Below are positions 1 to 64,000 of a stretch of DNA of 64,000 nucleotides, one piece after another. How positions within the stretch are numbered: position 1 is the first letter of the stretch; each line of letters opens with the position of its first letter. The DNA comes from Escherichia phage vB_EcoM_ESCO32: sequence record OM386658.1. The stretch is one strand, 5' to 3'. The translations under genes were made by a program, and so were the position numbers. The notes below the pieces were generated by a model. That model saw only the letters and a program-made list of their open reading frames with translations, was not told where the DNA came from and ran no database searches.

Positions 1-44
1 ATGGAGGGGCAGGAACAGAGTATATTACTGTATAGGAGAATGCT

Positions 45-251
45 ATGGATATTACTACACTAAAGTTTATACTTCTCTTCTTACTTATAGTTATAGGATT
101 AATTGTTATACCCTATCTATATGTCTACATGTTATCTCGTAAGTATGGTTATGAGCGTATACCATTTTACTATTTAATACCTGTCTTAGTTATCTATCTA
201 TTTCTCTTTTGTAGATATTGTCCTGAACTAGTCCTGAACATTGGAAGTTAG
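45..251 (+). CDS. small hydrophobic membrane protein (hypothetical)
   Basis: 68 aa ORF with two long hydrophobic stretches (LKFILLFLLIVIGLIVIPYLYV; LIPVLVIYLFLF). No recognisable catalytic motif. Confidence 0.3.
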   Translation: MDITTLKFILLFLLIVIGLIVIPYLYVYMLSRKYGYERIPFYYLIPVLVIYLFLFCRYCPELVLNIGS

Positions 252-370
252 AACCTGTTGAAGTTTACCATCGTGTATGGAAGACAAAATACAGATCTAA
301 CAGTAATTAGTTATTGACTCTATCTACTAAATAATCTAGACTCTATGTAAAGTTTACTAAGGAGATTACT

Positions 371-535
371 ATGCAAAACATTTCTATCACTAAAACAAAA
401 AGATCTGTACCTAAACTTACTCACTCTACCTACCCTGTTATCATCCGAAAAGGAAAAGAATGGATTAAAGATGATCATGGTGGTTATGTAGAAGTGTCAA
501 AGCTGAAAGAAGCAGAAGTTAACTTTGTACGCTAA
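371..535 (+). CDS. hypothetical small basic protein (54 aa)
   Basis: ATG at 371 preceded by aaggagatt RBS; open to TAA at 533-535. Below the ORF-track size cutoff but well positioned. Confidence 0.3.
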   Translation: MQNISITKTKRSVPKLTHSTYPVIIRKGKEWIKDDHGGYVEVSKLKEAEVNFVR

Positions 536-545
536 GGAGTAGATT

Positions 546-827
546 ATGACTGAAGAGTTTAAGCAATGGTTTGATAAAAACTTTCTACCCCATCTGTGGC
601 CTAATGAAGAAGAACGTCAAGAGATGATGATCTACACTTGGCTTGCCTGGCGGGATGGCATCCGTAGCAAAGAAGCACAGGAAGAGGAACCTATTGCTTA
701 CATCTTTAAACATCCGGCAGGTAAGTTGTTTTGGGCTTTAACAGACGAAAGTAATAAAGATCACCATGATGTTATTCCTGTGTATGCCAAGAACAATGTG
801 AAGGATCAATCAGATGACAATGTATAG
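546..827 (+). CDS. hypothetical protein
   Basis: 93 aa ORF with ggagtagatt upstream of the ATG; packed head-to-tail with neighbours. Confidence 0.4.
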   Translation: MTEEFKQWFDKNFLPHLWPNEEERQEMMIYTWLAWRDGIRSKEAQEEEPIAYIFKHPAGKLFWALTDESNKDHHDVIPVYAKNNVKDQSDDNV

Positions 828-1296
828 CATATGGGGTAGAATGGGTGAAGACCATGACTACTATTGCTTGAAAAGTAACGTTGAACAGGCAGATGTTGAT
901 CAAATTATAAAGCACTACCTGAAAACATGGCGTGAGGTGGAGTTTAGAGAGTTCGCTATCCTCCATAGTCAAGAAGGAGAAAAGGAGATAGACATGAGTA
1001 CACTAACTAAAGCAGTACAAACGCATAAGGAATACGAGGAAGCAGTTAAAGACGAAGTGAACCCTACTTCACTGACGTTCGAAAACCTTACTCCTTTATT
1101 TTGGTCATATGATGGTAATGAAATTTTTACACATGATACACCAGAGGCTGTTAAAAATTGGGAAGGCTGTTGTAATTCCTATGAGGTATTATATGTCGTA
1201 GAAGAAGATGATACGTACATTATGTTCCGCATAGATAACGGTTGTGGTGATCAGTGGGATATTGTTCTTTCTAAACATTTGCAATTGGGTGGTTAA
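814..1296 (+). CDS. hypothetical protein
   Basis: 160 aa ORF overlapping the stop of the upstream gene (operon-style packing). Confidence 0.4.
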   Translation: MTMYSIWGRMGEDHDYYCLKSNVEQADVDQIIKHYLKTWREVEFREFAILHSQEGEKEIDMSTLTKAVQTHKEYEEAVKDEVNPTSLTFENLTPLFWSYDGNEIFTHDTPEAVKNWEGCCNSYEVLYVVEEDDTYIMFRIDNGCGDQWDIVLSKHLQLGG

Positions 1297-1297
1297 A

Positions 1298-1660
1298 ATG
1301 CTAAAGTACCTGATGATCACTTGGTTATGTTTACTTTCATTTGCGGGACATGCAACAGAGGGTTTTAAACTTGGTGCTGACGGTACTAAATTCTTTACAT
1401 ATTGGGGTGGGAAAGCCTTATACCAAGAAGAAAAGAATAGCATAGAGTGTACGGTTAGTAAGAAGATTAAATCAGTAGATCAATATGGGGATGCCTATAC
1501 TGGTGTAGGTTTTAACTGTGGAAAAGATTTATTTCTATTTGTTAAGAAGTATTTAGATGTTAACCTTGTATTGCTTATTGTTGTAGATCCTGCTAAGTTT
1601 GAAGAGCGTAAAGCATATCGTGCAGATATGTTCCTAGAATATGATGATAAGGAGAAATAA
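1298..1660 (+). CDS. putative secreted protein with N-terminal signal peptide
   Basis: ATG at 1298 gives MLKYLMITWLCLLSFAGHA..., a signal-peptide-like N-terminus. The track ORF begins further upstream at 1244. Confidence 0.4.
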   Translation: MLKYLMITWLCLLSFAGHATEGFKLGADGTKFFTYWGGKALYQEEKNSIECTVSKKIKSVDQYGDAYTGVGFNCGKDLFLFVKKYLDVNLVLLIVVDPAKFEERKAYRADMFLEYDDKEK

Positions 1661-2011
1661 ATGCTTGATGTAATTATTAATGGTGTTAAATATATTCCTT
1701 ATGTAGAGAAAAGCAATCCTGATGCCTTGGATGTTATGTTTGAGGATTCAGATCTTGGTACTGTCACTGTACGGGAATATTTCCGACAACTACTCTCTAC
1801 GTTATGGAGAGAAGAAGAGTGTTTTAATGGTAAACGTCCATTTGGTAACTCATGCTGGCAATTTGATATGATCCGCGCCTTAATTGAGGCAGGGTATATT
1901 GAAGGTACAGTTGTGTACGATGAAGATGGATATCCAGAAGAGACTGACTACGACAGCAAAGAAGCTAATAAATTTATACAGGGCTTGATTGCACAGATGT
2001 GTTTGGGTTAA
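1661..2011 (+). CDS. hypothetical protein
   Basis: 116 aa ORF starting immediately after the upstream stop. Confidence 0.4.
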   Translation: MLDVIINGVKYIPYVEKSNPDALDVMFEDSDLGTVTVREYFRQLLSTLWREEECFNGKRPFGNSCWQFDMIRALIEAGYIEGTVVYDEDGYPEETDYDSKEANKFIQGLIAQMCLG

Positions 2012-2012
2012 T

Positions 2013-2399
2013 ATGAAAGTATTAAATTTTTACCACTTAGGTAAAGTAATACCTGAAGGTGCAGTTTACATTGGCAGAGCTATGCCTCATATGGGGTTAA
2101 AAGCCTCAAAGTTTGCAAATCCTTTTAAGTTAAAGGATGATGAACCACGAGGGTCAACTATACAAAGATATAAAGAGTGGTTGTGGGAACAAATTCGTTG
2201 TGGTAAAATCACTCTTGAGGATTTGTTAGAATTAGAAGGGAAAGACTTAGTTTGCTTCTGCGCACCTCAACCTTGTCATGGTGATGTGTTGGTAGCAGCG
2301 GTTGCTTGGGCTAGAACAGAGTGGGATAAAAGGCATCCTACTTACACAGATGATTATTGGATTTGGGAGGATATTTATGAAGACTACACAAGAAATTAA
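2013..2399 (+). CDS. DUF4326-like protein
   Basis: VYIGRAMP...KFANPF...YKEWL...GKDLVCFCAPQPCHGDVL matches my memory of the DUF4326 signature (YxGR, NPF, CxC-P-x-CHGDVL). Confidence 0.45.
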   Translation: MKVLNFYHLGKVIPEGAVYIGRAMPHMGLKASKFANPFKLKDDEPRGSTIQRYKEWLWEQIRCGKITLEDLLELEGKDLVCFCAPQPCHGDVLVAAVAWARTEWDKRHPTYTDDYWIWEDIYEDYTRN

Positions 2400-2742
2400 G
2401 GTATTTGATCTGTCAGGCTTAGATATGGAAAAAGCAACCCTGTATCATCACGATAAAGATAATATTACGTACATCTACATCGGAGCAGATAAATATAACA
2501 TTCCTGAAAACTCCCTAGCGGTAATGAAGGAAGGGGATATGCCTTTGCAAGAGAAGATGATTGGTTTTTCCTTTCGTCAAGATGTTAAGATGGATGGTGT
2601 TATTGCTATCTTCCAGGTAGACGAGTTTTATATGGTTACTTTTGTCACACCAAATTTCACCAATATCAATGGGGAAGAGGCAGCAAACGATGTTATTGTT
2701 CTAACGTTGGGTAATGCCTTAAAAGATTTAGAAAACGTTTAA
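2377..2742 (+). CDS. hypothetical protein
   Basis: ATG at 2377 (MKTTQEIKVFDL) preceded by a GA-rich stretch; the track ORF starts upstream at 2302. Confidence 0.4.
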   Translation: MKTTQEIKVFDLSGLDMEKATLYHHDKDNITYIYIGADKYNIPENSLAVMKEGDMPLQEKMIGFSFRQDVKMDGVIAIFQVDEFYMVTFVTPNFTNINGEEAANDVIVLTLGNALKDLENV

Positions 2743-2763
2743 CAAACCAATAAGGAAAATATA

Positions 2764-3279
2764 ATGTTTTTTGATGCTCAATCTCCACTTGTTGACTCTG
2801 TAAGCAGGGCGGTAATATATCCAGACTTTGATGAAAGAGAAATATGGCTTAAGGAACACCACTATGATCCAGAAAATGTCAACTGGTGCAATCTGGATGT
2901 TGGTAAGTATCCGCGAGATAAGGGCATCTTGAAATATTATGCTTGCTATACGGTGGATAACATCTATGAATACTACGTGTTTCGTAGTTTGATTATCCAT
3001 TTAAATAAATTGGGTGCTCTAACAGGGGATTCTCAATTCACTCTAGGCCACTATAAACCATTTAAGAAAGGTGGAGAGCACTTTCCAAGCAATTGGATTA
3101 TACAAACATTAAAAGATAATTCTCGTGCTAGTGATGTTATCCCAGACAAAAAAGAAAAGTGGACATGGCATGAGCAAATGGAGTATATTATACAACATAT
3201 GCCACAACGTGTATTGTATGAGGAAAAGTTGGTCAACCGTTGTGCCGAGTTAATACAGATTGTTAAAGGGTTTTACTAG
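2764..3279 (+). CDS. hypothetical protein
   Basis: 171 aa ORF with aaggaaaatata upstream of the ATG. Confidence 0.4.
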   Translation: MFFDAQSPLVDSVSRAVIYPDFDEREIWLKEHHYDPENVNWCNLDVGKYPRDKGILKYYACYTVDNIYEYYVFRSLIIHLNKLGALTGDSQFTLGHYKPFKKGGEHFPSNWIIQTLKDNSRASDVIPDKKEKWTWHEQMEYIIQHMPQRVLYEEKLVNRCAELIQIVKGFY

Positions 3280-3287
3280 GGGGAAAT

Positions 3288-3764
3288 ATGTCTAAACGTT
3301 TTGGTCGTAATCAAAAAAGAAAGTTAAGTGCTCAACTAGCAGCTTTGCAAAAAGAGGTTAACACTTTACAAAAAAGTGTTTGTGAACTTAAGGAACAAAA
3401 CCAACTTGAAAAAGAGTGTATCCAGCTTACACAGGAAGTTATTGGTGAGTATTTTCCTTCACTAGTTCCTAAGAAGGTGGCTCTTAGGGAAAATCTACCT
3501 TTTACCTTGTCCTTAATGCAAGCAAATGATAGATTCCAAACTGAAACTGATGATTTGATGTTTGCAATGCATCAATTACATGGTTTAGAATATACAGCAC
3601 AAGTGGATAAACTTCGTAACATGTTATATGTGCGGGTAGAAACACCTAAAGGTGAGACAGTAGCTTTTAATTATAATTTCCAACAGCTACCTGATCATAT
3701 TATTGAACAAATTTTAAAACGAGATTTTGTTCCTATGCTTGTTAAACAAATTAAGAGAGGTTGA
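3288..3764 (+). CDS. hypothetical protein with N-terminal coiled-coil-like segment
   Basis: 158 aa; gggggaaat RBS; N-terminal heptad-like sequence (LSAQLAALQKEVNTLQKSVCELKEQNQLEKE). Confidence 0.4.
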   Translation: MSKRFGRNQKRKLSAQLAALQKEVNTLQKSVCELKEQNQLEKECIQLTQEVIGEYFPSLVPKKVALRENLPFTLSLMQANDRFQTETDDLMFAMHQLHGLEYTAQVDKLRNMLYVRVETPKGETVAFNYNFQQLPDHIIEQILKRDFVPMLVKQIKRG

Positions 3765-3765
3765 A

Positions 3766-6540
3766 ATGGCTAAGAAAGAGTTGAGCTTCACTCCGACAGA
3801 AGAGCAAACAGCTATTAAGGAGGCTTTTCCAGACCATCGCTTTTTAACTATCCAAGCTAAATCTGGGTCAGGCAAAACGTCAACACTTTATTTGCTGGCT
3901 AACAGTACAGAAGATCGCATTCTTTACTTAGCTTTCAATAAAAGCATGGCAGAAGAAGCACGACGTAAGATGCCACTAAATGTAGAATGCCGTACATTGC
4001 ATTCTATTTGCTATCAATTCCTGGATCATCGTTTACGTGCAAAACTGTCACGACCAGAAGGACAGTATGTTAACGTTGCAGGTACAGGTAGTGAGATAGC
4101 AAAGAAATTTAAGATTAATAATCTTATTGATAAACGAGGGAAAACACTTTTAACTCGTGCTATGATCGGTTTAATGATCAAGCAAACCGTAGGTAAGTTT
4201 GAATTTTCGGATGATCCTTTTATCAGCCGTAAACATTTTCCTAGTGTACATCTTGCAGATATTAAAAGAAAAGGTATTAACGAACACAAACTAATTACAG
4301 AAGTAGTTAAGTATGCAAAACAATTGTGGCGAGAGCGCATCGATCCTAACACAGACACTTTGATGACGCATGACACCTATGTAAAATTGTTTGAATTATC
4401 TGGTGCTGATCTTGGTTATGATATTATTTTTGGTGATGAATTCCAGGATGTTAACCCTGCATTCTTATCTATTCTGCGAAATGCTAAATCTGCAAAACAA
4501 ATTGTGGTAGTGGGCGATGAATTCCAATGTGTGTCGGAAAACACGGTACTTAATACCGAGAATGGTCAGGTTACAATGAAAGACCTGCAAATCGGTGATA
4601 AGGTAGAGTCTTATTCTAATGGTAAAGTTACATTTAGAAAAGTAACAAATAAGACTTTATCTACACGTACAAAAGGTAGGAATATTATTACTGCCACAGG
4701 TAAAACTTTAGATATGACACATAACCATCGTATTTGGGCTTCATCCTATGTTCTGAAAGATGATCAGATGGTGGTATACCTAATGTGGAGGAAAGATTTA
4801 GGTTTCCGAGTAGGGATCACTAACAAATTCGATGATAAAGAAGGTTTTTCTAAACTGGGGCAACGTACACGTTCTGAAAAAGCACAGAAATTGTGGGTGT
4901 TGGATATTGTTGAAAACCGTGAAGCTGCTATGGAAAAAGAAATGGCATACAGTTTACAATATGGCATTCCTACTTGTGTATTTGAAGCAAGTTCACGCGG
5001 CATTAATCAAGAAAGGATCAATAACATTTTTGAACAATTCGGACAAAACGGTTTTAAACTTTTAGAGGATAAAGATTATCATTTTGCTTATCCACATTGG
5101 CACAGCATCAATTGTGCAGTAGATGAAAGAAAAATGTTAACAGTGACTTTGCGAGCACAAGGTTGTAAAGGAACACAAGTTAGTTTTGAGTGGACAGAAA
5201 GTGAAATGTCAATCTATGCTTCACTCATTGAAGCAGGTGTAAGCGTAAGTGTTGCTAAGTTGGAAGGTCGTTACCGTGTACGTAAATATTTCAATTCTTA
5301 TCGTGAAGCATTGAGTTTTGCACAAAAGATCCTTGAAATAGTGCCGTTTGCATCTTTAAAAGAATGCATGTCCTCTGTGAACACCGCCAAATATACTTTA
5401 ATTCCGGCGGCGGGTTTGTTTAAAGGCATGTCTGTGTTGGTAAAAGATGGTGATACTGTAACGGCAGAAGAAATTGTGGACATTGTAGATAGTGAAGGTA
5501 TCTATTATGATATTGAAGTAGAGGATACTGCTAACTTCTTTGGCAATGAAATTCTTAGCCACAACTGCATTTATCAATTTAGAGGTAGCTCTAATATGAT
5601 GATTGAAACAGCTAAGTATGGGGCAGAGCTTCCATTAACTGCTTGCTTCCGTTTTGGCCCCAAAGTGGCAAACATTGCCAATATGATTTTAAGCGATAAA
5701 GAACCTTTGCGTCATCCTTTGGTTGGTAAAGGCTTTGATACTGTAGTAGGTAGCTACAAATCAGATGTTGTAGACTATACAAAACCTTACACTATCATCT
5801 TTCGCAAGAATTTAACCTTGCTTATGGAGGCAATGGATCGTATTGCAGATGGGGAAGAAATTATTATTAACGTAGACACCAGGGATTTTATCTCTATGGT
5901 AGATAGTGTTAATGCTCTTCGGAGAGGAGATATTGAGAAAGTAAAACATGAAACTGTATTACCTTACGCAGACTGGGATGAATTTGTTGAGTGTGCAGAG
6001 GCTGATCCAGATGCTAAACGCTTGTTAAACATTGTAGTTTCTGGTAAGGCAAACACTATAGCACATACACTTAGAACGCATAGAAATTCTCCTACAGCAA
6101 AAGTCACACTGACTACAGCACATAAGTCTAAAGGTTTGGAGTGGGATCAGGTTATTGTTGCTAATGATTTTCCTTCCAATTATGATAAAAAGACTGGTGA
6201 GTGGGTAGGACTAGAAGAGGCAGAGCGAAACCTACTGTATGTAGCGCATACCCGTTGTGTTAAATGCTTACAATGGAACACAACCGTACAGGAGATTATA
6301 GATATCAACCGTGTTGCAACAGAGAAAGTACCAACAAGCACCACTTTACCGATCAATGGTATTAAACTTGGTGTATTTGGCGCTGGCACATCTCGAAAAG
6401 CTGTAGAAAAATTTGTTGCAGATTCTTTTGATGGTAACTATAATCATGCACAAGCATATGAGAGTTGGCTAGAGGAAGGTGAAGGTGATTTTTTAGGTGA
6501 AATAAATCTTTTACCAGACATAAATAAACTGGTAAACTAA
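3766..6540 (+). CDS. UvrD/Rep-like superfamily I DNA helicase, interrupted by an intein
   Basis: Walker A AKSGSGKTST; motif II GDEFQDV; motif III split as VVVGDEFQ | intein | CIYQFRGSS. Likely start is MAKKEL at 3766 right after the upstream stop. Confidence 0.7.
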   Translation: MAKKELSFTPTEEQTAIKEAFPDHRFLTIQAKSGSGKTSTLYLLANSTEDRILYLAFNKSMAEEARRKMPLNVECRTLHSICYQFLDHRLRAKLSRPEGQYVNVAGTGSEIAKKFKINNLIDKRGKTLLTRAMIGLMIKQTVGKFEFSDDPFISRKHFPSVHLADIKRKGINEHKLITEVVKYAKQLWRERIDPNTDTLMTHDTYVKLFELSGADLGYDIIFGDEFQDVNPAFLSILRNAKSAKQIVVVGDEFQCVSENTVLNTENGQVTMKDLQIGDKVESYSNGKVTFRKVTNKTLSTRTKGRNIITATGKTLDMTHNHRIWASSYVLKDDQMVVYLMWRKDLGFRVGITNKFDDKEGFSKLGQRTRSEKAQKLWVLDIVENREAAMEKEMAYSLQYGIPTCVFEASSRGINQERINNIFEQFGQNGFKLLEDKDYHFAYPHWHSINCAVDERKMLTVTLRAQGCKGTQVSFEWTESEMSIYASLIEAGVSVSVAKLEGRYRVRKYFNSYREALSFAQKILEIVPFASLKECMSSVNTAKYTLIPAAGLFKGMSVLVKDGDTVTAEEIVDIVDSEGIYYDIEVEDTANFFGNEILSHNCIYQFRGSSNMMIETAKYGAELPLTACFRFGPKVANIANMILSDKEPLRHPLVGKGFDTVVGSYKSDVVDYTKPYTIIFRKNLTLLMEAMDRIADGEEIIINVDTRDFISMVDSVNALRRGDIEKVKHETVLPYADWDEFVECAEADPDAKRLLNIVVSGKANTIAHTLRTHRNSPTAKVTLTTAHKSKGLEWDQVIVANDFPSNYDKKTGEWVGLEEAERNLLYVAHTRCVKCLQWNTTVQEIIDINRVATEKVPTSTTLPINGIKLGVFGAGTSRKAVEKFVADSFDGNYNHAQAYESWLEEGEGDFLGEINLLPDINKLVN
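4528..5565 (+). mobile_element. intein (about 346 aa) inside helicase motif III, with a possible degenerate endonuclease core
   Basis: Begins with Cys (CVSENTVLNTENGQVTMKDLQIGDKV, block A-like); block B-like TxxH (MTHNHRIW); ends YYDIEVEDTANFFGNEILSHN followed by +1 Cys. The flanking exteins rejoin into a canonical helicase motif III. Confidence 0.6.
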
Positions 6541-6550
6541 GGGGGTTAAA

Positions 6551-6802
6551 GTGGCAGGGTATCATTTGAAGGAGATTAGCAAAGAGGAATATGGTTCTGT
6601 TGCTAAGATTCAAGAAGAGCTTTATGAACTTCAAGATGCTATTGATCAAGATTGCAAGCTGATGCAACTTATTGAGTTATCAGATATTGTAGGCGCTGTT
6701 GAAGGTGTTCTTGAACAGCATTTTCCTGGTATGACGCTTCAAGATTTGATCACTATGTCAAACATTACTAAACGTGCATTCCGCAATGGAGGTCGATCAT
6801 GA
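6551..6802 (+). CDS. MazG-like nucleotide pyrophosphohydrolase domain protein (putative)
   Basis: 83 aa, GTG start; IQEELYELQDAIDQD...LIELSDIVGAVEGVL resembles the EExxE...E/D-x-x-D helical signature of small MazG-like proteins. Confidence 0.3.
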   Translation: MAGYHLKEISKEEYGSVAKIQEELYELQDAIDQDCKLMQLIELSDIVGAVEGVLEQHFPGMTLQDLITMSNITKRAFRNGGRS

Positions 6803-7371
6803 ATGTTGCAGTAATAGCTCAAGCTATTGATTACTATGGTCGATTTGCACAAATGTTAGAAGTTCCATATCTCGTGGATGCTGATATACTGGCGTATACA
6901 CTACCAGAAAATAAAGAGGATCGCCCATTAGGGCATCCTAACGGTAAATACTATGTAGCTAGTGCAGAACAATCTTTCCTGCAAATGGAGAAGGATGGTT
7001 TTGAATTTGCAGTAGGTAATCCGTATATGGCACTAACACCATGTTACCGCACAGAAGAAAATTTAGATGATACCCATTTTAATATTTTCTTGAAATTGGA
7101 GTTGATTGAGTTCTACCCTGATGCTACAATTGAAGAGTATGCTAACTCTATACGCTGTTTCTTCTCTACTTATTATGGAGTTAAAACATATTTAGTACCC
7201 ACTAATATTGGGGTTGACGTAGAGGATGAATATGGTTTAGAATTAGGTTCATTCGGTATGAGGGAGTCTCCAAGAGGTCATCCTTATATCTATGCAACAG
7301 GTATTGCGGAGCCTAGGGCTTCACTGGCAATAAACCGTGTTGTAAATAACATTCAAAGCATTAGCAAATAA
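6799..7371 (+). CDS. class II aminoacyl-tRNA synthetase-like minimal catalytic core (putative)
   Basis: CYRTEENLDDTHFNIFLKLELIEFY resembles class II motif 2 of the LysRS/EpmA group (FRNEG...HNPEFT..E.Y); ATGIAEPRASLAI resembles motif 3 (GxGxxxR). Only 190 aa, so truncated relative to real synthetases. Confidence 0.25.
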   Translation: MNVAVIAQAIDYYGRFAQMLEVPYLVDADILAYTLPENKEDRPLGHPNGKYYVASAEQSFLQMEKDGFEFAVGNPYMALTPCYRTEENLDDTHFNIFLKLELIEFYPDATIEEYANSIRCFFSTYYGVKTYLVPTNIGVDVEDEYGLELGSFGMRESPRGHPYIYATGIAEPRASLAINRVVNNIQSISK

Positions 7372-7383
7372 AAGGAGAATAGA

Positions 7384-7818
7384 ATGTCTATTGTGACACA
7401 AATGAAAGCAGATCGTATCTTAGCACGTACAACCGATAAGGGTGCTTTTGCTTTGTTAACTAATATTATTGGTGAGTTTGACCTTGCTCGTACTCAAAAG
7501 GCAAATCTAAACAAATCAGAAGACGATATTATGATTAACATTGTTAAGATTGGTATTGCACACGCTAAAGAGGAACTAGACTCACTTAAGAAAGTTAATG
7601 CCTCCATTAGCAAATGTGAGCGAGCTATGCGTGATATCACCACTCTGGAAAAATATTTGCCAGAAATGCTATCTGAAGATGATCTTCGAGCTATTGCTGA
7701 AGAATTTGCCTTGACAGGCAAGAAAATGCCAGATATGATGAAACACCTTAAAGCAGAGTATCCGAATCAATATGATGGAAAACTTGCTTCTACCATTGCA
7801 AAAGAAATTTTAAACTAA
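7384..7818 (+). CDS. GatB/YqeY-domain protein
   Basis: LEKYLPEMLSEDDLRAIAEE and MPDMMKHLKAEYPNQYDGKLASTIAKEIL match the conserved C-terminal blocks of YqeY/GatB-C domain proteins as I recall them (..EYLP.QLSEEEL.. and ..MGKVMG....GKADGK.V...VKE.L). Confidence 0.5.
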   Translation: MSIVTQMKADRILARTTDKGAFALLTNIIGEFDLARTQKANLNKSEDDIMINIVKIGIAHAKEELDSLKKVNASISKCERAMRDITTLEKYLPEMLSEDDLRAIAEEFALTGKKMPDMMKHLKAEYPNQYDGKLASTIAKEILN

Positions 7819-7835
7819 TTTAGAAGGAGAACATA

Positions 7836-8786
7836 ATGATTGCATTTTACGCTAATAAACTGGAAGTTAAAAAAGCAGCAGAAGAGATGGGTATCCTGCA
7901 TATTCTTAACGAAGCAATTCACAAGAGTTTTGGTTACACAACTGAAGCAGAAATCAATGATCTGATTCACAGTGTTAATGATTTGTTCTTCTACCCTAAC
8001 TTTCTACAGCAGTTAGATGGTTGTGGATTTGAATATATGGAGCTTCATCCTGAATATACATTTATGGAAGTAACACCTGAAGGTTTTCTGGAGATTATTC
8101 GTACTGAATATCTTGCTAAAGAGGATAAAGAAAAAGATATGGCTGAAAAAGTACAACTGACTGTGCATAATACGTGTTTCCTGGATACTGAGGCCACGGA
8201 AGAAAATATTAATTATCTGCTTTCCGTTTGTAATCCTCGTTGTCCACAACCACATTGGAAAAATGCAGATCATTATCTAATGTATTCAACTGAAGAAAAC
8301 ATTACTTTCTTCGATGAAAACAGTGGTATTAATGGTGCACATAAGAATTCTCCATATAGGAAAGATCGGTTTGTAGTTGATGTAAAAACATTTACTAAAC
8401 TGTTTGATGAGTATTATTCAAAAAATGAAAGTAAGACTGAATCTTCACCAAAACCACGTTTTCGCCGACCGCGTAAACCTGTGCCTACTCGTTCTGTAAG
8501 TTATGTTCGTATCATTTACACTACACAGCAGGTATATACTCTTAAGAACGTAAGTGCTCTTACTGTACAAGAAGATGCAATTAATATTGTGCGCAATAAT
8601 GTTATTACAGAGGGTATTGAGGAAAAGATTATGTCTGTTATCGATCCTAAACTTGTTATGGCAATCATTATTAATGAACCAAAAGGTGTAACAACATTGT
8701 TCCGAAATATTCACGGTACTTGGGAAACTCAAGTTGACGGTTTGACTTCTGACGGTTGTACACGTATTACCAAAAACCTTGACTAA
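7836..8786 (+). CDS. hypothetical protein
   Basis: 316 aa ORF with aaggagaacata RBS. Confidence 0.4.
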   Translation: MIAFYANKLEVKKAAEEMGILHILNEAIHKSFGYTTEAEINDLIHSVNDLFFYPNFLQQLDGCGFEYMELHPEYTFMEVTPEGFLEIIRTEYLAKEDKEKDMAEKVQLTVHNTCFLDTEATEENINYLLSVCNPRCPQPHWKNADHYLMYSTEENITFFDENSGINGAHKNSPYRKDRFVVDVKTFTKLFDEYYSKNESKTESSPKPRFRRPRKPVPTRSVSYVRIIYTTQQVYTLKNVSALTVQEDAINIVRNNVITEGIEEKIMSVIDPKLVMAIIINEPKGVTTLFRNIHGTWETQVDGLTSDGCTRITKNLD

Positions 8787-8833
8787 GATCAAGGACAATC
8801 TTACGAAAAAGATTTAAAATAAAGATCCACCCT

Positions 8834-8862
8834 AAAGCCAGCTTAATGCTGGCTTTTATTTT
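8834..8862 (+). terminator. intrinsic terminator-like hairpin
   Basis: aaagccagc-ttaat-gctggcttt followed by a T run (tttatttt). Confidence 0.5.
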
Positions 8863-8875
8863 CCACGGAGGATTA

Positions 8876-18190: not shown

Positions 18191-18258
18191 TACTTAACTT
18201 GTGTTATGATGGTGGTACAGAGGTATCACCATTTACTAAAGAATATGGAGGAAAATGA

Positions 18259-19362
18259 ATGTCCAGTCCTTTTATCAGTGCCGTAAAAAGCAAACCGTCT
18301 GAAATGAGTGTATTCACGGCAACAACAGAAAAAAGTAAGTCTTTGTTTGCTCCAAGTGCTATGGATGCAAGCCCTGTATATGCCCCTGCTGTTGCACGAC
18401 CTGTACAAATGCTGCCTCCAATGTCTCGTGAAGAGATTGAACAAGTTGGTGCTGATGCAGGACTTACTCTTCGTAACCTTAATGCTGAAGTGCTTAAACA
18501 CCAACGTTCATCTCAGGGGGATGAAATGAGTGAACGTTTAACTGCACTTATTAAGCAAGCAAAGCAACTTGATCCTAACTCTATTAAACAATCTAAAGGC
18601 TTAGGTAAACTAGTTAAGAAAGTATTAGGTATGAAAGAAGATTTGTTTGGTGAATTTGACACCATCAATAATCGTATTGAAGGTTTGGTAAAGACACTAC
18701 AAACAGATTTGAAAAAAGAAGAAGATTCTTTACGATATCTGCAACGTTTAGAAGAGGCTATTGCAAAATATGCTCTTAGCTTAAACAGGGATATAGAGCT
18801 TCTAACAGCTACTTATGAAAAAGAAGAAGTTCGCCTTAATACACTACCTGAAAATGAAGTAGAAGAACGTCAACGTACTCGTGATACTATGGATCTGCTT
18901 GAAATTCGTATTGCAGACCTGAAAGCCTTGCGTTTACTGTGTGTTCAGATGGGGCCACGTGTACAAAGTATGCAGAAAGTATCTGCAAGTTTGATGCGAT
19001 CAGCCCGTAATATTGTGAATAATGTTATTCCTGCTTACTCTGCAAACTTTTCTATGTATATTGAAAGTCTACGCCAGAAGAAAGCAGCAGATACACAGAA
19101 CAATGTACTGAATGAGTTTAATGCTGCTATTGCAATGGGTAGTGATCTGGCTGCACAAAACCAAATTGAAGCTACACAACTTGCTAATCGTCAAGTATTG
19201 GATATTGAGACATTACGTCGCGATCAAGAAAACTTAGTTAAAATGTTGGAAGAAACTAATCGGATCAACACTGAAGCCCGTGCTGCTCGTATTGATTACA
19301 TTCAGGAAGTGCAATCTCTTGAAGATGGTATGATTCAAACTGTTAAACGTGGTCTACTTTAA
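18259..19362 (+). CDS. TelA/KlaA-like (toxic anion resistance family) protein, putative
   Basis: 367 aa largely alpha-helical protein. The call rests mainly on size, composition and its position between TerC-like and vWA/TerD genes; I cannot confirm the family from motifs alone. Confidence 0.3.
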   Translation: MSSPFISAVKSKPSEMSVFTATTEKSKSLFAPSAMDASPVYAPAVARPVQMLPPMSREEIEQVGADAGLTLRNLNAEVLKHQRSSQGDEMSERLTALIKQAKQLDPNSIKQSKGLGKLVKKVLGMKEDLFGEFDTINNRIEGLVKTLQTDLKKEEDSLRYLQRLEEAIAKYALSLNRDIELLTATYEKEEVRLNTLPENEVEERQRTRDTMDLLEIRIADLKALRLLCVQMGPRVQSMQKVSASLMRSARNIVNNVIPAYSANFSMYIESLRQKKAADTQNNVLNEFNAAIAMGSDLAAQNQIEATQLANRQVLDIETLRRDQENLVKMLEETNRINTEARAARIDYIQEVQSLEDGMIQTVKRGLL

Positions 19363-19375
19363 GGAGAAATATATT

Positions 19376-19582
19376 ATGAATATTAAAATTTACAAACTGT
19401 CTGGTTCTATGATCGCTGTCCAGTACGACAATGAAGATCGTTATGTTCTCCTCCAGGATGCTTGGTTAGATGATCCTAATGTATTTACTGTCCTGCGAGA
19501 ACTACGTTCTGTCTATACCTATTCTTCTAAAGATGGTTTTGATAGTTCAACGATGGAATTGGTAAAAGAGGAGAATGTGTAA
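19376..19582 (+). CDS. hypothetical small protein
   Basis: Start taken at MNIKIY after aaggagaaatatatt RBS. Confidence 0.35.
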   Translation: MNIKIYKLSGSMIAVQYDNEDRYVLLQDAWLDDPNVFTVLRELRSVYTYSSKDGFDSSTMELVKEENV

Positions 19583-19782
19583 TGAATAAAGATATTCACT
19601 TAACTCGTGAAGAATTACAAACCATTATGGAAGATGCTTTCATTGATGGTTGGAAACAAGGTCAAGAGTCAGATTGGTATGATGCCGAAGACTTTTTGTA
19701 TTATCATATGACTGCACCTGTAGACGAGCAAACACACTCTGAAACAACTTTGGCTATAATTGATCTTAAGGCTGGTGTATAA
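19582..19782 (+). CDS. hypothetical small acidic protein
   Basis: 66 aa ORF overlapping the upstream stop (ATGA). Confidence 0.35.
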   Translation: MNKDIHLTREELQTIMEDAFIDGWKQGQESDWYDAEDFLYYHMTAPVDEQTHSETTLAIIDLKAGV

Positions 19783-20345
19783 TGGGATGTTTTAGTTTCT
19801 TGTGCAAAGAATCTGGTAATGCTGCTCTTTCTACCTCTTTCGATGGCTCTCCTTGCTACCTATTTCTTTTGAAAGGTGGTAAAGTTGTTGAAGAGATGTA
19901 TGGCAATTATGATAGCTATGGTAGTGTTTTCTCTAACGAAGAAGATAAACATGGCAATCGTAAAAGATTCAAGTGGTCTATGTCTTGGGAAGAAGTTTGT
20001 AATTTGATGTTCTCTTCCGATCTTGGAGATGGGATTGCTCTGGTATTAGAAGAGCACTTTACAGGCGAGATCCCAACAGAAAGATCTGAAGAAGATCCTA
20101 ACCAGGGTTGGGGTGATGGGGAAGAAGATCCAGATTGCTTCTTCAGCACTGAAAATAATAAATTTAAATGTGTTGACAATCCTTACCACAAAGTGCATAA
20201 TACTTGCATTGAGACAGAAGAAGACTCAAAGCTAGAAATTGAAGATGATTTAGTTGTAACTATCTCTTTAAACGAGTTGCAAAAAATCACTAGAGAGGCT
20301 TTCTATTTAGGTTGGAAAGTAGGTAAAGGAGGAGATAGTGCTTAA
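19782..20345 (+). CDS. hypothetical protein
   Basis: 187 aa ORF, translationally coupled to the upstream gene. Confidence 0.4.
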   Translation: MGCFSFLCKESGNAALSTSFDGSPCYLFLLKGGKVVEEMYGNYDSYGSVFSNEEDKHGNRKRFKWSMSWEEVCNLMFSSDLGDGIALVLEEHFTGEIPTERSEEDPNQGWGDGEEDPDCFFSTENNKFKCVDNPYHKVHNTCIETEEDSKLEIEDDLVVTISLNELQKITREAFYLGWKVGKGGDSA

Positions 20346-20607
20346 ATTTAATATCAAAGACGACAAATCAGATGAACCTAAATGTTTTGGAGAACTTGAC
20401 GTAGGTGATACATTTGTATATTATGTTGCCTATCAAGATTCTGGTTTAGATACATTCAGAAATTTAGTGTTTATTAAGGTTAATACAAACCAAGCAATGT
20501 GTCTGAACGGTTCGCAAAGAGGTCAACTTAGCTGTATTTCGTATGATACAGAAATGGTAGAAGTGGATTTAGAAGTTACTAACATTACACTCAGAAAGGA
20601 GAAATAA
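20338..20607 (+). CDS. hypothetical protein
   Basis: 89 aa, GTG start after aaaggaggagata RBS. Confidence 0.35.
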   Translation: MLKFNIKDDKSDEPKCFGELDVGDTFVYYVAYQDSGLDTFRNLVFIKVNTNQAMCLNGSQRGQLSCISYDTEMVEVDLEVTNITLRKEK

Positions 20608-20608
20608 T

Positions 20609-21403
20609 ATGTCCAATAAAATCAGTCTTAAAAAACGTCAAGAAACTCTTACCGTATCTCTGCGTAAGAAAAAGATTAACGATGTTGTTCTTCGTGTCGG
20701 TAGTGCCTTAGATATTTCGGGTAGTATGTGTGAGCTGTATCGTGATGGCACTGTCAGTGATTTTGTAGGTAAGCTACTGCCGTTTGGTATGAAGTTTGAT
20801 GATAATGCACAGATTGACATGTGGGCTTTCAATAGTTCTTCTTTTGAACTGCCTCCTGCAACGGCTGATGTATATGATGATTATGTCGGCTCTTGTATGT
20901 CTAATGTTTGCATCAATGGTGGTACAGCTTATGCTCCAGTAATGCAAGAGATCTATGATACATACTTCGGTAGTGTACCTATGAAAAATATTACACGCGA
21001 AGTCGTTGAGTATGAAGAAGTTCCGGCTAAGGGTTTCCTTGCTAAACTAACTGGTAAAAAAGAACGTGTAGAAGTTACACGTACTGTTGTAGAACAGGTT
21101 GTAGATACTGATGCACAAGTTGATCGTACTCCTGCAATGATTTTCTTCCAAACTGACGGGGAGAACATGGATACTTCAGCAGTACGTAGTTTGCTGAACA
21201 AACACCGCAACACTCCTGTTTACTGGTTTATGGTTGGTGTAGGTAATGCAAACTTTAAATTCCTGAAAGACTTGGCAAAAGAATACGATAACGTTGATTT
21301 TATCGGTATTGCAGATTTGTCCTTGTCTGACGAAGAACTTTACGATAAACTGCTATCCGAAGAGTTTGGCGAGTGGGTTAAAAAATTTGGAGCAAAAGCG
21401 TAA
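20609..21403 (+). CDS. von Willebrand factor A (vWA) domain protein, TerY-like context
   Basis: MIDAS motif VLRVGSALDISGSM, a GGTAY Thr and a downstream FFQTDGE acidic residue; N-terminus MSNKISLKKRQETLTVSLRKKK echoes the TerD N-terminal repeat. Confidence 0.5.
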   Translation: MSNKISLKKRQETLTVSLRKKKINDVVLRVGSALDISGSMCELYRDGTVSDFVGKLLPFGMKFDDNAQIDMWAFNSSSFELPPATADVYDDYVGSCMSNVCINGGTAYAPVMQEIYDTYFGSVPMKNITREVVEYEEVPAKGFLAKLTGKKERVEVTRTVVEQVVDTDAQVDRTPAMIFFQTDGENMDTSAVRSLLNKHRNTPVYWFMVGVGNANFKFLKDLAKEYDNVDFIGIADLSLSDEELYDKLLSEEFGEWVKKFGAKA

Positions 21404-21410
21404 AAAACGC

Positions 21411-21438
21411 TTGACTTTGTAGAAAAGATTAGTAAAAT
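21411..21438 (+). promoter_or_regulatory. sigma70-like promoter candidate upstream of the TerD-like gene
   Basis: TTGACT (21411-21416), 16 nt spacer, TAAAAT (21433-21438); about 37 nt upstream of the aaaggagataat RBS. Confidence 0.4.
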
Positions 21439-21475
21439 AGACAACGTAAATTAACAACAAAGGAGATAATAAATT

Positions 21476-22072
21476 ATGACTCAGAAAATTTCCCTGAAAA
21501 AAGGTTCTAGCGAAAAAGTTTCTCTGAAAAAGATTGCACCAGCACTGAAACGCATTCGTCTGGAATTCTCTTGGAAATCTAACGAAAAACTGGATCTGGA
21601 TGTTAGTGCTCTGATTTGCCGACACAATGCATCTGGTCTGCCGGAACTGTTGTCTCCTCGCCACCTGGTATGCTACGCACAGAAATTTGATCCTGAACGT
21701 TCTACTTTTGCAGGTGAAGATGTTCGTGACGGTGTAGGACAAATGGAGCAGATTGATGTTACACTGGATAATATCTCTGCTGAAGCACAGGAAATTGCAT
21801 TCGTAATCACTATTGATGACGAAACGGGTAAGAAACGCCTTGGTCACGCTACCGAAGGTTTCCTTAAAATCTTCGATGATGAACGTAACGTTGAACTGCT
21901 GGATTTTGACTTCTTGGCTCCAGAACTTGCAGGTAATACCATTTGCCACGTTGCCTCCCTGGTGCGGGAAGATAGCGAATGGAAACTGAAAGCATATGGT
22001 GTAGGTAAAGCTGGACTTGACATTTATGATGTAGTTAAAGCGTTTGGCGCTGGCGACGATTGGTTCGAGTAA
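21476..22072 (+). CDS. TerD-domain protein (tellurite resistance / stress protein family)
   Basis: MTQKISLKKGSSEKVSLKK N-terminal repeat, LDLDVSALIC, acidic clusters (GEDVRDGVG, ITIDDETG) and the general layout of a 190-200 aa TerD domain. Confidence 0.65.
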   Translation: MTQKISLKKGSSEKVSLKKIAPALKRIRLEFSWKSNEKLDLDVSALICRHNASGLPELLSPRHLVCYAQKFDPERSTFAGEDVRDGVGQMEQIDVTLDNISAEAQEIAFVITIDDETGKKRLGHATEGFLKIFDDERNVELLDFDFLAPELAGNTICHVASLVREDSEWKLKAYGVGKAGLDIYDVVKAFGAGDDWFE

Positions 22073-22081
22073 TAAATCATA

Positions 22082-22104
22082 GCGCCCTTCTGGGCGCATA
22101 TTTT
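22082..22104 (+). terminator. intrinsic terminator
   Basis: gcgccc-ttct-gggcgc followed by atatttt. Confidence 0.55.
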
Positions 22105-22124
22105 AAATAGAAGAGGAGAAAACA

Positions 22125-22727
22125 ATGGGTATTACTTTAGAAGGTCAAAAACTTATTCGCAGCGGTAATTTTCTTGTGGATATTGACAACAATGAAGATT
22201 ATGCTTTAGAAGTTAGTGATGTACTGTTTAATGCTTTGCAGTCTGGTTTCAATTTTGAAGTTTATGAAGTAATCCGTGGAACTAAACTCAGAGAAACCCT
22301 TGGATCAACTAGTGATGTTTATTCTGCGATCTGGCAATATTTCGGGTTAATGGATGGTAAGACATACCTTACTGATAGTTATTCTGAAGATGTTGTTTAT
22401 CTTGATATGGAAGAGTTTCGTCGTCTGTTCAAAAGTGAAGAAAATGAAGAAGAGGGTGAACTTTTTGAAGGAATTACTCTCGAAGGTAATGTTGAAATTG
22501 TGTATAAAGCAGGAAAAACATTCCACTTGCGTGAAAACGGTAAAGCAAAAGTTGATTTTGTAAACAAGACAGTAACAACTGAACATAATTATCTTAAAGA
22601 TGGTCAACCAGCTTTTGAACGTGTAACAATTAAATTTAAAGTATTGTCTGCACTAGTTACGGATCAAGAACGTATTGATTTTGTAGAAGATGGTGTAGTA
22701 ACTCATACAAAGGTTTACAACATCTAA
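22125..22727 (+). CDS. hypothetical protein
   Basis: 200 aa ORF with agaggagaaaaca RBS. Confidence 0.4.
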   Translation: MGITLEGQKLIRSGNFLVDIDNNEDYALEVSDVLFNALQSGFNFEVYEVIRGTKLRETLGSTSDVYSAIWQYFGLMDGKTYLTDSYSEDVVYLDMEEFRRLFKSEENEEEGELFEGITLEGNVEIVYKAGKTFHLRENGKAKVDFVNKTVTTEHNYLKDGQPAFERVTIKFKVLSALVTDQERIDFVEDGVVTHTKVYNI

Positions 22728-22770
22728 CAGGGTGTAAGAGGGGGGATAATCCCCCTCCACTTGCAAAACA

Positions 22771-22799
22771 GCCTCTTCTGTGTTACAATAAAAGTTCGT
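22771..22799 (+). promoter_or_regulatory. sigma70-like promoter candidate
   Basis: TTGCAA (22771-22776), 17 nt spacer, TACAAT (22794-22799); preceded by a G/C-run hairpin at 22748-22768. Confidence 0.35.
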
Positions 22800-22820
22800 T
22801 TAACAAAATAGGAGGCAAGT

Positions 22821-23330
22821 TTGTCAATAAAAACCTTTGTCGCAATTGCGTTACTATCCTTAACTGCTTTTACATTTACACCTGTTGTGGCGCAAGCCGA
22901 AGCTGCAAACGTAAAAACTGCTAAAGTAGTTCACAAGTGTACAAAGCGTGATAGTAAAGAAAATCTATTAGCTTGTGCAATCTATGCAGAAAGTCGTAAT
23001 CAAGGAAAGCGCGGTATGGCTGCTGTTGGTAATGTAGTATTGAATAGGGCTAGAGATTCATATTTCCCTGATACTATAAAAGAAGTTTTGTTTCAAAAAG
23101 GACAATTCTCTTACACAAAGACATTCAACGTTATGGAACGTGATAAGTGGAAGGAAGCTAAGACTATAGCAGAACGTCTACTTTATCTCGATACGCATTT
23201 TCCAGAATTACGAATTGCATTAGATATTACAAAAGGAGCATTATACTTTAAAAAATCTACAATAAGAGCACACTGGGAAAAAGATATGGTTCTAGTGTAC
23301 CGCTACAAAGAACATCAATTCTATCGCTAA
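22821..23330 (+). CDS. secreted cell wall hydrolase (SleB/CwlJ-like Hydrolase_2 domain), putative
   Basis: Signal-peptide-like N-terminus ending AQA; core CAIYAESRNQGKRGMAAVGNVVLNRARDSYFPDTIKEVLFQKGQFSYT resembles the SleB-type fold. TTG start after ataggagg. Confidence 0.45.
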   Translation: MSIKTFVAIALLSLTAFTFTPVVAQAEAANVKTAKVVHKCTKRDSKENLLACAIYAESRNQGKRGMAAVGNVVLNRARDSYFPDTIKEVLFQKGQFSYTKTFNVMERDKWKEAKTIAERLLYLDTHFPELRIALDITKGALYFKKSTIRAHWEKDMVLVYRYKEHQFYR

Positions 23331-23340
23331 GGAGATATAG

Positions 23341-23619
23341 ATGAAAGATGGCGTTATCGTTGCAAGTTATCTTGTTATTGGTCTTACAGAAGAGGATGTA
23401 CATTACATTAGGAAACATTTAGAACAGTTTGCAATGATGTTCATCGAAGACGAAGACAATATGGATGTTTATTCAATTGAAATGATCAATGATAACGTCT
23501 ATCCTTGTATAGCTTTACGAGTCGATGAAGATGTTTGGGAACGTTTTTCACGTAGTCACGATAATGTTGAATGTTCTATGGTTATGTCACAAAGCAACAT
23601 ACTGGGAGTGTTACACTGA
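23341..23619 (+). CDS. hypothetical protein
   Basis: 92 aa ORF with aaggagatatag RBS. Confidence 0.35.
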   Translation: MKDGVIVASYLVIGLTEEDVHYIRKHLEQFAMMFIEDEDNMDVYSIEMINDNVYPCIALRVDEDVWERFSRSHDNVECSMVMSQSNILGVLH

Positions 23620-23849
23620 TGGCTGATGTTATTGAAGTTAACTTTAAAACAAAAAAGAAAGTTGATAAGTATACAATCTTAAAAAATATTTGCGTTGTGT
23701 GCTTCAATTCTGTAATATATGACTCACGTAAGGGCGAAAATGAAAATGAACCTTACATCCAGATTTCTAAAGGTAAAGGGCAGTGTATCTGCAAAAACTG
23801 TGCTGTAGCAATTAAGGAGGTTGTAGATGAAAACCATTGGGATCAATGA
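23619..23849 (+). CDS. hypothetical small Cys-rich (zinc-ribbon-like) protein
   Basis: Start taken at MADVIEV overlapping the upstream stop; contains CVVCF...CICKNC. Confidence 0.35.
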   Translation: MADVIEVNFKTKKKVDKYTILKNICVVCFNSVIYDSRKGENENEPYIQISKGKGQCICKNCAVAIKEVVDENHWDQ

Positions 23850-24021
23850 TACTGGTGAAGTTGTAAAATCTTGGGATGATCTTAGTGGTATCCCTACAGA
23901 TAAACTGATTAAACTGCGTGATGTTTGTCGTGATCATCTTAATGAAACATATAAAGAGTATATGGAAGCACGAGATCACAGTTTAGCTATCCAAATGGAA
24001 CTCGCAAAACGTAATCAATAG
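23827..24021 (+). CDS. hypothetical small protein
   Basis: 64 aa ORF with ggaggttgtag RBS. Confidence 0.35.
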   Translation: MKTIGINDTGEVVKSWDDLSGIPTDKLIKLRDVCRDHLNETYKEYMEARDHSLAIQMELAKRNQ

Positions 24022-24078
24022 GTAAAACCATTTGGACTTTTTAGTCTAAAAATGCTAAAGTAATAATACGGAGGGAGT

Positions 24079-24642
24079 ATGATATTTCACATAACTCCCT
24101 ATCTTTCTGGAGATATTGGAAAAGGTATCAATGACACAATAAGTGTCTTACCAGAAGATAGTTGGATTTGCCTAAGAGACATTGATACAATGTTTCTTCT
24201 TCCAGAACAACCTGCTTGGCTGGAATCAATAGTCCGTTCAAATCCTGATTTTGATGTTCTTGGTGCATCTTGTAATAGATTGGGATCAACATATCAATTA
24301 TTTAATAATGAAAGAAGTGAAGATCCAAATATATTACACCACATTGAGATTGCAAAAAGAGCACATCTAGAATGGGGAAACTCAATAGAGGAAGTACCTA
24401 CAGATGCTATCTTAGCAGGATTCTTTCTTCTCTTTCGTAAGAGCCTGTGGAATGAAATCCCTTTTGAGGAAAGATCAATACAGTTTGATATAATTTTCTC
24501 TAAAGCATTGCACGCTAACAATAAAAGGCTAGGTTTACTACGTGGGTTATATTTATTTCACACATACCGTTTAGGTAATGATGATCCTAGAAAAGCTATT
24601 TCACACCTTTTACATTGTCAAGACATGAATAAAATTATTTAA
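24079..24642 (+). CDS. hypothetical protein, possible glycosyltransferase-like
   Basis: 187 aa with acggagggag RBS; contains DID (LRDIDTMF), a possible DxD motif. Weak. Confidence 0.25.
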   Translation: MIFHITPYLSGDIGKGINDTISVLPEDSWICLRDIDTMFLLPEQPAWLESIVRSNPDFDVLGASCNRLGSTYQLFNNERSEDPNILHHIEIAKRAHLEWGNSIEEVPTDAILAGFFLLFRKSLWNEIPFEERSIQFDIIFSKALHANNKRLGLLRGLYLFHTYRLGNDDPRKAISHLLHCQDMNKII

Positions 24643-24651
24643 GGAGTTATT

Positions 24652-25338
24652 TTGGAAAATACAAAAATTGGTGTTGGTGTTATTACTGTAGGTAAGCGTC
24701 CTCTTAAAGATTATCTTGTGACTGATCCTAATGCTACTTTTGTTGTACAGTATGATCGGGAACGAAAAGGTGTTGCATATGCTCGTAATGAACTGATGAA
24801 AAAGTTTTATGATGAAGGGTATGATTACTGGTTTATTTTTGATGATGATTGCTATCCTGTTGTTCAAGGTTGGGAAACATATTTTGTAAAACAAGCGAAG
24901 GAAAATGGTTGGGATTTCTTTGGTATGCCTGAATACTTTAAAGATAAAGTAAAAGGTATTGAAGGGGAAGTGGTTATTTGGGAACTAGGTATGTGCCAGT
25001 TTGGTATGTATTCCCGTGCAGTTATTGAGAAAGCTGGCTATTTCCGCTCATACACCCACGGTTATGGATATGAAGATGCAGAGTGGATTCATCGCGTTCC
25101 ACTGGCAGGTTTGAACCGAGGTATTCAAGGCGTGCCATGTCCTATTCGAATTATGGCGTTTATCCATCCTGATGATGTATTTGGAGACAATCCTTTACCT
25201 TTTGCGAATCTGTCAAAAGAAGAGAAAGAACAGGGTATTGGTGTAAACTGGGAACAATATAAACAATCCCTGGAGGATCTTCGCAATGGTAAAACTTTTA
25301 TCTCTTATGAGGAGGCTCAAAAATATGGTAAATCCTAA
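24652..25338 (+). CDS. glycosyltransferase (GT-A fold, DxD type), putative
   Basis: N-terminal GVGVITVGKRP and YWFIFDDDCYPV (DxD-like acidic motif after a hydrophobic strand); TTG start after aaggag. Confidence 0.4.
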   Translation: MENTKIGVGVITVGKRPLKDYLVTDPNATFVVQYDRERKGVAYARNELMKKFYDEGYDYWFIFDDDCYPVVQGWETYFVKQAKENGWDFFGMPEYFKDKVKGIEGEVVIWELGMCQFGMYSRAVIEKAGYFRSYTHGYGYEDAEWIHRVPLAGLNRGIQGVPCPIRIMAFIHPDDVFGDNPLPFANLSKEEKEQGIGVNWEQYKQSLEDLRNGKTFISYEEAQKYGKS

Positions 25339-26299
25339 TACTCCTGTACTTAAGTGTGATAATAAGTTAGGCAGTGGTTGTGATTACCATCGTATTGTAA
25401 TGCCATTTGCTGGAAATACGTTTAAACCTAAGAAAGACGTTTTAGTTTTTAATAGAGTGTATTCTCGTGGAGCAGACGAGGTTAAACGCCTGAAGGCACA
25501 AGGTGTTAAGATTATTGTTGATTTAGATGACTTTTATTCACTTAATCCTGAACATTATATGGCTGGCGTATTTACTAATCATTCAAAGACTATTGTAGAG
25601 ATGGTTAAGTTAGCAGATGTTGTTACTGTAACAACAGAATACCTAGCTTACAAAATTCGTCATTTAAATCGTAATGTTGTCGTAATTAGAAACGCACTAC
25701 CTTACGACGAAGGTCAATTTACTTTGACAAAAGACCGTAATTCTGACACGCCTATTATCTGGGCTGGAGGAGCAAGCCACGAGCCTGATTTATCTCTTGT
25801 AGCTAATACATTTGATGATACACTATTGACAATTGCAGGGTATGAAGTGTATCCTTCTGCACCTGTTGGAAATAACAGTCAGTATCTAACTACTGCGGAG
25901 TGGGTTAAAGTAAAACGTAAAATTCCAAATGCACAGTATAAACCAGCTATTAAAAATTTAGGTGAGTATATGTCTGTGTATGACGGTCACAGTATTGCAA
26001 TTGCTCCCCTGGTAGATAATGACTTCAACAACTGTAAAAGCAATTTGAAGATTTTGGAAGCAGGTGCAAAGGGTCTTCCTATTATCTGTTCTCCTGTGCT
26101 GCCGTACTTCAATCCGGTAGATGCAAAGGCTGTTATCTATGCAGACTCTAAAGCATCTTGGCATTATGAAGTTGTCAAGCTAATGAGGAACCCTAGATAC
26201 ACAGAAGATCGTGGTATGATGCTTGCAGAACACGTTCGTCTTAATTATAATCTTGCAGATGCCAATGAACTGCGTCGTCAAGTTATTGAAAGTCTTTAA
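25325..26299 (+). CDS. glycosyltransferase-like protein, paralog A
   Basis: Shares blocks with the next gene (DYHRIVMPF / DFHRIILPY; ISIAPLVDNDFNNCKSNLKILEAGAKGLPIICSP / ISIAPLVNNHFNNAKSNLKILEAGAKGLPLVCSP); the EAGAKGLP block resembles GT-B C-terminal motifs. Confidence 0.4.
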   Translation: MVNPNTPVLKCDNKLGSGCDYHRIVMPFAGNTFKPKKDVLVFNRVYSRGADEVKRLKAQGVKIIVDLDDFYSLNPEHYMAGVFTNHSKTIVEMVKLADVVTVTTEYLAYKIRHLNRNVVVIRNALPYDEGQFTLTKDRNSDTPIIWAGGASHEPDLSLVANTFDDTLLTIAGYEVYPSAPVGNNSQYLTTAEWVKVKRKIPNAQYKPAIKNLGEYMSVYDGHSIAIAPLVDNDFNNCKSNLKILEAGAKGLPIICSPVLPYFNPVDAKAVIYADSKASWHYEVVKLMRNPRYTEDRGMMLAEHVRLNYNLADANELRRQVIESL

Positions 26300-26310
26300 C
26301 AAGGAGTTAT

Positions 26311-27255
26311 ATGCCTAATATTATTCTTGACACACGCGGAAATGAAAAGTATAGTGTATGTGATTTTCATAGAATCATTTTGCCATATAAACGCAAACTG
26401 ACCATTAATCCTAAGCATAATATTTTTGTGTTCAATGGAGTACCAACACGTGGAAAGCCAGGTTTCCTGGCTCTTAAACAACTTGGGTTTAAATTGGTAA
26501 TGGATCTGGATGATTCTTTAATTATTCCTGAAGGGCATATGCTTGAAGGATTATTTGAAAATCAAATCCGAGATGACCTAAAATGGTTCCTTGAAAGAAG
26601 CGATCTTGTAACTACAACAACTCCAGCATTAAAGGTTGAATTAAGCCAATACAATGATAATGTACATATTGTGCCTAACGGACTACCTTTTGATGAAGGA
26701 CAGTTTGTTCTTACGAAAGATCGTTATTCTAAAAGTCCACTGGTTTGGGCGGGAAGTGAAACACATAAACATGATTTAGCAATTCTTCCTGCTTTTGGTA
26801 AAGAGTTAACTTTATGCGGATTTCGTAGAGATCACGAAGAGTTAAGTAGTGCTCAATGGTTGCAAATTAAAGAAGATATTCAACCAGATTGTGTTTATGA
26901 AGGTATTCGTCCTTATGAGTGTTATATGGAAGCATACGATGGTCATCAAATCTCCATAGCTCCATTAGTAAATAATCATTTTAATAATGCCAAAAGTAAT
27001 TTAAAAATTCTTGAAGCTGGTGCTAAAGGTTTGCCACTCGTTTGTTCGCCACGGGAGAACTATTATACTGAAGAATTTAAAGATCTAATCTTCTTTGCTG
27101 ATTCAGTTAAAGAGTGGAAAGATATTGTAGAATACTTAATCGAATCTCCTGACGTTTGTATTGAGAAGGGATTGGCTCTTGCTAAGTATGTAAGAGATAA
27201 CTACAATATTGATGATTTAAATGAAACCCGCAGACTGCTTATCGAGGATTTATAA
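26311..27255 (+). CDS. glycosyltransferase-like protein, paralog B
   Basis: Tandem diverged duplicate of 25325-26299; aaggagttat RBS. Confidence 0.4.
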   Translation: MPNIILDTRGNEKYSVCDFHRIILPYKRKLTINPKHNIFVFNGVPTRGKPGFLALKQLGFKLVMDLDDSLIIPEGHMLEGLFENQIRDDLKWFLERSDLVTTTTPALKVELSQYNDNVHIVPNGLPFDEGQFVLTKDRYSKSPLVWAGSETHKHDLAILPAFGKELTLCGFRRDHEELSSAQWLQIKEDIQPDCVYEGIRPYECYMEAYDGHQISIAPLVNNHFNNAKSNLKILEAGAKGLPLVCSPRENYYTEEFKDLIFFADSVKEWKDIVEYLIESPDVCIEKGLALAKYVRDNYNIDDLNETRRLLIEDL

Positions 27256-27524
27256 TGAACACTTTTGATTTTGAGTATAAACAAGATAATAAAGAACCTA
27301 TTATTGTTGAAGTAGATTACTATTATGAAGAACCTAATCCTTTCTCACGAGAAAGTGATTGGGATTATTATGGTGGCCTTATTGTTGATGGTATTAGGTT
27401 CTATTCTGGTACAAAAGAACTTTTTGATATAGATATTTCCCCATCGGAAATTGTTTACCAATTTAAGAAACATATGGAAGATTTGGAAATGCAATATATT
27501 ATGGAGACAAACGAATCATTTTAG
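27255..27524 (+). CDS. hypothetical small acidic protein
   Basis: 89 aa ORF overlapping the upstream stop. Confidence 0.35.
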   Translation: MNTFDFEYKQDNKEPIIVEVDYYYEEPNPFSRESDWDYYGGLIVDGIRFYSGTKELFDIDISPSEIVYQFKKHMEDLEMQYIMETNESF

Positions 27525-27536
27525 TAGGAGAATCAT

Positions 27537-29309
27537 GTGTCTTATGTTGTAAATAAATATGGGTATAACATTGACCTAAGTCAAGAAGGACATACTGGGT
27601 GTCCTCGTTGTATGAAAGGAGGGCGTGATCGATCACAAAACAATTTGATGGTATATGGCTTAGATGCCGATGAAGACCATCGAGGCGCACATTGTTTTTC
27701 TTGTGGCTTTACTATCCCTGATCAAAAATGGTTAAATGCACACGGTGAAGAAATTGAAGAGGAGGATATCTTGGGTAGTGAGTTTAATCCAGAAGTACAT
27801 GATAAACTAAAAGCCAGCACTGGAACTAATCCAAAAGGTTATCGCGGTATTCGTGAAGATATCTCTAAACCTTTCGGTGTACGCTATATGTACGATGAAG
27901 CTACTGGCGAAGTAATTTCAACACTATACCCTACAACTAAAGATTACAATATTGCTGGGTATAAACAACGTATCGATCCAAAAGATTTTTCGCATCCTAT
28001 TGGTGAAACAGGAAAGGATTGTGATCTTTTTGGTGAGTTTAAATATCGTAACCACAGTGGTACTATTCTAATCGTTGGTGGTGAACACGATATGCTGGCT
28101 GCAACACAGATGCTAAAAGATTATAACAAGGGCGGTAAATATCCTGTTCCTGCTGTAGTGTCTGGTACTTGTGGCGAAACATCTCTGCATAAGCAGCTTC
28201 AACATCGTTATAAATTCTTAGATCAATTTAAAAAGATTGTTCTGTGTATGGATAATGATGAAGCTGGACGTGCAGCAGTTGAGAAATGTGTTAAAATCTT
28301 ACCACGTAATAAAGTTTACGTGATGGAACTAACGGATGTTAAAGATCCTAACCAGGCACTAGTAGAAGGAAAAATTGATCATTTTATTGATCGCTTTTTC
28401 AAAGCTAAATTGTACACACCTGCTGGTGTTTACGCTTCTAACGTACTGTATGAAGCAGCCTTGGAATGCCTGGAAGCTAAAATGATCACCCTTCCTCCAT
28501 TCATGCGTGTTGCTTCTAATATGTTAGGTGGAGGCTTGGTAGAAGAAGAAATTACTGTTATACTTGCAAAAACAAGTATCGGTAAGACACTGTTGGTTAA
28601 CGAGATTACGAAACACATTATTCTTGCACACCCAGAACATACTCTTGGTATTTTATCTTTGGAGGCAACGTATAAGAAGTATTCTCGTAACTTGCTGTCT
28701 TCATTCTTGCATATCCCTCTTCACCGTAAAACAAAAGAAGAGAAGGAAAAGATTTTAAAAGATAATGAAGAAAAGATTCGTGATTTTTACGAACGAGAAG
28801 ATGGAACACCACGTTTCTATGTTTGTGATGATCGTGGGGCTAACGTAGATGTGATTAAAGAGAAGGTTCTGGAAATGATTATTTATTTCGGAGTAACCAT
28901 TCTTGTTATCGACCCTTATTCTGACTTGCTTTCTGGTATGGACGTGTCACAACAAGAGGAACTTGCGACGTGGCTGAAACGCATTATGAAAGAGTACGCA
29001 ATAACCATTGTTGTAATTTCACACGTTAAAAAGTCTTCTAACAATAGTAATGAACATATTGTAGAAGATGATGCAATGGGTAGTAGCTTCCTTGCTAAAG
29101 GTGCTGGTATCACAATTGCGCTGGAGCGTGATAAACAAGCTGAAGATCCTATGGAACGTAACCGCACATATTGCTACATTCTAAAGAACCGTGAGTTCTC
29201 AGAGACTGGTGCAGCAGGTAGTTTCTTCTATGAGATTAAAACAGCTACACTTCACGATTACGATCAATACACAAGTAACCCAGAAAATATTTCTGCTGGT
29301 TCTTATTAA
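27537..29309 (+). CDS. bifunctional DNA primase / DnaB-like helicase (T7 gp4-like)
   Basis: N-terminal zinc ribbon CPRCMKGG...HCFSCGF, a TOPRIM-like middle region, and C-terminal helicase with Walker A ILAKTSIGKT and Walker B-like ILVIDPYSD. GTG start after taggaga. Confidence 0.8.
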   Translation: MSYVVNKYGYNIDLSQEGHTGCPRCMKGGRDRSQNNLMVYGLDADEDHRGAHCFSCGFTIPDQKWLNAHGEEIEEEDILGSEFNPEVHDKLKASTGTNPKGYRGIREDISKPFGVRYMYDEATGEVISTLYPTTKDYNIAGYKQRIDPKDFSHPIGETGKDCDLFGEFKYRNHSGTILIVGGEHDMLAATQMLKDYNKGGKYPVPAVVSGTCGETSLHKQLQHRYKFLDQFKKIVLCMDNDEAGRAAVEKCVKILPRNKVYVMELTDVKDPNQALVEGKIDHFIDRFFKAKLYTPAGVYASNVLYEAALECLEAKMITLPPFMRVASNMLGGGLVEEEITVILAKTSIGKTLLVNEITKHIILAHPEHTLGILSLEATYKKYSRNLLSSFLHIPLHRKTKEEKEKILKDNEEKIRDFYEREDGTPRFYVCDDRGANVDVIKEKVLEMIIYFGVTILVIDPYSDLLSGMDVSQQEELATWLKRIMKEYAITIVVISHVKKSSNNSNEHIVEDDAMGSSFLAKGAGITIALERDKQAEDPMERNRTYCYILKNREFSETGAAGSFFYEIKTATLHDYDQYTSNPENISAGSY

Positions 29310-29319
29310 GGAGAAAAAT

Positions 29320-29715
29320 ATGAAAGACAACGAAAACATCCTCTATGGGGTATGCCCTTCTGCTTTAGCGTATGATTATACGAAAACTATTGCTAAGTTT
29401 AAATTTCAAGACGGATCAGAATTAGAACCATACGGTTATGCTTATGGTGAACATTTGTGGTTTGAGGATGGTTGTCTATACCTTCTCATTCAAACTACCA
29501 GTGGTTTTGTGGGAGAGCTTGTAGATCGTATGTTGAAAAATGTCAGTGATAAAGTTATTCTTGATATCACTAGTAAGGATGAAAACATTAATAACATTGT
29601 TTCCACTTTTAATGGTTTGACAGGCACTGTTAAAATTGAACGTGTAGGCTTGAGAAATACCAATGGTGTCCCTAATTGCCTTATTAAAGTACAACTAAGT
29701 GCTGACAATAAATAA
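29320..29715 (+). CDS. hypothetical protein
   Basis: Start taken at MKDNEN after aaggagaaaaat RBS. Confidence 0.4.
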   Translation: MKDNENILYGVCPSALAYDYTKTIAKFKFQDGSELEPYGYAYGEHLWFEDGCLYLLIQTTSGFVGELVDRMLKNVSDKVILDITSKDENINNIVSTFNGLTGTVKIERVGLRNTNGVPNCLIKVQLSADNK

Positions 29716-29720
29716 CAAGA

Positions 29721-29738
29721 AGGGGCGAAAGCCCCTTT
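29721..29738 (+). terminator. terminator-like hairpin
   Basis: aggggc-gaaa-gcccct followed by a short T run. Confidence 0.4.
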
Positions 29739-29805
29739 ACAAAACAATTAATTTGTGGTACAGTATTAACAAATTAAGACTTTAGAAATATTTTAAGGAG
29801 GGAGA

Positions 29806-32800
29806 ATGGGAGCTTTTACTTTCGACATTGAAAGTAACAACTTGCTTAATGACGAAAGTGTAGATTACTTGGCAAGTCCATATCGTTTAAAAGATAGTTT
29901 TGCAATGCACTGTATTGTGTGCGAAAGTCATGATACTGGAGAGATTATTGCTTTCCATGATGGTGATAAATATCTTTTCGATGGTCGTCCGTATGTTGAG
30001 ACTGACGGAAAGTATGAATACCGACTGGAGGAATATGAGCATTTAGAATATACCCATTTCCCTCTTAAAGATTTTCCTGATTTTGTAAATGGAACAGGTA
30101 AATTTAAAGGTAATTCAAACTATAAAATTACCAAAGTAGTTGGACATAACATCATTAACTTTGACTTACTGGCAATTAAATTATTTTTTAAACTCAACTA
30201 CAGTATTAAGTACAATACTTGGGGTAATAGTAACATTGAAATTTGTGATACTATGATCTTAAGTAAGACACTAAACCCTGATCGCTTCGGTGGTCATAGT
30301 CTGGCAGAGTTATCTAAGAAGGCTGGAGGGGATGTTAAAATTGATTTTAGAAAAAACATTCCTGAAACTGAAAGATTTAAAACATTTGCAGCAGATATGC
30401 TGTATTACTGTATTTACGATAACAAAGCTAACACCGCAGTGTTCCGTTATTTGATGGAAGAGTGGGGTGATTATAATAAGTGGTCTGAACCATTTAACTT
30501 AGAACAACGTGTAGCTGATATTATTACACGTCAAGAGCACCGTGGCTTTGCTTTCAATATGAAACAAGCAGAAGATAATATTCGTGATCTGGATGCTCGA
30601 ATGGAAGCATGTCGTTTAGAGGCAGAACCTGTGCTACCTCCTAAACCTGCTACTAAAGGTTATTTGAAATCATTCATTCCACCTAAACTACAGTTTAAAA
30701 AGAATGGTGAACCTTCAAGTAACATGATAAAGTTTGCAGAGAAACATTCTGGTGAACTTGTACAAAAAGAAGATGGTTGGTGGCTATTTGCATTAGGTAA
30801 AGAGTTTAAACTACCTATTCCAGCAGAAGAACCTATTTGTGATCCTACAGTACCTGCTACTTTAGACGACACTACACATATTAAAAACTGGTTAGTTGGT
30901 TTAGGTTGGAGTCCATCTGAATATAAAGATAAAGATATCACTCTTAAATCTGGCACTAAGATTAAGAAAGATGAAGCACAGATGGAGAAAGCTATTCGTG
31001 ACTATGTTGATCAAACGTTAGCATCTAATTTCTGCCAGGACAGATGTGATCATCTGGAGTGCACACCAGAAACTTTGGAATGGAAACTAAGAGATCGTAT
31101 TGCTAAAGCTAAAGGTCGTGGTGTTAAAGTGCTTACTAACCCTTCCTTTACAAAAGGGCAAGAGAAAGATATTTGTCCTAACTTGGAAGCACTAGGTGAA
31201 AAGTTTCCTTATGCTACGCAGATTGTGCAGTATCTTACGTATAAACACCGTAGGAACTCTATTCTAGGGGGTGGTGCTGATTGGGAAGAAGATGAAGAGG
31301 ATTATGATAAAGGTTATCTGGCAGCAGTAAGGGCTGATGGTCGTATACCAACTCCTGCTGCAACGTGTGATGCAGCTACGTCTCGTATGAAACATAGGTT
31401 AGTAGCAAATATCCCACGTGTAACATCTCTGTACGGATATGAAATGCGTAACTTATTTGGTGTAGAAGTTCCAAAATACTTCCAAATTGGTTATGATTTT
31501 GATTCTCTTGAGGCAAAAATAGAATCACACTACTGTGTACCTATGGATGCACAAGCACTAACCCGTAAAGGTTGGGTTGGTTATCACGATCTACAAGAAG
31601 GGGATGAAATCTTAGGATATAACCCAGAAACAGGACTTAAAGAATGGACTAAAGTAAAAGGTAAGGTCTTCTATAAAAATAGTAAGACGTTTGAGATTAA
31701 AGGAAAATCCCATACTTACCGTGCAACAGCAGATCACCGTTGGTATGTTAATACCCGTAGTAAAGGGAATACTTATGTGCCTAAAGTCAGAACAACTGCC
31801 GAGCTTTGCACAGGAGATAATATTATTTGTAATGCTCCATTTAACATGGAACAAGATCAGGTAAATAGTTTAACTTCTGTTCAACAAGGTAAATGGGATG
31901 TTCCGTGGGTAGAGCGTGTAGTTAATATGTCTCATGCCGAGCGTGTAGCTTTCTTGGAAGGTTTCTTGATTGCAGATGGTTACTGGCATGAACATAAACA
32001 AAAACCTGTTTGGCGTTGGGCGCAGAACCCAGGTGAACTTTTTGAAGCAGCTTTAACTGCCTCGTACCTGGTGCATGGAGGCAATATCTCTGTAGCTTTC
32101 AATACAAAAGAGCAGAAAGTAAAAGTGGCAACATTGGCTAACCGCTCTCACATTCCTGTTCAAAGTTTGACTATTGAAGAGTGGGGTGTAGAGGATGTTT
32201 GGTGTCCACAAACAGAACTTGGTACGTGGGTCATGCGTCAGAAAGACTGCATTACCATCACAGGAAACTGTTGGCGGTACGAGCAGGAACCACACGAATA
32301 TTGTAATGCTCTATTATTGGAAAAACCTAATGATGTTCATACAATGATGGCTCGACGTATTTCTGACACTATTGGTCGTAAGTTTGAACGAAGCCCTGCT
32401 AAATCTGTTAAGTATGGTATTACTTATGGTGCTCAAGCTGCAAAAGTAGCAAAAACTATAGGTAGTGATATGTATACCGGACAGCTTGTATACGATGCTT
32501 TCTGGGAAGCTGCAAAACCTCTTGCGCTTCTTAAAGAACGTCTGCATGACTTTTGGGTTAAAACAGGTAAGAAATACATTCTGGGTATTGATGGTAGGAA
32601 AGTACCTACACGATCTGCACACGCAATACTTAACTCTCTGTTCCAGAGTGGTGGTGTTATTTGTGCAAAAAGAGCAATGGTTATCTACGACGATCTTATC
32701 GAAGAAGAAGGATTAGCTGTTGACTTTTTTGTTGATGACTGGAAAAATAAGTCATTCGTTCAACAAATGATTGCATATCACGATGAAGCACAGCTTGAAG

Positions 32801-33120
32801 TAACTCGTGATCTGGTGCATTTTAAATGGTTCTCTAAAGAATCTTTAGGTTGGACTCAAGTTGATGATCCAGAAGAACAAAAGAAAATTGATAAAGAATG
32901 TTTGGATAAAGTTAATGCCTGGAAAGAAGAGGAAGAGAAACGTACTGGCAAGATTTGGGCTAACGTACATGAATCTCCGAAAGGTGGTTGGTTTACAGCC
33001 TACAGTCGTGCTGGAGAATTAGCATCTATCGCTGTTAATAAAGCTGGTGAGTATTACAATCTTAATGTACCTCTCACTGCTGGTTACGATGTTGGTAACT
33101 CATGGGCCAGTTGTCATTAG
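29806..33120 (+). CDS. family A DNA polymerase (T7 gp5-like) with 3'-5' exonuclease domain, interrupted by an intein
   Basis: Exo I FTFDIESNNL; RFGGHSLAEL; motif A region GYDFDSLEAKIESHY; motif B RSPAKSVKYGITYGAQ; ILGIDGRKVPTRSAHAILNSLFQSGG; C-terminal GYDVGNSWASCH. These parallel T7 gp5 as I recall it. Confidence 0.85.
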   Translation: MGAFTFDIESNNLLNDESVDYLASPYRLKDSFAMHCIVCESHDTGEIIAFHDGDKYLFDGRPYVETDGKYEYRLEEYEHLEYTHFPLKDFPDFVNGTGKFKGNSNYKITKVVGHNIINFDLLAIKLFFKLNYSIKYNTWGNSNIEICDTMILSKTLNPDRFGGHSLAELSKKAGGDVKIDFRKNIPETERFKTFAADMLYYCIYDNKANTAVFRYLMEEWGDYNKWSEPFNLEQRVADIITRQEHRGFAFNMKQAEDNIRDLDARMEACRLEAEPVLPPKPATKGYLKSFIPPKLQFKKNGEPSSNMIKFAEKHSGELVQKEDGWWLFALGKEFKLPIPAEEPICDPTVPATLDDTTHIKNWLVGLGWSPSEYKDKDITLKSGTKIKKDEAQMEKAIRDYVDQTLASNFCQDRCDHLECTPETLEWKLRDRIAKAKGRGVKVLTNPSFTKGQEKDICPNLEALGEKFPYATQIVQYLTYKHRRNSILGGGADWEEDEEDYDKGYLAAVRADGRIPTPAATCDAATSRMKHRLVANIPRVTSLYGYEMRNLFGVEVPKYFQIGYDFDSLEAKIESHYCVPMDAQALTRKGWVGYHDLQEGDEILGYNPETGLKEWTKVKGKVFYKNSKTFEIKGKSHTYRATADHRWYVNTRSKGNTYVPKVRTTAELCTGDNIICNAPFNMEQDQVNSLTSVQQGKWDVPWVERVVNMSHAERVAFLEGFLIADGYWHEHKQKPVWRWAQNPGELFEAALTASYLVHGGNISVAFNTKEQKVKVATLANRSHIPVQSLTIEEWGVEDVWCPQTELGTWVMRQKDCITITGNCWRYEQEPHEYCNALLLEKPNDVHTMMARRISDTIGRKFERSPAKSVKYGITYGAQAAKVAKTIGSDMYTGQLVYDAFWEAAKPLALLKERLHDFWVKTGKKYILGIDGRKVPTRSAHAILNSLFQSGGVICAKRAMVIYDDLIEEEGLAVDFFVDDWKNKSFVQQMIAYHDEAQLEVTRDLVHFKWFSKESLGWTQVDDPEEQKKIDKECLDKVNAWKEEEEKRTGKIWANVHESPKGGWFTAYSRAGELASIAVNKAGEYYNLNVPLTAGYDVGNSWASCH
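31534..32268 (+). mobile_element. intein (about 245 aa) after polymerase motif A, with LAGLIDADG-like motif
   Basis: Starts CVPMDAQALTRKGWVGYHDLQEGDEIL (block A-like); TADHRW (block B TxxH); AFLEGFLIADGYW (LAGLIDADG-like); ends ...CITITGN followed by +1 Cys. The region between motif A and the HTMMA block is about 245 aa longer than the T7 gp5 equivalent. Confidence 0.55.
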
Positions 33121-33149
33121 TCTAACATATTGTTTTATAAGGAGTTTTT

Positions 33150-33737
33150 ATGGTATATGGTCATGGTATTTTTGATGGAGATTTTACTGTAAGATCTCCT
33201 AGAGGAACTATGCACCCTGCTTATATGAAATGGATGTCTATGTTGGGGAGGTGTTACTCCCCTTGTCAACAAGAACGTGATCCTTGTTATAATGGGGTGA
33301 CAGTTTGTGAAGAATGGAAGTTGTTCTCCAATTTCTATTCCTGGTTGCAAACTTGGGATGACTGGGAAAACTTAGAACTTGATAAAGATATTATAGGAGG
33401 GAGAGTTTACTCTCCCAATACCTGTCTTTTAGTAACAGGAGATCTTAATAAGTTCTTAGCTTATAGAGTAAGTAAAAGATCTCATGGGACTATGGTGGGA
33501 TGTAGTTACGAGAAAGATCGTAAAAAGTATAAAGCCAACATAAAAGTAGGCGGTCGCATGAAAACGCTGGGACGTTTTAATACTGAAATTGAAGCGCATC
33601 TTTGTTGGTTGAAGGCTAAGGCAGAACAGCTTACAAAATTCTTTGAAACTGAAGATGAAAGAGTTGTTCCACATCTTAAAGCACTATATAATGAAATGCT
33701 TGAGCATGTAGAACAACACAAAGAGTGGACACGATAG
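33150..33737 (+). CDS. AP2-domain DNA-binding protein, putative free-standing homing endonuclease-associated
   Basis: GCSYEKDRKKYKANIKVGGRMKTLGRFNTEIEAHLCWLKA matches the AP2 pattern (G.SY.K...KY.A.I...GK...LG.F.TEEEA..AY) often found in phage HNH/AP2 homing endonucleases; sits directly downstream of the polymerase. Confidence 0.4.
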   Translation: MVYGHGIFDGDFTVRSPRGTMHPAYMKWMSMLGRCYSPCQQERDPCYNGVTVCEEWKLFSNFYSWLQTWDDWENLELDKDIIGGRVYSPNTCLLVTGDLNKFLAYRVSKRSHGTMVGCSYEKDRKKYKANIKVGGRMKTLGRFNTEIEAHLCWLKAKAEQLTKFFETEDERVVPHLKALYNEMLEHVEQHKEWTR

Positions 33738-33745
33738 GAGAAAAT

Positions 33746-34339
33746 ATGAATATTGAAGATCAAAAAGTACGAGCTTTAGAAGTATTACGTATGTGCCAAC
33801 TGGTAGATCCGTTTGCAATTGTAGCTGGCGGCGCTGTACGTGACTGGCGATTAGAGAAACCTGCGCAAGATATTGACATTTACTTGCGTATGCCTAACCA
33901 CAATACACTCGTATTAGTAGAGAAATTTTTGATGTTGGGTGTTGGTGCACGTAATGTTAAACAACTTACTAAGCAAACAGAACACACTTATGCCGAACTA
34001 CCACATTTGAAATGGGTATTTGAAGCATACTATAAAGATCTTAAGTTTAACTTTATGATCATGGAAGAAGGTGTACGCAGTGAAATCGTATGGAACTTTG
34101 ATGTGGCTATTTGCCTGTGTTACTGGGATGGTCAAAATTATGTATATCATCCAGACTTTGAATTTGCACTGAAAACTAATATTTGTACTATTAATCACCG
34201 ATACACAGGTAAGGAAGCACACGTCCGTAAAATGGCAGAACGTTTCCCTATGTTCCGCTTTGTAAAAGACGTTTTCATTCCCAAAGAACCAGAAGTACGT
34301 ACACTGGATTCATTTAACAACGAAGAATTTAAGATTTAA
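33746..34339 (+). CDS. minimal Pol-beta superfamily nucleotidyltransferase (CCA-adding enzyme head-domain-like)
   Basis: VAGGAVRDWRLEKPAQDIDIYL closely matches the GGAVRD...D-x-D signature of tRNA nucleotidyltransferase and poly(A) polymerase heads; protein is only about 197 aa. Confidence 0.45.
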   Translation: MNIEDQKVRALEVLRMCQLVDPFAIVAGGAVRDWRLEKPAQDIDIYLRMPNHNTLVLVEKFLMLGVGARNVKQLTKQTEHTYAELPHLKWVFEAYYKDLKFNFMIMEEGVRSEIVWNFDVAICLCYWDGQNYVYHPDFEFALKTNICTINHRYTGKEAHVRKMAERFPMFRFVKDVFIPKEPEVRTLDSFNNEEFKI

Positions 34340-34342
34340 GTG

Positions 34343-34372
34343 TTGACAAACATTATAATTATGTGTTATTAT
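34343..34372 (+). promoter_or_regulatory. sigma70-like promoter candidate
   Basis: TTGACA (34343-34348) followed at 17-18 nt by TTATTA/TATTAT, just upstream of the 34383 start. Confidence 0.35.
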
Positions 34373-34382
34373 GAGGACTTGA

Positions 34383-34781
34383 ATGACAGATAATCGTTCT
34401 AAAATCTTAGTCGAGACGTTCTACAGTAGAGAAACTAACCGTCTTGAGCTAACTAAAAAAGATGTTGAACCTCAAGATAATACCTTTTTTATTCAAATAC
34501 TATGTCTCTTTGGTGGATACAACCGTTTAACAGTGCGGGTAGAAAACAAAGAGATATCTGAAACCACTATCACAAAACGTGAGCTTATGTTACTACAGGA
34601 TACAATACGAGATGTTTTGGATAATCCTGGAAAAGCAAAAGTAATTAACCTTGGTGGAGAAAAGATACAAATCCTCCATTTCGAAAGTGGTGAAATAGGA
34701 TTTGGTATTGGTCTTGGTAAATACCTGTTGGAAGAAACTGACGCTACTCTTTTACGAGAGTTTTGTGTTAAAGTAATGTAA
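34383..34781 (+). CDS. hypothetical protein
   Basis: 132 aa ORF. Confidence 0.4.
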   Translation: MTDNRSKILVETFYSRETNRLELTKKDVEPQDNTFFIQILCLFGGYNRLTVRVENKEISETTITKRELMLLQDTIRDVLDNPGKAKVINLGGEKIQILHFESGEIGFGIGLGKYLLEETDATLLREFCVKVM

Positions 34782-34797
34782 TTATAGAGGAGAATTT

Positions 34798-35745
34798 ATG
34801 CCAGTAATTAATTCTGAAATCGACCGTCGTACTAAAAAAGAAGCATTCTGGGCTGAAGGTATCGTTGAATATGTCAAACTGGATAAGTTTGATGAAATGA
34901 AAGTCTCTTATATTAAGGTTGCAGGTCAGCCAGATAAGAAAATTGAATCAACTCACAAAGCATCTCTGCTTATTAAAGAGAAAGGTGCTAGTGCTGATGA
35001 TAAAGGTGTTTGGGTTAGCCTAGGTGAAGTTAAACTGCATCCAGAACATGAAAACCTGCAAGTTAAAGATGGTGACAAGTGGGTTACTATCGAAAAAGGT
35101 GTAGAACTAACTATGGATGTTAAACCTTCTGAATGGAATGGCAAAACATACTACAATTCCTCTAAAGGTAAAATCACTATTCTTTCAACAGAAGGTGTTC
35201 AGCAAGCACAATCTTCTTCAAAAGGTGGAAATAAGCCATCTAATAACGAAGGTAGCAAGCCTAACTACAAAAAACGTGATACCGTAGGGATTGAAACAGG
35301 ACACGCTGTAAACGGCGCTCTGGAGCTTCTACGTGCTGGTGTGAAAGGTGATGCTTTCGACTTGGCTGGTGTGGTACAATCTGCAACTGTTACTCTGAAA
35401 GCAGAAATTGCTAAAGATCGTGGCGTTGATGTGACTGACTATGATCTTGGTGCTTCAGTTGGACACGCAATTCTTAACGCTTGTCGTGATCATACAGGTA
35501 AAACTGTAACGGCAGAAGAGATTATTGAAGCTGCTCGTGAAGTTCTTGCTTTGTCTGATAAAGTAGCTGCTGCTATCCGTGGAATGTCTACCCCAGTACA
35601 AGAAGTTAAGAAAGAAACTAAAAAAGTAGAGAAGAAAGAGCCAGCACCGAAAGAACCAGAACCTGTTGTTCAAGATTTCGATGATGATATCCCATTTGCT
35701 CCTATTGGTTTGCAGTATGGTCGAAACTTCCTGCACTGTTTCTAA
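34798..35745 (+). CDS. single-stranded DNA-binding protein-like (acidic C-terminal tail)
   Basis: Ends with the acidic, aromatic-terminated tail DFDDDIPF, identical in form to the SSB C-terminal protein-interaction tail. Central Gly/Ser/Asn-rich linker. The N-terminal OB fold is not verified. Confidence 0.45.
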   Translation: MPVINSEIDRRTKKEAFWAEGIVEYVKLDKFDEMKVSYIKVAGQPDKKIESTHKASLLIKEKGASADDKGVWVSLGEVKLHPEHENLQVKDGDKWVTIEKGVELTMDVKPSEWNGKTYYNSSKGKITILSTEGVQQAQSSSKGGNKPSNNEGSKPNYKKRDTVGIETGHAVNGALELLRAGVKGDAFDLAGVVQSATVTLKAEIAKDRGVDVTDYDLGASVGHAILNACRDHTGKTVTAEEIIEAAREVLALSDKVAAAIRGMSTPVQEVKKETKKVEKKEPAPKEPEPVVQDFDDDIPFAPIGLQYGRNFLHCF

Positions 35746-35768
35746 TAGTTAAATATTGTGTAAATATA

Positions 35769-35793
35769 AGGAGCCTAACGGCTCCTTTTCTTT
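35769..35793 (+). terminator. intrinsic terminator
   Basis: aggagcc-taac-ggctcct followed by tttcttt. Confidence 0.5.
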
Positions 35794-35805
35794 GAAGGAG
35801 ATATA

Positions 35806-36537
35806 ATGAGCGAATTTGTAAACAACACCGCGTTAAACTACCTGCAAACCCTCGAAAGCAATAGTGTAGATTTGATTCTTACTGACCCACCATATGCTAT
35901 TTCTCGTGACACAAATTTTCAATCTGGAGAGCCTACTGGAAAAGATACAGATAGATTCCGTGTATCTTACAACTTTGGGGATTGGGATGTTGTAGATATT
36001 CCTTACTTTAAAGAAGTATTCAAAGAAGCCTATAGGGTGCTTAGAAAAGGTGGTACTTGCATAGTTTGGTATGATATCTGGAAGATCCAGGAGCTACGTG
36101 AAATCCTTGAACCGCTTGGTTTTCGTATGTTCCGTACTATTGAATGGATTAAAACAAACCCTGTACCCATCAACAGTGGTGTTAACTACCTTAGTAACGC
36201 TAAAGAGATGGCTATTGTTTGTGTTAAAGGTTCTAAGCCAACCTTCAATGCCTCCTACCACAAGGGTGTGTTTGAGTATCCTATCTATCAAGGAGCAGAT
36301 CGTTTTCATCCGACACAAAAACACTTGACTTTGTTTTGTGACCTTATTAATATACATACCAACGAAGGAGATGTAGTCTTAGACTTCTTCTCTGGAAGTG
36401 CAACAACACAAGTTGCGGCACTTTTAACAGGTAGAGAATACTTAGGCTGTGAAGCCGATGTAAATATTTTTAAGCAAGCGGAGGAACGACTAAATGAGTA
36501 CACTGAACAGCAAAATCACCCTGAAAGCACTGATTAA
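35806..36537 (+). CDS. DNA methyltransferase (amino-MTase; N6-adenine or N4-cytosine), orphan
   Basis: Motif IV LILTDPPYAISRD (DPPY) near the N-terminus and motif I-like VVLDFFSGSATT near the C-terminus; no adjacent restriction endonuclease gene recognised. Confidence 0.7.
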   Translation: MSEFVNNTALNYLQTLESNSVDLILTDPPYAISRDTNFQSGEPTGKDTDRFRVSYNFGDWDVVDIPYFKEVFKEAYRVLRKGGTCIVWYDIWKIQELREILEPLGFRMFRTIEWIKTNPVPINSGVNYLSNAKEMAIVCVKGSKPTFNASYHKGVFEYPIYQGADRFHPTQKHLTLFCDLINIHTNEGDVVLDFFSGSATTQVAALLTGREYLGCEADVNIFKQAEERLNEYTEQQNHPESTD

Positions 36538-36925
36538 CAACGGTATGAACCTGGACTCTGGTCTGTCTCCAAAGATTTCTATGGCACGACTAGAACAAGT
36601 TACTGGTCTTCGTCAAGTAAGTAATGGCGGTAAGATTATTCGTGATGACGCTGTACCTTTTAATAAATTTCAGATTGAACGTCATTACGATCCTGTAACT
36701 GCAAGTCTCACTGGTGTAACTTTCTCAGGTTATCGTACTGCCGGATACCAACGTAAGGTTGTAGCTGAACGTATTAAAAATCGCAAACAGAAAATTGCAA
36801 CATTGAAGAAACTAGTAGAGAAAGATGTTTCAGAACTTCTTAACCTGTATGAAACTCTTGAGACAAAAGGTGAAGATCATAAACTCTTCTCTAAAGAAGA
36901 TGTGAGCGTAATTTTCACTGATTAA
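36494..36925 (+). CDS. hypothetical protein
   Basis: 143 aa, last plus-strand gene before the strand switch; start overlaps the end of the MTase gene. Confidence 0.4.
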   Translation: MSTLNSKITLKALINNGMNLDSGLSPKISMARLEQVTGLRQVSNGGKIIRDDAVPFNKFQIERHYDPVTASLTGVTFSGYRTAGYQRKVVAERIKNRKQKIATLKKLVEKDVSELLNLYETLETKGEDHKLFSKEDVSVIFTD

Positions 36926-36936
36926 GATAAAAGAAA

Positions 36937-36960
36937 AGGAGCCTATTGGCTCCTTTTTGT
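36937..36960. terminator. bidirectional intrinsic terminator at the convergent strand switch
   Basis: aggagcc-tatt-ggctcct flanked by A-rich sequence upstream and ttttgttt downstream; sits between the converging gene ends at 36925 (+) and 36961 (-). Confidence 0.5.
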
Positions 36961-38847
36961 TTATGTAACATTGACTGTAAATCTGACAAGAGGTGATAAC
37001 ACGTCATTATCAGCATCATAGTGTGCAACATCAAACACTGCTGTACCTGCTGCAAACCCGTATTGTTCAACCTGATCTGCATAAGTAAATGTGTAAGTGT
37101 TAGTATCAAGAGTTTGTTCTGTAAGAATTGCTGCTGTGAGGACGTTTACATTTCGGAAGTAATGTTTGGTATATCCTGCTGGTTCCCAAGAAATAATTGC
37201 ATCTTGGTTAGCTTGTCTTACAGCGGCTCCTCCTGTTGGAACAGACATATCAACCCAAACAGGTGGTGTTGATGTTAAATCTGTACCGTCTGCTGCTGAT
37301 TTAGCAAGTTTTGTAGCTGCTGTTTGATATACAGAAGAAATATAATGGATACGACCATCAATACCTTCTTCATAAACATAACCACTGTAACGTTCAGCAC
37401 CATCTACCCAAGAACCAATGATAACATCATCACGTGCTGTAGAGATGGTTCTTTGTACATTTCTGTACTTCTGCCAATCCACACCATTAACTTCTACACC
37501 ATATAAATAAGAACGTCCTAGGATCTGCCAAACAATTTTTGCTTGAGAAGCAGGAACTATTGTACGCATCTTATCAAAGATAGCTATCGTAGCATCATGG
37601 TAACGTGTAGTGTTACTGTACCTACCTGCAACAGTCGAAGATGCTGATACAGCATCATTTTCACCTTGTCCCCAAATAATTGCTTTAACCTTACTTGCAT
37701 AAGGTGTGACTTTAGTGATAAAGTTAGTTAAGCATGGCCCATCTGCTGTGTTATCCAGATCATACCAGTAGTTGTCTGGTGTACCTGTTCCAGCTTTATC
37801 GTCAGCATATTTATCTGCTGCTGATGATCCAGAAGCTGTATTTAACGGAAGAACTTCAGCATTTGCTAAACCACGTTGCGTAGCATATGCATTACGGGTT
37901 GTTGTGCTACTCATTACTGCTTTATTTGCACCAGATAATTCTGTAAAGTGTGCATTTACGTTATCTTGTCCAGCAAAGACAATAACTTCTTTAATGAACG
38001 AATCATCTGTAGCTATTGAGTTATTAAAGATAACGGCTGCTGCTTTGGTGCTCTTAACGCTAATTTTAAGGTATGTTGGAGCAAACCCATAAAGAGGAAT
38101 AGAGTCAGAGATATCAAAGTAAGCGTAAGTATTCGTGGTTGTTGTAGTCCACTGAACACTATTATCACTTAAATCTAATACTTCTACAGTATAAGTATCA
38201 CCGTCTAGTGGATCAGTTACATCCCAAGCAACACGAACGTCTCCATAACTGTTTGCCACGGCTGTTACATTAGAAATAACAGGAATAGCATTAACACCTA
38301 AATAAGAACTATCAGAGGCCACAACTGTTCCTTGATACGTTGCAGTACAACCTATACGGCAATTGCCATCTTTAAGAGCAGTTATTAATCCTGTAGGGCT
38401 TACAGTAGCTACTTCTGGATCTGTTGTGGTGTATGTAATTACCATATCTGGAAGGTCTTTAGCACCTTCTGGACTGATTGTAGCAACCAACTGTTGAGTA
38501 GTGCCTACATCCATAGCCGATAGACTTTCAGTGTACACACTTAATTCTGAAGCATAACCACCAGATTGATCAGTTAAGACAGCACCTAAATTATTTTTAG
38601 CTGTCATTATTGCATCAAAACCACCTTCAGCAACAAACTCCATCATACCATTATTATCTATAACCATTTTGGTATTATCTGAAGATGAAAAAGCTATATC
38701 AAATAACGCACCATCTTCGGGTGTAACTGTATATGTCAGTTGTTTTTTACTACCAACTATTGCAATGCCAATAGAGGAAGTGGTTATAGATGTAGCTGTT
38801 ACTACTGAAGCTGATGTTGTTGACATAAATAAAGGAATAGGATACAT
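36961..38847 (-). CDS. tail fibre/decoration protein with two Big_2-like Ig domains and an SGNH/sialate-O-acetylesterase-like (DUF303-like) domain
   Basis: Two Big_2-like segments (IGIAIVGSKKQLTYTVTPEDG...; MDVGTTQQLVATISPEG...TTTDPEVATVSPTGLITALKDGNCRIGCTAT); esterase-like VFAGQDNV and IIWGQGENDA (compare GQSNM and WxQGExD). Confidence 0.45.
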   Translation of the reverse strand: MYPIPLFMSTTSASVVTATSITTSSIGIAIVGSKKQLTYTVTPEDGALFDIAFSSSDNTKMVIDNNGMMEFVAEGGFDAIMTAKNNLGAVLTDQSGGYASELSVYTESLSAMDVGTTQQLVATISPEGAKDLPDMVITYTTTDPEVATVSPTGLITALKDGNCRIGCTATYQGTVVASDSSYLGVNAIPVISNVTAVANSYGDVRVAWDVTDPLDGDTYTVEVLDLSDNSVQWTTTTTNTYAYFDISDSIPLYGFAPTYLKISVKSTKAAAVIFNNSIATDDSFIKEVIVFAGQDNVNAHFTELSGANKAVMSSTTTRNAYATQRGLANAEVLPLNTASGSSAADKYADDKAGTGTPDNYWYDLDNTADGPCLTNFITKVTPYASKVKAIIWGQGENDAVSASSTVAGRYSNTTRYHDATIAIFDKMRTIVPASQAKIVWQILGRSYLYGVEVNGVDWQKYRNVQRTISTARDDVIIGSWVDGAERYSGYVYEEGIDGRIHYISSVYQTAATKLAKSAADGTDLTSTPPVWVDMSVPTGGAAVRQANQDAIISWEPAGYTKHYFRNVNVLTAAILTEQTLDTNTYTFTYADQVEQYGFAAGTAVFDVAHYDADNDVLSPLVRFTVNVT

Positions 38848-38865
38848 TTAATCTCCTTAAACAAT

Positions 38866-38883
38866 AAGCCCCCGAAGGGGCTT
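38866..38883 (-). terminator. terminator-like hairpin between tail fibre genes
   Basis: aagcccc-cgaa-ggggctt hairpin immediately after the stop of the 38887-40848 gene on the minus strand. Confidence 0.35.
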
Positions 38884-38886
38884 TGA

Positions 38887-40848
38887 TTATGTGCGTTTAG
38901 CAACAATAGCATCCACGTAATCACCAACACCACAATATGTTAGTTGTAGTATTGTTACTCCGTTAGGATCTGTATTAATATCACTAGAACCAATTACTTT
39001 ATAAGATGGATCTAAAGTAACAGTACGACCTCCAGTGGCATCTTGGATAAGATAAACTATTGCAGAGAATGGTTTAGGTTTTGTGCTATCTTCGACACCA
39101 GGCCATGCTTTTATAGTAGAGTTACCAGTAAGATTCAACACATTCATGTTATGTGTTCCTGGAGGTGTCCAGTCACCTGTAACAGAGTTGTTGGTATATG
39201 CTGTAACCTCTATAAAATTAGTTGTTACTTTTGTTGGAACTATATCTTGACCATCTACAGAACTGGTGAGTTCTTCCCATGCTCCATCTTTACGAGCATA
39301 GATCTTACCGTCACTAGGTGCATCTGTGATGCTAGGTAGTGTACCTTGAGAAGTCCAGACAGTTGCAGATGTTTTTAAGAACACCTCGCCAGTGGAGATA
39401 TTAAAGGCATAATCACCTTGTTTACCATCACTAGAGATTGGATCTGTTGTTTTAACAATCCAAGTTGCACCGTCTGTACCGTTAGTACCAGCGTCACCTT
39501 TTTCACCCTTATCACCTTTCAAACTACCCATATCTACATATTCAGCAGTTTGAGTTTGTTCGTCATAGGTGTAAATGTAAAGATGGCCTGTATCTTCCGT
39601 CAGATAAGCGTCACCGTAATTGGCTGTAGGAGGAAGTGCACTTGCAGACGCAACGTGTCCTTTTGCAGTGATTGGAGTACCAGCTAAACGACCAACATTT
39701 GTCCACTCTGTGGCTCCTTGCAACCAGACCCAAAGTTCATTATTGATCAGATAACCATCACCATCTTCTCCAGTTTGTGGTAGTTCAGAAGTGCTAGTCA
39801 GAATATCAATAATAGTCAACCCTGCGCCAGTTGGCCCCGTCAAGCCTTGTATACCCTGCTCACCTTGATCACCCTTGTCTCCCTTATCACCTTTTTCTCC
39901 TTTCAGAGAGGCAATATATTCGTCAATAGTACCAACGTTACCAGCATTTAACCAGACTTGATAAGCAGAATCACCAGTGTTACCCTTATCTCCTTTGTCG
40001 CCTTTATCTCCTTTTGGCCCCACTATAGCGCCCATATTGATCCATTCTACACCGTTTGACACGTATAGATATGTACCAATACTCCATGCTTGAGATGTGT
40101 TTCCAGGAGATGCAGAAGGAAGATCTGAAACAGAGTTAGCTGCACCTTGGTAATCAAAACCATTAGCATTATTACCTGGTACACCTTGTGGCCCCTCTGG
40201 GCCAGGCTCCCCTTTATCACCTTTAATTGAAGCAAGATAATCTAGTTCTGTACCTTGGTTCCCTGCTGCAAGCCAAACTTGATAAGCAGATTTACCCTCT
40301 GGCCCCTGTGAGTTTACTTTTCTCCAAGCAGTACCATCCCAAGCATACATATTCTCGCCTACAATCCATGCATCTCCTGCATTGTTTCCAGTTGTAGGTA
40401 ATTGGTTGGTATTAGATAGTGTCCCTAGTAGCTTTAATGGAGCACCTGGATCACCTTTTAAAGAAGCCAACCACTGTGTCTCAGTACCTTGGAAACCATT
40501 GTCTACGGCAATCTGGTAAGCTGATTTACCAGCTTCTGGGATGGATTCTCTAAGATCTTCAATTTCAGCTTCAATAGCATCTAATTCTGATTCTATTTGA
40601 GCAATGTCATCTGCATTACCCACATTTTTCCAAGCTGTATCTGAAATCCCTCCAGTAGATGTAGGAGTAGAGTTAGCAGGTACAACTTTAGGTAGAGAAC
40701 CTTTCCACTGATAGTAGTTACCGTCAGCTTCAAAGAGCAATGCTTCACGAGCATCTCTTAAGGTAAAACCACTTGCAAAACTTCTACGCTTTCTATAGCG
40801 AGACTCTACCATGTCTGCAATGGCACTATTTGGACGTGTTAAAATCAC
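38887..40848 (-). CDS. tail fibre protein with collagen-like Gly-X-Y repeats
   Basis: GDKGDKGDKGNTGDS; GEKGDKGDKGDQGEQGIQGLTGPTG; GDKGEPGPEGPQGVPG; GDKGEKGDAGTNGTDG; interleaved with a repeated SAYQ(V/I)W(L)..G..GT...Y(L)AS(L)KG module. GTG start after aaaaggag. Confidence 0.55.
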   Translation of the reverse strand: MILTRPNSAIADMVESRYRKRRSFASGFTLRDAREALLFEADGNYYQWKGSLPKVVPANSTPTSTGGISDTAWKNVGNADDIAQIESELDAIEAEIEDLRESIPEAGKSAYQIAVDNGFQGTETQWLASLKGDPGAPLKLLGTLSNTNQLPTTGNNAGDAWIVGENMYAWDGTAWRKVNSQGPEGKSAYQVWLAAGNQGTELDYLASIKGDKGEPGPEGPQGVPGNNANGFDYQGAANSVSDLPSASPGNTSQAWSIGTYLYVSNGVEWINMGAIVGPKGDKGDKGDKGNTGDSAYQVWLNAGNVGTIDEYIASLKGEKGDKGDKGDQGEQGIQGLTGPTGAGLTIIDILTSTSELPQTGEDGDGYLINNELWVWLQGATEWTNVGRLAGTPITAKGHVASASALPPTANYGDAYLTEDTGHLYIYTYDEQTQTAEYVDMGSLKGDKGEKGDAGTNGTDGATWIVKTTDPISSDGKQGDYAFNISTGEVFLKTSATVWTSQGTLPSITDAPSDGKIYARKDGAWEELTSSVDGQDIVPTKVTTNFIEVTAYTNNSVTGDWTPPGTHNMNVLNLTGNSTIKAWPGVEDSTKPKPFSAIVYLIQDATGGRTVTLDPSYKVIGSSDINTDPNGVTILQLTYCGVGDYVDAIVAKRT

Positions 40849-40866
40849 TTTACTACTCCTTTTATA

Positions 40867-40884
40867 AAGGGGCTTTCGCCCCTT
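40867..40884 (-). terminator. terminator-like hairpin
   Basis: aaggggc-tttc-gcccctt between the tailspike stop and the next fibre gene start. Confidence 0.35.
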
Positions 40885-40888
40885 TTAA

Positions 40889-43303
40889 TTAAGCATTATT
40901 GACAGTAACAAAAGTAACAGGGTTCAGAGCTTTAATTTTTGTATTCTCTGCTGTAGGTGTTACAATTGGATCTGCAATATCTATTGTGTACAAACTATTT
41001 GTCACATATGTAGCACGTGCTATAGTTGTCACAAGATCGCCGCCATTTACACCTGCACCTGGAATAACAATCTTAGTACCTGCTGCTTTAGCGTAGCCAT
41101 TACTAGCCCAGTTTAAAGCATTAGACTGTAGATAGGTTTGACCTGTAACAGTTGCTTTTATTTTCTCATTATCACTAAAGAAAGCACCACCTGCTGTAAC
41201 AACGTGTTTTTTACCGCTTGCACAATGAATAACTGTTCCAGTAGGGAAGTCACGCCCACCTGGGAATTCATCATAAGCTGTAAAATATTGTTCAGAAATA
41301 GTAGTTAAAACTGGCCCACGATGACCTGTACCATCAACAGCAGTTGGAACACCAAAGTTATTTCCAACCTGATCGCAACGATCAGTGTAGATTTTAGCAA
41401 AAGAAACTGTTATTTCATCTCCGCTAAGTGCTGTACATCCTACCCACTTCATATACGTGAATTGGCTGCGAGTATAGAAACCGCCACCACTTCCTTCTCC
41501 GCTTCCATGTTGACCAATAAAGTCAATGCTACGGCAACGAATGTTATTAAAGGTAGAGCTAGATGGTAGTCCACGCCATTTAAAAACATTACAATTGATG
41601 TTACTAACAATTGTAGAGTTTTCCCAGGCATCTGATCCAGCCGTTGCAATCTCAATTGAAGATTCTGGAATATCCAAATTCTTAATTGTAAAGTTAATTG
41701 GTGGCCCCGCATATCTTCCACTGTTAACACCCCAGTCAATAAAGACCATGCGTGTTGAAACAGACGGATCATTAAGCAGATAACCAGTTAAACCATCAAC
41801 TTCAAAATCTTGGCATCCGTATAATGCAACACCACAAGTAGTTAAACCTGTACCTGTTGAAACTGCTGTGTTAGGATAAACTTCGTTATCACGTATTGTG
41901 AAGTTTTTACCCATTTCAACGTGTAAACATTGACGGCAATTGTAAACCCTATTCCCAACGATACTGAAATTACGTACATATTGTGAATCAGGAACATCAA
42001 CACCATATGGGCCACTACCTGCTACACCAATACCAATACCCCAGTTTGCCCCTTGTCCAGAAGCATCTACGTTAGCAATGTGGTTATTCTCGATAATCAA
42101 ACCTTCAGTGTAGTGTTTTTGAACTACGTTAAGTTCAATAGCATCACCTTTAATATCGTGAATATAGTTGTTAGAGTAACGCCCGTAGGTCATTACTTCT
42201 CCAGTACCTTGTTGCAGGATCGCATATTTACAACCATACATTTCGTTGTAACTGAAGTCCAACGTACCTTCACTTGTCATTGCTTGCATTAAGAATGCTG
42301 CTGTAGATGTTGCGTTGGAGAAGATATTACGATAGAATCGGCAATCACCACCTAACATCTTAACATAACATTTTTCAAAGCGAACGTTTTCCATCCAACA
42401 AGACACAGTAGAAATCATTGTTCCACCGTTACCAGTGAATGTACCACCATACCAACGAATACCAGACATAGCAATTGAGCTTGTGAATCTATAATTCTTA
42501 TCTGCACGTACTTGAATGTTATTCGTGTTAGCGAAAGTAATGGTTTTTAAAATTGCTTGAGTATCATCGGTAACTCCATCACCAATTGCACCAAACTGCT
42601 CAGGCGTTACAAAGTATTGAGCTTGTAAGAGGTTGCCTCCAGATGGAAGACCAACCATTGCTGCACCAGTGGTGGATGACAAAAGGTTTTTCTCTACGTA
42701 AGAAGTAGAGGCTGTTGTTTTACCAATAAAAGCAAACAATTTGTTAGGTAGACCAGTAGACGGATCTAAACCTAGTGGTTCTGCCAGAATAATTTTACTA
42801 TCTTTGATAGTAAATGCTTCACCTTGAATCTGAATTACACCGTTAATGGTGACAATAGCATTATCAAAGATATAAGGAGGACTGATTTCTGTTTCATATC
42901 CTGTAGCACCTTTAAAATACCAAGGATACACATCTGAAGCTAACTGTTCAGTTTTAAGAGCGTACAGAGTCCAGTTACTATCTCCTACAGGTGTTCCCTG
43001 CATAGGTACAGGGTTCGCAGTAGTGGCAGATGGGGCATAATAGTACCCACTCAAGATACCGTTTTCAAAATAACGTAACTGGTTAAATACAGTTTCAGTT
43101 GATCCTGCTGACCAAGCAACAGGACTCTTAAAGAAGAAGTTATCAACAAGTGCTTTACGCAGTGTAGGTATTAAACCTGTTTCGGTTTCTACAGTTGCTG
43201 TAGCATCTCCATTAATAACATCATGCATCTGGTTAGACGAGAATATAACCAGATCAACACCTTGTTCTAGTGTCGTAGCAGGATATGTTGGAAAATTCGC
43301 CAT
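40889..43303 (-). CDS. tailspike protein with pectate-lyase-like right-handed beta-helix (putative polysaccharide depolymerase)
   Basis: QFGAIGDGVTDDTQAI is the classic N-terminal signature of pectate-lyase-superfamily tailspikes; 804 aa; downstream repetitive beta-strand-rich sequence. Confidence 0.55.
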   Translation of the reverse strand: MANFPTYPATTLEQGVDLVIFSSNQMHDVINGDATATVETETGLIPTLRKALVDNFFFKSPVAWSAGSTETVFNQLRYFENGILSGYYYAPSATTANPVPMQGTPVGDSNWTLYALKTEQLASDVYPWYFKGATGYETEISPPYIFDNAIVTINGVIQIQGEAFTIKDSKIILAEPLGLDPSTGLPNKLFAFIGKTTASTSYVEKNLLSSTTGAAMVGLPSGGNLLQAQYFVTPEQFGAIGDGVTDDTQAILKTITFANTNNIQVRADKNYRFTSSIAMSGIRWYGGTFTGNGGTMISTVSCWMENVRFEKCYVKMLGGDCRFYRNIFSNATSTAAFLMQAMTSEGTLDFSYNEMYGCKYAILQQGTGEVMTYGRYSNNYIHDIKGDAIELNVVQKHYTEGLIIENNHIANVDASGQGANWGIGIGVAGSGPYGVDVPDSQYVRNFSIVGNRVYNCRQCLHVEMGKNFTIRDNEVYPNTAVSTGTGLTTCGVALYGCQDFEVDGLTGYLLNDPSVSTRMVFIDWGVNSGRYAGPPINFTIKNLDIPESSIEIATAGSDAWENSTIVSNINCNVFKWRGLPSSSTFNNIRCRSIDFIGQHGSGEGSGGGFYTRSQFTYMKWVGCTALSGDEITVSFAKIYTDRCDQVGNNFGVPTAVDGTGHRGPVLTTISEQYFTAYDEFPGGRDFPTGTVIHCASGKKHVVTAGGAFFSDNEKIKATVTGQTYLQSNALNWASNGYAKAAGTKIVIPGAGVNGGDLVTTIARATYVTNSLYTIDIADPIVTPTAENTKIKALNPVTFVTVNNA

Positions 43304-43644
43304 TAATTTTTGTCCTTACTTTGTGTGCGCTTTGTAATCTCCTCTAGCATTAATTGAACAGGAGCATTTTTTAAATCCATTATTTTTTCAATCTTCTGTT
43401 CTAAGGCAGTATTATTTGCCATTAATGTAGAGTTGATCTGGTTAAGCATTTGAGCAAGTTCTGCTTTGGTAGCATAAGTGGATTCAACAAACACCAACTT
43501 CTTTTCTAGTTCGCGGTATTTGTCTTCCATTTTATCCAAATCACTTGCCATATCATCTATCTTCTGTTTGAAGACCACCCAGATTACGCCAATAAGAGGG
43601 ATAATCGCCTCTTTAGCGATATCCCATACTTCTGTTAGCTCCAT
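43303..43644 (-). CDS. hypothetical membrane-anchored coiled-coil protein
   Basis: 113 aa; N-terminal hydrophobic segment IIPLIGVIWVVF followed by charged heptad-like sequence. Confidence 0.3.
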   Translation of the reverse strand: MELTEVWDIAKEAIIPLIGVIWVVFKQKIDDMASDLDKMEDKYRELEKKLVFVESTYATKAELAQMLNQINSTLMANNTALEQKIEKIMDLKNAPVQLMLEEITKRTQSKDKN

Positions 43645-43653
43645 ACATTGCCC

Positions 43654-44205
43654 CTATTTCTTAGGTCTTGTAGGCCAAGTTATATTAGGTGCATCTTCAA
43701 CGTTAATTTGAATTAATGTTGCACGATAGAGTTTAACTTTTCCTAACCAATCTTTTTGTTCTTCAGATAAACCTTGTAATTCCTCTAAATCTTGAATCGC
43801 AGACACTTGATTCGTAGCCCAAGTTAGCTCCTTTTCTAACTTAAGAGTAGCATCTTCAATAGCAAGATTATTGTGAGGAACAAACTTACCTTCAACATAT
43901 TGCCAAGAGCCAATATTACTTTCATCTTCTATTTTATCTGGTACATTATATGTAACTAAAATAGATTGTCCGGCAGGGAAATAGGTAGTAACATCTTTAG
44001 TAGCACCACGTACAATATTATTATCATCTAAGGTAATAAAATAAGCGTCGGGATATTCTACCATCAAAGTTTTTTGAAGCTGATACCAGTCGTTACCATC
44101 TTTGTCTTGCAAAAAACCACCACCAACAGAAAGATAAAGAATATTTTCTTCTGTTAATTCTGGTTCATACAATTCAAAACCTGTAAAAATAACGTCTTTT
44201 TTCAT
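43654..44205 (-). CDS. hypothetical protein (possible tail fibre assembly/chaperone by position)
   Basis: 183 aa ORF immediately downstream of a fibre-like gene on the minus strand; no motif support. Confidence 0.25.
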   Translation of the reverse strand: MKKDVIFTGFELYEPELTEENILYLSVGGGFLQDKDGNDWYQLQKTLMVEYPDAYFITLDDNNIVRGATKDVTTYFPAGQSILVTYNVPDKIEDESNIGSWQYVEGKFVPHNNLAIEDATLKLEKELTWATNQVSAIQDLEELQGLSEEQKDWLGKVKLYRATLIQINVEDAPNITWPTRPKK

Positions 44206-44214
44206 AGACTCTCC

Positions 44215-45198
44215 TTACGAAACGTTGGTTACTGTTATCCAGCTACCATTAATATAATATTGTAGCGGGGCTGACCAATACCAAGCACCACGAAGTTCTT
44301 TCTTGTCACCAAAACCCCAACCTGTGATCACGTGACCAGCATAGAAACGAGACTCAGACACACCAGCTTGGATACGTGTTCCAAGACGGATAGCAGACAC
44401 AACAGAAGAAACTCTATTGTTAATGCTATTAATTTGGCCTTGCAAGTTACTATTAACGTTGTTAATATTATTTTGCAGTGTGCTTTGCAATGAGTTTAGT
44501 CTGGAGTTAAGATAATCTAATCTTACAAGAGCATTACCATTACCAGTATCTTGACCAGAATTAGAACGAGGGTTGTCTATTAAAACATAACCTGCATCAT
44601 ATAAACGGACTGCACAAGATGTTCCTCCAGTTGATGGGTTCATTCTATAAATATAGAGTTGACCACCTGCACCTGGTTCAGAGGACATATTACCTACTGT
44701 TTGTCCGTTGTAGTTTCTAAAAAATAATGTTGCAGGATCTGTAGCACCTGTACCACAGGTATAAATATCGCCTGCATAGATAGCACCACCATTATCACGC
44801 TTAACAAGGACATTCCCTACAACTTGGTTTGATGTTGCGTCTGTAATGTTAGCTGATAAGTGATTATGGCTGTTATCTACGATTTGAATAGATAATGTTA
44901 CAGCAGCATTACCATTCCATGTAACTTCACCTGTAGCATCACCTGCCATTGTAATTTTAGTACCGACTATAGGAAGATATGTAGTAGGCAATGTTGGGAA
45001 GAATTCATCTTGCATATAGCGAATCCAAGACCCAATATTGTTTAAGATCCAGTTCATTTCTTCACAAGTCATAATCTGACCAAAGTCCATACCAACATTA
45101 CGGATGGTTTCTTTTGGTCTAATCTTGTTTGTGTTTCCCGTTCCTGGGAGGGTTACTGTTTGTGTCGCCCAGTCAGGGTAGTATTGTGGCTTTGCCAT
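44215..45198 (-). CDS. tail fibre-like protein
   Basis: 327 aa, Gly/Asn/Thr/Ser-rich with repeated NS..N...LQ segments; position in the tail block. Confidence 0.35.
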   Translation of the reverse strand: MAKPQYYPDWATQTVTLPGTGNTNKIRPKETIRNVGMDFGQIMTCEEMNWILNNIGSWIRYMQDEFFPTLPTTYLPIVGTKITMAGDATGEVTWNGNAAVTLSIQIVDNSHNHLSANITDATSNQVVGNVLVKRDNGGAIYAGDIYTCGTGATDPATLFFRNYNGQTVGNMSSEPGAGGQLYIYRMNPSTGGTSCAVRLYDAGYVLIDNPRSNSGQDTGNGNALVRLDYLNSRLNSLQSTLQNNINNVNSNLQGQINSINNRVSSVVSAIRLGTRIQAGVSESRFYAGHVITGWGFGDKKELRGAWYWSAPLQYYINGSWITVTNVS

Positions 45199-45211
45199 TA
45201 AGAGTAACTCC

Positions 45212-45841
45212 TTATTCTATTTGAGCTATCAGCATAGTCATTCGCCCTGTATCATCTCCTTCAGCCTCTGTGTAAAGAGAACCTAAACCACCTATACCAT
45301 GAGGTGGAGTTGTGGCATAATAGGAAGTGAAACCAAAGGCTGCACCCGCTTTCGCACCTAAGCGATAACTACTTAGGATCGGGAAAACGTTAAGTAACTG
45401 TGCTACTGCCTGATCGGATTGTAGACACAAATTATAAAAGAATACGTCGAATGTTTTATTTAATCCAACGTATGTATTAATCGTTTCTTTTTCTGTTCCT
45501 GTAAAACGAGCGAACATATCAATGATATCATCTCGCGTACCAGAAGACGCAACACGATAAGCCCTGATTTTTAATATTGTACGATACTCTTCATCTGTAG
45601 CACCATTTCTTTCCATCCCCATCTCTTCACCAATAAGATCTAAATACTTACCAGTTGCAGTAGAGATTAAGCGGTGTTTGGCAAGATAGATCATTGCCTG
45701 ATCTATCTTTTGTTTTTCGCTAGAAATGATATAGAGTAGTTTGACAATGTTCGGAGAAGATTTAAAATCTTCAATCAGTAGGTCTTTAACATCTTCATTG
45801 ATACTATCCCACGTTGTCACATGGTCAACACTCACTGCCAT
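45212..45841 (-). CDS. hypothetical tail/baseplate protein
   Basis: 209 aa ORF in the tail block; start overlaps the upstream gene. Confidence 0.35.
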   Translation of the reverse strand: MAVSVDHVTTWDSINEDVKDLLIEDFKSSPNIVKLLYIISSEKQKIDQAMIYLAKHRLISTATGKYLDLIGEEMGMERNGATDEEYRTILKIRAYRVASSGTRDDIIDMFARFTGTEKETINTYVGLNKTFDVFFYNLCLQSDQAVAQLLNVFPILSSYRLGAKAGAAFGFTSYYATTPPHGIGGLGSLYTEAEGDDTGRMTMLIAQIE

Positions 45842-45843
45842 TT

Positions 45844-47331
45844 TTAGACTCCGTACTCGTAGGAAATATTATCAAGGTCAAAGGATGGTACAACATTGTA
45901 CGCTGGAGTGATATCTCCCTCATTATATTTACTGTCATCCTCAGTATTAAGTTTAACATAAACACGGAGAGAAGTCAAGCGTCCGAACGCAAGTGCAGAA
46001 TAAATTACACCTTTTATCTGATCGTTAGTTACTGTTGACCCTAACTCAAAATAAGCCTGTAGATTTGAAAGAGCAGAAACGATATTATCTCTTTCTGTTG
46101 TACTTAACACACTACCATTGCCAGTTTGATATACTAGTTTAAGTGAATATTCAGCATTGTCACCAGGAGAAAAACGAATTACTTCTTGACCGCCATCTTC
46201 TGTTACGATAGTAATTGCTGTTGTACCATAGGTTAAGGTGTTAATAGGCTTAGTATTATAAATAACCTGTGCAACTTCTTCTGCTGTACCACCATACACA
46301 ATAGTCTGGAATGTCATAGCTGGAGCATGTTCCTGATCATGTAATGTAGGGTTATCATAAATCTTAACCTTTGTCACACCATCTGTCAGTAGCAGAGCTT
46401 TAACAATAGCAGCACGAGTAGCAGCATTAGCTTCATCCATATTATCATTGAAACGAGAACGGAATTCTGCATCTGTTTCAACATCTGTGCCTGGAGAGAA
46501 TGGATAGAAGTTACCTGTATCTAAAAAGCCTGTAAACGTTGAAGAAATACCTGTGATACTTTCTGTACCTACTGGATTATAACCAACGTCTGAACACGTA
46601 ACTGGAATTTCACTCCATTTTGTACCAATTGCAATAGATGCATAAAATTTCACTGGTGTTACTAGACCTATTGGGTTAACATTATCTTCTGGATTATAAC
46701 CCATGTAAACATTACTAGCATCATTCCATACTAAAGCACGATCTGTTGTTGATACGTTAGCTTTAATGAAATTCGTGAGATCTAAAATAAAGTTTGTATT
46801 GCTAGGACTTAGTGTTTTACTGTTAAGACCACCATCAATAGCACTTTGAATGTAGAAAGTAATAGAAGTTTCACCAGAAGCTGTTGCGTTTGCTTTAGAA
46901 ATGGTATACGCTCCAATCTTAGCATTCAACATTGTTGGTGCACTGACATAATATGTCAAATCGTTATCGGCATTAAAATAAACATCTGTGCTTAGCTCAT
47001 AAGTCCAAGCTGCCTTATTGTTAGATTTAACATAAGCATAACCACTACCAGCAGAAGCTGCCTTACGATAAAAACCTCTTTTAGAGAAAATTTCATCAAG
47101 GTAAATACCTTCTGCACCATCTAAGGTTTGGGTATTGTAAACACCTTGCATACCTTCCCAAAGGGTGTAATCTGTATATGCAATAATACGAAACAGTTGA
47201 CCAAAGACAGTATCTTCAGATGTAGCTGTATCTGCACCGAAAGTGTTTTTCAATGCTGTCATATAATTATTTAGAATATCATCAAACGTTGGAATGACAA
47301 AACCAGCATCTGTTAAACCATAATCTGCCAT
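45844..47331 (-). CDS. hypothetical baseplate/tail structural protein
   Basis: 495 aa ORF, tightly packed (ATGA overlap with the upstream 81 aa gene). Confidence 0.35.
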   Translation of the reverse strand: MADYGLTDAGFVIPTFDDILNNYMTALKNTFGADTATSEDTVFGQLFRIIAYTDYTLWEGMQGVYNTQTLDGAEGIYLDEIFSKRGFYRKAASAGSGYAYVKSNNKAAWTYELSTDVYFNADNDLTYYVSAPTMLNAKIGAYTISKANATASGETSITFYIQSAIDGGLNSKTLSPSNTNFILDLTNFIKANVSTTDRALVWNDASNVYMGYNPEDNVNPIGLVTPVKFYASIAIGTKWSEIPVTCSDVGYNPVGTESITGISSTFTGFLDTGNFYPFSPGTDVETDAEFRSRFNDNMDEANAATRAAIVKALLLTDGVTKVKIYDNPTLHDQEHAPAMTFQTIVYGGTAEEVAQVIYNTKPINTLTYGTTAITIVTEDGGQEVIRFSPGDNAEYSLKLVYQTGNGSVLSTTERDNIVSALSNLQAYFELGSTVTNDQIKGVIYSALAFGRLTSLRVYVKLNTEDDSKYNEGDITPAYNVVPSFDLDNISYEYGV

Positions 47332-47576
47332 TAGTTATCCTCCTTATCAGGGGCAGGTGATCTGCCCCAACGTAAATCTATTAAATTCTTCATTAGTCTG
47401 GATGGTGTGATCATAAAAACAAAAGCCCAGCCCATCCATTCAGGAATTTCTTTATCAATTCCCAAATAAATAAACATACTGGACATAACAATCATACCAA
47501 TAGCATTCCAAACTTTAGTAGAACTGACTTTATTATCAGGATATGTACAAAACATACCTATTAAAAATTTTCTCAT
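47331..47576 (-). CDS. small two-helix membrane protein (hypothetical)
   Basis: 81 aa with two hydrophobic segments (AIGMIVMSSMFIYLGI; WMGWAFVFMITP) and a charged C-terminus. Confidence 0.3.
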   Translation of the reverse strand: MRKFLIGMFCTYPDNKVSSTKVWNAIGMIVMSSMFIYLGIDKEIPEWMGWAFVFMITPSRLMKNLIDLRWGRSPAPDKEDN

Positions 47577-47587
47577 ACTAGAGATCC

Positions 47588-49663
47588 TTAAGAAGAAACA
47601 TATACTGTATCTTGTAAAAAGACATTCAGAGGTACGTTACCCATATAAAAAACTTGGGATTTTGAATTAAGAACAGTTAATGAATCTGCCATAATTTGTG
47701 GATAAGCCCATATGTATTGATACAAACCAACAAACTTCTGGTCATTCAATACAATATTACCTATAATCATTTTCCACAAATATGTTCTGTAGTCTGATTC
47801 AGGATCAAAGCCATATAATGGTGCTAGAGTTGCATCTGGAACAAACCCTGCAAGATAATGTATCTTATCATAACTAAAACCTAGTTGCTCATTAGGTATT
47901 TTAATAGCGTCGAAAGATCTTTCCATCTGACCTTCCAACAACCAGTCATAACATTCTGAACAATAAAAGTCAAAGTTTTCTGGGATATAATAATCTTTAG
48001 GGAAGTTAACAAACTCCATCATACCGTTACCTAAAATGGATGGCACAAATGGTAATAATGTAACTTTAGCCCCAGGATATGCTAATCTAGTATCTGTTGC
48101 AAATTTAGCAACACGCAGTCCTAATGTTTTAGATAGGAATGCATAATATTCATCATATGGTGTACCAGTTTTATAATTCTTAACTGTACCAACATCTTGT
48201 GCATATAATCCAGTTTCATTATTAAATGCAACTTTGGTTGTATAATCATAAATACACGGTAGATTGGTAGCTGTGTTATACCACCACCACGGTTCACCAA
48301 CCTGAATAATAACAGGAAGATCATTGGCAGCGGATATAGAAGCTATCTTATTTATTACACCTTGTAAATAATTCATCCCTTCATCAATTGAAGGAGATAA
48401 AACATAACTTGGTGGCTCATAACCTGTAGCAGCCAGATCATCATTCCAAGTATGTTGAACCCATTCTACAGGACACACTGTACTCATAAGTTCAAAACTT
48501 AAGGAGTTCATTACTGTGTAGCCCATAGCTTTTGCATTAGCGTGGAAATTATCAAACCATGCTTCTGTTGCTGGGTTTAAATATTCTGTTCTATTCAAAA
48601 CCCATTTATTAGAACCAGCATCCCAACTAAACTGATAATAGTGTGACATACCATTATAATGGTTAATCATATCCCTATAACCTAATCTGTAGGTGTTAGA
48701 AATAACTCGCTCTGGGGTCAGGTTATACATATCATCATAAGATGTACACATTCTTATGGTGTGTGCTGGAACATTTAAATTACCCATATTCATCATACTG
48801 TAACCAGTATCAGGCTCCAGTATGGTAAACTTAAAGGAAAGATCCACATTGTCTACAGGAATAATATCTTCAATTTCTTGATACCTTGTGGAGATCAAGG
48901 AGAAGAACATATTATCTATCTGTGTAGTGTCAACAACAATATCATTTTCTGGCCCAGATTTTAAATTTGAGAAATCTAGTTTGATTGTTGCTGTCTTACC
49001 ATCTTCTGAAACTTCTTCTGCATAAAAGTTTAGAGATACATAATGAACTGTTTCATCCTTCAGTGTCACTGTTAAGGATGGTATTAATTTTTCTTCTTTT
49101 AATCCAGGAACACCTTGACTAAGTTCCATTTTAAACCAAAGTTTCTCTTTACTTAAGTCAGAATGTTCTTGGTAGCCTAATCCTTTGTGATCATATTTAT
49201 CGTAAGTTGACCAAATAATCCCAGCAAGACCAGCCACTGTCCTATTAACCATTCTTGCTGTGAAAGAATCACCATTAGAGATAATAGAACAACTTTCTGT
49301 TGCTTGAGAATCTATTGTCCAAAACTTAGGATCAAACATTCTAGACTTCACAACAGGCCAAGTTAGCGGGGTTGTATTCGATTGATCAGTCGTAATAACA
49401 CAACGAATTTCTTCGTTGATCATCATGTTATTTTGACTTATGCTAGTAATCTCAAGAGTAAAATAAAGATCTAAAGAGTTTGCCGGACGTTCATATACAT
49501 CAACCACTACAGTAGCAGAATCTGCATCAGAAGGGAACGTTACTGTTCCCTGTTTAGCTACATAATCTCTACCAGCGACCGCCGTTCCATCGACGGTCTT
49601 ATAGCTGAATGAACTGGCATTTACTCTCGTATTTCGAGTTACAGTAAAAATAGCCTGTTTCAT
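47588..49663 (-). CDS. large virion structural protein (hypothetical)
   Basis: 691 aa, aromatic-rich; no catalytic motif identified by eye. Confidence 0.35.
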   Translation of the reverse strand: MKQAIFTVTRNTRVNASSFSYKTVDGTAVAGRDYVAKQGTVTFPSDADSATVVVDVYERPANSLDLYFTLEITSISQNNMMINEEIRCVITTDQSNTTPLTWPVVKSRMFDPKFWTIDSQATESCSIISNGDSFTARMVNRTVAGLAGIIWSTYDKYDHKGLGYQEHSDLSKEKLWFKMELSQGVPGLKEEKLIPSLTVTLKDETVHYVSLNFYAEEVSEDGKTATIKLDFSNLKSGPENDIVVDTTQIDNMFFSLISTRYQEIEDIIPVDNVDLSFKFTILEPDTGYSMMNMGNLNVPAHTIRMCTSYDDMYNLTPERVISNTYRLGYRDMINHYNGMSHYYQFSWDAGSNKWVLNRTEYLNPATEAWFDNFHANAKAMGYTVMNSLSFELMSTVCPVEWVQHTWNDDLAATGYEPPSYVLSPSIDEGMNYLQGVINKIASISAANDLPVIIQVGEPWWWYNTATNLPCIYDYTTKVAFNNETGLYAQDVGTVKNYKTGTPYDEYYAFLSKTLGLRVAKFATDTRLAYPGAKVTLLPFVPSILGNGMMEFVNFPKDYYIPENFDFYCSECYDWLLEGQMERSFDAIKIPNEQLGFSYDKIHYLAGFVPDATLAPLYGFDPESDYRTYLWKMIIGNIVLNDQKFVGLYQYIWAYPQIMADSLTVLNSKSQVFYMGNVPLNVFLQDTVYVSS

Positions 49664-49671
49664 TATTTTCC

Positions 49672-52548
49672 TTATTTGGTTACATCAACACTAATATCAT
49701 TCATAGTTAGAACAGTTAGTGTCGGTATGTTACTATTGTCCAAAATTGGTAAGGCGTTTTGAGGATTTAGTTTACGATATAAAGCATATAAACCAAAACC
49801 ACGTAATAGTTCTCCAGCATGGAAACCAAAGAACATTCCGTTATCTGAATCTGGACGCGGTGCAACACTCCAGCAACCATTCATTGGATGGTTAGGGGAG
49901 AGCACAATATAGTTTTGCTGAATCAGATCAAAACATCTGTCTGCTACAATACCAATGTTTGGAATTTGTGAATCATAACCTGCCAAGCCCATGATTGAAC
50001 AACCCGCCATAAACAGTGCAGACATATGACTAGTAAAGTCATCTATAGGCGCAAGAACTGTACCATCTGGGTTAAAGATAGTTGGTGTTCTTCCATCATT
50101 ATTGTCTTGGAACCATTTAAGGTAGTTGATCCAATTTTTACAAACAGTTACTAGTTTTTCAGGAGGTGTTTCTCCTCTTTGTACAAGTTCGTATACAGCA
50201 TGACAAGCACAGTAGAATGCACGAGCTTCATAGCCATCCCACGCTTTTTCATTCCAGTGTTTCATTGTAAACGTATTAGGTTCACCGTATTTTCTTGCAT
50301 CCCAACGATCCCACACATATGCTTGTGCCATAGGCCCAGGCATCACAGGATCAAACGTGTTATAAAACCACATTTGAGCATCATACAAGAAATCAATACT
50401 GTTGTTTAAACGTGTCCAATCAATATCCCTACCTGCGAAACAGTATAAGGAAGGATACTGGTATCCTGGGTATGGAATACCACGCCATCCATCGTATAAT
50501 GCAGTGTTTGGGTCACTGATATTAGAGAATGGAATTATTCCTGGTGTGTAATTAAGACTATTTAACTTATAGTCAATAATAGTACAATCACCTAACTTAG
50601 CAGTATGAGGACTTGAAGCCTGTACAGTAATACGGAAGTACATTGTATAATCATCACCAGAAGATGACGAATATCTTTCAGGTACATCGTTAATACAATA
50701 GAAATCTATTGTTCCTGTTAAACCATTGACAGGAGCCGTATCCAGAACTAAATTTACCTGATCTACCGCAGTAAGATTTATTGCTGAAGGTTTAGGATCT
50801 GTATCTGGATGATTAGGCTGGTAAGCACTTAACTGAAAATCAGAAGCTGATAAAGTCTTCGTACTCCATGCTCCTTGCGTTTTAGGCAGCATAGCCCACC
50901 ATCTCCAACCTTGAGCATCCGTGATAGTCATGTTAAAGTCATCCTCATATGTTCTATATGTAATAGACTTAACATTAGCTTTTGATGTAGGAGTTAACCA
51001 AAAACCAACAGTGACACCACCATCCGTATCCATTGATGCAGTAACAATCTGGTCATCATTAGTTCCAGCAATACCTGTTACATACTTAAATTGTACCACA
51101 GTATTGTCACCCCAGTCAACAATAATTCGCGGATCTGCGATAATATATGTTCCACCATTTGGAGGGGTACTTCTCATAAAGCTGGATAATGGAATATCCA
51201 TGCTTGTCATATTAGCTGTACCTAATGGTAAGCCACAACGGTAAGTTACTGTGTTATTTTCATCTTTGGTCTTACTTAGCTCCAATTCTGGACGGAAAAG
51301 AATACCATGTCCTGCATCATCTACACCTTGGAACTGAACTCGTAACTTAGATTTCTGATCAACTTTAAACCAAATGGATTGCTGTTCTAATGTTGTTTGA
51401 GCAGCAACATCTTGTCTAATAACAATATAACCTAAAGTATCTCTTGAATATTTAGGTATTGCTGTAGATGGATACGAATAATCGTAAGAGATGCCATCTG
51501 TAAACGGAATAGTTGCATATGTAGACTTACGGAAGAATTTATCAAACATATCAATGTTTGAATAATCTTGACACACTAACAGTGAAGACTGCCAGCATAG
51601 CCAATATTTTCTTTCCCCTGTAATTTGGTACATCAGGTAATTAGCATCACACCACCAAGTTTCGGCATCTGACGCATTATCCTGAAAGCCCATTTCTACC
51701 GGAACGTTAACTGGTCTGTTATGCCACATAGTGTTACGCTCCATTAAATAACCACCGTGTTCAACAGGGTTACAAGTCGCGTAGTTAAATTTATATGTAC
51801 CATTTACAGAAGTATTTTTTAGTTGAACTGTTCCGTATTGAGATGTTGGAAAACCTTCTTCTAAGATATTTCCATCCCAATCAACTTTACGTCCTAGACG
51901 ATCAATGATCCAATCAACATCCCATTGATCTCCCTTCTTAGACCAATCTGTTGTACCATCTGCATTAACAGCATATACTGTAGCGTTTACAGAGTTCCAT
52001 CCTAGATTACCATTAAAAGCAAACCATGCTTTGTCAAGGTATTCTCCCCAATGTGGAGCACCATGAGGAATAACTGTTCTACCATTAGTCCACGTCATTA
52101 AGCTACCCTTAAAACCTCCGTGTGTAGGGTAGCCATCATCTGTAAGAGGATAATGTGCAAGACGTGGTTCTTTACCGTTAATAATCCAGTTAGGGCGATA
52201 CTTTGCTGGCGGATCTGGGATAGGTTGACCACCAAAGAAGTAATCTATATAGGCTTGCCAATATTTTTTAGCAGAGTCTAAATACTTTGTATCGCCGGAA
52301 GCTAGGTATGCATAAGCGCAACCAAGAATAAGCACGGATTGACCTTCTGTTGTAGCATCCCCGTTTGGTTGCCCTTCTTGAGCAGTCCAGTTTATAAAGT
52401 GTCTGTTATTAGCTAGAACGTTTTGTGGGTTTAATACATAGTGTTGCACTGTAGGATCTACAGTTAAACCTGTATTACGATCTAAGAACTGAATATGTCC
52501 ATCGATCAGTTGAAAAACATTGTCAATTCTGTGCTTAATTCTTGACAT
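49672..52548 (-). CDS. large virion structural protein (hypothetical, possible carbohydrate-active domain)
   Basis: 958 aa, Trp/Tyr/Asp-rich sequence reminiscent of glycan-binding or glycosidase folds, but no specific motif confirmed. Confidence 0.35.
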   Translation of the reverse strand: MSRIKHRIDNVFQLIDGHIQFLDRNTGLTVDPTVQHYVLNPQNVLANNRHFINWTAQEGQPNGDATTEGQSVLILGCAYAYLASGDTKYLDSAKKYWQAYIDYFFGGQPIPDPPAKYRPNWIINGKEPRLAHYPLTDDGYPTHGGFKGSLMTWTNGRTVIPHGAPHWGEYLDKAWFAFNGNLGWNSVNATVYAVNADGTTDWSKKGDQWDVDWIIDRLGRKVDWDGNILEEGFPTSQYGTVQLKNTSVNGTYKFNYATCNPVEHGGYLMERNTMWHNRPVNVPVEMGFQDNASDAETWWCDANYLMYQITGERKYWLCWQSSLLVCQDYSNIDMFDKFFRKSTYATIPFTDGISYDYSYPSTAIPKYSRDTLGYIVIRQDVAAQTTLEQQSIWFKVDQKSKLRVQFQGVDDAGHGILFRPELELSKTKDENNTVTYRCGLPLGTANMTSMDIPLSSFMRSTPPNGGTYIIADPRIIVDWGDNTVVQFKYVTGIAGTNDDQIVTASMDTDGGVTVGFWLTPTSKANVKSITYRTYEDDFNMTITDAQGWRWWAMLPKTQGAWSTKTLSASDFQLSAYQPNHPDTDPKPSAINLTAVDQVNLVLDTAPVNGLTGTIDFYCINDVPERYSSSSGDDYTMYFRITVQASSPHTAKLGDCTIIDYKLNSLNYTPGIIPFSNISDPNTALYDGWRGIPYPGYQYPSLYCFAGRDIDWTRLNNSIDFLYDAQMWFYNTFDPVMPGPMAQAYVWDRWDARKYGEPNTFTMKHWNEKAWDGYEARAFYCACHAVYELVQRGETPPEKLVTVCKNWINYLKWFQDNNDGRTPTIFNPDGTVLAPIDDFTSHMSALFMAGCSIMGLAGYDSQIPNIGIVADRCFDLIQQNYIVLSPNHPMNGCWSVAPRPDSDNGMFFGFHAGELLRGFGLYALYRKLNPQNALPILDNSNIPTLTVLTMNDISVDVTK

Positions 52549-53021
52549 TAAATCACTCCTGCCATCACTAAACTACCTATCCAGGTAGCTCCATTATCAT
52601 AACTAACAAATTCAAAAATATCTGTAGCTCCCTGTTTATAACTCAAAACAGGAGCGCGACCAAAACTCCATTTAACAGATTGAGGCCACGTTACTTTATT
52701 TGCTCCACTGCCTTGACGTAGGGATAGCGTAAAGTTTTGAACAATGTTAGTTGTAACTGGAACATTACTAAATGAAATACTGCAAGTTGGACTAGATAAA
52801 GTGGCAGAGAAATACTCTGCCGTGCTAATATCTAAAGCTAGGGTATTTGTGACAGTACCCCTTGCAGAAAGACGATTTCGTGTAACACCAGCACCCGCAA
52901 GAAGAACACGTAATGATGTTTTCTTAGTGATGCCTGATTGATCTGTTACAAAATAATCTGTGTCTGAAACAGATGTTGTTACAGGTAGATCAGACACCTT
53001 GATTGTAGTTAAATCAGCCAT
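52548..53021 (-). CDS. hypothetical tail/baseplate protein
   Basis: 157 aa ORF, ATGA-coupled to the downstream gene. Confidence 0.35.
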   Translation of the reverse strand: MADLTTIKVSDLPVTTSVSDTDYFVTDQSGITKKTSLRVLLAGAGVTRNRLSARGTVTNTLALDISTAEYFSATLSSPTCSISFSNVPVTTNIVQNFTLSLRQGSGANKVTWPQSVKWSFGRAPVLSYKQGATDIFEFVSYDNGATWIGSLVMAGVI

Positions 53022-53649
53022 TATTATTTGTAGCTCCCATTGTTGCTGTTATAGCATAGTTGTAATTGGTTGCAAGACCTTTATTGGCTTCGTTAACAAG
53101 GTATTTTTCAATCAATGCCTCGTTAGACCACTCATTCCACCAAGTAGAATAAGTATCTTTAGGAAGACCAACAATGTTAATAAAGCGATAGAGTCTATTT
53201 GCAGATTCAACAATTTCAAATGCTTCACAAGTGATTGCTGCATTATCGTCACCAGCTTCTGGATAGATATATTCTTCAGACGGCTGTGTACTGAATAGAG
53301 CACTAACAACTTGTTCACCAACTGTAACAGTAACGTTCATTGAGTAATACCTATCATCTCTATCATAAGAGGATGTGTAGGAATTAATATTATCTATATA
53401 AACATTACTTGCGATAGTTGATAAGAAAATGCGATCAACAATCTCTTTCTTCTTGGCAACACCAATAATCTCTTGCAGATATGGAACCCCAAAATTAGAG
53501 TTGAGGAACCATTCTCCACGGAAAGTTCTAAGTGTTATTCCAAGCGTCTGTGCTGCAATTTCACTTTTAGTTGTGGTTAGTGTTAAATCACCATCCACCA
53601 TTACTAAATCGTTAGAACCATCAAGTTTTAAATCAAATGGTATTCCCAT
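53014..53649 (-). CDS. hypothetical tail/baseplate protein
   Basis: 211 aa ORF overlapping its neighbours. Confidence 0.35.
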   Translation of the reverse strand: MGIPFDLKLDGSNDLVMVDGDLTLTTTKSEIAAQTLGITLRTFRGEWFLNSNFGVPYLQEIIGVAKKKEIVDRIFLSTIASNVYIDNINSYTSSYDRDDRYYSMNVTVTVGEQVVSALFSTQPSEEYIYPEAGDDNAAITCEAFEIVESANRLYRFINIVGLPKDTYSTWWNEWSNEALIEKYLVNEANKGLATNYNYAITATMGATNNNG

Positions 53650-53652
53650 CTG

Positions 53653-54390
53653 TTAACCTCCATTTGGTTTGTCGGAAGTAACAGTGCCACCACCAGTTTC
53701 AACACCGCGTACAGGGTGTGTATGTGTGTGTAAACCAATGCCACCACTATCTGTCATACGACCGTCAGGTGTGATTGTTAAACCGTTTAAATTTACAGTA
53801 CCACCTTTATATGTCATAGTCCCACCTTGCAGTGTAAGTTTTCCTCCTCCTGCATCGGTAAGGACAATACTGTTTGGTGTCATATCTATTTTCATACCTT
53901 GTGTGTTGTACACAGATATATTACCGTTAGGATCAAACGAAGCGTAAGTTTGCTTGTTATTTGAGATAACAACTTTTTCAGAATCTACTTCTTCTGAAGA
54001 ATCTGTAGCTGTTGCTATCTTAGGAATAAAACAGGCTGGATACAAACCACAAGGTTGAATTAATGTTCCGCTGCTGGCTGTATCTCCATCTGTCTGGAAA
54101 GCATTCGACGGATCTCTTTCTGAAAAGACAACAACACCAATATCTCCTGCTTTAATTGGAAATGAAATTCTACCTGTACCACCACCATTTACCATAAAAG
54201 GAACATCGTGGAATGTTGGGTAATCTATTTCATCTTCAGTAGATCTGGTATTTTTTACGATAGATTCTAAAGTTACTGTCTTAGATCCATAATCTACACC
54301 AATTACCCTTACAGGTAAAGATGTATGTACTTCCGCAACTTGTTCGTTGATTAATCCACGGATTGCTGTTACAAAATTTAAAGCATCCAT
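53653..54390 (-). CDS. baseplate central spike-like protein (gpV-like), putative
   Basis: OB-fold-like N-terminus (VRVIGVDYGSKTVTLESI...IKAGDIGVVVFSERD), C-terminal Gly-rich beta-helix repeats (GGGKLTLQGGTMTYKGGTVNLNG) and an apical HTHTHP His cluster. Confidence 0.4.
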   Translation of the reverse strand: MDALNFVTAIRGLINEQVAEVHTSLPVRVIGVDYGSKTVTLESIVKNTRSTEDEIDYPTFHDVPFMVNGGGTGRISFPIKAGDIGVVVFSERDPSNAFQTDGDTASSGTLIQPCGLYPACFIPKIATATDSSEEVDSEKVVISNNKQTYASFDPNGNISVYNTQGMKIDMTPNSIVLTDAGGGKLTLQGGTMTYKGGTVNLNGLTITPDGRMTDSGGIGLHTHTHPVRGVETGGGTVTSDKPNGG

Positions 54391-54392
54391 TT

Positions 54393-55403
54393 CTAGCCCT
54401 TCTTAATAATTGCAGATACAGATACAGACTCTACTTCAGTTGTCCAGTCTTTACCTTCCCTATCTCCTGTATGAACAACAGACACCACCTTAAAACCACC
54501 ATCATAGTTATGACTCTTGAGCCAAACAGTTTTTTCTGGTAAGATAGCACCGTTCATTTCACATCTGAACTTAACACCATCTGTAGGCTTTTTAGCTTTC
54601 TTAGAAGATTTAGTTACTTTTTGTGTTGGTTTAATATCATTGTGGAAAGGTTCTGGACTACCAATTAAACCTGTTTCTGCACTAATATATGCGCATCTTG
54701 CACTAGACATTTGTGATCTTGGTGTCACGTAAACAGATCCATCTTGTATCGACACATTGTGATCAATACCTTTACAGATACTTTCTAAGTAATGTGATGT
54801 GTTACCACACATAGCTGTTGCAGATGATAAAGTTTGCTCTGTGTCTACGTGAATATTACCTTCTGTAGTACCTAAATCTTTAACTAGGTCTTTAACAACT
54901 TTACTTACTTTTGTACCTTTCGGATAACTTCGGCTTGTCCTTGCTTCGGAGATGTTAATACCACCATCCAGACAATGCAACACTGTACGTCTGTCTGTAT
55001 TGTTAAAAGTATCACTCACCCATTGCACCGTTCCCTTAAAGATCATAATTAACTCTTGACCTTCATAACCTACTGCCAAAGCAACAGCCAAGTTGTTACG
55101 AATACCTTTGTTAATATAATTAACAGTATCATCACTTAGGTTATAAATAGTTATTTCGGCTTGATTAGGATCTTTATTATTATCTTTTCTTATTGTGAAA
55201 GATATTTGGTGCTCCGTAATAACATACAAATTAGGGGTTGATTTTTTAGCATCCCCTAGTTTAGTATCTAAGTCTACTGTAGATTTGAAAGAGGAATTTT
55301 TTGTCCTTTTTTCTTTAGTATTAGTAGCTGTACCTATTAACAGTTTGTATGCTCTGTTTAGATTGGGTGCAGGAGCTTTTGTATAATCTCTTTTTTCTGC
55401 CAT
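54393..55403 (-). CDS. hypothetical tail/baseplate protein
   Basis: 336 aa ORF. Confidence 0.35.
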   Translation of the reverse strand: MAEKRDYTKAPAPNLNRAYKLLIGTATNTKEKRTKNSSFKSTVDLDTKLGDAKKSTPNLYVITEHQISFTIRKDNNKDPNQAEITIYNLSDDTVNYINKGIRNNLAVALAVGYEGQELIMIFKGTVQWVSDTFNNTDRRTVLHCLDGGINISEARTSRSYPKGTKVSKVVKDLVKDLGTTEGNIHVDTEQTLSSATAMCGNTSHYLESICKGIDHNVSIQDGSVYVTPRSQMSSARCAYISAETGLIGSPEPFHNDIKPTQKVTKSSKKAKKPTDGVKFRCEMNGAILPEKTVWLKSHNYDGGFKVVSVVHTGDREGKDWTTEVESVSVSAIIKKG

Positions 55404-55418
55404 TTAAAACTCCTTTTA

Positions 55419-55838
55419 TCATGCTTGATATGGAAGAGCGTCGATATAAACCAAAGCAAATCTTTTATCTACACCTGTGTCATAGTAATTAGGTCTACCA
55501 TTTATTTTAACAGTATCTACCAAATAAAGTTGACCATCCGGTACAGATTCTATATACTTATATGGTTCTAGAAGATCTAAACCATTGGTTACTTTAAAAG
55601 TTACACTAGGATTATCTCCTGATAAGCCTAATTGCATTTGCCACGACTGATCTCTTGTATTCCACCTCAAACGTATATCATAATCTACTCCATCGAGAGT
55701 TACTGTATATGTTTGATCTGGATACTGTTCTGTAGGTAAGTACCAAGAATAGTAGCCTAAATTTCGATCAATAAATACTGCATTGTAGCCACTATTAGAT
55801 GTGCTTCTACTGATCTTTGAATAAGATGAAATAGCCAA
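55419..55838 (-). CDS. hypothetical tail protein
   Basis: 139 aa ORF. Confidence 0.35.
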   Translation of the reverse strand: MAISSYSKISRSTSNSGYNAVFIDRNLGYYSWYLPTEQYPDQTYTVTLDGVDYDIRLRWNTRDQSWQMQLGLSGDNPSVTFKVTNGLDLLEPYKYIESVPDGQLYLVDTVKINGRPNYYDTGVDKRFALVYIDALPYQA

Positions 55839-55849
55839 AAATTTTCTCC

Positions 55850-64000: not shown

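Follow-up and report, generated by a model that had tools for sequence, protein, structure and literature searches.

Lys44 of the oenophage fOg44 is a muralytic enzyme that carries a cleavable signal peptide and is exported without a holin. It is the sole endolysin of fOg44, its gene adjoins a holin gene, and it belongs to another enzyme family and acts on a Gram-positive host. In the Gram-negative periplasm, Sec-dependent muralytic delivery is provided by SAR endolysins together with pinholins (P1 Lyz; R21/S21 of phage 21), the SAR domains being uncleaved, longer and Gly/Ala-rich. The phage hydrolase described here differs from the SAR type in having an apparently cleavable signal and no adjacent pinholin gene. 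In T4, the lysis genes e, t and rz/rz1 are dispersed, and to our knowledge this phage has no Hydrolase_2 protein. The endolysin of T5 is the lys product, encoded beside the holin.

Closer relatives of the present locus have also been described. According to the BME3 paper, the genus possesses two endolysins, one of which is SleB-like, belongs to the replication module and is not flanked by a holin gene; for the holin, the same paper lists distantly encoded candidates with 61 and 81 residues, and the spanins are likewise encoded separately. The genome announcement of iGC_PHA_EC001 reports the same two lytic domains, and the AKFV33 paper is among those that already describe an exported second wall enzyme with a separate endolysin. 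More than 50 near-identical genomes already label the gene 'putative cell wall hydrolase' or 'endolysin'. The finding followed up here is correct and was already known. Its interest is functional, in that several families of large virulent coliphages retain a Sec-exported SleB-type enzyme in their early/replication modules beside a normal endolysin.

The DNA analysed (the window) is a 64,000-nucleotide stretch of Escherichia phage vB_EcoM_ESCO32. Nucleotide comparison of the 4-kb stretch around the hydrolase gene identified its source as a phi92-like myovirus of the genus Justusliebigvirus (Stephanstirmvirinae). Over these 4 kb, the phages outra and ESCO8 share 99.7% identity with the window, and about 50 other phi92-like myoviruses share 98-99%. 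In the 147-kb BME3 genome, the segment colinear with the window is 19,025-83,801, so that less than half of the genome was visible to the initial reading of this DNA. The features of the hydrolase locus are the following:

22738..22757, plus strand: GC-rich hairpin GAGGGGG-gataat-CCCCCTC, directly 3' of the upstream gene (read from the sequence)
22761..22789, plus strand: sigma-70-like promoter TTGCAA-17 nt-TACAAT with a TG extended -10 (consensus match only, 9/12)
22810..22815, plus strand: Shine-Dalgarno sequence AGGAGG, 5 nt ahead of the TTG start (read from the sequence)
22821..23330, plus strand: coding sequence of 169 aa plus stop, predicted exported SleB/CwlJ-type cell wall hydrolase (ORF list, Pfam, PHROG, homologues, fold)
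22821..22898, plus strand: predicted Sec (signal peptidase I) signal peptide, residues 1-26 (clade conservation, heuristic, break in the helix of the AF2 model)
22899..23327, plus strand: predicted mature periplasmic enzyme, residues 27-169 (Pfam, conservation, AF2 model, fold match)
22989..22991, plus strand: GAA codon of Glu57, the predicted catalytic glutamate (invariant in 91/91; aligns with the Glu of SleB YGESRGE)

The hydrolase gene is real and is the counterpart of phi92 gp170, with which its product is 98% identical. Its reading frame opens with TTG and follows an intergenic region of its own, which holds both the hairpin and the promoter-like site, the latter 32 nt 5' of the start codon. 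The hairpin is without a trailing T-run and was not called by the terminator scan; it may serve as a transcript boundary or stabiliser. The "early" status of the gene would follow from its gene context and its sigma-70-like promoter. As decisive evidence of early timing, the promoter was rejected: the promoter scan returned 68 sites against 53 +/- 6 expected, which is barely above chance, and the tail gene at 56561-56675 is preceded by a similar or better site. Because sigma-70-like sites also precede tail genes, the promoter leaves the timing of hydrolase expression unfixed.

The assignment to the SleB/CwlJ family is supported by profile, sequence and structure comparisons. The Pfam profile PF07486 (Hydrolase_2) matched residues 61-168 over nearly its full length (positions 2-100 of 100) with 72.5 bits against a cut-off of 27 (E=4.7e-20), and PHROG 938, labelled 'endolysin', was matched at E=1e-20. 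In a phmmer search against PDB sequences, only the SleB catalytic domains 4F55/4FET were matched, in an alignment spanning the catalytic motif, which reads YAESRNQ in the phage hydrolase and YGESRGE in SleB of B. cereus and B. anthracis. An AlphaFold (AF2) model generated from an alignment of 91 diverse sequences reached a mean pLDDT of 92.2, and about 97-98 in the catalytic domain; it was used in place of a model built on 21 close homologues alone, which was discarded at a pLDDT of 58.6. A fold search with the retained model gave 4F55 and 4FET as the only significant PDB matches (probability 1.0, rmsd 2.6-2.9 A, target-normalised TM 0.73-0.77). The SleB-fold catalytic domain spans approximately residues 38-169.

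Across the 91 diverse family members, Glu57 and Arg76 are the sole invariant positions (91/91). The cysteines follow a different pattern: C40 and C52 are invariant among the close homologues, and in the wider family the cysteine pairs covary and are mutually exclusive, with C49-C87 present in 56 of the 91 sequences and C40-C52 in 25, the phage hydrolase included. Such covariation would fit disulfides made in the periplasm.

The enzyme shares with Bacillus SleB/CwlJ (PDB 4F55, 4FET) the catalytic fold and the catalytic glutamate motif, and its single-domain build is CwlJ-like. It is not a SleB orthologue, because it scored only 51 bits against the SleB equivalog TIGR02869 (cut-off 236.5; only profile positions 81-199 matched) and has no peptidoglycan-binding domain, Pfam finding Hydrolase_2 only. 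Bacillus SleB, in contrast, has an N-terminal peptidoglycan-binding domain; the phage hydrolase lacks this as well as a YpeB-type partner, and its substrate would be ordinary Gram-negative murein instead of the muramic-lactam cortex degraded by SleB. Given the SleB/CwlJ fold, the phage enzyme is probably a lytic transglycosylase.

The N-terminus, MSIKTFVAIALLSLTAFTFTPVVAQA/EAANVK (the slash marking predicted cleavage, here and below), has the layout of a signal peptide. An n-region with K4 is followed by a hydrophobic core of about 15 residues (F6-T20), by Pro21 and by the sites VVA, AQA and AEA. The heuristic placed cleavage sites after residues 16, 24, 26 and 28; cleavage at AQA/EA, after A26, appears most likely from the sequence, with A24 and A28 as alternatives. 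In the AF2 model, a helix covers residues 3-18 and is broken at Pro21. The signal peptide is kept in 20/20 close homologues, among which Pro21 is invariant. A hydrophobic N-terminus was found in 83 of the 91 diverse family members, and 77 also have a (-3,-1) site by a simple cleavable-signal heuristic. A hydrophobic segment at the N-terminus was present in 134 of 152 sequences, a set made up of the 150 top representatives found by exhaustively searching 1.8 billion proteins, together with two additional close homologues. Divergent homologues carry export signals too, such as …LSLPVVA/AP in rV5, …FNSHA/TY in a T5-like phage and …APALA/KE in CB7. Export driven by such a signal would make peptidoglycan reachable without a holin. 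The sequence-only reading had described a gene at 22821-23330 encoding a protein with a SleB/CwlJ-type hydrolase core and a signal-peptide-like N-terminus, and each of these descriptions was borne out, the reading frame exactly and the core by the Pfam profile search.

The surroundings of the gene contain no obvious partner. Upstream lies a Ter-type cluster (TerC, TerD, vWA-TerF, phosphoribosyltransferase, phosphatase), and downstream are four glycosyltransferase genes followed by primase/helicase and DNA polymerase. No membrane-protein or lipoprotein gene was found within about 6 kb, the flanking reading frames being without TM segments, and no TM-encoding reading frame of at least 20 aa that could be a coupled holin overlaps or flanks the gene. 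Over this distance, the gene thus has no holin or spanin as a neighbour, in agreement with the sequence-only reading. Its further statement that the two-helix membrane protein at 47331-47576 is the only holin-like candidate was incorrect, as small membrane proteins are also encoded at 45-251, 14956-15162 and 16520-16726. Two of the four carry a holin-type label in BME3:

14956..15162, plus strand: 68-aa protein with 2-3 TM segments, holin candidate, labelled 'holin' in BME3 (PHROG 16065, a family of unknown function; unlinked to the hydrolase gene)
47331..47576, minus strand: 81-aa membrane protein, holin candidate, in the baseplate/tailspike block (PHROG 1322 'membrane protein'; 'membrane protein-holin' in BME3)

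The canonical lysis genes lie elsewhere in the genome. A T4-E-like lysozyme and Rz/Rz1 spanins are absent from the 64-kb window, but relatives encode both. In BME3 and its relatives, a 166-aa protein (MLRFDEGL…DTEGYWTVGIGH) is a full-length counterpart of T4 lysozyme E, alignable from one terminus to the other (E ~1e-52), and has its catalytic residues intact; ESCO8 also carries this orthologue. At 95% identity or above, 55 phage records contain the T4 E orthologue and 54 contain the SleB-like hydrolase; in the 60-80% identity tier the respective figures are 71 and 77. These matching counts indicate that both genes are core to the subfamily. An i-spanin/o-spanin (Rz/Rz1) pair adjoins the large terminase in the relatives and matches the Rz-like PHROGs 4297 and 1267; it has been listed as a spanin family common to phi92 and phAPEC8 (Kongari et al. 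2018). The phi92-like group therefore resembles T4 in having an E-type lysozyme with Rz/Rz1 encoded apart from it. Its lysis genes are scattered, as in T4, so the absence of a cassette is normal for such phages.

Because relatives encode a T4 E orthologue and Rz/Rz1, the hydrolase would be a second, exported muralytic enzyme and not the sole endolysin. The earlier suggestion of a Sec-exported endolysin is retained in part: Sec export and the SleB-type fold stand, while a role as principal endolysin is weakened by the lysozyme and spanins encoded elsewhere. The search for lysis genes beyond the window, which had been proposed at the same time, recovered the lysozyme and the spanins in relatives, dispersed and not as a cassette.

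A total of 1,149 phage records contain a homologue of the hydrolase. The same gene is represented by phi92 gp170 and its orthologues in Justusliebigvirus/Phapecoctavirus (BME3 WWY66307, ALITA WWP17728), at 96-99% amino acid identity in 54 records and at 60-80% in 77 more, and it occupies the same site between the Ter cluster and the glycosyltransferases. These orthologues show no material difference from the window's gene, although some are labelled 'putative cell wall hydrolase', others 'endolysin' or 'hypothetical protein'. Members of the Vequintavirinae (rV5, CB7_83, CR3_087) and T5-like phages (AKFV33 ORF81, bas33_0077) have proteins with a similar Hydrolase_2 core and signal peptide, encoded in an early/replication module and co-occurring with a separate canonical endolysin, but identity to the phage hydrolase is only 33-41%. 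The T5-like homologues use the C49-C87 pair, whereas the phage hydrolase uses C40-C52. The rV5 gene lies between those for a MoxR ATPase and rIIA and overlaps rIIA, an overlap that the window does not show; in a T5-like phage the gene is near a recombination exonuclease and tRNA genes, and in PAK_P5 it lies among genes for ligase, helicase and dCMP deaminase. Certrevirus has, in addition, a third, variable endolysin-type enzyme. The hydrolase thus appears to be a conserved second muralytic enzyme of phi92-, rV5- and T5-like phages.

Activity of the hydrolase in the Gram-negative periplasm is plausible by analogy, since expression of the CB7 homologue proved toxic to E. coli (CB7 paper, data not shown there) and T6EC3, a type VI secretion effector with the SleB fold, makes E. 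coli cells round up and burst, an effect abolished by a Glu-to-Gln change at its catalytic residue. T6EC3 resembles the phage hydrolase in fold and in acting in the E. coli periplasm, but it is delivered by a type VI system, has an immunity protein and is encoded by a non-phage gene.

Taken together, the evidence favours an accessory role in lysis combined with holin-independent action on periplasmic peptidoglycan. In our main reading, to which we assign a probability of roughly 0.6, the hydrolase is an exported accessory muralytic enzyme that most likely pre-weakens the sacculus, and the T4-E-type lysozyme is the principal endolysin. From the features described above, we infer signal cleavage, lytic transglycosylase chemistry, the disulfide, the expression timing and the physiological role as follows. 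Sec would export the hydrolase and signal peptidase I would cleave it at about Ala26/Glu27, releasing a soluble SleB-fold domain of approximately 143 residues into the periplasm, where a C40-C52 disulfide would stabilise it. With Glu57 as the catalytic acid, the enzyme would cleave glycan strands. The sacculus would be nicked and weakened from the periplasmic side during the latent period, so that lysis would be fast and complete once the holin fires. Principal lysis itself would be carried out by the cytoplasmic T4-E-type lysozyme, a holin and the Rz/Rz1 spanins.

A wall hydrolase exported long before lysis should harm the host, which speaks against the accessory reading; no inhibitor or other control mechanism was found. 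The downstream 92-aa reading frame at 23341-23619, considered as a partner or inhibitor, was rejected, as its product has no signal peptide, TM segment or informative family (PHROG 16257).

The first alternative, possible but rather unlikely in our view, is that the hydrolase performs a periplasmic job other than lysis and that lysis proceeds independently of it. Such a job could be sacculus remodelling in the latent period, a block to division or superinfection, the feeding of anhydromuropeptides into recycling, or the making of space for an envelope structure. This would agree with the location of the gene in early/replication modules in all four phage groups examined, never among lysis or late genes, with its own sigma-70-like promoter, and with the complete canonical lysis equipment encoded elsewhere. 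RNA-seq data from a single time point, 20 min and thus roughly midway to lysis, show transcription of the T5-like homologue bas33_0077. Gene position is, however, weak evidence of timing or role, because the holin and lysozyme genes of T5 also lie in its 'early' region. Enzymes with the SleB fold are moreover lytic or toxic in the E. coli periplasm, and there is no partner, substrate or phenotype to suggest any particular non-lytic job.

It is less probable still, and in our estimate quite unlikely, that the hydrolase is the principal endolysin, delivered by Sec in the manner of fOg44 Lys44 and held until depolarisation, with the T4-E-like lysozyme redundant or serving another role. Many GenBank/RefSeq records call it an 'endolysin', in line with PHROG 938, but these labels stem from automatic annotation. 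According to the CB7 paper, Stephanstirmvirinae and Vequintavirinae both retain the SleB-like gene, whereas their 'canonical' endolysin is replaced from one genus to another; on this basis, the SleB-like enzyme could equally be the essential one, and the toxicity of the CB7 homologue upon expression is in keeping with this. Within the genus of the window, however, the T4 lysozyme orthologue is intact and equally conserved, and T5-like phages possess the exported enzyme in addition to an adjacent holin-lysozyme pair that is separate from the SleB-like gene.

In CB7, the end of the SleB-like gene is overlapped by the gene for CB7_82, a 65-aa protein with two TM segments that the CB7 authors propose to be a class II holin. 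This would argue for a principal endolysin, but the hydrolase gene of the window has no coupled holin-like gene, and searches for a CB7_82 homologue in the window and in the genome of BME3 found none (best E = 0.13-0.47), which makes the coupling of holin and hydrolase specific to the CB7 lineage. In CB7 itself, the overlap resembles a pair of holin and exported endolysin and would favour a primary lysis role there, contrary to the accessory reading.

We consider it very unlikely that the enzyme is a SAR endolysin, whose uncleaved N-terminal segment would tether it in inactive form to the inner membrane until a pinholin depolarises the latter. The hydrophobic segment is fairly rich in Ala/Ser/Thr (8 of 19 residues), the two TM segments of CB7_82 are pinholin-like, and the PAK_P5 homologue has a longer, anchor-like N-terminus without an obvious A-x-A site. 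Against this, the core of the window's enzyme is short and ends at the invariant Pro21, beyond which the heuristic places A-x-A sites; on sequence grounds, these features favour a cleaved signal over a SAR anchor. The segment is also devoid of Cys, so that disulfide caging of the P1-Lyz type is not possible. In the rV5 and T5-like homologues the signals are shorter still, only 19-20 residues overall, and of the textbook cleavable kind, and the predictor used by the CB7 authors called a signal peptide in their SleB-like homologue. Finally, although a second muralytic enzyme for entry is frequent in phages, a virion-associated lysin that breaches the wall at DNA injection was rejected as having a negligible chance of being correct, as the Sec signal routes the protein away from the cytoplasm, where virions are assembled, the gene lies in a replication/accessory module outside the structural module, and the SleB-like homologue is absent from the PA5oct virion proteome.

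At a broader level, we tentatively raise the possibility that exported SleB-type lytic transglycosylases form a distinct, widespread class of early/middle periplasmic effectors of large virulent phages of Gram-negative bacteria, with a job other than classical endolysis. Such a class would span phi92-, rV5-, T5- and PAK_P-like phages and more than 1,000 genomes. Its members could serve as a timer or fail-safe for lysis that needs no holin, or could remodel the wall so as to control superinfection, division or envelope structure, and their activity would have to be restrained by some mechanism. Phages of the phi92, rV5 and T5 types able to grow on E. coli K-12 are available in the BASEL collection, which makes the role of the enzyme directly testable. 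The 'endolysin' label in databases also has a practical side, as enzybiotic screens may pick up the hydrolase on that basis.

Two covarying, mutually exclusive cysteine pairs were identified in a family-wide alignment of 91 diverse exported Hydrolase_2 (PF07486) proteins, numbered on the 169-aa hydrolase of the window: C49-C87, present in 56 of the 91 sequences, and C40-C52, present in 25. This pattern suggests that the pairs form alternative disulfides, subclade by subclade.

The hydrolase gene (22821-23330, + strand) lies immediately downstream of a phage-borne Ter-type stress cluster (12713-22072, + strand), which encodes a HAD hydrolase, a phosphoribosyltransferase, a phosphatase and three Ter-type proteins:
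15503-16480, + strand, TerC
20609-21403, + strand, vWA-TerF-like protein
21476-22072, + strand, TerD

Shortly downstream of the hydrolase gene stand four consecutive glycosyltransferase genes (24079-27255, + strand). A dTDP-rhamnose pathway is also present in relatives, at a genome location other than that of the glycosyltransferase genes.

Two further genes in the window encode an i-spanin-like protein and a likely lipoprotein:
43303-43644, - strand, 113-aa protein within the tail-fibre block, labelled 'lipoprotein' in relatives
16698-17303, + strand, 201-aa protein with a lipobox-like LLVGC followed by Asp-Asp

The 113-aa protein carries an N-terminal transmembrane segment, with the rest coiled-coil-like; this predicted architecture is i-spanin-like despite the label used in relatives, and the protein matches the Rz-like PHROG 739 weakly (E=5e-4). 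The lipobox-like motif and the Asp-Asp after it mark the 201-aa protein as a probable lipoprotein, which the inner membrane may retain; a Pfam search assigned it to no family.

In Pectobacterium phage CB7 (Certrevirus), a gene for a two-TM protein, proposed in the CB7 paper as a class II holin in Certrevirus, overlaps the SleB-like gene at the latter's stop codon:
3519-3716 of the CB7 sequence (L008), CB7_82, 65 aa

No homologue of CB7_82 was found in the phi92-like genome, searched as the window together with its colinear relative BME3.

The free-standing T4 lysozyme E orthologue occurs in BME3 and in many RefSeq records:
22575-23075 of the BME3 sequence (L004), T4 lysozyme E orthologue, 166 aa

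A higher score against PHROG 430 than against the endolysin PHROG 7 explains why it is widely mislabelled 'baseplate hub subunit and tail lysozyme' in these records.

Comparison with BME3 also revealed extra in-frame segments in two ORFs, the UvrD/Rep helicase ORF (3727-6540, + strand; 937 aa versus 578 aa in BME3) and the family A DNA polymerase ORF (29806-33120, + strand; 1104 aa versus 859 aa):
about 4522-5593, + strand, extra segment of the helicase
about 31536-32267, + strand, extra segment of the DNA polymerase, about 245 aa

The helicase segment is probably an intein, given its matches to Intein_splicing (E=7e-8) and Hint (E=2e-6), both under the Pfam thresholds. The polymerase segment returned zero matches in a Pfam search; it may represent either an intein or an insertion of the homing-endonuclease type.

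The tailspike cassettes differ from those of BME3 at two points in the window, 36958-36991 and 47576-47608, where the BME3 sequence is longer by about 1 kb and about 2.1 kb, respectively. The gene for the 81-aa membrane protein (47331-47576) borders the second of these variable slots.

Follow-up and report, generated by a model that had tools for sequence, protein, structure and literature searches.

The window, that is, the whole stretch of DNA analysed, comprised 64,000 nt of Escherichia phage vB_EcoM_ESCO32 (OM386658.1), a phi92-like myovirus (Justusliebigvirus) of 148 kb. The first-pass annotation had reported in it four consecutive genes resembling glycosyltransferases (GT). All four were present, co-directional and on the + strand, and a GT fold or signature was found in each. 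The genes of this cassette and the gene at its downstream boundary were:

24079-24642, + strand: ORF1, 187 aa, ATG start with GGAGG 5 nt upstream; ortholog of phi92 gp166
24652-25338, + strand: ORF2, 228 aa, TTG start; ortholog of phi92 gp165
25325-26299, + strand: ORF3, 324 aa; ortholog of phi92 gp164
26311-27255, + strand: ORF4, 314 aa; ortholog of phi92 gp163
27255-27524, + strand: downstream boundary gene, 89 aa, acidic; phi92 gp162-like

Intergenic spacing from ORF1 through the boundary gene was 9, -14, 11 and -1 nt, and was operon-like. The cassette belonged to the replication module and not to the structural one, with the endolysin and Ter genes on one side and primase/helicase on the other. 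A promoter and terminator scan detected neither an excess of sites nor a boundary within the cassette, and thus gave no information on its timing.

Nucleotide identity of the cassette to published Justusliebigvirus genomes was 98.6-99.3%, and the ESCO8 cassette was 99.3% identical to the one studied. The same genes are phi92 gp163-gp166, phAPEC8 gp071-074 and EmilieFrey bas61_0046-0049, already annotated as predicted GTs; the nature of the cassette was therefore already known, having been annotated since phi92 gp163-166. The Phapecoctavirus orthologs had proteins 66-76% identical, with gene order and slot unchanged. Compared with the phi92 and Phapecoctavirus orthologs, the TTG start of ORF2 was a detail and no material difference. 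The cassette genes are unmentioned in the Stephanstirmvirinae paper (Arch Virol 2025). To the existing annotation, the present analysis added the co-distribution with rml genes, the division into a core ORF3 and a derived ORF4, the two- and three-gene versions of the slot, and the head-module and adhesin contexts of homologs.

ORF3 and ORF4 each had a pair of Rossmann domains separated by a cleft and matched PF13524 (Glyco_trans_1_2) above the gathering threshold; they are CgeB-like, GT4-like GT-B paralogs. ORF3 matched PHROG 7162 (E 8.5e-149), and ORF4 fell in the same PHROG. The reading frame of ORF3 was open from 25286 too; its start was placed at 25325 because AGGAGG lay just upstream and both the phi92 annotation and the homolog P0088 begin there. 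The two proteins were 40% identical by BLASTP (E 2e-80), and both motif blocks quoted for their paralogy in the first-pass annotation were found. Their nucleotide-level divergence, also claimed there, was borne out: over 312 aligned codons, identity was 41% for amino acids and 52% for nucleotides, synonymous sites were saturated (pS 0.76), and the longest common exact nucleotide word was 9 nt. Orthologs of ORF3 and ORF4 in phAPEC8 were 73% and 76% identical, respectively, against 38-41% across paralogs, and between the window and these orthologs pN was 0.18-0.20 vs. a pS of 0.78. As both orthologs are kept in phAPEC8 and pN is much lower than pS, the duplication is old, with both copies retained as had been proposed, and with purifying selection on each. 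By these comparisons it predates the split between Justusliebigvirus and Phapecoctavirus.

Klebsiella phage KP2025 has a single GT-B gene, whose product shared 67% identity with ORF3 and 38.5% with ORF4; more distant homologs scored higher against ORF3 than against ORF4 in 15 of the 16 compared. Judged from the sequences, ORF3 is the conserved core enzyme and ORF4 a derived, fast-diverged copy. The closest structural neighbours of ORF4 were sucrose-phosphate synthase, TreT and GlgM. Against PDB sequences, single-sequence and profile searches with the GT-B family gave weak matches to MshA and TreT only, and nothing useful for ORF1 or ORF2.

A single Rossmann-like alpha/beta/alpha domain and a DxD metal/nucleotide-sugar site (D34-x-D36) were found in ORF1, together with His161; it is a minimal GT-A glycosyltransferase and, among the cassette genes, the best candidate for a rhamnosyltransferase. 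ORF2 carried the DxD-type block FIFDDDCYPV that had been quoted for it, with D64-D66 invariant, and the C-terminal motif YGYED, which fits the (W/Y)G-x-ED pattern of GT2/GT7/GT27, with Y138-G139-x-E141-D142 invariant, and is a putative GT-A enzyme with DDD and YGxED motifs. It matched PHROG 2456 (E 2e-79). In Pfam, TAGT, GT2 and Glyco_transf_7C matched it at sub-threshold or borderline scores, and the best of them, TAGT (PF20691), reached 24.1 bits against a gathering score of 27.5; matches in the ORF2 family (19 members) were to TAGT (12), GT2 (6) and Glyco_transf_7C (4). Outside the clade of ORF2, the only relatives from isolated phages were GTs of mycobacteriophages (Cheoctovirus and others), as with Mycobacterium phage Bobi gp102 (26% identity, E 3e-13); tblastn matches included 351 Mycobacterium-phage records. 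NCBIfam and PADLOC searches matched none of the four cassette proteins. Transmembrane segments were absent from all four (maximum KD19 1.2), and all were soluble and mostly acidic; most likely, they are cytoplasmic GTs.

An operon for dTDP-L-rhamnose synthesis (RmlABCD) lay outside the window, about 70 kb from the cassette. In the sister genome alia, gp189-192 were RmlA, B, C and D, all four in one phage and confirmed by Pfam (NTP_transferase, 3.5e-77; GDP_Man_Dehyd/Epimerase, 1e-81; dTDP_sugar_isom, 2.4e-72; RmlD_sub_bind, 1.1e-73; E-values). RmlC and the GT genes had a nearly identical spread across the phage database, and were carried by Justusliebigvirus, Phapecoctavirus, the phiWec18x/PsgM04F group and the Klebsiella phi1_175008 type. 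The cassette itself was modular within one syntenic slot, with two- or three-gene versions in relatives:

KP2025: ORF1 and an ORF3-type GT-B
L011: NDP-sugar epimerase/dehydratase, ORF2 and an ORF3-type GT-B
L027: ORF1, ORF2 and one ORF3/ORF4 hybrid

In smaller phages, members of the cassette families were within or adjoining head and packaging modules:

L012: GT-A (7C) and GT-B immediately upstream of terS, terL, portal and capsid
L018: family member immediately after terL
L019: family member upstream of terL, portal and capsid
L015: family member preceding, by a few kb, genes for a hexapeptide-repeat protein and a GT2, then terS and terL
L008: family member between terL and portal, with GT2, polysaccharide deacetylase and two Methyltransf_24 genes
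Cellulophaga phage phi18:2: gp39 and a Methyltransf_24 gene, flanked by portal/MuF genes and by protease/major capsid genes

ORF3-type homologs were examined at three bacterial loci: at two they adjoined autotransporter adhesins, and at one they lay in a fimbrial island. All these homologs were distant (25-45% identity), and their context may not transfer to the phage studied.

DNA bases or host surface glycans had been offered as the target in the first-pass annotation; the DNA branch was disfavoured and the host-glycan branch possible, and glycosylation of protein or of the virion had been omitted. RmlABCD, outside the window, had been out of its view. Glycosylation of DNA bases, also the reading of Olsen et al. 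2020 and the literature default for the cassette, would place rhamnose or the like on bases activated by hydroxymethylation or in another way, whether throughout the DNA or at rare sites, and block nucleases. The cassette abuts primase/helicase and DNA polymerase genes, the TET-associated GT family (TAGT) is the best Pfam match of ORF2, a weak match to PHROG 842 (beta-glucosyl-HMC alpha-glucosyltransferase) was obtained, the GT-B fold is common to T4 AGT and BGT, and the genome encodes a C5-cytosine methylase at another locus. This default clashes, however, with the restriction sensitivity of the phages: phi92-like phages are 'exceptionally susceptible' to restriction-modification (RM) systems (PMC8594841), and HincII cut all ESCO phage DNAs except three unrelated ones, with ESCO8 among those cut (PMC10269720). 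The earlier remark that the window has no hydroxymethylase was agreed with. Neither the window nor the complete genome of the sister phage alia had an annotated ThyA-family dCMP/dUMP hydroxymethylase; the single thymidylate-synthase homolog of alia was the flavin-dependent ThyX (PF02511), and no TET/JBP or ThyA-type enzyme was present in about 30 unannotated or nucleotide-metabolism proteins scanned from both. T-even phages glucosylate DNA with the gp42 dCMP hydroxymethylase and alpha- and beta-glucosyltransferases, whereas in the phage studied no hydroxymethylase was found and the DNA is restriction-sensitive, as judged from the literature; moreover, T-even phages use one or two GTs and host UDP-glucose, as against the four GTs of the cassette and a donor pathway for a deoxy sugar. 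TAGT systems were resembled in the best Pfam match of ORF2 and in the genomic C5-cytosine methylase, but not in the score of ORF2, which was below the gathering threshold, or in a TET/JBP dioxygenase, which was not found in the proteins scanned. With ThyX only, TET and hydroxymethylase enzymes not found, RM sensitivity and HincII-cut DNA, glycosylation of DNA bases was considered very improbable.

Remodelling of the host envelope, in which the GTs would act at the inner membrane face on undecaprenyl-linked or lipid A-core intermediates of O-antigen, LPS core, ECA, NGR or colanic acid and would bar superinfecting phages or stop progeny from sticking to debris, was rated as rather unlikely. A priming transferase, flippase, polymerase and membrane anchor were absent from the cassette and the annotated genome. 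Nor was the locus of the Gtr type (GtrA, GtrB and membrane GtrC), as none of the four proteins had transmembrane segments and no Gtr-like genes were annotated. A lytic cycle leaves little time for export of an altered glycan, and the location of small-phage family members in head-morphogenesis operons is left unexplained. That location is not accounted for either if the product is soluble (a free glycoside or disaccharide) or the target is a cytoplasmic host protein in an EarP-like manner, which seemed improbable. EarP rhamnosylates EF-P. A soluble product is consistent with the BASEL label 'putative disaccharide synthase', with the makers of small saccharides neighbouring ORF4 (sucrose-phosphate synthase, TreT and GlgM), with the weak PDB profile matches to TreT and MshA, and with the solubility and mostly acidic character of the four proteins. 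The cassette also adjoins the Ter/PRTase/HAD module, a proposed source of a nucleoside-like metabolite. However, the phi92 notes give PVP-SE1/rV5 matches for several Ter-region genes and both flanking genes and none for gp163-166, and no Vequintavirus or Seunavirus records were among the tblastn matches listed for the GT-B and ORF1, so that the Ter and GT modules are separable; a lytic phage is not known to gain in any obvious way from a compatible solute.

Glycosylation of protein, and of the virion in particular, was favoured because of the genomic contexts of the distant homologs, and a rhamnose-containing glycan on a protein, probably a virion protein, rather than on DNA, is put forward tentatively. 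The GT folds or signatures of the four proteins, the paralogy, the rml co-distribution and the absence of DNA-base-glycosylation enzymes from the proteins scanned were direct observations; what they may amount to is one assembly line, of four GTs and the phage RmlABCD, for a short rhamnose-containing oligosaccharide. The acceptor would not be DNA, and would most probably be a protein of the virus particle. ORF3 may attach the first sugar to the acceptor, as CgeB does on CgeA Thr112, after which the metal-dependent GT-A enzymes ORF1 and ORF2 would lengthen the chain, with ORF1 as the best candidate to add rhamnose from dTDP-Rha. The derived paralog ORF4 would then add another sugar or act on a second acceptor. 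A variant in which the cassette re-creates or alters the O-antigen of infected cells was less likely.

Virion glycosylation in actinobacteriophages, with Che8 gp108-110, was reportedly described by Freeman et al. in 2023. Several phage-encoded cytoplasmic GTs in one set, and distant family members in head modules next to Methyltransf_24 genes, were likenesses to the Che8 type; so was the homology of ORF2 to Bobi gp102, a GT that occurs in hundreds of mycobacteriophages, Cheoctovirus among them. Within Cheoctovirus, Che8 and Rita are reported to have glycosylated capsids (PMC11256854). Direct homology of the cassette to the characterised Che8 gp108-110 was rejected, as ORF1-4 gave no significant BLASTP or profile match to them. 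The phage studied differs further in its Gram-negative host, its 148-kb myovirus genome, its own dTDP-rhamnose pathway and a cassette in the replication module. CgeB is a protein O-GT of about 317 aa that acts on a proteinaceous shell, where the glycan contains rhamnose from SpsIJKL and is lengthened by GT-A enzymes, SpsA among them (PMC13577073, PMC10502511). The Pfam family to which ORF4 belongs is named after CgeB; the Bacillus subtilis spore crust (CgeB, SpsA/CgeD/YfnE, SpsIJKL) is an analogy of parts only, and the phage lacks a CgeA homolog and legionaminic-acid genes.

Virion glycosylation in its full form, a strictly lytic Gram-negative coliphage with a rhamnose-containing O-glycan on at least one virion protein, started by a CgeB-like enzyme and extended by two GT-A enzymes and a duplicated GT-B, is possible but doubtful. 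If true, it would be the first 'glycan shield' beyond actinobacteriophages and extend virion glycosylation to Gram-negative phages. About 6.5 kb of phage genome is invested in the four GTs and the complete rhamnose pathway. Phi92-like and phAPEC8-like phages have host ranges among the broadest of coliphages and are therapy candidates; a virion glycan would bear on the stability and pharmacokinetics of therapeutic phages and on their recognition by antibodies, and a change of the host surface would represent a mode of exclusion new to lytic phages.

Phi92-like virions are not known to contain a glycoprotein. The Ser/Asn-rich C-terminal tail of the sheath was rejected as the acceptor, as its presence does not track with the cassette: the sheaths compared from Phapecoctavirus and from Klebsiella Stephanstirmvirinae had no such tail, and Vequintavirinae sheaths have short tails of their own although these phages are without these GTs.

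The start of the boundary gene (27255-27524; PHROG 4240) overlapped the stop of ORF4. A homolog is PVP-SE1 gp008, and the phi92 annotation notes give no PVP-SE1 match for gp163-166. It was located after the cassette in KP2025, L011 and L027 also; it always trails the cassette but probably falls outside the cassette proper.

The cassette comprised four tightly packed genes (gaps of 9, -14, 11 and -1 nt), where the first-pass annotation had described four adjacent glycosyltransferase (GT)-like genes.

Genes of the cassette, with the phi92 gene and the wording of the phi92 record
24079..24642, + strand: ORF1, gp166, 'predicted glycosyl-transferase fold'
24652..25338, + strand: ORF2, gp165, 'polypeptide GalNAc-transferase 2 fold'
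25325..26299, + strand: ORF3, gp164, 'GT-B fold'
26311..27255, + strand: ORF4, gp163, 'trehalose-synthase TreT fold'

Strong Shine-Dalgarno sequences preceded ORF1 and, for ORF3, the start at 25325; ORF2 started with TTG. ORF2 carried F-DDD and YG-x-ED motifs, both invariant, and matched PHROG GT families strongly, and Pfam TAGT, GT2 and Glyco_transf_7C at or below threshold only. Identity over 24079-27255 was 99.3% with Escherichia phages outra and vB_EcoM_ESCO8 and 98.6% with phi92, which assigns the window to a Justusliebigvirus (Stephanstirmvirinae) genome; the records of phi92 and alia have its + strand as their minus strand. RefSeq labelled all four genes 'glycosyltransferase', and EmilieFrey (BASEL collection) had two as 'putative glycosyltransferase' and two as 'putative disaccharide synthase'. 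Judged by these records and that of phi92, the cassette is a re-discovery of annotated genes with predicted functions only. The genes and their GT annotation were already known, and the phage rhamnose pathway had been flagged in the literature (Olsen et al. 2020); added here are a reasoned case against DNA as target, the distinction of core from derived paralogs together with the variants of the modular cassette, and a hint from gene context at protein or virion glycosylation.

ORF3 and ORF4 were 40% identical as proteins (E 2e-80) and 52% identical as DNA, with saturated synonymous sites and a longest common word of 9 nt, as expected of the diverged paralogs described earlier. Orthologs of both copies occurred in phAPEC8 (73% and 76% between orthologs, 38-41% between paralogs), with pN about 0.19 vs. 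pS about 0.78 against them. These values place the duplication before the split of Justusliebigvirus and Phapecoctavirus and indicate purifying selection on both copies alike, in agreement with the earlier view of an old duplication with both copies kept; the first-pass description was accurate in all checkable details (ORFs, motifs, paralogy, divergence). Klebsiella phage KP2025 had only one GT-B, an ORF3 ortholog (67% to ORF3, 38.5% to ORF4); in comparisons with 16 homologs further removed, ORF3 outscored ORF4 for 15; and the ORF4 branch was long, all of which identifies ORF3 as the conserved core enzyme and ORF4 as the derived copy.

Cassette variants occupied the same syntenic slot, which immediately precedes a gp162-like gene and the primase/helicase, and their contents indicate a modular cassette. 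The slot held ORF1 and an ORF3-type GT-B in KP2025, and an NDP-sugar epimerase/dehydratase, ORF2 and an ORF3-type GT-B in a 135-kb metagenomic phage contig (L011). In some relatives in-frame ORF3/ORF4 hybrids replaced the paralog pair; in them ORF3-like sequence gave way to ORF4-like sequence around residue 120, the GT-B inter-domain boundary (P0077), or around residue 220, at the KSNLKILEAGAKGLP block (P0085, P0086). A 144.8 kb Phapecoctavirus-like contig (L027; Logan SRR22520433) carried ORF1, ORF2 and one in-frame hybrid at 6001-6945, the sole GT-B between ORF2 and the gp162-like gene. The hybrids look like deletion-fusions through recombination of tandem copies, and would amount to a natural acceptor/donor domain swap.

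RmlA, RmlB, RmlC and RmlD of the dTDP-L-rhamnose pathway were encoded outside the window, beside the ribonucleotide reductase genes of alia, the complete sister genome. The tblastn ranges of RmlC, ORF1, ORF3 and ORF4 nearly coincided across the phage database, covering Justusliebigvirus, Phapecoctavirus, the phiWec18x/PsgM04F group and Klebsiella phages such as phi1_175008; tblastn gave no GT-B or ORF1 match in Vequintavirus or Seunavirus (organism counts and matches listed). The phi92 notes recorded PVP-SE1 homologs for both flanking genes and none for gp163-166. With the shared distribution, this makes the cassette look like an accessory insertion travelling with the rhamnose pathway. Phapecoctavirus ESCO37 (OM386659) is without rmlA and rmlB (PMC10269720) and kept at least the ORF4-type gene; either its host takes over the early part of dTDP-sugar synthesis, or the phage can do without the pathway in the laboratory.

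The first-pass annotation had left the target as DNA bases or host surface glycans. DNA glycosylation requires an activated base, and the hydroxymethylase sought beyond the window did not appear: the sole thymidylate-synthase homolog of alia was a flavin-dependent ThyX (L005:22340-23311, outside the window; PF02511), not of the ThyA fold. To our knowledge, all hydroxymethylases derive from the ThyA fold. Genes for an NT5C-like nucleotidase and a thymidine kinase adjoined that of ThyX, and alia also encoded a C5-cytosine methylase and several N6-adenine methylases. No TET/JBP domain occurred in the candidate proteins scanned, and the TAGT similarity of ORF2 was sub-threshold and confined to the Rossmann/DxD region. 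Phenotypes also weigh against DNA: these phages are 'exceptionally susceptible' to restriction-modification 'despite ... a putative dTDP glycosylation machinery' (Maffei et al. 2021, PMC8594841), and the only three ESCO-collection phages to resist HincII were other ones (PMC10269720), so that ESCO8/9 and the Phapecoctavirus isolates were cut; the ESCO8 cassette was 99.3% identical to that of the window. DNA glycosylation by the cassette is thus very improbable, and of the original pair the host-glycan branch is the likelier.

Relatives pointed away from DNA, towards protein or virion glycosylation. Smaller phages had members of the ORF3/4 or ORF1 families at or within the packaging/head module: with terS, terL, portal and capsid directly downstream (L012), immediately behind terL (L018), ahead of terL, portal and capsid (L019), with a hexapeptide-repeat gene, a GT2 gene, terS and terL a few kb downstream (L015), and between terL and portal with GT2, polysaccharide deacetylase, two Methyltransf_24 and UDP-galactopyranose mutase genes (L008). 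Cellulophaga phage phi18:2 had an ORF1-family member, gp39 (L020:7317-8540), between portal/MuF and protease/major capsid genes and adjoining gp38, which is labelled 'DNA methylase' and was a Methyltransf_24 (sugar O-methyltransferase type). The ORF1 domain family, a GT-A family with no Pfam model, comprised 1208 clusters at 50% identity, of which 946 had E below 1e-10; the domain was often C-terminal to a second, TOD1/MUCI70-like GT domain, many such fusions being about 400 aa. Further relatives were located in large sugar-nucleotide clusters. Among three bacterial loci with ORF3-type homologs, one was a fimbrial island and two had an autotransporter neighbour, of intimin/invasin type in Burkholderia dolosa (L007:3025-8440) and of pertactin type, with further GT4 and GT2 genes behind, at L014:100-5501; these two may represent an uncharacterised adhesin-glycosylation system. 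The only relatives of ORF2 in isolated phages outside its own clade were right-end GTs of Cheoctovirus mycobacteriophages (351 Mycobacterium-phage records; Bobi gp102, 26% identity, E 3e-13). Capsid glycosylation is reported for Cheoctovirus phages Che8 and Rita (PMC11256854); the characterised Che8 gp108-110 had no detectable similarity to ORF1-4. The GT-B genes belong to the CgeB family (PF13524). CgeB, a GT-B of roughly 317 aa, reportedly glycosylates Thr112 of spore-crust CgeA, and the crust glycan, in which GT-A enzymes such as SpsA are involved, contains rhamnose from SpsIJKL (PMC13577073, PMC10502511), the same parts list as in the phage.

Folds, motifs, paralogy and co-distribution are observed, and acceptor, order of action and sugar specificities are inferred. 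In the tentatively favoured reading, the cassette is a cytoplasmic four-enzyme line, fed by phage dTDP-L-rhamnose, that would build a short protein-linked glycan, with a virion protein as the most probable acceptor. ORF3 would be the initiating transferase, given the CgeB analogy and its universal retention; ORF1 and ORF2 would extend the glycan as metal-dependent GT-A enzymes, with ORF1 the best rhamnosyltransferase candidate because the minimal Klebsiella-phage set is ORF1, an ORF3-type GT-B and rml; and ORF4 may be a neofunctionalised copy. Counting against a virion glycan, the cassette is located in the replication module, no glycoprotein is reported for phi92-like virions, and the sole acceptor clue checked, the sheath C-terminal tail, failed. 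Remodelling of a host-envelope glycan is rather unlikely, and a soluble glycoside or host-protein target improbable. The result is unsurprising to a specialist as it stands, but it poses a well-defined, directly testable question in therapeutically relevant phages.

Other features of the window
3727-6540, + strand: UvrD-like helicase, 937 aa, intein-interrupted (Pfam Intein_splicing, Hint; residues about 267-613)
12713-22072, + strand: Ter-type module (HAD hydrolase, ComF-like PRTase_3, Macro-domain protein, TerC, TelA, vWA-TerF-like, TerD)
29806-33120, + strand: family-A DNA polymerase, 1104 aa

The helicase ortholog of alia had 578 aa. In the window and phi92 the polymerase had 1104 aa, whereas those of alia and EmilieFrey were 859 aa long; the additional stretch of roughly 245 aa is probably an intein with a homing endonuclease, given a LAGLIDADG-like 'FLEGFLIADGYW' motif, and no Pfam Hint model reached E 1e-3 against it. 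The Ter-type module, just upstream of the cassette and ending in a GC-rich hairpin (22082-22097), appears independent of the GTs because some of its genes have PVP-SE1 and rV5 homologs (phi92 notes). Over the cassette genes, 'Campylobacter phage' A150, C3, A145 and B15 (MG065639, MG065656, MG065645, MG065650; host given as C. jejuni) were 97-99% identical to E. coli Justusliebigvirus/Phapecoctavirus, and their host labels look doubtful.

Follow-up and report, generated by a model that had tools for sequence, protein, structure and literature searches.

Does the 245-residue segment in the family A DNA polymerase gene of Escherichia phage vB_EcoM_ESCO32 (OM386658.1) represent an intein, and if so, by which chemistry would it splice, and does the nuclease-like domain inside it make it mobile? 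We addressed these questions in a stretch of 64,000 nucleotides from this genome (the window), which belongs to Justusliebigvirus, a group of phi92-like coliphages.

Insertion point in the polymerase gene

The original prediction, made from the sequence of the window, placed an intein at positions 31534-32268, starting with Cys, containing TADHRW and ending in ITITGN before a Cys. Translation of this interval gives CVPMDAQALT...TADHRW...AFLEGFLIADGYW...ITITGN (245 aa), followed by Cys. In the sister phages ALITA and outra, the polymerase gene has 99% identity to that of the window and lacks exactly these 735 nt, in frame, with all 30 bases identical on each side of the insertion point. Their empty allele reads ...GAATCACACTAC TGT TGGCGGTAC... 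(ESHY-C-WRYEQ), and the intein-less ALITA site, as DNA, is ...ATAGAATCACACTACTGT|TGGCGGTACGAGCAGG... Because TGT flanks the insert on both sides, the alignment is ambiguous by one codon. We chose the coordinates given above because intein chemistry needs Cys1 ... Asn | Cys+1; the GenBank mat_peptide of the intein in phage PaulScherrer is offset from them by +3 nt (one codon). With this choice, the translation and the empty alleles bear out the predicted boundaries to the base.

The spliced polymerase aligns with T7 DNA polymerase (E=1e-20) and the alignment is gap-free over the junction. The first Asp of DFDS in the N-extein aligns with the motif A Asp475 of T7 gp5, the insertion point lies 12 residues past this aspartate, at the equivalent of T7 F487|M488, and the intein interrupts the conserved helix that follows motif A. 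The predicted location past motif A was thus accurate, and alignment to intein-free polymerases, a check named beforehand, confirmed the boundaries: the segment is absent from ALITA and outra, and T7 is colinear with the spliced protein. Residues 839-1002 of the precursor match Pfam DNA_pol_A. The features of the locus are listed in Table 1.

Table 1. Features of the polymerase locus (positions in the window)
Feature	Positions	Strand	Evidence
DNA polymerase (family A) ORF, intein-containing precursor, 1104 aa	29806-33120	+	ORF list
N-extein, 576 aa, C-terminal end ...GYDFDSLEAKIESHY	29806..31533	+	ORF list; spliced-protein alignment to T7 DNA polymerase
Intein, 245 aa, Cys1 to Asn245	31534..32268	+	735-nt absence in ALITA/outra; profile; AF2; MZ501100 annotation
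Hint N-lobe, aa 1-104, block A C1, V2, L9, T10, G13, W14	31534..31845	+	Invariant columns in three alignments; model beta strands
Block B, T65-A-D-H68-R-W70 (Thr B:7, His B:10, Trp B:12)	31726..31743	+	Homologue conservation
Central inserted domain, aa 105-205, linker and one LAGLIDADG half-domain	31846..32148	+	Model secondary structure; Foldseek
LAGLIDADG motif L141-E-G-F-L-I-A-D148-G149	31954..31980	+	[DE]G conservation; weak Pfam LAGLIDADG_3, aa 137-169
Hint C-lobe, aa 206-245, blocks F and G, EDVW-C224-PQTELGTWVMRQKDCITI-T243-G244-N245	32149..32268	+	Near-invariant V-W-C-P, T-G-N
Cys+1 nucleophile, first C-extein residue	32269-32271	+	
C-extein, 283 aa and stop, CWRYEQEPHEY..., with motifs B and C	32269..33120	+	ORF; ALITA/outra; T7 alignment; Pfam
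Free-standing HNH-type gene, 30 nt downstream of the polymerase	33150-33737		

Fold and family of the insert

Searches with the single sequence, among them the intein and LAGLIDADG HMM searches proposed with the original prediction, fell short of the curated Pfam thresholds (PF14890 Intein_splicing, 14.7 bits against a cut-off of 35.8; LAGLIDADG_3, 12.7 against 22.5). NCBIfam and PHROGs gave no match to the insert, and a PDB sequence search gave sub-threshold matches or nothing. PF14890 was missed because this intein family has diverged too far from what the model covers, a shortfall for which profile and structure searches compensate. The family profile has matches in 8097 protein clusters and scores the window intein at 245 bits. 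Against PDB sequences it retrieved the Spl DnaX (1e-6), NrdJ-1 (1.5e-4) and AceL NrdHF (5e-4) inteins, which are also the profile matches of the Hint N-lobe. Absence of Hint blocks on structure prediction had been named as an observation that would speak against an intein; instead, the AlphaFold (AF2) model of the segment (pLDDT 89.2, pTM 0.87) has a Hint fold. All of the top 50 Foldseek matches of the whole model in the PDB are inteins, Hint, Hedgehog or BIL domains. The best are inteins containing a homing endonuclease (TliVMA, E=2e-8, TMq 0.71; PI-SceI; PI-PfuI) and mini-inteins. PI-SceI, PI-PfuI and TliVMA carry their endonuclease domain in the same Hint loop as the window intein. They differ from it in having a two-motif pseudo-dimer, extra DNA-recognition regions and 360-540 aa, as against a single half-domain and 245 aa.

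We counted the conservation of catalytic residues over 118 + 140 homologues. C1, T65, H68, N245 and a +1 nucleophile are invariant, and the window intein has all of them, with Cys at +1. Thr, His and Trp of block B occur in every homologue that covers this block, save for one Leu at the Trp position; the block F V-W-C-P and the terminal T-G-N are essentially invariant. Among the 152 relatives that could be parsed, the +1 residue is Ser in 77, Thr in 48 and Cys in 27. Precise presence and absence, the Hint fold and the blocks A, B, F and G needed for splicing all support the predicted identity of the insertion, and the gap-free T7 alignment together with the family profile match puts the observation far beyond chance.

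It is extremely improbable that the polymerase instead retains the segment permanently as an accessory domain, much as T7 gp5 has its thioredoxin-binding loop, as the sub-threshold Pfam scores might have suggested. The segment is dispensable in phages 99% identical in this gene, it combines the Hint fold with every splice-junction residue, and it cuts through a conserved helix just past the catalytic Asp. Furthermore, family inteins reside in unrelated host proteins, including polymerase motif B, tape measure, portal, terminase and ribonucleotide reductase proteins, among others.

We therefore regard the segment as very probably a genuine, splicing-competent intein in a replicative family A DNA polymerase. 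The polymerase gene of many lytic phages, isolated independently of one another, contains the insert; these viable isolates, together with a relative known to splice (see below), are the grounds on which we infer splicing. The existence of the intein is not new. PaulScherrer (MZ501100, BASEL collection) and SD2 (PQ821640), of the same genus, carry this element at an identical position with 98.8% amino-acid identity, and their records already list it as an intein; we found no biochemical or comparative description of it in the literature searched. For routine annotation, the polymerase of the window is best described as an intein-containing precursor, as for PaulScherrer.

Splice-site residues and possible routes

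The window intein is without Asp F:4 (Cys224 instead), His F:13 and His G:6 (Gly244 instead), all three of them employed by the majority of class 1 inteins, although Asp F:4 and the penultimate His G:6 are common rather than obligatory in canonical class 1 inteins. The original prediction rightly noted the penultimate Gly in place of His and suspected an uncommon feature that may affect splicing kinetics. As 151 of the 152 parsed relatives share this Gly, it is no oddity of the window copy but a family trait, and it is not a defect. An effect on kinetics does have a precedent in the one relative tested, the intein of the mycobacteriophage Bethlehem RDF ('gp51'), which splices completely and which the substitution G316H makes slower (Kelley et al. 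2016, PMC5050341), so that Gly is faster than His. This relative reaches 43.8 bits with the family profile and shares Cys1, the block F V-W-C and the T-G-N end with the window intein. It differs in its length (317 aa), its two LAGLIDADG motifs, a Val at B:12, its host protein and its phage group, and its +1 residue is Ser.

We propose that the polymerase gene is translated as the 1104-aa precursor, in which the intein would split the helix after motif A. The two Hint lobes would co-fold and juxtapose Tyr(-1)-Cys1 and Asn245-Cys+1, after which the intein would excise itself and join the exteins into an 859-aa polymerase, as encoded directly by the intein-less sister phages. The predicted active site, which is that of a separate family of inteins borne by phages, comprises Cys1, Thr65/His68, Trp70, Cys224 at the position of the usual block F Asp, Thr243, Gly244 in place of the penultimate His, Asn245 and the +1 nucleophile. 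The most likely route, which we infer from these residues, is initiated by Cys1: an N-S acyl shift at Cys1, transfer of the acyl group to Cys+1, cyclisation of Asn245 without histidine help, and an S-N shift. Cys224 could have an assisting or relay role.

Class 3-type chemistry is the competing route. Class 3 is defined by a WCT triplet (PMC2807308, PMC5050341, PMC7891396) and, according to Hoffmann et al., by the lack of an N-terminal Cys together with a Cys at C2:4; the MP-Be DnaB, Msm DnaBi1 and AceL NrdHF inteins start with a branched thioester at the block F Cys. By analogy, Cys224 would attack the N-terminal junction to form a branched thioester, whose acyl group would pass to Cys+1, and Cys1 would not be needed or would serve in regulation, for instance as a disulfide partner. 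We think this possible but unlikely. The complete triplet (Trp70 at B:12, Cys224 at F:4, Thr243 at G:5) is kept throughout the family, where it is combined with Cys1. The 21 residues from Cys224 to Asn245 match the Cys320-Asn341 distance of MP-Be DnaB, and the Msm and Mle DnaB inteins, also of class 3, have this spacing too. The H-x-W of block B aligns with H65/W67 of the MP-Be prototype, and the register agrees with its H65/W67/C320/T339/N341, the assignment of Cys224 to F:4 being a matter of spacing and motif register and not of structural superposition. A profile of blocks F-G only found nothing meaningful in the PDB, class 3 inteins of known structure included, so that Cys224 is a putative F:4 residue. 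Ser or Thr at +1 in most family members also fits class 3, as does the lack of both histidines for Asn cyclisation, which are likewise missing in the fast-splicing class 3 AceL NrdHF intein. In addition, three WCT inteins that begin with Ser1 or Cys1 were pointed out by Tori et al., who did not assign them to a class.

Against class 3 chemistry, no complete homologue is without Cys1, which argues for its necessity, and a missing Cys1 is among the features that define class 3. Class 3 inteins (MP-Be 'DnaB'/TerL, Msm and Mch DnaB-1, AceL NrdHF) resemble the window intein in the triplet, the Cys-to-Asn spacing and phage origin, but they have no nucleophile at the N-terminus and mostly terminate in T-H-N|S/T, whereas the window intein has Cys1, Gly at G:6 and Cys+1. 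Its similarity to the MP-Be prototype is marginal (8.5 bits), and 324 of 20,000 shuffles reach the score of the ungapped F-G register. The PDB matches of the family profile include both class 1 (DnaX, NrdJ-1) and class 3 (AceL NrdHF) inteins, with class 1 matched at least equally well. Class 3 structures (6zgq, 6riy, 6bs8) are among the Foldseek matches of the window model, the Msm/Mch DnaB-1 inteins being matched by structure only. Kelley et al. filed the related RDF intein under class 1, and grafting the WCT triplet onto a class 1 intein did not yield class 3 splicing (PMC7664689).

Initiation by Cys1 remains our preferred route. A large natural family that has a class 1 nucleophile and a class 3 triplet, in easily grown coliphages, would make the question of class 3 origin directly testable. 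Tori and Perler are reportedly a party to the debate on how class 3 relates to class 1. Divergence from class 1 and a separate origin are both under discussion (Beyer et al. 2020, PMC7664689).

The LAGLIDADG half-domain and mobility

The predicted LAGLIDADG-like character holds in that the central domain has a LAGLIDADG fold, but there is only one motif, that is, half an enzyme. In the model the domain is a single helix-strand-strand-helix-strand-strand unit. The isolated domain gave Foldseek matches with E of 0.02-0.1, TMq of 0.56-0.64 and probabilities of ~1.0, with I-CeuI, WhiA, bI3 maturase, PI-SceI and I-MsoI on top and the I-OnuI family also present. The window's sole half-domain aligns with the second half of the two-motif relatives, namely the 323-aa phiWec187 intein and the RDF intein, whose first half is missing from it; a second motif is absent. 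Since there is only one motif, endonuclease activity should not be assumed. The intein-less target considered for cleavage is ...ATAGAATCACACTACTGTTGGCGGTACGAGCAGG... A homodimeric enzyme would lead one to expect a palindromic target, but the symmetry of the target site is only 6/11, a value that 78% of shuffles reach. Because of the single motif and this lack of symmetry, homing driven by the endonuclease stays a candidate.

I-CeuI is a LAGLIDADG enzyme that acts as a homodimer. Like the window domain, I-CeuI (the top match), I-MsoI and I-CreI place strand-strand-helix-strand-strand after a single LAGLIDADG helix. These enzymes stand free or are encoded in introns and recognise near-palindromic sites, whereas the window domain is embedded in an intein, has a shorter core of ~85 aa and lacks target symmetry. 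The half-domain is nevertheless under strong purifying selection and conserved as if functional, with cleavage putative. Putative site-specific cleavage of the intein-less allele has indirect support from the presence/absence polymorphism, the identity between genera and the selection acting on this domain. Compared with KP13-16, the intein has a dN of 0.06-0.10 at saturated dS, similar to the C-extein and indicative of purifying selection, and the half-domain core (aa 124-205) has three amino-acid changes at saturated synonymous divergence. An acidic residue followed by Gly occupies the LAGLIDADG position in 222 of the 240 family inteins scored there, and single-motif inteins of 240-259 aa, 98 of 152, outnumber every other architecture in the family.

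The domain might also be an inactive nuclease remnant in an intein that only splices. Such an intein would be kept since imprecise loss from an essential gene is impossible, and its patchy distribution and the identity between genera would be due to ordinary recombination of co-infecting phages, which other nucleases, for example that of the neighboring HNH gene, possibly set off. To this we give somewhat less than an even chance. The missing first half and the non-palindromic target fit a remnant, as does the family motif Q-K..D-H, which reads Q-N..E-L in the window copy; the free-standing HNH-type gene close downstream would supply another nuclease. The few changes in the core, the retained Asp/Glu-Gly, the prevalence of the single-motif form and the homodimeric nearest structural neighbor speak against it. 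So does the existence in the family of mini-inteins without the central domain, because of which the domain cannot be needed for folding. If functional, the half-domain would represent a quaternary arrangement new to intein nucleases, the alternative being a nuclease domain kept for some other reason. We know of no description of a homodimeric or nicking single-half LAGLIDADG endonuclease within an intein. It is improbable that both parts of the most far-reaching interpretation hold, namely that the family is an unnamed large lineage of 'two-cysteine' phage inteins (Cys1, WCT and T-G-N, without assisting histidines) and that its half-domain is a homing endonuclease of this kind.

The original prediction also inferred active traffic of such elements from two inteins in the window, the other of which lies in a UvrD-like helicase. 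This is borne out: about a quarter of the related genomes have the intein, other members of the genus have a related intein at polymerase motif B, and intein DNA is common to different genera. Between two phage genera, nt 106-735 of the intein are 94-99.8% identical, as against 71-81% for the exteins. Over nt 186-735 the window copy differs from PaulScherrer at 6.4% of nucleotides, whereas it is 99.8% identical there to the copy in Phapecoctavirus ESCO5. These comparisons indicate that the element is mobile at the DNA level within and between genera of Stephanstirmvirinae. Recent simple homing between genera was considered and rejected: the tract of high identity starts inside the intein (nt ~106), leaving out its first 105 nt, and ends at the 3' junction, which makes invasion of an empty site unlikely. 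It resembles gene conversion from intein to intein, in line with the passenger role discussed above. Strict association with the adjacent HNH gene as a means of mobilization was suggested by the first four genomes; we rejected it because a wider search revealed all four combinations of presence and absence, and this independence also counts against a role of the HNH gene in spreading an inactive intein. The BASEL collection holds both an intein-plus phage, PaulScherrer, and an intein-minus sister, EmilieFrey, which makes homing crosses feasible.

An intein inside the polymerase

In the polymerase region, identity to Justusliebigvirus (phi92-like, Stephanstirmvirinae) E. coli myophages is 97.8-99.2%, with UAB_1, VEcB and cardinal as the nearest matches. 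Translation reproduced the residues of the original prediction, a 245-residue insert with Cys next. A megablast of the gene gave full-length cover by 33 records; 19 other best-ranked records among the matches listed, all ~99% identical, covered 78% in two pieces. Two of these, the intein-less sister phages ALITA and outra, have ...ATAGAATCACACTAC TGT TGGCGGTACGAG... (ESHY-C-WRYEQ) at this point of the gene: exactly 735 nt of the window are absent, and 30 nt are identical on either flank. These alleles are a decisive natural control. Because each end carries a TGT codon, the boundary by alignment is ambiguous by one codon; we favor the predicted coordinates because they give Cys1 ... Asn245 / Cys+1 chemistry. 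The intein feature deposited for PaulScherrer lies one codon rightward and would start with Val and end with Cys, one codon off chemically sensible bounds.

Features discussed in the text
Feature	Location	Strand	Description
Polymerase precursor ORF	29806-33120	+	1104 aa, single ORF enclosing the insert
Polymerase intein	31534-32268	+	245 aa
HNH-type gene, free-standing	33150-33737	+	PHROG 953 'HNH endonuclease', E=3e-76
Helicase intein	4528-5565, inside ORF 3766-6537	+	346 aa, UvrD-like helicase
Motif B intein, phiWec187	L004, polymerase aa ~632-954, gene 1626-5174		323 aa, two LAGLIDADG motifs, KSVKYG/CVPVDN...ITLTGN/CTYGAQ
PaulScherrer mat_peptide 'intein'	L001 (MZ501100) 4732-5466		equals window 31537-32271
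Bethlehem RDF	L007 7578-9296		contains an intein

T7 DNA polymerase and the intein-less protein align (E=1e-20), with no gap over the junction. The Asp of YDFDS aligns with T7 D475, the catalytic Asp of motif A, and the Glu of SLE with T7 E480. The junction H-Y/C-W corresponds to T7 H486-F487/M488-A489, 12 residues past this Asp, after motif A as predicted. In the precursor, Pfam detected the polymerase domain solely on the downstream side of the insert.

Searched as a single sequence, the insert weakly matched both expected Pfam families, Intein_splicing (E=0.028) and LAGLIDADG_3 (E=0.15), each under its curated cut-off. It had no match in NCBIfam or PHROGs and only sub-threshold matches, mostly to inteins, in the PDB. 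Protein search found 9 relatives and the alignment of these 118; when 1.84 billion cluster representatives were scanned in full with HMMER, 8097 passed E<=1e-3, and E<=1e-30 was reached by 545. The host proteins of the relatives differ, including PolA at motif B (metagenome relatives P0007 and P0009, and phage phiWec187), Gordonia phage tape measure, portal and terminase, Vibrio phage NrdA, a small protein bearing two adjacent insertion sites, and others; mini-inteins without the central part also exist. The family profile matched the PDB sequences of Spl DnaX (1e-6), NrdJ-1 (1.5e-4) and AceL NrdHF (5e-4). An AlphaFold model of the insert built on 24 family members (pLDDT 89.2, pTM 0.87) bore out the expected Hint fold, as its best 50 Foldseek PDB matches were all inteins, Hedgehog or BIL domains, with the endonuclease-containing TliVMA intein (E=2e-8, TMq 0.71) and PI-SceI at the top. 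The homologues in varied hosts, the profile matches and the Hint-like model therefore exclude in practice that the insert is an accessory polymerase domain. It is a real intein, rightly delimited and interpreted, and we infer that it splices, since many lytic phages isolated independently have this intein in their polymerase gene.

Catalytic signature of the family

When all homologues were aligned to the family model, the near-invariant positions were C1-V2, T65..H68.W70 in block B, V-W-C224-P in block F, and a terminal T243-G244-N245 followed by Ser, Thr or Cys. Among 152 inteins parsed from the representatives, all have Cys at position 1, and the +1 residue is Ser in 77, Thr in 48 and Cys in 27. 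Gly precedes Asn in 151, so this residue, which had been called uncommon and a possible influence on splicing kinetics, is instead a family constant. In the nearest experimentally studied relative, the Bethlehem RDF intein (C1...TANHRV...EVWCLRV...HLTGN/S), splicing goes to completion and Gly316His slows it (Kelley et al., PMC5050341). Both helper histidines are likewise absent from the class 3 AceL NrdHF intein, which needs only minutes to splice; the missing His is therefore no argument against activity. With the family profile the RDF intein reached 43.8 bits, and none of 20000 shuffles bettered the register of its blocks F-G with the window.

The family carries the whole 'WCT triplet' (Trp at B:12, Cys at F:4, Thr at G:5) by which class 3 inteins are defined (PMC2807308, PMC5050341, PMC7891396). 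By definition, however, class 3 inteins have no nucleophile at position 1, whereas Cys1 is invariant here. The MP-Be 'DnaB' intein, prototype of class 3, was taken from gp11 (TerL) of Bethlehem; its residues (P1, H65, W67, C320, T339-H340-N341, T+1) match the published ones. Its H-x-W aligns with that of the family, and its Cys-to-Asn spacing of 21 residues equals that of C224-N245 and of the Msm and Mle DnaB inteins, but its overall likeness to the family is marginal (8.5 bits) and its ungapped F-G register score was equalled by 324 of 20000 shuffles. Because of the invariant Cys1 and this marginal likeness, we do not file the polymerase intein as class 3; judged by sequence, it is best described as a Cys1 intein bearing the class 3 triplet. 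Tori et al. (2009) knew three WCT inteins with a position-1 nucleophile and left their class open.

The RDF intein and those of Gordonia phage TerL (GordTnk2), tape measure (Mcklovin) and portal (Hail2Pitt) have the signature of the family, C1 ... block B T-x-x-H ... W-C ... T-[GS]-N/[ST]. It is complete in the three Gordonia inteins (CV..TxNHRW..WCP); the RDF intein deviates in several places, as it starts C-S, has Val at B:12 and reads VWCL. Members of the family occur in both actinophages and coliphages.

A single LAGLIDADG half-domain

The predicted LAGLIDADG-like motif, L141EGFLIAD148G149, does head a LAGLIDADG-fold unit in the model, but it is the only such motif, and the unit (helix-strand-strand-helix-strand-strand, residues ~124-205) is a half-domain. 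Modelled by itself (pLDDT 85.5), it found I-CeuI, WhiA, bI3 maturase, PI-SceI and I-MsoI, all LAGLIDADG proteins, as best PDB neighbours; the matches (TMq 0.56-0.64, E 0.02-0.1) are weak, as expected at 91 residues. It aligns with the second half of the two-motif inteins of phiWec187 (323 aa) and RDF (317 aa), and the first half is missing altogether. As the modal family length is 240-259 aa (98 of 152 inteins) and [DE]G is kept in 222 of 240 members, this absence is not a private deletion. The family Q-K..D-H motif reads Q-N..E-L in the window copy.

Compared with Klebsiella phage KP13-16, synonymous sites in the intein are saturated, dN is 0.058 in the N-lobe, 0.102 in the central domain and 0.095 in the C-lobe (C-extein: dN 0.081, dS 1.6), and residues 124-205 differ at 3 positions only. 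Low dN at saturated synonymous sites and so few changes argue that the half-domain is under selection. A homodimeric enzyme is expected to prefer a symmetric site; the target-site palindrome sought showed symmetry no better than chance.

The existence of the polymerase intein is already known: GenBank annotates an 'intein-containing DNA polymerase precursor' in PaulScherrer (BASEL collection) and SD2, and the BASEL paper states that inteins were annotated (PMC8594841). The literature searched yielded no paper describing it, and according to a 2024 paper inteins in coliphages were unreported until then. Actinophage members are catalogued as ordinary inteins (bioRxiv 10.1101/2025.01.02.630785). 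Neither the Cys1+WCT+Gly signature nor the single-motif nuclease is mentioned in the texts searched, and the residual interest, which is moderate, lies in this family-level chemistry and the half-nuclease.

Exchange between genera and other mobile elements

The polymerase intein is carried by 34 of ~125 related phage records. In phiWec187, nieznany, AV126 and others of the same genus, the motif A site is empty, with Thr for Cys (ESHY-T-WRYDNPDHAY), and a two-motif intein 32% identical to the polymerase intein occupies motif B instead (KSVKYG/C...TLTGN/CTYGA, T7 G527/F528). The genus thus has two alternative intein sites in this gene; no record among the matches listed has both inteins together. 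Four 146-kb 'Campylobacter phage' records (MG065639, MG065645, MG065656 and MG065689; host C. jejuni) contain a Stephanstirmvirinae polymerase with the motif B intein, at a score identical to E. coli phages, and their host label looks doubtful.

Between the window and Phapecoctavirus ESCO5, overall identity is 72.6% in the N-extein and 78.8% in the C-extein (the flanking polymerase parts); over the 300 nt adjoining the intein it is 71% and 81%, respectively. Within the intein, identity is 79% at nt 1-105, 96.3% at nt 106-185 and 99.8% at nt 186-735. The first mismatch past the intein lies 9 nt beyond the 3' junction, and across 31534-32276, compared with ESCO5 and PaulScherrer, the right edge of the high-identity tract is the 3' splice junction. 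PaulScherrer has exteins 99% identical to the window, with intein nt 186-735 6.4% different. The intein is a mosaic, 94-99.8% identical between two genera at nt 106-735 and 71-81% at nt 1-105 and in the exteins. Together, the two comparisons imply that intein DNA was exchanged between genera at least twice. Simple homing would leave the tract pattern unexplained, with nt 1-105 outside it and its edge at the 3' junction; the tract resembles the result of conversion between two inteins rather than of a clean entry into an empty site. The suggested homing-element traffic in this lineage is supported by the 34 intein-plus records, the alternative motif B site and the intein DNA common to two genera.

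The HNH-type ORF begins 30 nt past the polymerase stop, and its match spans just positions 198-399 of the 420 in the PHROG profile. It is missing in ALITA, outra and phiWec187. Because it occurs in both intein-plus and intein-minus relatives, it is an independent mobile insertion; all four presence/absence combinations were found, which rules out a strict link to the intein.

The claim of two inteins in two replication enzymes held, the other being that of the UvrD-like helicase, whose ORF matches Pfam UvrD-helicase, Intein_splicing (32.8 bits) and Hint. Its junctions (GDEFQ/CVSENT...EILSHN/CIYQF) show the canonical His-Asn/Cys end, and it is only a distant relation of the polymerase intein, whose family profile gives it 18 bits. 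Among the metagenomic relatives P0002-P0097, most interrupt one small protein at two sites 5 residues apart, KFDVYP/C...N/SAYANGWA and WPSAYA/C...N/SGALVKCR; one member has PF19846.

Follow-up and report, generated by a model that had tools for sequence, protein, structure and literature searches.

The IPA-HNH homing endonucleases, a family defined in 2023 by Barth et al. (PMC10448857) with ICP1 Gp59, Gp115/116 and Gp209 as its founders, form part of the AP2-HNH endonucleases described by Magnani et al. (2004). Among the members of this family 29% of the genes are located near DNA polymerase genes, and the N-terminal HNH-related domain escapes the Pfam model HNH_3 (PMC10448857). A structurally characterised HNH_3 homing endonuclease is I-HmuI (gp31.2 of phage SPO1), which is intron-encoded, is associated with a phage DNA polymerase gene, employs a general-base histidine and binds DNA by modules of the NUMOD type.

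Class II nucleotidyltransferases of about 400-470 aa include a body and a tail. Smaller proteins are also on record. NP_344798.1 of S. pneumoniae (PDB 2la3), encoded on the bacterial chromosome, is a stand-alone protein described as a 'CCA-adding enzyme head domain', and putative 'tRNA nucleotidyltransferases' (PP47 gp28 and others) have been reported from Autographiviridae phages of Pectobacterium (PMC7693777). In these T7-like phages the nucleotidyltransferase genes are placed between primase/helicase and DNA polymerase.

The window analysed here, a stretch of 64,000 nucleotides, belongs to a Justusliebigvirus (phi92-like) that shares 98% identity with phage PaulScherrer. Downstream of its family A DNA polymerase gene lie two open reading frames, ORF A and ORF B (Table 1), and these, together with the AP2-type and GGAVRD...DIDI motifs that a preliminary description of the sequence had quoted for them, were all found in place. 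We consider it reasonably likely that the two are unrelated genes situated next to each other downstream of polA, ORF A being a selfish homing endonuclease gene and ORF B a head-only nucleotidyltransferase. Both products are already present in GenBank at 97-100% identity, under the labels HNH endonuclease and nucleotidyltransferase; the family of the former, with its adjacency to DNA polymerase genes, has been described since 2023.

Table 1. Features of the polymerase-ORF A-ORF B region (positions refer to the window).
Feature	Position	Strand	Evidence or remark
Family A DNA polymerase gene (pol, polA)	29806..33120	+	Pfam DNA_pol_A 7.7e-11
Intein of pol	31537-32271	+	PaulScherrer annotation: intein-containing DNA polymerase precursor
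Last five codons of pol	33106..33120	+	6 nt differences versus phage alia, every one silent
Shine-Dalgarno AAGGAG of ORF A	33139..33144	+	5 nt upstream of ORF A start
ORF A, 195 aa, candidate free-standing IPA-HNH homing endonuclease gene	33150..33737	+	PHROG 953, 3e-76
HNH-like core, residues 76-103, predicted beta-beta-alpha	33375..33458	+	Invariant E76 L77 D78 K79 D80 ... N100
AP2-type DNA-binding domain, residues 117-165, three strands and a helix	33498..33644	+	
Shine-Dalgarno AGGAG of ORF B	33736..33740	+	Overlaps ORF A stop codon, 33735-33737
ORF B, 197 aa, stand-alone class II-type nucleotidyltransferase, catalytic head only	33746..34339	+	
Motif A GGAVRDW...DIDI, residues 28-44	33827..33877	+	Alignment of 80 diverse homologues
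Best sigma-70-like promoter match of the region	34343..34372	+	TTGACA, 18 nt, TG-TATTAT; 11/12 matches (promoter scan)

The three genes appear to form a single transcription unit. The promoter scan detected no promoter-like site in the 29-nt gap between pol and ORF A, and there is no terminator-like site from pol to ORF B. The overlap of the ORF B Shine-Dalgarno sequence with the ORF A stop codon points to co-transcription of the two open reading frames, possibly with coupled translation; the stretch AGGAGAAAATATG at this Shine-Dalgarno sequence is also kept in phi92, which is devoid of ORF A. The best promoter match of the region is situated immediately 3' of the ORF B stop codon, where it probably starts the next transcription unit. 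Further out, a primase/helicase gene occupies positions 27537-29309, and beyond ORF B come a reading frame of 132 aa (34383-34781) and a gene for an SSB-like protein (34798-35745). Neither tRNA genes nor Rfam RNA families were found anywhere in the window, and the GC composition of ORF A was not distinct from that of its flanks. The intein that the preliminary description had attributed to the neighbouring polymerase is borne out by the PaulScherrer annotation and by the polymerase of phage alia, which is 245 aa shorter than that of the window.

In BLASTP comparison, ORF A was 34% identical to ICP1 Gp59 over 156 residues (E 1e-21), and its tblastn match in ICP1 is the CDS that carries the note 'Previously called: GP59'. 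The two proteins have in common the core LDKDI...Y.P..C.LV....N.FL and the same architecture, in which a divergent N-terminal domain that Pfam misses, HNH-like by prediction, is followed by a C-terminal AP2 domain, and Gp59 is likewise encoded immediately downstream of a DNA polymerase gene. They differ in length (195 aa for ORF A versus 272 aa for Gp59), and the N-terminal extension of many homologues is missing in ORF A. Homologues of ORF A and IPA-HNH genes are abundant in the same lineages, namely the Barba phages of Rheinheimera and the KIL3-like phages of Pseudomonas. By homology, therefore, ORF A is a member of the IPA-HNH family. The earlier designation as an AP2-domain homing-endonuclease-like gene is thereby sustained and made more precise, through the relationship to Gp59 and through the presence/absence polymorphism, the remnant in phi92 and the cross-genus identity above that of the flanks, which are described below.

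The C-terminal AP2 domain is backed both by profile and by predicted fold, and its fold is that of domains which bind DNA sequence-specifically; ORF A itself stays below the gathering threshold of AP2 (PF00847), so that the assignment is made via the fold and transitive homology. A Pfam scan of ORF A yielded no family at E<=1, neither HNH_3 nor AP2. The HMM searches proposed in the preliminary description gave, with ORF A itself as query, nothing from the AP2 and HNH families of Pfam, while PHROG matches were obtained; of the structure predictions it proposed, the AP2 fold was recovered in ORF A and a nucleotidyltransferase head fold in ORF B, and the ORF A model found no structural match to a nuclease fold.

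For the N-terminal part, the comparison with I-HmuI by hhalign was not significant. Residues D74-H75, V91-T92 and N96 of I-HmuI nevertheless match D78-K79, V95-T96 and N100 of ORF A without gaps and with an identical spacing of 22 residues, and the two share a beta-beta-alpha secondary structure, which in ORF A is predicted (strands 76-78 and 93-95, helix 97-103 in the structure model). A link to a DNA polymerase gene of a phage is common to the two. In contrast to the intron-encoded I-HmuI, ORF A is free-standing, uses AP2 in place of NUMOD-type modules and matches neither HNH_3 nor NUMOD models of Pfam. A further difference concerns the general-base histidine. At the position of I-HmuI H75, ORF A carries K79 and so departs from the canonical HNH_3 (PF13392) pattern of catalytic residues, and this lysine is invariant in 44 homologues. 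In view of this replacement, ORF A is a putative nuclease.

The distribution of ORF A among phages is patchy. Homologues occur in 1459 phage records, with up to 7 copies per genome, whereas the ORF A gene itself is present in 37 records of phages, including several from Phapecoctavirus; the ORF B gene is present in 55 close relatives. Near-identical phages are polymorphic for the presence of ORF A. Phage phi92 is without the gene but retains its ribosome-binding site, its ATG and a decayed version of its final ~90 nt, and in phage outra only the last 60 nt are left. Two 5' variants of ORF A occur among relatives. The gene lies immediately 3' of pol in three genera, and in comparison with a Phapecoctavirus the nucleotide identity of its body (86.5%) exceeds that of the pol exteins (72-79%). 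At the protein level, however, the identity of ORF A between genera equals that of the whole pol protein (83.5% each), which counts against the homing endonuclease reading. A mosaic tract has its left edge in the last five codons of pol, where the silent differences from alia comprise GCC/GCG, AGT/TCT, CAT/CAC and TAG/TGA in the alignment, and reaches 71 nt into ORF A. Patchy presence, an essential gene as neighbour and mosaic boundaries, as expected of a mobile element, are thus combined in ORF A, and in these genome comparisons the population footprint expected from the homing model is observed. The pol gene probably marks the neighbourhood of its homing target. In a mixed infection, ORF A would nick or cut the genome of a phage that lacks it near the 3' end of polA, and recombinational repair off the ORF A-bearing genome would then copy ORF A and some of its flank across.

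An alternative is that ORF A is a domesticated, sequence-specific DNA-binding protein devoid of nuclease activity, such as a CasPR-like repressor or a protein regulating the pol-ORF B operon. The lysine that stands in every family member in place of the catalytic histidine of HNH enzymes, and the failure of the model to match a nuclease fold, would both suit such a protein, and in phage proteins AP2 domains are able to function as silencers purely by binding DNA (bioRxiv 10.64898/2026.02.23.707548). Yet D78, K79, D80 and N100 are invariant among the 44 aligned homologues, whose identity falls to 24%, and they keep the spacing of the I-HmuI active site, which favours a conserved catalytic centre over decay. 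The patchiness, the decayed remnants, the genomes with several copies and the transfer across genera are, moreover, the behaviour of a selfish element, and the CapR zinc-finger domains present in CasPRs are absent from ORF A. We regard domestication as improbable and retain the homing endonuclease gene as the preferred reading.

ORF B is 100% identical to gp158 of phi92 and is a core gene of its phage genus. It matches phrog_1614 (2e-34, residues 7-193) and phrog_10174 (2.2e-26) over its full length, and its homologues carry the precomputed Pfam label PF26128. An exhaustive HMMER search, in place of a word-indexed homologue search that returned 2 proteins only, gathered a family of 997 representative clusters, the listed members of which are almost all 175-240 aa long. 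Long homologues (261-400 aa) were considered as possible endonuclease fusions and rejected as such; their N-terminal extensions had no Pfam match and are not HNH-AP2. Outside phages, only 12 loci were encountered in 185,579 species genomes, all on MAG contigs, and by this distribution the family is phage-restricted.

Across 80 homologues with a mean column identity of 25%, residues G28, G29, W34, D42 and D44 of motif A do not vary, and the segment G28-G29-A-V-R32-D33 followed by D42-I-D44 conforms to motif A of class II, aligning to E. coli Cca and to CCA-adding enzymes of the PDB. Comparison of the ORF B family with the E. coli Cca profile by hhalign gave an E value of 3.6e-4 over residues 24-67, and significance was confined to these residues whether Cca was used as a single sequence or as a profile of 107 sequences. 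The Pfam PolyA_pol model (PF01743) scored 19.1 bits versus a cut-off of 23 and covered profile positions 3-59 of 126 only, so that this part of the proposed HMM check stayed below threshold. The NCBIfam CCA equivalogs fell far short of their cut-offs (NF009814, 15 bits versus 290; TIGR03671, 13.9 versus 281.3). A narrow ORF B profile retrieved nothing relevant from the PDB, and a broader one covered motif A only.

Beyond residue 67 the alignment with Cca could be extended greedily, in a colinear but low-confidence manner. In this extended alignment motif B (RRD), which serves to recognise the sugar and the triphosphate, is not conserved; the colinear residues are N117-F118-D119, and the family consensus FxxSIC lacks conserved basic residues. 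Motif D (EDxxR) is not conserved either, its colinear segment being Y153-TGKEAHVRKMAERF, where conservation is limited to K162 (100% basic), R166 (88%) and F167, while the position of E157 is acidic in 62%. Nucleotidyltransferases of the Pol-beta superfamily combine an hG[GS] loop and a DxD pair with a third carboxylate on the neighbouring strand; a candidate for this carboxylate is E93 in strand 88-96. Neck, body and tail are absent, and PF12627 and PF01966 are unmatched, whereas relatives of E. coli Cca have PF01743 with PF12627, and in some cases PF01966. Fold comparison identified the head domain of class II CCA-adding enzymes, and the closest relatives in both structure and sequence were class II tRNA nucleotidyltransferases and poly(A) polymerases. 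The head signature that had been recognised in a protein of about 197 aa is accordingly correct at the level of the fold. NP_344798.1, by comparison, is 9% identical to ORF B and shows no sequence-level match to it. The Pectobacterium proteins are small nucleotidyltransferases as well, the likeness being one of description and placement. Unlike the large class II enzymes, ORF B belongs to a phage-restricted family found in replication modules.

A primase/helicase or PolA gene was located within 6 kb of an ORF B homologue in 30 of the 43 dereplicated lineages, sharing its strand in 102 of 104 cases. The homologue in ICP1 is not adjacent to the polymerase. Compared with its neighbours ORF B diverges faster, with identities of 32-52% versus 70-88%.

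The invariant GG...DxD suggests that ORF B would act as a two-metal nucleotidyltransferase, adding one or more nucleotides to a 3'-OH, and these conserved residues make an active terminal nucleotidyltransferase the probable reading. That it is catalytically dead, or a structural partner, or that it modifies small molecules or proteins, appears quite improbable. The third carboxylate is acidic in just 70% of the 80 homologues, the strongly conserved face of the N-terminal helix (Q6, A10, L14) suggests a protein-protein interface, and antibiotic and protein nucleotidyltransferases of the Pol-beta superfamily are among the fold matches; but motif A keeps its two glycines and its two aspartates without variation, enzymes of RNA 3' ends are the nearest relatives by a wide margin, and no defence-system nucleotidyltransferase model is matched. 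The PADLOC models gave no meaningful match for ORF A or ORF B. The literature was searched for functional or biochemical data on any ORF B family member, and none were found.

What an active ORF B would modify is a matter of weighing two substrates. As a minimal CCA-adding enzyme it would repair tRNA 3' ends, restoring C, C or A after trimming by a host nuclease or toxin, and several observations accord with this: its nearest relatives all act on RNA 3' ends, its motif A has the GGxVRD...DxD form that typifies class II, immune systems are known to target the acceptor ends of tRNA (PMC12851939), jumbo phages encode full-length CCA-adding enzymes (PMC7824862), and rapid evolution suits a gene of host interaction. 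Homologues are also called putative tRNA nucleotidyltransferases in GenBank and in PMC7693777. This role, put forward in the preliminary description, nonetheless found no support in the comparisons made. The family is without conserved RRD or EDxxR, the latter being the protein template for the choice of C and A; body and tail, which bind tRNA, are missing (197 aa versus about 400); the CCA equivalog scores of 14-15 bits face cut-offs of 281-290; and there is no linkage to tRNA genes, just 5 of 60 loci having one within 6 kb, the family being present also in phages with zero tRNA genes. Cca is, in addition, already supplied by E. coli. As the motifs and domains for choosing C or A and for holding tRNA are lacking, ORF B is not a canonical CCA-adding enzyme, and tRNA repair by it is possible but rather unlikely. 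The other substrate is suggested by the gene neighbourhood. ORF B may be a T7-type replication accessory, a template-independent terminal transferase that acts on primer or DNA 3' ends, for instance to extend or cap primers or to protect genome ends. In a broader proposal the family is not a tRNA enzyme but an accessory of T7-type replisomes that had gone unrecognised, with such ends or some other replication-linked substrate as its target; this would account for its recurrence on one strand with primase/helicase and PolA across dozens of unrelated phage lineages, phages that lack tRNA genes among them. Synteny is no proof of such a role, since according to a figure legend of PMC7693777 the T7-like region also holds accessory anti-host genes; furthermore, PolX-type fold matches rank far below class II RNA enzymes, divergence two to three times faster than that of the adjacent replisome proteins is unusual for a core replisome part, the ICP1 homologue stands apart from the polymerase, and no precedent for a replication terminal transferase of this kind is known. 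The terminal transferase must be considered doubtful, and the broader replisome proposal slightly more so. Taken by substrate, RNA 3' ends, including damaged acceptor ends of host tRNA, are a tentative choice, a nucleic-acid end tied to the T7-type replication module is a somewhat weaker one, and the balance falls to something other than either. A non-tRNA substrate is at least as likely as repair of tRNA 3' ends.

As a feature of the genome, the pairing of ORF A with ORF B is routine. The invariant change from histidine to lysine in the core of ORF A poses a small, testable question of nuclease mechanism. ORF B represents a very large, phage-specific family that, judging from its conserved residues, is probably active and has a stable place within clusters of replication genes. 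Repair of tRNA ends, if that is its role, would make it a counter-defence against the growing list of immune systems that target tRNA tails; activity on replication intermediates would instead make it a new replisome accessory.

A sequence check located both open reading frames downstream of the family A DNA polymerase gene (pol), namely ORF A and ORF B, together with the two peptide strings quoted in the preliminary description, whose observation is thus confirmed. Its interpretation was supported in part: the reading of ORF A as a homing endonuclease held, while that of ORF B as a CCA-adding enzyme was not supported by the tests made. Over the 6 kb around the two genes, identity is 98.2% to Escherichia phage PaulScherrer (Bas60) and 97-98% to further Justusliebigvirus members such as phi92, alia and PD06. 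In the annotation of Justusliebigvirus records, the genes follow the order primase/helicase, small ORF, DNA polymerase, HNH endonuclease (in some phages only), nucleotidyltransferase, 132-aa ORF, 315-aa ORF and Dam-like methyltransferase, after which come opposite-strand tail genes.

Features of the pol region and of two distant ORFs (window coordinates)
Feature	Coordinates	Size	Remarks
pol	29806-33120 (+)		family A DNA polymerase
Intein	31537-32271	735 nt, 245 aa	inside the polymerase gene
Two-allele tract	33106-33220		sequence to both sides 95-98% identical among close relatives
ORF A	33150-33737 (+)	195 aa	starts 29 nt 3' of the polymerase stop codon
ORF B	33746-34339 (+)	197 aa	nucleotidyltransferase
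Near-consensus sigma-70 promoter	34343-34372		TTGACA, 18 nt, extended -10 TG-TATTAT; 11/12 matches
315-aa ORF	34798-35745	315 aa	labelled SSB in some relatives; PHROG SSB families match the C-terminal end only
ORF	6799-7371	190 aa	'histidyl tRNA synthetase' in relatives; no Pfam match here
ORF	7384-7818	144 aa	'tRNA amidotransferase' in relatives; Pfam YqeY-like, 5.3e-7

The start of ORF B at its ATG, as opposed to the GTG at 33725 of the PaulScherrer GenBank record, is supported by the family alignment (Met1 conserved in 77 of 80 homologues), a perfect AGGAG (33736-33740) 5 nt upstream and RefSeq relatives. The GTG start would make the nucleotidyltransferase overlap ORF A. No terminator-like site was detected in a scan from pol to the end of ORF B, and the region's strongest promoter match sits directly 3' of ORF B; together these results suggest a single transcription unit made up of pol, ORF A and ORF B. 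This putative promoter lies just past the nucleotidyltransferase stop codon and precedes both the 132-aa ORF and the SSB-like 315-aa ORF. The latter carries DFDDDIPF, the sequence in which E. coli SSB ends, 15 residues before its C-terminus (…DFDDDIPFAPIGLQYGRNFLHCF), not at the very end.

ORF A gave no match in direct Pfam and NCBIfam scans, and matched PHROG 953 ('HNH endonuclease') at 3e-76. A search for homologues yielded 58 proteins, 44 of which were aligned. Pfam AP2 was matched by 12 of these 44 (best 6.8e-8), and the family profile, compared with the PDB, found plant AP2/ERF domains as its best matches (WRI1 at 1.9e-4); the AP2 domain was borne out on both counts. Gp59 of Vibrio phage ICP1, which aligns with ORF A at an E-value of 1e-21, is one of the founding members of a family of homing endonucleases that Barth et al. 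2023 (PMC10448857) defined as 'IPA-HNH'. These combine an HNH-related domain at the N-terminus, diverged beyond the reach of Pfam, with a C-terminal AP2 domain, and 29% of them are found near DNA polymerase genes (PMC10448857). Like ORF A, the Gp59 gene lies directly 3' of the polymerase gene in ICP1, and the same arrangement occurs in Phapecoctavirus EF1-1. By homology and position, ORF A thus appears to be a member of this already described family in its typical location.

The homing-endonuclease character of ORF A was corroborated by its kinship with Gp59 and by a footprint of mobility. The nucleotidyltransferase gene occurs in 55 phage records at an identity of at least 95%; ORF A occurs in 37 records, several of them Phapecoctavirus. 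Phage phi92 lacks ORF A and has a 137-nt spacer between pol and the nucleotidyltransferase (6322-6458 of its locus L002, corresponding to window 33121-33745), in which the ribosome-binding site and ATG of ORF A are kept with a mutated copy of its last ~90 nt; the spacer appears to be an internal-deletion remnant. Phage outra has no more of ORF A left than its final 60 nt, and the two remnants would represent the decay stage of the life cycle of a homing element. Over its first 71 nt, ORF A comes in two versions among carriers (63% in the cross-genus comparison), and the switch between them coincides with a cluster of six silent changes across the five final codons of pol, including a serine codon (AGT/TCT) and the stop (TAG/TGA). 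The resulting two-allele tract may reflect recombination/co-conversion or target-site variation. The body of ORF A shows 86.5% nucleotide identity to EF1-1, versus 72.2% and 78.9% for the polymerase exteins; the nucleotidyltransferase proteins of the two phages are 37% identical. In total, ORF A homologues occupy 2497 places in 1459 phage records, with up to 7 per genome. Patchy presence, remnants, the mosaic boundary, cross-genus similarity and copy number, taken together, are best explained if ORF A is a selfish homing element, a highly probable reading.

The chief alternative is that ORF A only binds DNA, as the AP2-containing CasPR repressors do, and the nuclease core bears on this choice. 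Invariant in the family alignment are G6, W28, W56, F62, D78, K79, D80, Y87 and N100. In the structural model, a strand (76-78) ending in D78-K79, a second strand (93-95) and a helix (97-103) with N100 give residues 76-103 the predicted beta-beta-alpha layout of His-Me finger nucleases. Without gaps, D74-H75, V91-T92 and N96 of I-HmuI (from SPO1) fall opposite D78-K79, V95-T96 and N100 of ORF A; in I-HmuI, D74 and N96 are metal ligands and H75 is the general base. The correspondence can be seen by eye but lacks statistical support: the hhalign comparison of ORF A with I-HmuI was not significant, and neither of two structure searches returned a nuclease. The canonical catalytic His is absent from the family, in which an invariant Lys (K79) stands instead; its members may cut DNA, nick it or only bind it.

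The polymerase is intein-bearing, as the preliminary description had it and as annotated in PaulScherrer; the alia polymerase has no intein and is 245 aa shorter. The intein shows 96.1% nucleotide identity between the window and EF1-1, with the two flanking exteins at 72.2% and 78.9%, and occurs in 33 phage records spanning Justusliebigvirus and Phapecoctavirus. This points to a probable recent horizontal spread. Pfam gave no match at all for the 245-aa intein.

The ORF B protein is 100% identical to phi92 gp158, already catalogued as a nucleotidyltransferase, and matches PHROG 1614 ('nucleotidyltransferase') at 2e-34. Pfam PolyA_pol scored 19.1 bits over residues 26-81 (cut-off 23), and the NCBIfam CCA-enzyme equivalogs scored 14-15 bits (cut-offs near 285). 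An exhaustive HMMER search gave 997 representative clusters, and almost all family members among the matches listed are 175-240 aa long; the short form is therefore a stable architecture, and truncation was rejected. A one-genome-per-species scan of bacteria and archaea returned just 12 loci, each of them on a MAG contig, so that the family is essentially phage-restricted. In two records labelled Campylobacter phages A145/A150 (MG065645, MG065639), the gene is ~99% identical to that of E. coli phages, which suggests a mislabelled host or contaminated records. Some homologues (P0094, P0118, P0133; P0108, P0155) carry N-terminal extensions of 60-213 aa that belong to two or more recurring sequence types, one of which P0118 has in duplicate; none of these extensions had a Pfam match.

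In an alignment of 80 diverse members whose columns average 25% identity, G28, G29, W34, D42 and D44 are invariant and Q6, A10, L14, R32, D33, Y82 and K162 at least 90% conserved. E93, acidic in 70% of members, is likely the third carboxylate. ORF B has a class II head fold with an intact motif A (the GG...DxD signature), in a family of established size, range and synteny, and the tRNA-nucleotidyltransferase/poly(A)-polymerase type of head ascribed to it was upheld. Against E. coli Cca, motif A alone aligns significantly. In a low-confidence colinear extension, motif B (RRD) pairs with N117-F118-D119, and motif D (FGEDPLRVLRVARF) with YTGKEAHVRKMAERF; under this placement, the 80 members conserve neither the arginine pair of motif B nor the E, D and R residues of motif D. 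The tRNA-binding body and tail of CCA-adding enzymes are also absent. As several defining features that were tested are lacking, ORF B is not filed as a CCA-adding enzyme, while clearly sharing the catalytic head of these enzymes.

Genomic context was analyzed at 80 related loci from viral contigs, whose ORFs were clustered and which were dereplicated at 60% identity into 43 lineages. A primase/helicase or PolA homologue lies within 6 kb in 30 of the 43 and within three genes in 23, on the same strand as the nucleotidyltransferase in 102 of 104 cases. The nucleotidyltransferase follows pol, precedes the primase/helicase or lies between the two, as in the T7-like Bordetella phage BB8; putative 'tRNA nucleotidyltransferases' occupy this last position in Pectobacterium Autographiviridae (PMC7693777). 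Other recurrent neighbours are a 5'-3' exonuclease, DNA ligase, SSB-like protein, homing endonucleases, a sigma factor and a PHROG 335 ('phosphatase') protein, the gene for which (~170 aa) lies 2-4 genes downstream in several unrelated lineages (IMG/VR L058/L059/L068). Across six syntenic lineages, ORF B shares 32-52% identity with its counterparts; the primase/helicase, PolA and SSB-like protein reach 70-88%, 71-86% and 59-62%, respectively. On these identities, ORF B appears to be a fast-evolving accessory gene, not a core replisome subunit. The 132-aa ORF that follows it shows 30-56% identity (L006-L016), versus 59-88% for the syntenic primase/helicase, polymerase and SSB-like genes.

Genes for tRNAs lie within 6 kb at just 5 of 60 loci, and none were found within the window or in the whole records of BB8 and Vibrio phage 1.264.O, which argues that the family is not there to mature phage-encoded tRNAs. 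The two distant ORFs of the table, ~26 kb upstream, are possibly further tRNA-related accessory genes. ORF B would catalyze metal-dependent nucleotide transfer onto a 3'-OH. Modification or repair of RNA ends, host tRNA acceptor ends included, is the leading single candidate, if a tentative one, because every characterised relative works on RNA 3' ends and ORF B evolves like a host-interaction gene. Action on a different substrate is about equally likely, given that the parts which select the base and hold the tRNA are lost, and given the synteny with the replication module; a replication-linked nucleic-acid end is a rather doubtful candidate, and some other substrate an improbable one. No assay of any family member was found in the literature searched. 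As a finding, ORF A and ORF B are ordinary and already known, ORF B as one of a very large family of putative phage enzymes.

Follow-up and report, generated by a model that had tools for sequence, protein, structure and literature searches.

Within the window, a stretch of 64,000 nucleotides from Escherichia phage vB_EcoM_ESCO32 (OM386658.1), two overlapping genes lie on the plus strand between two hairpins that share a common core (Table 1). We compared the surrounding 3 kb (35000-38000) with other phages: Escherichia phage outra (MN850645) matches it at 100% identity, and a further 54 phi92-like members of Justusliebigvirus do so at 98-100%. The first gene is the ortholog of phi92 gp155, which is called a methyltransferase in the records of several relatives and hypothetical in others, and the second corresponds to phi92 gp154. 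Three records labelled ‘Campylobacter phage’ with C. jejuni as host (MG065639, MG065656 and MG065689) are also ~98% identical to the window over the 3 kb, and one of them encodes a methylase 100% identical to that of the window; these labels probably reflect a mislabelled host or a contaminant.

Table 1 Features of the methylase-gp154 locus, in window coordinates
Feature	Coordinates	Strand	Remarks
Candidate sigma70-type promoter, TTGACA-18-TATTAT with TG	34343..34372	+	11/12 consensus; upstream of the gp157-like and gp156-like genes
Upstream hairpin and T-tract, GGAGCC-N4-GGCTCC copy 1	35768..35787	+	8-bp stem; -13.6 kcal/mol; z -2.8
Beta-class DNA methyltransferase gene, predicted N6-adenine	35806..36537	+	phi92 gp155 ortholog; Pfam, PHROG and PADLOC matches; predicted target CATG
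Motif IV, DPPY	35884..35895 (residues 27-30)	+	in the methylase ORF
Motif I, FSGSATT	36388..36408 (residues 195-201)	+	in the methylase ORF
gp154-like gene, 143 aa	36494..36925	+	ATG start; GGAGG RBS at 36480-36484 within the methylase gene; 44-nt overlap
Bidirectional intrinsic terminator, GGAGCC-N4-GGCTCC copy 2	36933..36958	.	-20.1 and -17.4 kcal/mol; z ~ -7

Just upstream of the pair, the gene at 34798-35745 (+, 315 aa; phi92 gp156, phrog_4477 ‘unknown’, no Pfam match) ends in an acidic, SSB-like tail, DFDDDIPF, and the records of some relatives call it a single-stranded DNA-binding protein. Further upstream, the DNA polymerase (29806-33120) is one 1104-aa ORF in the window and in phi92; in ESCO8 the polymerase at 30534-33113 is annotated as ‘part I’ (2580 nt) and the upstream coordinates are shifted by ~730 nt, which suggests an indel or a split gene. 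Between the polymerase and a nucleotidyltransferase gene lies a free-standing HNH homing-type endonuclease gene (33150-33737, +; phrog_953, E 3e-76) that is missing from the same spot in phi92. Its CATG content (4 in 588 bp, against 1.5 per kb in the window) is consistent with a recent foreign insertion.

The methylase ORF encodes 243 amino acids; it opens with ATG, and an AAGGAG ribosome-binding site precedes it at 35795-35800. The initial annotation had described it as a DPPY amino-methyltransferase, and we agree: Pfam PF01555 (N6_N4_Mtase) matches over its full length (profile positions 1-221 of 221; E 1.9e-30; score 106.9 bits, cut-off 26.7), and both the DPPY and the FSGSATT motifs are present. 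The gene is matched as well by phrog_67 (DNA methyltransferase, E 2.5e-56) and by the PADLOC type II MTase model (E 1.5e-46). Motif IV lies N-terminal to motif I, which is the circularly permuted order of the beta class, and the window methylase keeps all positions that are invariant in a 20-member family alignment, among them D27, P28, P29, F195 and G197. By its sequence, the ORF is confirmed as a real DNA amino-methyltransferase, most likely an adenine one, whose catalytic and SAM motifs appear intact. Taken alone, it is an ordinary enzyme that is already annotated in relatives.

Several other identities were considered for this enzyme and rejected. In the N6-adenine class, motif IV is of the DPPY or NPPY type, and otherwise SPPY or SPPF. 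An N4-cytosine enzyme was one of the readings rejected; N4-cytosine enzymes also match the methylase, weakly (8s9m, E 8e-9), and its motif IV is DPPY. The alpha-class enzyme Dam, which acts on GATC, was discarded in that PF02086 does not match the methylase and GATC is not depleted in the window (o/e 1.0). The CcrM (GANTC) equivalog reaches only 99.2 bits against its cut-off of 830, and the PRK13699 model reaches 83.9 bits against a cut-off of 244. The nearest solved relative by sequence is M1.HpyAVI of H. pylori, a small beta-class N6-adenine enzyme (PDB 5HEK; E 1.1e-28, residues 19-238).

The methylase belongs to a large family (5,196 clusters at E <= 1e-5). One bacterial homolog, P0068 (57% identity), has a gene for a PF05315 ICEA protein (E 3.9e-28) next to it, downstream on its own strand. 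The type II enzymes NlaIII and IceA1 belong to PF05315, which lies inside the His-Me/HNH superfamily, and work citing Xu et al. 2002 describes IceA1 as a functional, CATG-recognising isoschizomer of NlaIII. We scanned one genome per species and collected 80 cellular loci with methylase homologs of 44-57% identity. An intact ICEA-family ORF stands ~10-170 nt after the methylase in 32 of these loci and ICEA fragments in two more, while the remaining neighbours are heterogeneous, with no second partner recurring across unrelated loci among the 80. In the IMG/VR viral sample, a full ICEA gene adjoins the methylase in 14 of 80 loci. Neither ICEA nor gp154 was found beside the methylase in 62 of the 80 IMG/VR loci and in ~46 of the 80 cellular ones, so the methylase seems often to work alone.

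From the homologs that lie directly beside PF05315 CATG-cutting endonucleases, we predict that the product of the phage enzyme is probably Cm6ATG, and we hold CATG to be its target with reasonable confidence. The two loops at residues ~33-60 and ~113-134, which are most likely those touching DNA, are near-invariant between the phage methylase and the RM-linked P0068.

The second gene of the pair is assigned to phrog_20244 of ‘unknown’ function and is ‘hypothetical’ in phi92, the record of which annotates its RBS. No Pfam, NCBIfam or PADLOC model matched gp154, and NCBIfam has no model for its ICEA-type relatives beside methylases either. Homologs of gp154 with 33-44% identity overlap or abut the 3’ end of methylases of 61-66% identity, and the pairs recur in unrelated phage contexts, beside genes for ribonucleotide reductase, thymidylate synthase or DHFR. 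The gp154 family comprises at least 344 clusters; the length is 130-143 aa in all 120 listed, and 18 residues are invariant down to 33% identity. One protein, P0263, was considered as a methylase-gp154 fusion of the Rosetta-stone kind, and was set aside as an assembly artefact because its contig is full of frameshifts (split thyA, fragmented methylase).

We compared gp154 profile against profile with the ICEA proteins encoded beside methylases, which gave a probability of 95-96% and E values of 3.4e-8 to 6.9e-9, pairing gp154 residues 16-94 with endonuclease residues ~54-137, while reversed and column-shuffled controls gave E 0.07-0.8. A shallow gp154 profile, run with HMMER exhaustively against 1.84 billion proteins, matched P0264 (206 aa; E 1.4e-5), which is itself a PF05315 protein (E 1.6e-16) with the nuclease motifs DHK...CxxC...CxGC; pairwise BLASTP aligned the two with 37% identity over 76 residues. 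When the window was searched with an HMM of the ICEA neighbours, gp154 was the sole match, to the N-terminal part of the profile only (E 6.5e-7). The polar pattern conserved in the N-domain of the endonucleases, N-G-x-x-W/I-x-R-x-D ... R ... G, is also retained in gp154, where the conserved polar residues are N44, G45, R50, D52 and R63. These comparisons make it very likely that gp154 is homologous to the N-terminal half of the NlaIII/IceA-type endonucleases.

The ICEA neighbours and P0264 carry the His-Me/HNH motif (DHK...N...H, CxxC...CxGC), and gp154 does not. The predicted structure of gp154 is confident and consists of a winged-helix-like N-domain (residues ~1-80) and a single long helix (83-125). 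As far as motifs and model indicate, the HNH half is gone from gp154, the long helix stands in its place and the protein has no nuclease domain; the helix probably makes a dimer. Foldseek found no significant match of the model in the PDB, and sequence searches of the PDB with the ICEA and gp154 profiles returned nothing, including no solved structure of the NlaIII family. An AlphaFold model of P0264 made without an alignment had a pLDDT of 31.8 and was discarded. In the literature that we searched, there is no description of a nuclease-less endonuclease descendant like gp154.

The initial annotation called the methylase an orphan with no partner endonuclease in the window. The second part was borne out, in that a six-frame search of the 64 kb with the nuclease half of the ICEA profile gave no match (best E 0.29). 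The window does contain other endonuclease-like genes, namely the HNH homing-type gene described above and a 131-aa gp160-like ORF, the latter with no Pfam or PADLOC match. In the strict sense, the word orphan is not supported, as the gene overlapping the methylase 3’ end derives from the N-terminal domain of the partner endonuclease. In a neighbour-joining tree, ICEA-linked methylases surround an exclusive clade of 8 gp154-linked ones, and this nesting suggests a single origin of the gp154-methylase lineage by loss of the nuclease half. The gene order and orientation of the pair are those of the M-R operon.

We also observed that CATG is strongly avoided in the window, with 97 sites against 229.6 expected from an order-2 Markov model (o/e 0.42, z -11); by either measure, no other of the 256 tetranucleotides is as low. 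A synonymous-codon shuffle within genes gave an expectation of 152.5 +/- 8.2 (z -6.8), and the CATG-core palindromic hexamers number 9 against ~70 expected. In 50-kb samples, the CATG o/e was 0.75 in phAPEC8 (60000-109999), 0.84 in rV5 (40000-89999) and 0.75 in E. coli K-12. Both sister phages are without the gene pair, and the most depleted tetramer in their samples is not CATG but GTAC (o/e 0.31 and 0.49, respectively). Other methylase-bearing phage contigs are CATG-poor as well (pooled o/e 0.51-0.64). At the cellular loci, the values for ICEA-linked (0.70) and unlinked methylases (0.74) do not discriminate, and we did not use them as evidence because the two groups are alike. Avoiding CATG and methylating it as well is unexpected for simple protection; the avoidance fits either an active RM system that the phage carried ancestrally, or gp154 acting today on CATG sites that are unmethylated.

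Two further observations concern site composition and methylases in these phages. Many 6-bp palindromes are entirely missing from the window, among them AAGCTT and CTGCAG (~20 expected each), AGTACT (10-21 expected) and CAGCTG (9 expected), which indicates a broad avoidance of restriction sites. Both phAPEC8 and rV5 carry another ‘putative N6-adenine methyltransferase’ near their polymerase genes.

The hairpins on both sides of the pair have the form AAGGAGCCTA-NN-GGCTCCTTTT, and their GGAGCC-N4-GGCTCC core occurs only twice in the 64-kb window, where no copy is expected, both times at these flanks. Flanking terminators and a strand switch had been proposed in the initial annotation. The hairpins are real, as is the strand switch (36925/36961), and the downstream terminator marks the point where this region and the tail genes converge. 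The slot is empty in phAPEC8 (4389-4451 of the sampled locus), where nothing but a terminator separates the SSB-like gene from the convergent tail gene. In Mt1B1_P17 (Phapecoctavirus), the slot holds a 135-aa Cys/His-rich gene (4492-4899 of the sampled locus) that is annotated as ‘endonuclease’ and has no Pfam match, and the same hairpin core follows this gene at the equivalent junction. By these sequences, the Stephanstirmvirinae vary in what this slot holds. Because its content differs between phAPEC8, Mt1B1_P17 and Justusliebigvirus, we regard the slot as an insertion hot-spot and the gene pair as an insert.

The initial annotation also suggested that the methylase is regulated independently. 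Our results do not support this, because a promoter scan gave no candidate between the upstream hairpin and the first codon of the methylase, and the unit consists of two coupled genes. The gap of ~7 nt between the T-tract of the hairpin and the methylase RBS has room for the RBS only. The scan returned 13 sites against 12.5 expected by chance, so the site at 34343, which is the best sigma70-like one and the nearest strong one, is a consensus match only and we make no promoter claim beyond noting it. Transcripts that read into the pair likely come from this candidate site, and the upstream hairpin likely attenuates them after the SSB-like gene and before the methylase. Attenuated expression by read-through of this leaky terminator is the most economical reading.

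In the BASEL study, phi92-like phages were exceptionally sensitive to EcoKI, EcoCFT_I, EcoRI, EcoRV, EcoCFT_II and EcoP1_I, and none of these six RM systems is a CATG enzyme. A broad or non-specific methylase was excluded because all six restrict phi92-like phages. We found no copy of the methylase-gp154 pair in the E. coli genomes searched and no NlaIII-type enzyme on enterobacterial plasmids, the single plasmid match to ICEA being one Priestia record. Self-protection against host restriction, as initially proposed for the methylase, is plausible.

The closest known systems are the NlaIII and IceA1/M.HpyI RM systems (CATG, PF05315). The methylase family lies immediately beside PF05315 endonucleases in many genomes, in the M-then-R order on one strand that is also seen in the phage. 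Unlike those endonucleases, gp154 is without the HNH/zinc-finger nuclease half and has a long helix instead, and because this half is missing, the phage pair cannot be a restriction system. The NlaIII and HpyI methylases are also longer, presumably ~330 aa against 243 aa here. M1.HpyAVI (PDB 5HEK, 5HFJ; deposited as ‘DpnA’) resembles the phage methylase in its similar length, in DPPY and in having no separate target-recognition domain, although the identity is distant only, it has no gp154-like partner and its reported target is not CATG. T4 Dam, P1 Dam and CcrM are likewise phage-borne or solitary m6A methylases without a nuclease, for which DNA protection or regulation has been proposed, but none of them is known to have a conserved endonuclease-derived partner. 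The predicted domain of gp154 and its long helix suited to dimerisation are similar to winged-helix dimers such as MarR, SarA, the CodY C-domain and RTP. Like the controller (C) proteins of RM systems, gp154 is a small protein in an RM-derived operon. However, it has no sequence similarity to C proteins or HTH families (no Pfam match), lies downstream of the methylase rather than upstream and has its ancestry in the endonuclease itself.

The gene identities, the homologies, the synteny and the composition described above are direct observations. The reading that we favour, and consider fairly likely, is that 35768-36958 is a two-gene cassette from an NlaIII/IceA1-type CATG RM system, made up of the methylase and the nuclease-less gp154. 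The cassette would have been inserted at the convergent junction of replication and tail genes in an ancestor of Justusliebigvirus. The active-looking methylase would place the predicted Cm6ATG on phage DNA and may thereby protect progeny DNA from enzymes that cut CATG and CATG-core hexamers. gp154, translationally coupled to the methylase, would have kept the winged-helix-like domain of the endonuclease while the HNH half gave way to the long helix, and both genes would owe a reduced expression to gp157/gp156 transcripts that run on through the upstream hairpin. From the observations we infer the CATG target, the DNA binding and dimerisation of gp154, and this mode of expression. Most likely, gp154 still binds CATG-containing DNA and does not cut it. 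It might shield, or compete for, unmethylated CATG against host enzymes of the same family, or it might read the methylation state and tell phage from host DNA, and our confidence in any specific function is low. A further idea, possible but doubtful, is that gp154 stands for a family, so far undescribed, of recognition domains domesticated from restriction enzymes. Phages would have retained the methylation-sensing, sequence-reading part of an NlaIII-type endonuclease, lost its cutting part and put the remainder to use with the cognate methylase. It could then serve as a non-cutting reader of unmethylated CATG that distinguishes phage DNA from that of the host or a rival, or as a decoy blocking host enzymes of the same family.

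A plainer account would take the enzyme as a solitary methylase with another target, and gp154 as a small DNA-binding regulator or unrelated accessory whose likeness to the endonuclease N-domain is ancient and carries no information on its function or specificity today. It draws on the loci where the methylase stands beside neither gene, on its nearest solved relative presumably not being a CATG enzyme and on the uninformative CATG o/e at cellular loci. We consider this account rather improbable. The gp154-linked methylases are nested among ICEA-linked ones, the gene order and orientation are those of an M-R operon, the likely DNA-contact loops of the phage enzyme scarcely differ from those of the RM-linked P0068, and CATG is the most avoided tetramer here and not in the cassette-free sister genera, all of which argues against it. 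At the other extreme, gp154 could be a decaying, functionless endonuclease pseudogene beside a methylase that became an ordinary orphan after loss of R. Loss or decay of R beside a surviving M is a known route to orphan methylases, and the ICEA genes at two loci (L017, L018) are fragmented and frameshifted. The size and uniform length of the gp154 family, the invariant residues that persist in its most divergent members, the conserved overlap with the methylase stop, the gene’s own RBS and the confidently predicted fold with a new C-terminal helix all speak against such decay. In view of this family-wide conservation of length, residues and overlap, the pseudogene reading is disfavoured as highly improbable.

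The RM-derived pair could also be a self/non-self or epigenetic device that is not mainly anti-restriction, which we think unlikely. The methylase would then mark the few remaining CATG sites of the phage. gp154 would read unmethylated CATG and target the DNA of the host or of a competitor, by occlusion or by recruiting another factor, or else it would time phage processes on hemimethylated DNA. Genomes that harbour an agent active at a given site characteristically combine methylation of this site with its extreme avoidance, some of the IMG/VR relatives have a complete R and M pair, and the polar residues conserved in the endonuclease domain are still there in gp154. The BASEL study saw no evident protection of phi92-like phages from restriction, which also agrees with such a device, but its panel held no CATG enzyme.

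In summary, the two-gene cassette from a CATG RM system, which is our preferred reading, allows a concrete target, Cm6ATG, to be predicted for the methylase of an entire genus of coliphages that have a broad host range and are therapeutic candidates. While the methylase is of an already known kind, the RM-derived two-gene module is unreported. New, besides the target prediction, is that the ‘hypothetical’ gp154 appears to be a conserved, nuclease-less descendant of the partner endonuclease, and that the most avoided site differs by lineage, being CATG where the CATG-linked cassette is present and GTAC in phAPEC8 and rV5. If gp154 binds CATG according to its methylation state, it would show phages recycling parts of host defence and would offer a first entry point to the domain with which the NlaIII family recognises DNA. 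Should the idea of a domesticated reader be true, gp154 would represent a new class of RM-derived phage counter-defence or takeover factors.

What the first reader, a model, noticed from the sequence alone, without database searches (positions are those of the whole stretch)
36961..38847. Fibre/decoration protein combining Ig-like (Big_2) domains with a putative SGNH/sialate-O-acetylesterase-like domain
The protein starts with two Big_2-like Ig domains and carries internal motifs VFAGQDNV and IIWGQGENDA that resemble the GQSNM and WxQGExD signatures of carbohydrate O-acetylesterases (SASA/DUF303). It would be a receptor-modifying enzyme that deacetylates O-antigen or capsule. It sits next to a collagen-like fibre and a pectate-lyase-fold tailspike, so the phage has three distinct receptor-binding or receptor-destroying proteins.
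Basis: partly seen in the sequence, partly recalled or inferred. Interest (0 to 1): 0.55.

Follow-up and report, generated by a model that had tools for sequence, protein, structure and literature searches.

The report
Phage tail adhesin with serine-less esterase domain
This is a tail protein of a phi92-like E. coli phage whose sugar-esterase-type domain is real but has lost its catalytic serine, so it more likely binds a host surface sugar than deacetylates it; the same module also occurs in the receptor-binding tail sheath of phage N4.

Summary
The ORF (36961-38847, minus strand, 628 aa) and both motifs are real. The window comes from a phi92-like Justusliebigvirus myophage, and the protein is 100% identical to that of phage outra. 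The gene is the intact ortholog of phi92 gp152+gp153.

Domain order: a conserved N-terminal MYPIP peptide, two Big_2 Ig domains, an FN3-like domain, a SASA/SGNH-fold domain, and a second FN3-like domain.

The block-I motif, however, reads GQDN. An Asp replaces the nucleophilic Ser of GQSNM, the residue whose S128A mutation inactivates SIAE. All 36 ortholog clusters carry Asp, and the block-V His is Gln in two of them. A canonical esterase is therefore unlikely. The best reading is a non-catalytic, glycan-binding "pseudo-esterase" adhesin.

The closest solved relative is the receptor-binding tail sheath gp65 of phage N4 (profile E 2e-115). A second gene in the window (47588-49663) carries the other sheath modules.

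Half of the sequenced relatives carry an extra C-terminal fibre-tip domain that is absent here. phi92's own copy is broken.

Verdict: partly supported, a new variant of a known kind, moderate interest.

The parts
36961..38847 (-). Complete gene, 628 aa plus stop. It is the intact ortholog of phi92 gp152+gp153 and the short allele of the Justusliebigvirus 'tail protein / lateral tail fiber protein / tail carbohydrate esterase'.
   Evidence: (phrog_32204, full length)
38803..38847 (-). N-terminal peptide (aa 1-15, MYPIPLFMS...). It is conserved as M[YF]PIP in rV5-like and Phapecoctavirus tail proteins that have different C-terminal domains. Inferred to be the virion-attachment segment.
   Evidence: The model has low confidence here.
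38287..38802 (-). Two tandem Big_2 Ig-like domains (aa ~16-100 and ~103-187).
   Evidence: Pfam PF02368 at E 1.9e-13, two stretches. All-beta domains at pLDDT 80-91. PDB hits 6n1a and 7quz.
38017..38280 (-). FN3-like beta domain (aa ~190-277). It is homologous to N4 gp65 from about residue 623 and is the segment deleted in the phi92 reference genome.
37282..37998 (-). SASA/SGNH-fold domain (aa ~284-522). Block I is GQDN (G293, D295, N296), block II is SGSS (~339-342), block III is WGQGEND (392-398), and block V is RIHY (H501). The nucleophile Ser is replaced by Asp295.
37960..37971 (-). GQDN motif. Asp295 (codon at 37963-37965) sits at the catalytic-serine position of GQSN.
37654..37674 (-). 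WGQGEND block III motif.
36964..37263 (-). C-terminal FN3-like domain (aa ~529-628). It is homologous to the repeated C-terminal domains of N4 gp65 (aa ~985-1067, 1082-1171, 1206-1276). The protein ends here, whereas long alleles continue into a 311-aa fibre-tip domain.
38866..38883 (-). Terminator-like hairpin between the collagen-like fibre gene and this gene. An AAGGAG RBS follows it.
36933..36958 (.). Bidirectional terminator-like hairpin immediately after the stop codon, between convergent genes.
47588..49663 (-). Companion gene, phi92 gp142-like, 691 aa: Calx-beta, non-contractile-tail-sheath N-terminal domain and TIM barrel. It matches N4 gp64 and gp65 aa 340-416 and carries the GMSHY motif published as the NGR-binding signature. 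Together with the finding's gene it accounts for most modules of the N4 gp64/gp65 sheath.
   Evidence: preprint 10.64898/2026.04.02.716166

Best explanation
The gene encodes a tail-fibre-module protein of a phi92-like myophage. It is probably anchored to the virion by its conserved N-terminal peptide and held out on two Big_2 Ig domains. Its distal part is an FN3 / SGNH / FN3 block that shares ancestry with the middle of N4's receptor-binding sheath protein gp65. The SGNH domain descends from SASA-type carbohydrate O-acetylesterases and keeps most of the substrate pocket: G293, N296, S342, W392, G395, E396, D398, and usually H501. It has lost the nucleophilic serine (Asp295). It most likely no longer hydrolyses acetyl esters. 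Instead it probably works as a lectin-like module that binds a host surface glycan reversibly, possibly an acetylated one, and adds one more low-affinity contact to the phage's multivalent adsorption apparatus. Shown here: the ORF, the domain architecture, the fold, the homology to gp65 and to SASA esterases, the Ser-to-Asp replacement and its conservation, and the allele structure. Inferred: presence and position in the virion, glycan binding, identity of the ligand, and lack of catalysis.
Against: No activity or binding data exist. The model coordinates were not exposed, so the D295-H501 geometry could not be measured. Conservation of nearly the whole catalytic apparatus, including the His in 33 of 35 clusters with the motif, would also fit an enzyme with an altered mechanism. 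Two GenBank records call the protein a 'tail carbohydrate esterase'. The phi92 copy is disrupted, so the protein is dispensable at least for that phage in the laboratory. The recent phi92 virion structure does not place it, although a broken gene would not be expected to yield a normal product there.
Confidence: 0.55

Rival explanations
1. This is the first reader's reading: an active receptor-modifying O-acetylesterase. The domain would still deacetylate O-antigen, capsule or NGR-type glycan. Asp295 would act as the nucleophile, or as a general base with His501 activating water, or a neighbouring Ser would take over.
Against: From established knowledge, all characterised SGNH/SASA enzymes use a Ser nucleophile. 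Mutating this Ser inactivates SIAE. The close relative P0125 has Ala at this position, and two ortholog clusters have Gln in place of the His, which is hard to reconcile with conserved catalysis. To my knowledge Asp-nucleophile acyl transfer is not known in this fold. The protein falls below the Pfam SASA cutoff.
Confidence: 0.2
2. The domain is a purely structural spacer or decoration. The SGNH and FN3 domains would be inert scaffolding inherited from a sheath-type tail protein, and any host contact would come only from the Ig domains or, in long alleles, from the C-terminal tip.
For: In N4 the homologous region is part of a structural sheath with degenerate catalytic motifs. Long alleles carry a dedicated fibre-tip domain, which suggests the receptor-binding function lies there. 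phi92 tolerates disruption of the gene.
Against: Pocket residues are invariant across homologs only 42-46% identical, which goes beyond what a fold-only constraint predicts. Short alleles that end at the FN3 domain persist in 27 of 54 genomes, and Avunavirus-type homologs end at the same position.
Confidence: 0.15
3. The domain is a component of the NGR/NfrA recognition machinery shared with N4. Together with the gp142-like protein it would reconstitute the receptor-binding sheath modules of N4, and the serine-less esterase domain would hold the ManNAc-based NGR polymer or its exporter NfrA.
For: Justusliebigvirus phages and N4 both depend on NGR (PMC11990801; preprint). This protein matches gp65 aa 623-1076 (E 2e-115), and the gp142-like protein matches gp64 plus gp65 aa 340-416. 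gp65 is the N4 RBP for NfrA (PMC13434306). Achromobacter phages carry the module, and the Achromobacter nfr cluster includes O-acetyltransferase homologs (PMC8669472).
Against: Most NGR-dependent Vequintavirus and Phapecoctavirus records match only the Big_2 part of this protein, so the module is not needed for NGR use in general. The module occurs in sheath proteins of Schitoviridae with other hosts and receptors. The published NGR signature GMSHY lies in the other gene. phi92's copy is broken.
Confidence: 0.1

Closest known systems
Coliphage N4 gp65, non-contractile tail sheath / receptor-binding protein (PDB 9LC0, 9YF4, 9YF5; phrog_15324)
   Same: The FN3 / SGNH-like / FN3 block (aa ~195-628) is homologous to gp65 aa 623-1076: phmmer E 2e-25, profile E 2e-115, Foldseek E 1e-24 with TM 0.77-0.79, 21-23% identity. 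The C-terminal FN3-like domain matches the repeated gp65 C-terminal domains. In both proteins the esterase-type domain lacks a full catalytic set. Both phage groups use the NGR pathway for adsorption.
   Different: gp65 is 1382 aa, has two SGNH-like copies and several FN3 repeats, and starts with the sheath N-terminal and TIM-barrel modules. In this phage those modules sit on a separate gene (47588-49663). gp65 wraps a short podovirus tail with gp64. This protein has a Big_2 Ig stalk and belongs to a contractile-tailed phage, so it cannot be a sheath.
SASA / DUF303 carbohydrate O-acetylesterases (PF03629; 1ZMB, 2APJ, NanS 3PT5, XAC1771 7KMM, SIAE 8F9O)
   Different: The nucleophilic Ser is Asp. 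The protein scores below the Pfam gathering cutoff. The Asp of the canonical DxxH is not in register (DGRIH). The domain is embedded in a phage tail protein between FN3-like domains.
SGNH deacetylase tailspikes of phages (G7C gp63.1, PDB 4QNL; Moo19/B2-type esterase tailspikes)
   Different: Those are demonstrated enzymes with a catalytic Ser and belong to a more distant branch of the fold. This domain lacks the Ser and is closer to the N4 sheath lineage.
phi92 gp152 + gp153 (YP_009012484, YP_009012485)
   Same: Orthologous locus, about 97% nucleotide identity, same flanking genes (gp151 fibre upstream, gp154 and the methyltransferase downstream).
   Different: In the phi92 reference the gene is split by a 226-nt deletion that removes the FN3-like domain and by a 2-nt insertion. 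The window has the intact 628-aa reading frame.
Long allele of the same gene (936-939 aa; alia, BME3, Bas60-62 'lateral tail fiber protein')
   Same: 94-97% identical over all 628 aa, including GQDN.
   Different: It carries an extra 311-aa C-terminal domain matching tail fibre gp17 (9OCC, E 1.6e-19) and the RcGTA head spike (6TB9). That domain is absent here.

Membership tests
SASA / SGNH carbohydrate esterase (PF03629) | SGNH-hydrolase alpha/beta/alpha fold | tested here: met
SASA / SGNH carbohydrate esterase (PF03629) | Score at or above the Pfam gathering cutoff | tested here: not met
   15.1 bits for the full protein and 16.2 bits for the domain, against a cutoff of 24.8. Homology holds only by transitivity: 14 of 24 family members hit SASA, best E 5.7e-13.
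SASA / SGNH carbohydrate esterase (PF03629) | Block I nucleophilic Ser (GQSN / GDS) | tested here: not met
   GQDN, with Asp295 in this protein and in all 36 ortholog clusters. The same Ser is the residue changed in the inactive SIAE S128A mutant.
SASA / SGNH carbohydrate esterase (PF03629) | Block III (WxQGExD) and block II (Gly/Ser) oxyanion-hole region | tested here: met
   WGQGEND at 392-398 and SGSS at 339-342, aligned without gaps to the family consensus and to SIAE block III.
SASA / SGNH carbohydrate esterase (PF03629) | Block V catalytic His (DxxH) | tested here: inconclusive
   His501 is present (RIHY) and aligns with the family His. It is Gln in 2 of 35 ortholog clusters, and the Asp lies at -4 rather than -3.
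SASA / SGNH carbohydrate esterase (PF03629) | Acetylesterase activity | not testable with these tools
   Needs an enzyme assay.
Big_2 bacterial Ig-like domain (PF02368) | Pfam score above the gathering cutoff; Ig-like beta sandwich | tested here: met
   50.6 bits against 22.8, two stretches. Beta domains at pLDDT 80-91.
N4-type non-contractile tail sheath / RBP (gp65; phrog_15324) | Homology to the gp65 FN3 / SGNH-like / FN3 region | tested here: met
N4-type non-contractile tail sheath / RBP (gp65; phrog_15324) | Sheath N-terminal domain (PF23844) and TIM barrel (PF23845) | tested here: not met
   Absent from this protein. Present in the separate gene 47588-49663.
N4-type non-contractile tail sheath / RBP (gp65; phrog_15324) | Forms a sheath around a short non-contractile tail and binds NfrA | not testable with these tools
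   The host phage is a contractile-tailed myovirus (baseplate, sheath and tape-measure genes). Virion position and ligand are unknown.
Phage SGNH deacetylase tailspikes (G7C gp63.1 type) | Catalytic Ser-His(-Asp) SGNH domain with demonstrated O-antigen deacetylation | tested here: not met

The most novel reading that the evidence does not exclude
The serine-less esterase domain is a naturally 'frozen' enzyme that grips a host glycan without cutting it. The candidate ligand is the ManNAc-based N4 glycan receptor, or an O-acetylated form of it. On this reading phi92-like myophages and N4-like podophages share one ancestral receptor-recognition kit, the gp64/gp65 sheath modules, which the myophages have split across two tail-fibre genes (47588-49663 and 36961-38847).
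Probability: 0.15. Interest if true: 0.65.

Novelty: new variant of a known kind. Interest (0 to 1): 0.4.

Why it matters
Phi92-like phages are studied and used because of their unusually broad host range, yet it is still unclear which gene builds which fibre and which fibre binds what. Annotation pipelines are beginning to label this gene a 'carbohydrate esterase'. The missing catalytic serine shows that label is probably wrong and suggests a binding role instead. That changes how host-range predictions and engineering should treat the gene. The extended homology to the N4 receptor-binding sheath, in phages that share N4's unusual glycan receptor pathway, yields a directly testable idea about how that poorly understood receptor is recognised. 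The even split between alleles with and without a distal fibre tip is a natural experiment for host-range studies.

Tried and rejected
1. Full-length AF2 with a 9-sequence alignment gave an unusable esterase domain (pLDDT 35-77). I replaced it with a domain-level model built from 24 diverse sequences.
2. The word-indexed homolog search with the C-terminal part returned only 2 proteins. The exhaustive HMMER search was needed to find the family.
3. I asked whether this gene is the published NGR-binding protein (phi92 Gp142, motif GMSHY). It is not: the motif lies in ORF 47588-49663.
4. I asked whether the longer (936-939 aa) homologs meant a missed upstream start or a fusion with the collagen-like fibre. 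They do not: the extra part is C-terminal.
5. Direct sequence alignment of a GQSNM-bearing relative to SIAE covered only block III. The catalytic-Ser equivalence was therefore shown with a block-I peptide against wild-type and S128A SIAE.
6. The phi92 genome paper (PMC3457257) is not held. No paper mentions gp153. The 2026 phi92 virion structure does not place gp152/153.
7. Model coordinates are not exposed to scripts, so active-site distances could not be measured.
8. The sigma-70 promoter scan around the gene gave no more sites than shuffled sequence (8 against 7.7), so no promoter is claimed.

Full report
OBSERVATION. The ORF listing gives an ATG-initiated ORF at 36961..38847 on the minus strand, 628 aa. 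An AAGGAG ribosome-binding site precedes the gene. A terminator-like hairpin at 38866-38883 separates it from the upstream fibre gene, and a bidirectional hairpin at 36933-36958 follows its stop codon. The neighbours are as described. ORF 38887-40848 carries a Tail_spike_N domain, collagen repeats and a fibritin-like segment. ORF 40889-43303 is the colanidase tailspike.

SOURCE. The region is 99.3% identical to Escherichia phage outra and 97-99% identical to about 55 Justusliebigvirus (phi92-like) myophage genomes. The protein is 100% identical to the outra protein. Annotators have called the orthologs 'hypothetical protein', 'tail protein', 'putative tail component protein', 'lateral tail fiber protein', 'tail carbohydrate esterase' (KMB37, ALITA) and 'non-contractile tail sheath' (KKE7M).

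DOMAIN ARCHITECTURE. Pfam Big_2 is significant, at 50.6 bits against a cutoff of 22.8, with two stretches. A full-length AF2 model shows three confident all-beta domains (aa ~16-100, 103-187 and 190-277) followed by a poorly modelled region. A second model of aa 276-628, built on 24 diverse homologs, is excellent: pLDDT 95.1 and pTM 0.90. It shows an alpha/beta/alpha domain (aa ~284-522) followed by a beta-sandwich (aa ~529-628).

THE CATALYTIC SERINE IS MISSING. An exhaustive HMMER search of 1.8 billion representative proteins with aa 270-628 found only 75 clusters. I aligned the 79 domain copies from those clusters. Most read GQSN in block I, GGS or GSS in block II, WxQGExD in block III and xxH[YF] in block V. 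The window protein reads GQDN, its 42-46% identical relatives read GGDN, and the 45% identical P0125 reads GQAN. All 36 ortholog clusters returned by the first homolog search have Asp at this position, 32 as GQDN and 4 as GGDN.

The Ser in GQSNM is the essential residue, and the PDB shows this directly. Wild-type dog SIAE (8f9o) reads CSGQSNM. The entry titled 'inactive mutant S128A' (8f9p) reads CSGQANM at the same place. FI8 (9h4u) has a non-standard residue there. In the model, residue 295 lies at the start of the first helix immediately after strand beta-1, which is the SGNH nucleophile position.

The His of block V (H501) is present here but is Gln in two ortholog clusters. Across the family, Ser and His are kept together in 43 copies and lost together in 7. 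In 5 copies only the Ser is lost, and in 3 only the His. That pattern is what one expects if the Ser-bearing members are real enzymes and this phage-tail family has repeatedly produced non-catalytic derivatives.

The rest of the pocket has not decayed. G293, D295, N296, H300, W392, G395, E396 and D398 are invariant between homologs only 42-46% identical. My inference is that the pocket is still used, most simply for binding rather than for hydrolysis.

CLOSEST SOLVED RELATIVE. The best PDB match by sequence is the 1382-aa 'non-contractile tail sheath' of phage N4, gp65 (9lc0, 9yf4, 9yf5). The phmmer E-value is 2e-25. A family profile reaches E 2e-115 and aligns aa ~195-628 to gp65 residues 623-1076. 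The C-terminal domain also matches the repeated gp65 domains at 1082-1171, 1206-1276 and about 1296-1369. Foldseek agrees, with E 1e-24 and TM 0.77-0.79.

gp65 is the N4 receptor-binding protein that contacts NfrA, and it forms the sheath as a heterodimer with gp64 (PMC13434306). The two SGNH-like copies in gp65 are degenerate. The first reads GESQ and has no aligned block V. The second reads GINQF, has lost block III and has Tyr in place of the His.

A SECOND SHEATH-RELATED GENE IN THE WINDOW. A 2026 preprint assigns recognition of the N4 glycan receptor (NGR) in Vequintavirus and Justusliebigvirus to a phi92 Gp142-like fibre protein. That protein shares a 59-76-aa stretch with gp65 containing the motif GMSHY. 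In this window GMSHY lies at 48638-48652, inside ORF 47588-49663, which is a different gene. That 691-aa protein matches Pfam 'non-contractile tail sheath N-terminal domain' and 'TIM barrel' (E 7.9e-82), N4 gp64 (E 7e-28) and gp65 residues 340-416.

The phage therefore carries most modules of the N4 gp64/gp65 sheath on two separate tail-fibre genes, and the finding's gene is the second half. I found no paper that notes this longer homology. Justusliebigvirus phages Bas60-62 and N4 both depend on NGR (PMC11990801). NGR is thought to be a ManNAc-based polymer. In Achromobacter, whose phages also carry this domain, the nfr cluster includes O-acetyltransferase homologs (PMC8669472).

The link to NGR remains only a lead, for three reasons. 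Most Vequintavirus and Phapecoctavirus records match only the Big_2 region. The module is widespread in Schitoviridae sheath proteins. The published NGR signature lies in the other gene.

EVIDENCE THAT IT IS A FIBRE-TYPE RECEPTOR-BINDING PROTEIN. The gene is the last one of the tail-fibre module, both here and in the 41% identical Avunavirus homolog. Its N-terminal M[YF]PIP peptide is shared with rV5-like and Phapecoctavirus tail proteins that carry RCC1-like or other distal domains. That is the usual pattern of a conserved anchor with exchangeable distal modules. All 24 family members hit the PHROG 'tail sheath and receptor binding protein'.

Half of the sequenced relatives (27 of 54 records) carry a 933-nt insertion just before the stop codon. 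It adds 311 aa that match the solved tail fibre gp17 (9occ, E 1.6e-19) and the RcGTA head-spike fibre (6tb9, E 3e-14). The window has the short allele, which ends at the FN3-like domain, as do the Avunavirus-type homologs.

DISPENSABILITY. In the phi92 reference genome the gene is split into gp152 and gp153. A 226-nt deletion between CAGCCGT repeats removes the FN3-like domain, and there is a 2-nt insertion further downstream. The protein is therefore not essential for phi92 in the laboratory. This may also explain why the 2026 phi92 virion structure does not mention it.

MECHANISM AND CONFIDENCE. The architecture, the fold and both homologies are shown with high confidence. The functional reading is an inference at about 0.55. 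It holds that the protein is an accessory adhesin whose serine-less esterase pocket binds, but does not cleave, a host surface glycan.

- An active esterase with an unconventional mechanism remains possible (about 0.2). This is because Asp295 is invariant and most of the catalytic apparatus is retained.
- A purely structural role (about 0.15) fits the N4 sheath precedent but not the conserved pocket.
- A specific role in NGR/NfrA recognition (about 0.1 as a separate claim) is the most interesting reading that the evidence does not exclude.

NOVELTY. The gene, its Ig domains and an esterase-like annotation are already in public records. The new points are the loss of the nucleophile, the extended homology to the N4 receptor-binding sheath, and the split of the sheath modules across two fibre genes. 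I rate the finding as a new variant of a known kind and of moderate interest.

Noticed in passing
window 47588-49663 (-): A 691-aa protein with Calx-beta, non-contractile-tail-sheath N-terminal domain (PF23844) and TIM barrel (PF23845, E 7.9e-82). It matches N4 gp64 (E 7e-28) and gp65 aa 340-416 and holds the GMSHY motif (48638-48652) published as the NGR-binding signature. In N4 the matching stretches lie on two proteins (gp65 aa 340-416 and gp64 aa 109-367), whereas here they lie in one polypeptide.
   Followed up: partly
window 36961-36963 (stop codon); long allele in e.g. MN850632 (alia), MZ501100 (PaulScherrer): There is a presence/absence polymorphism. Twenty-seven phage records have the short allele, as here, and 27 have a 933-nt insertion just before the stop codon. 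The insertion encodes a 311-aa domain matching tail fibre gp17 (9occ, E 1.6e-19) and the RcGTA head spike (6tb9). It has no Pfam family.
   Followed up: partly
L001 14662-16324 (phi92 NC_023693, gp152/gp153): The type phage phi92 has this gene broken by a 226-nt deletion flanked by a CAGCCGT direct repeat and by a 2-nt insertion. It is annotated as two ORFs, one of them noted as 'no RBS identified; weak prodigal statistics'.
   Followed up: yes
window 47332-47587: Only about 256 nt separate the gp142-like gene from the gp145-like baseplate wedge gene. phi92 has the gp143 endosialidase tailspike and gp144 at this position, so this phage appears to lack a tailspike at that slot.
   Followed up: partly
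window 33150-33737 (+): A 195-aa ORF lies between the DNA polymerase and the nucleotidyltransferase, where phi92 has only a 137-nt gap. It has no Pfam hit. By eye, the C-terminal part resembles the AP2-type DNA-binding domain of free-standing homing endonucleases.
   Followed up: partly
window 29806-33120 (+): By eye, the 1104-aa DNA polymerase I ORF contains an intein-like insert with a LAGLIDADG-type motif (FLEGFLIADGYW). The phi92 polymerase gene has the same length.
   Followed up: no
window 38866-38883 (-) and 36933-36958: A terminator-like hairpin sits between the collagen-like fibre gene and this gene, which could lower this gene's expression relative to the fibre. A bidirectional hairpin sits between the convergent late and early gene blocks.
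   Followed up: partly
proteins P0039-P0060: Tail proteins from related large myophage-sized contigs share the MYPIP N-terminus and the Big_2 domains, but carry RCC1-like beta-propeller or DUF285 domains in place of the esterase-like module. The locus appears to be a hotspot for distal-domain exchange.
   Followed up: no
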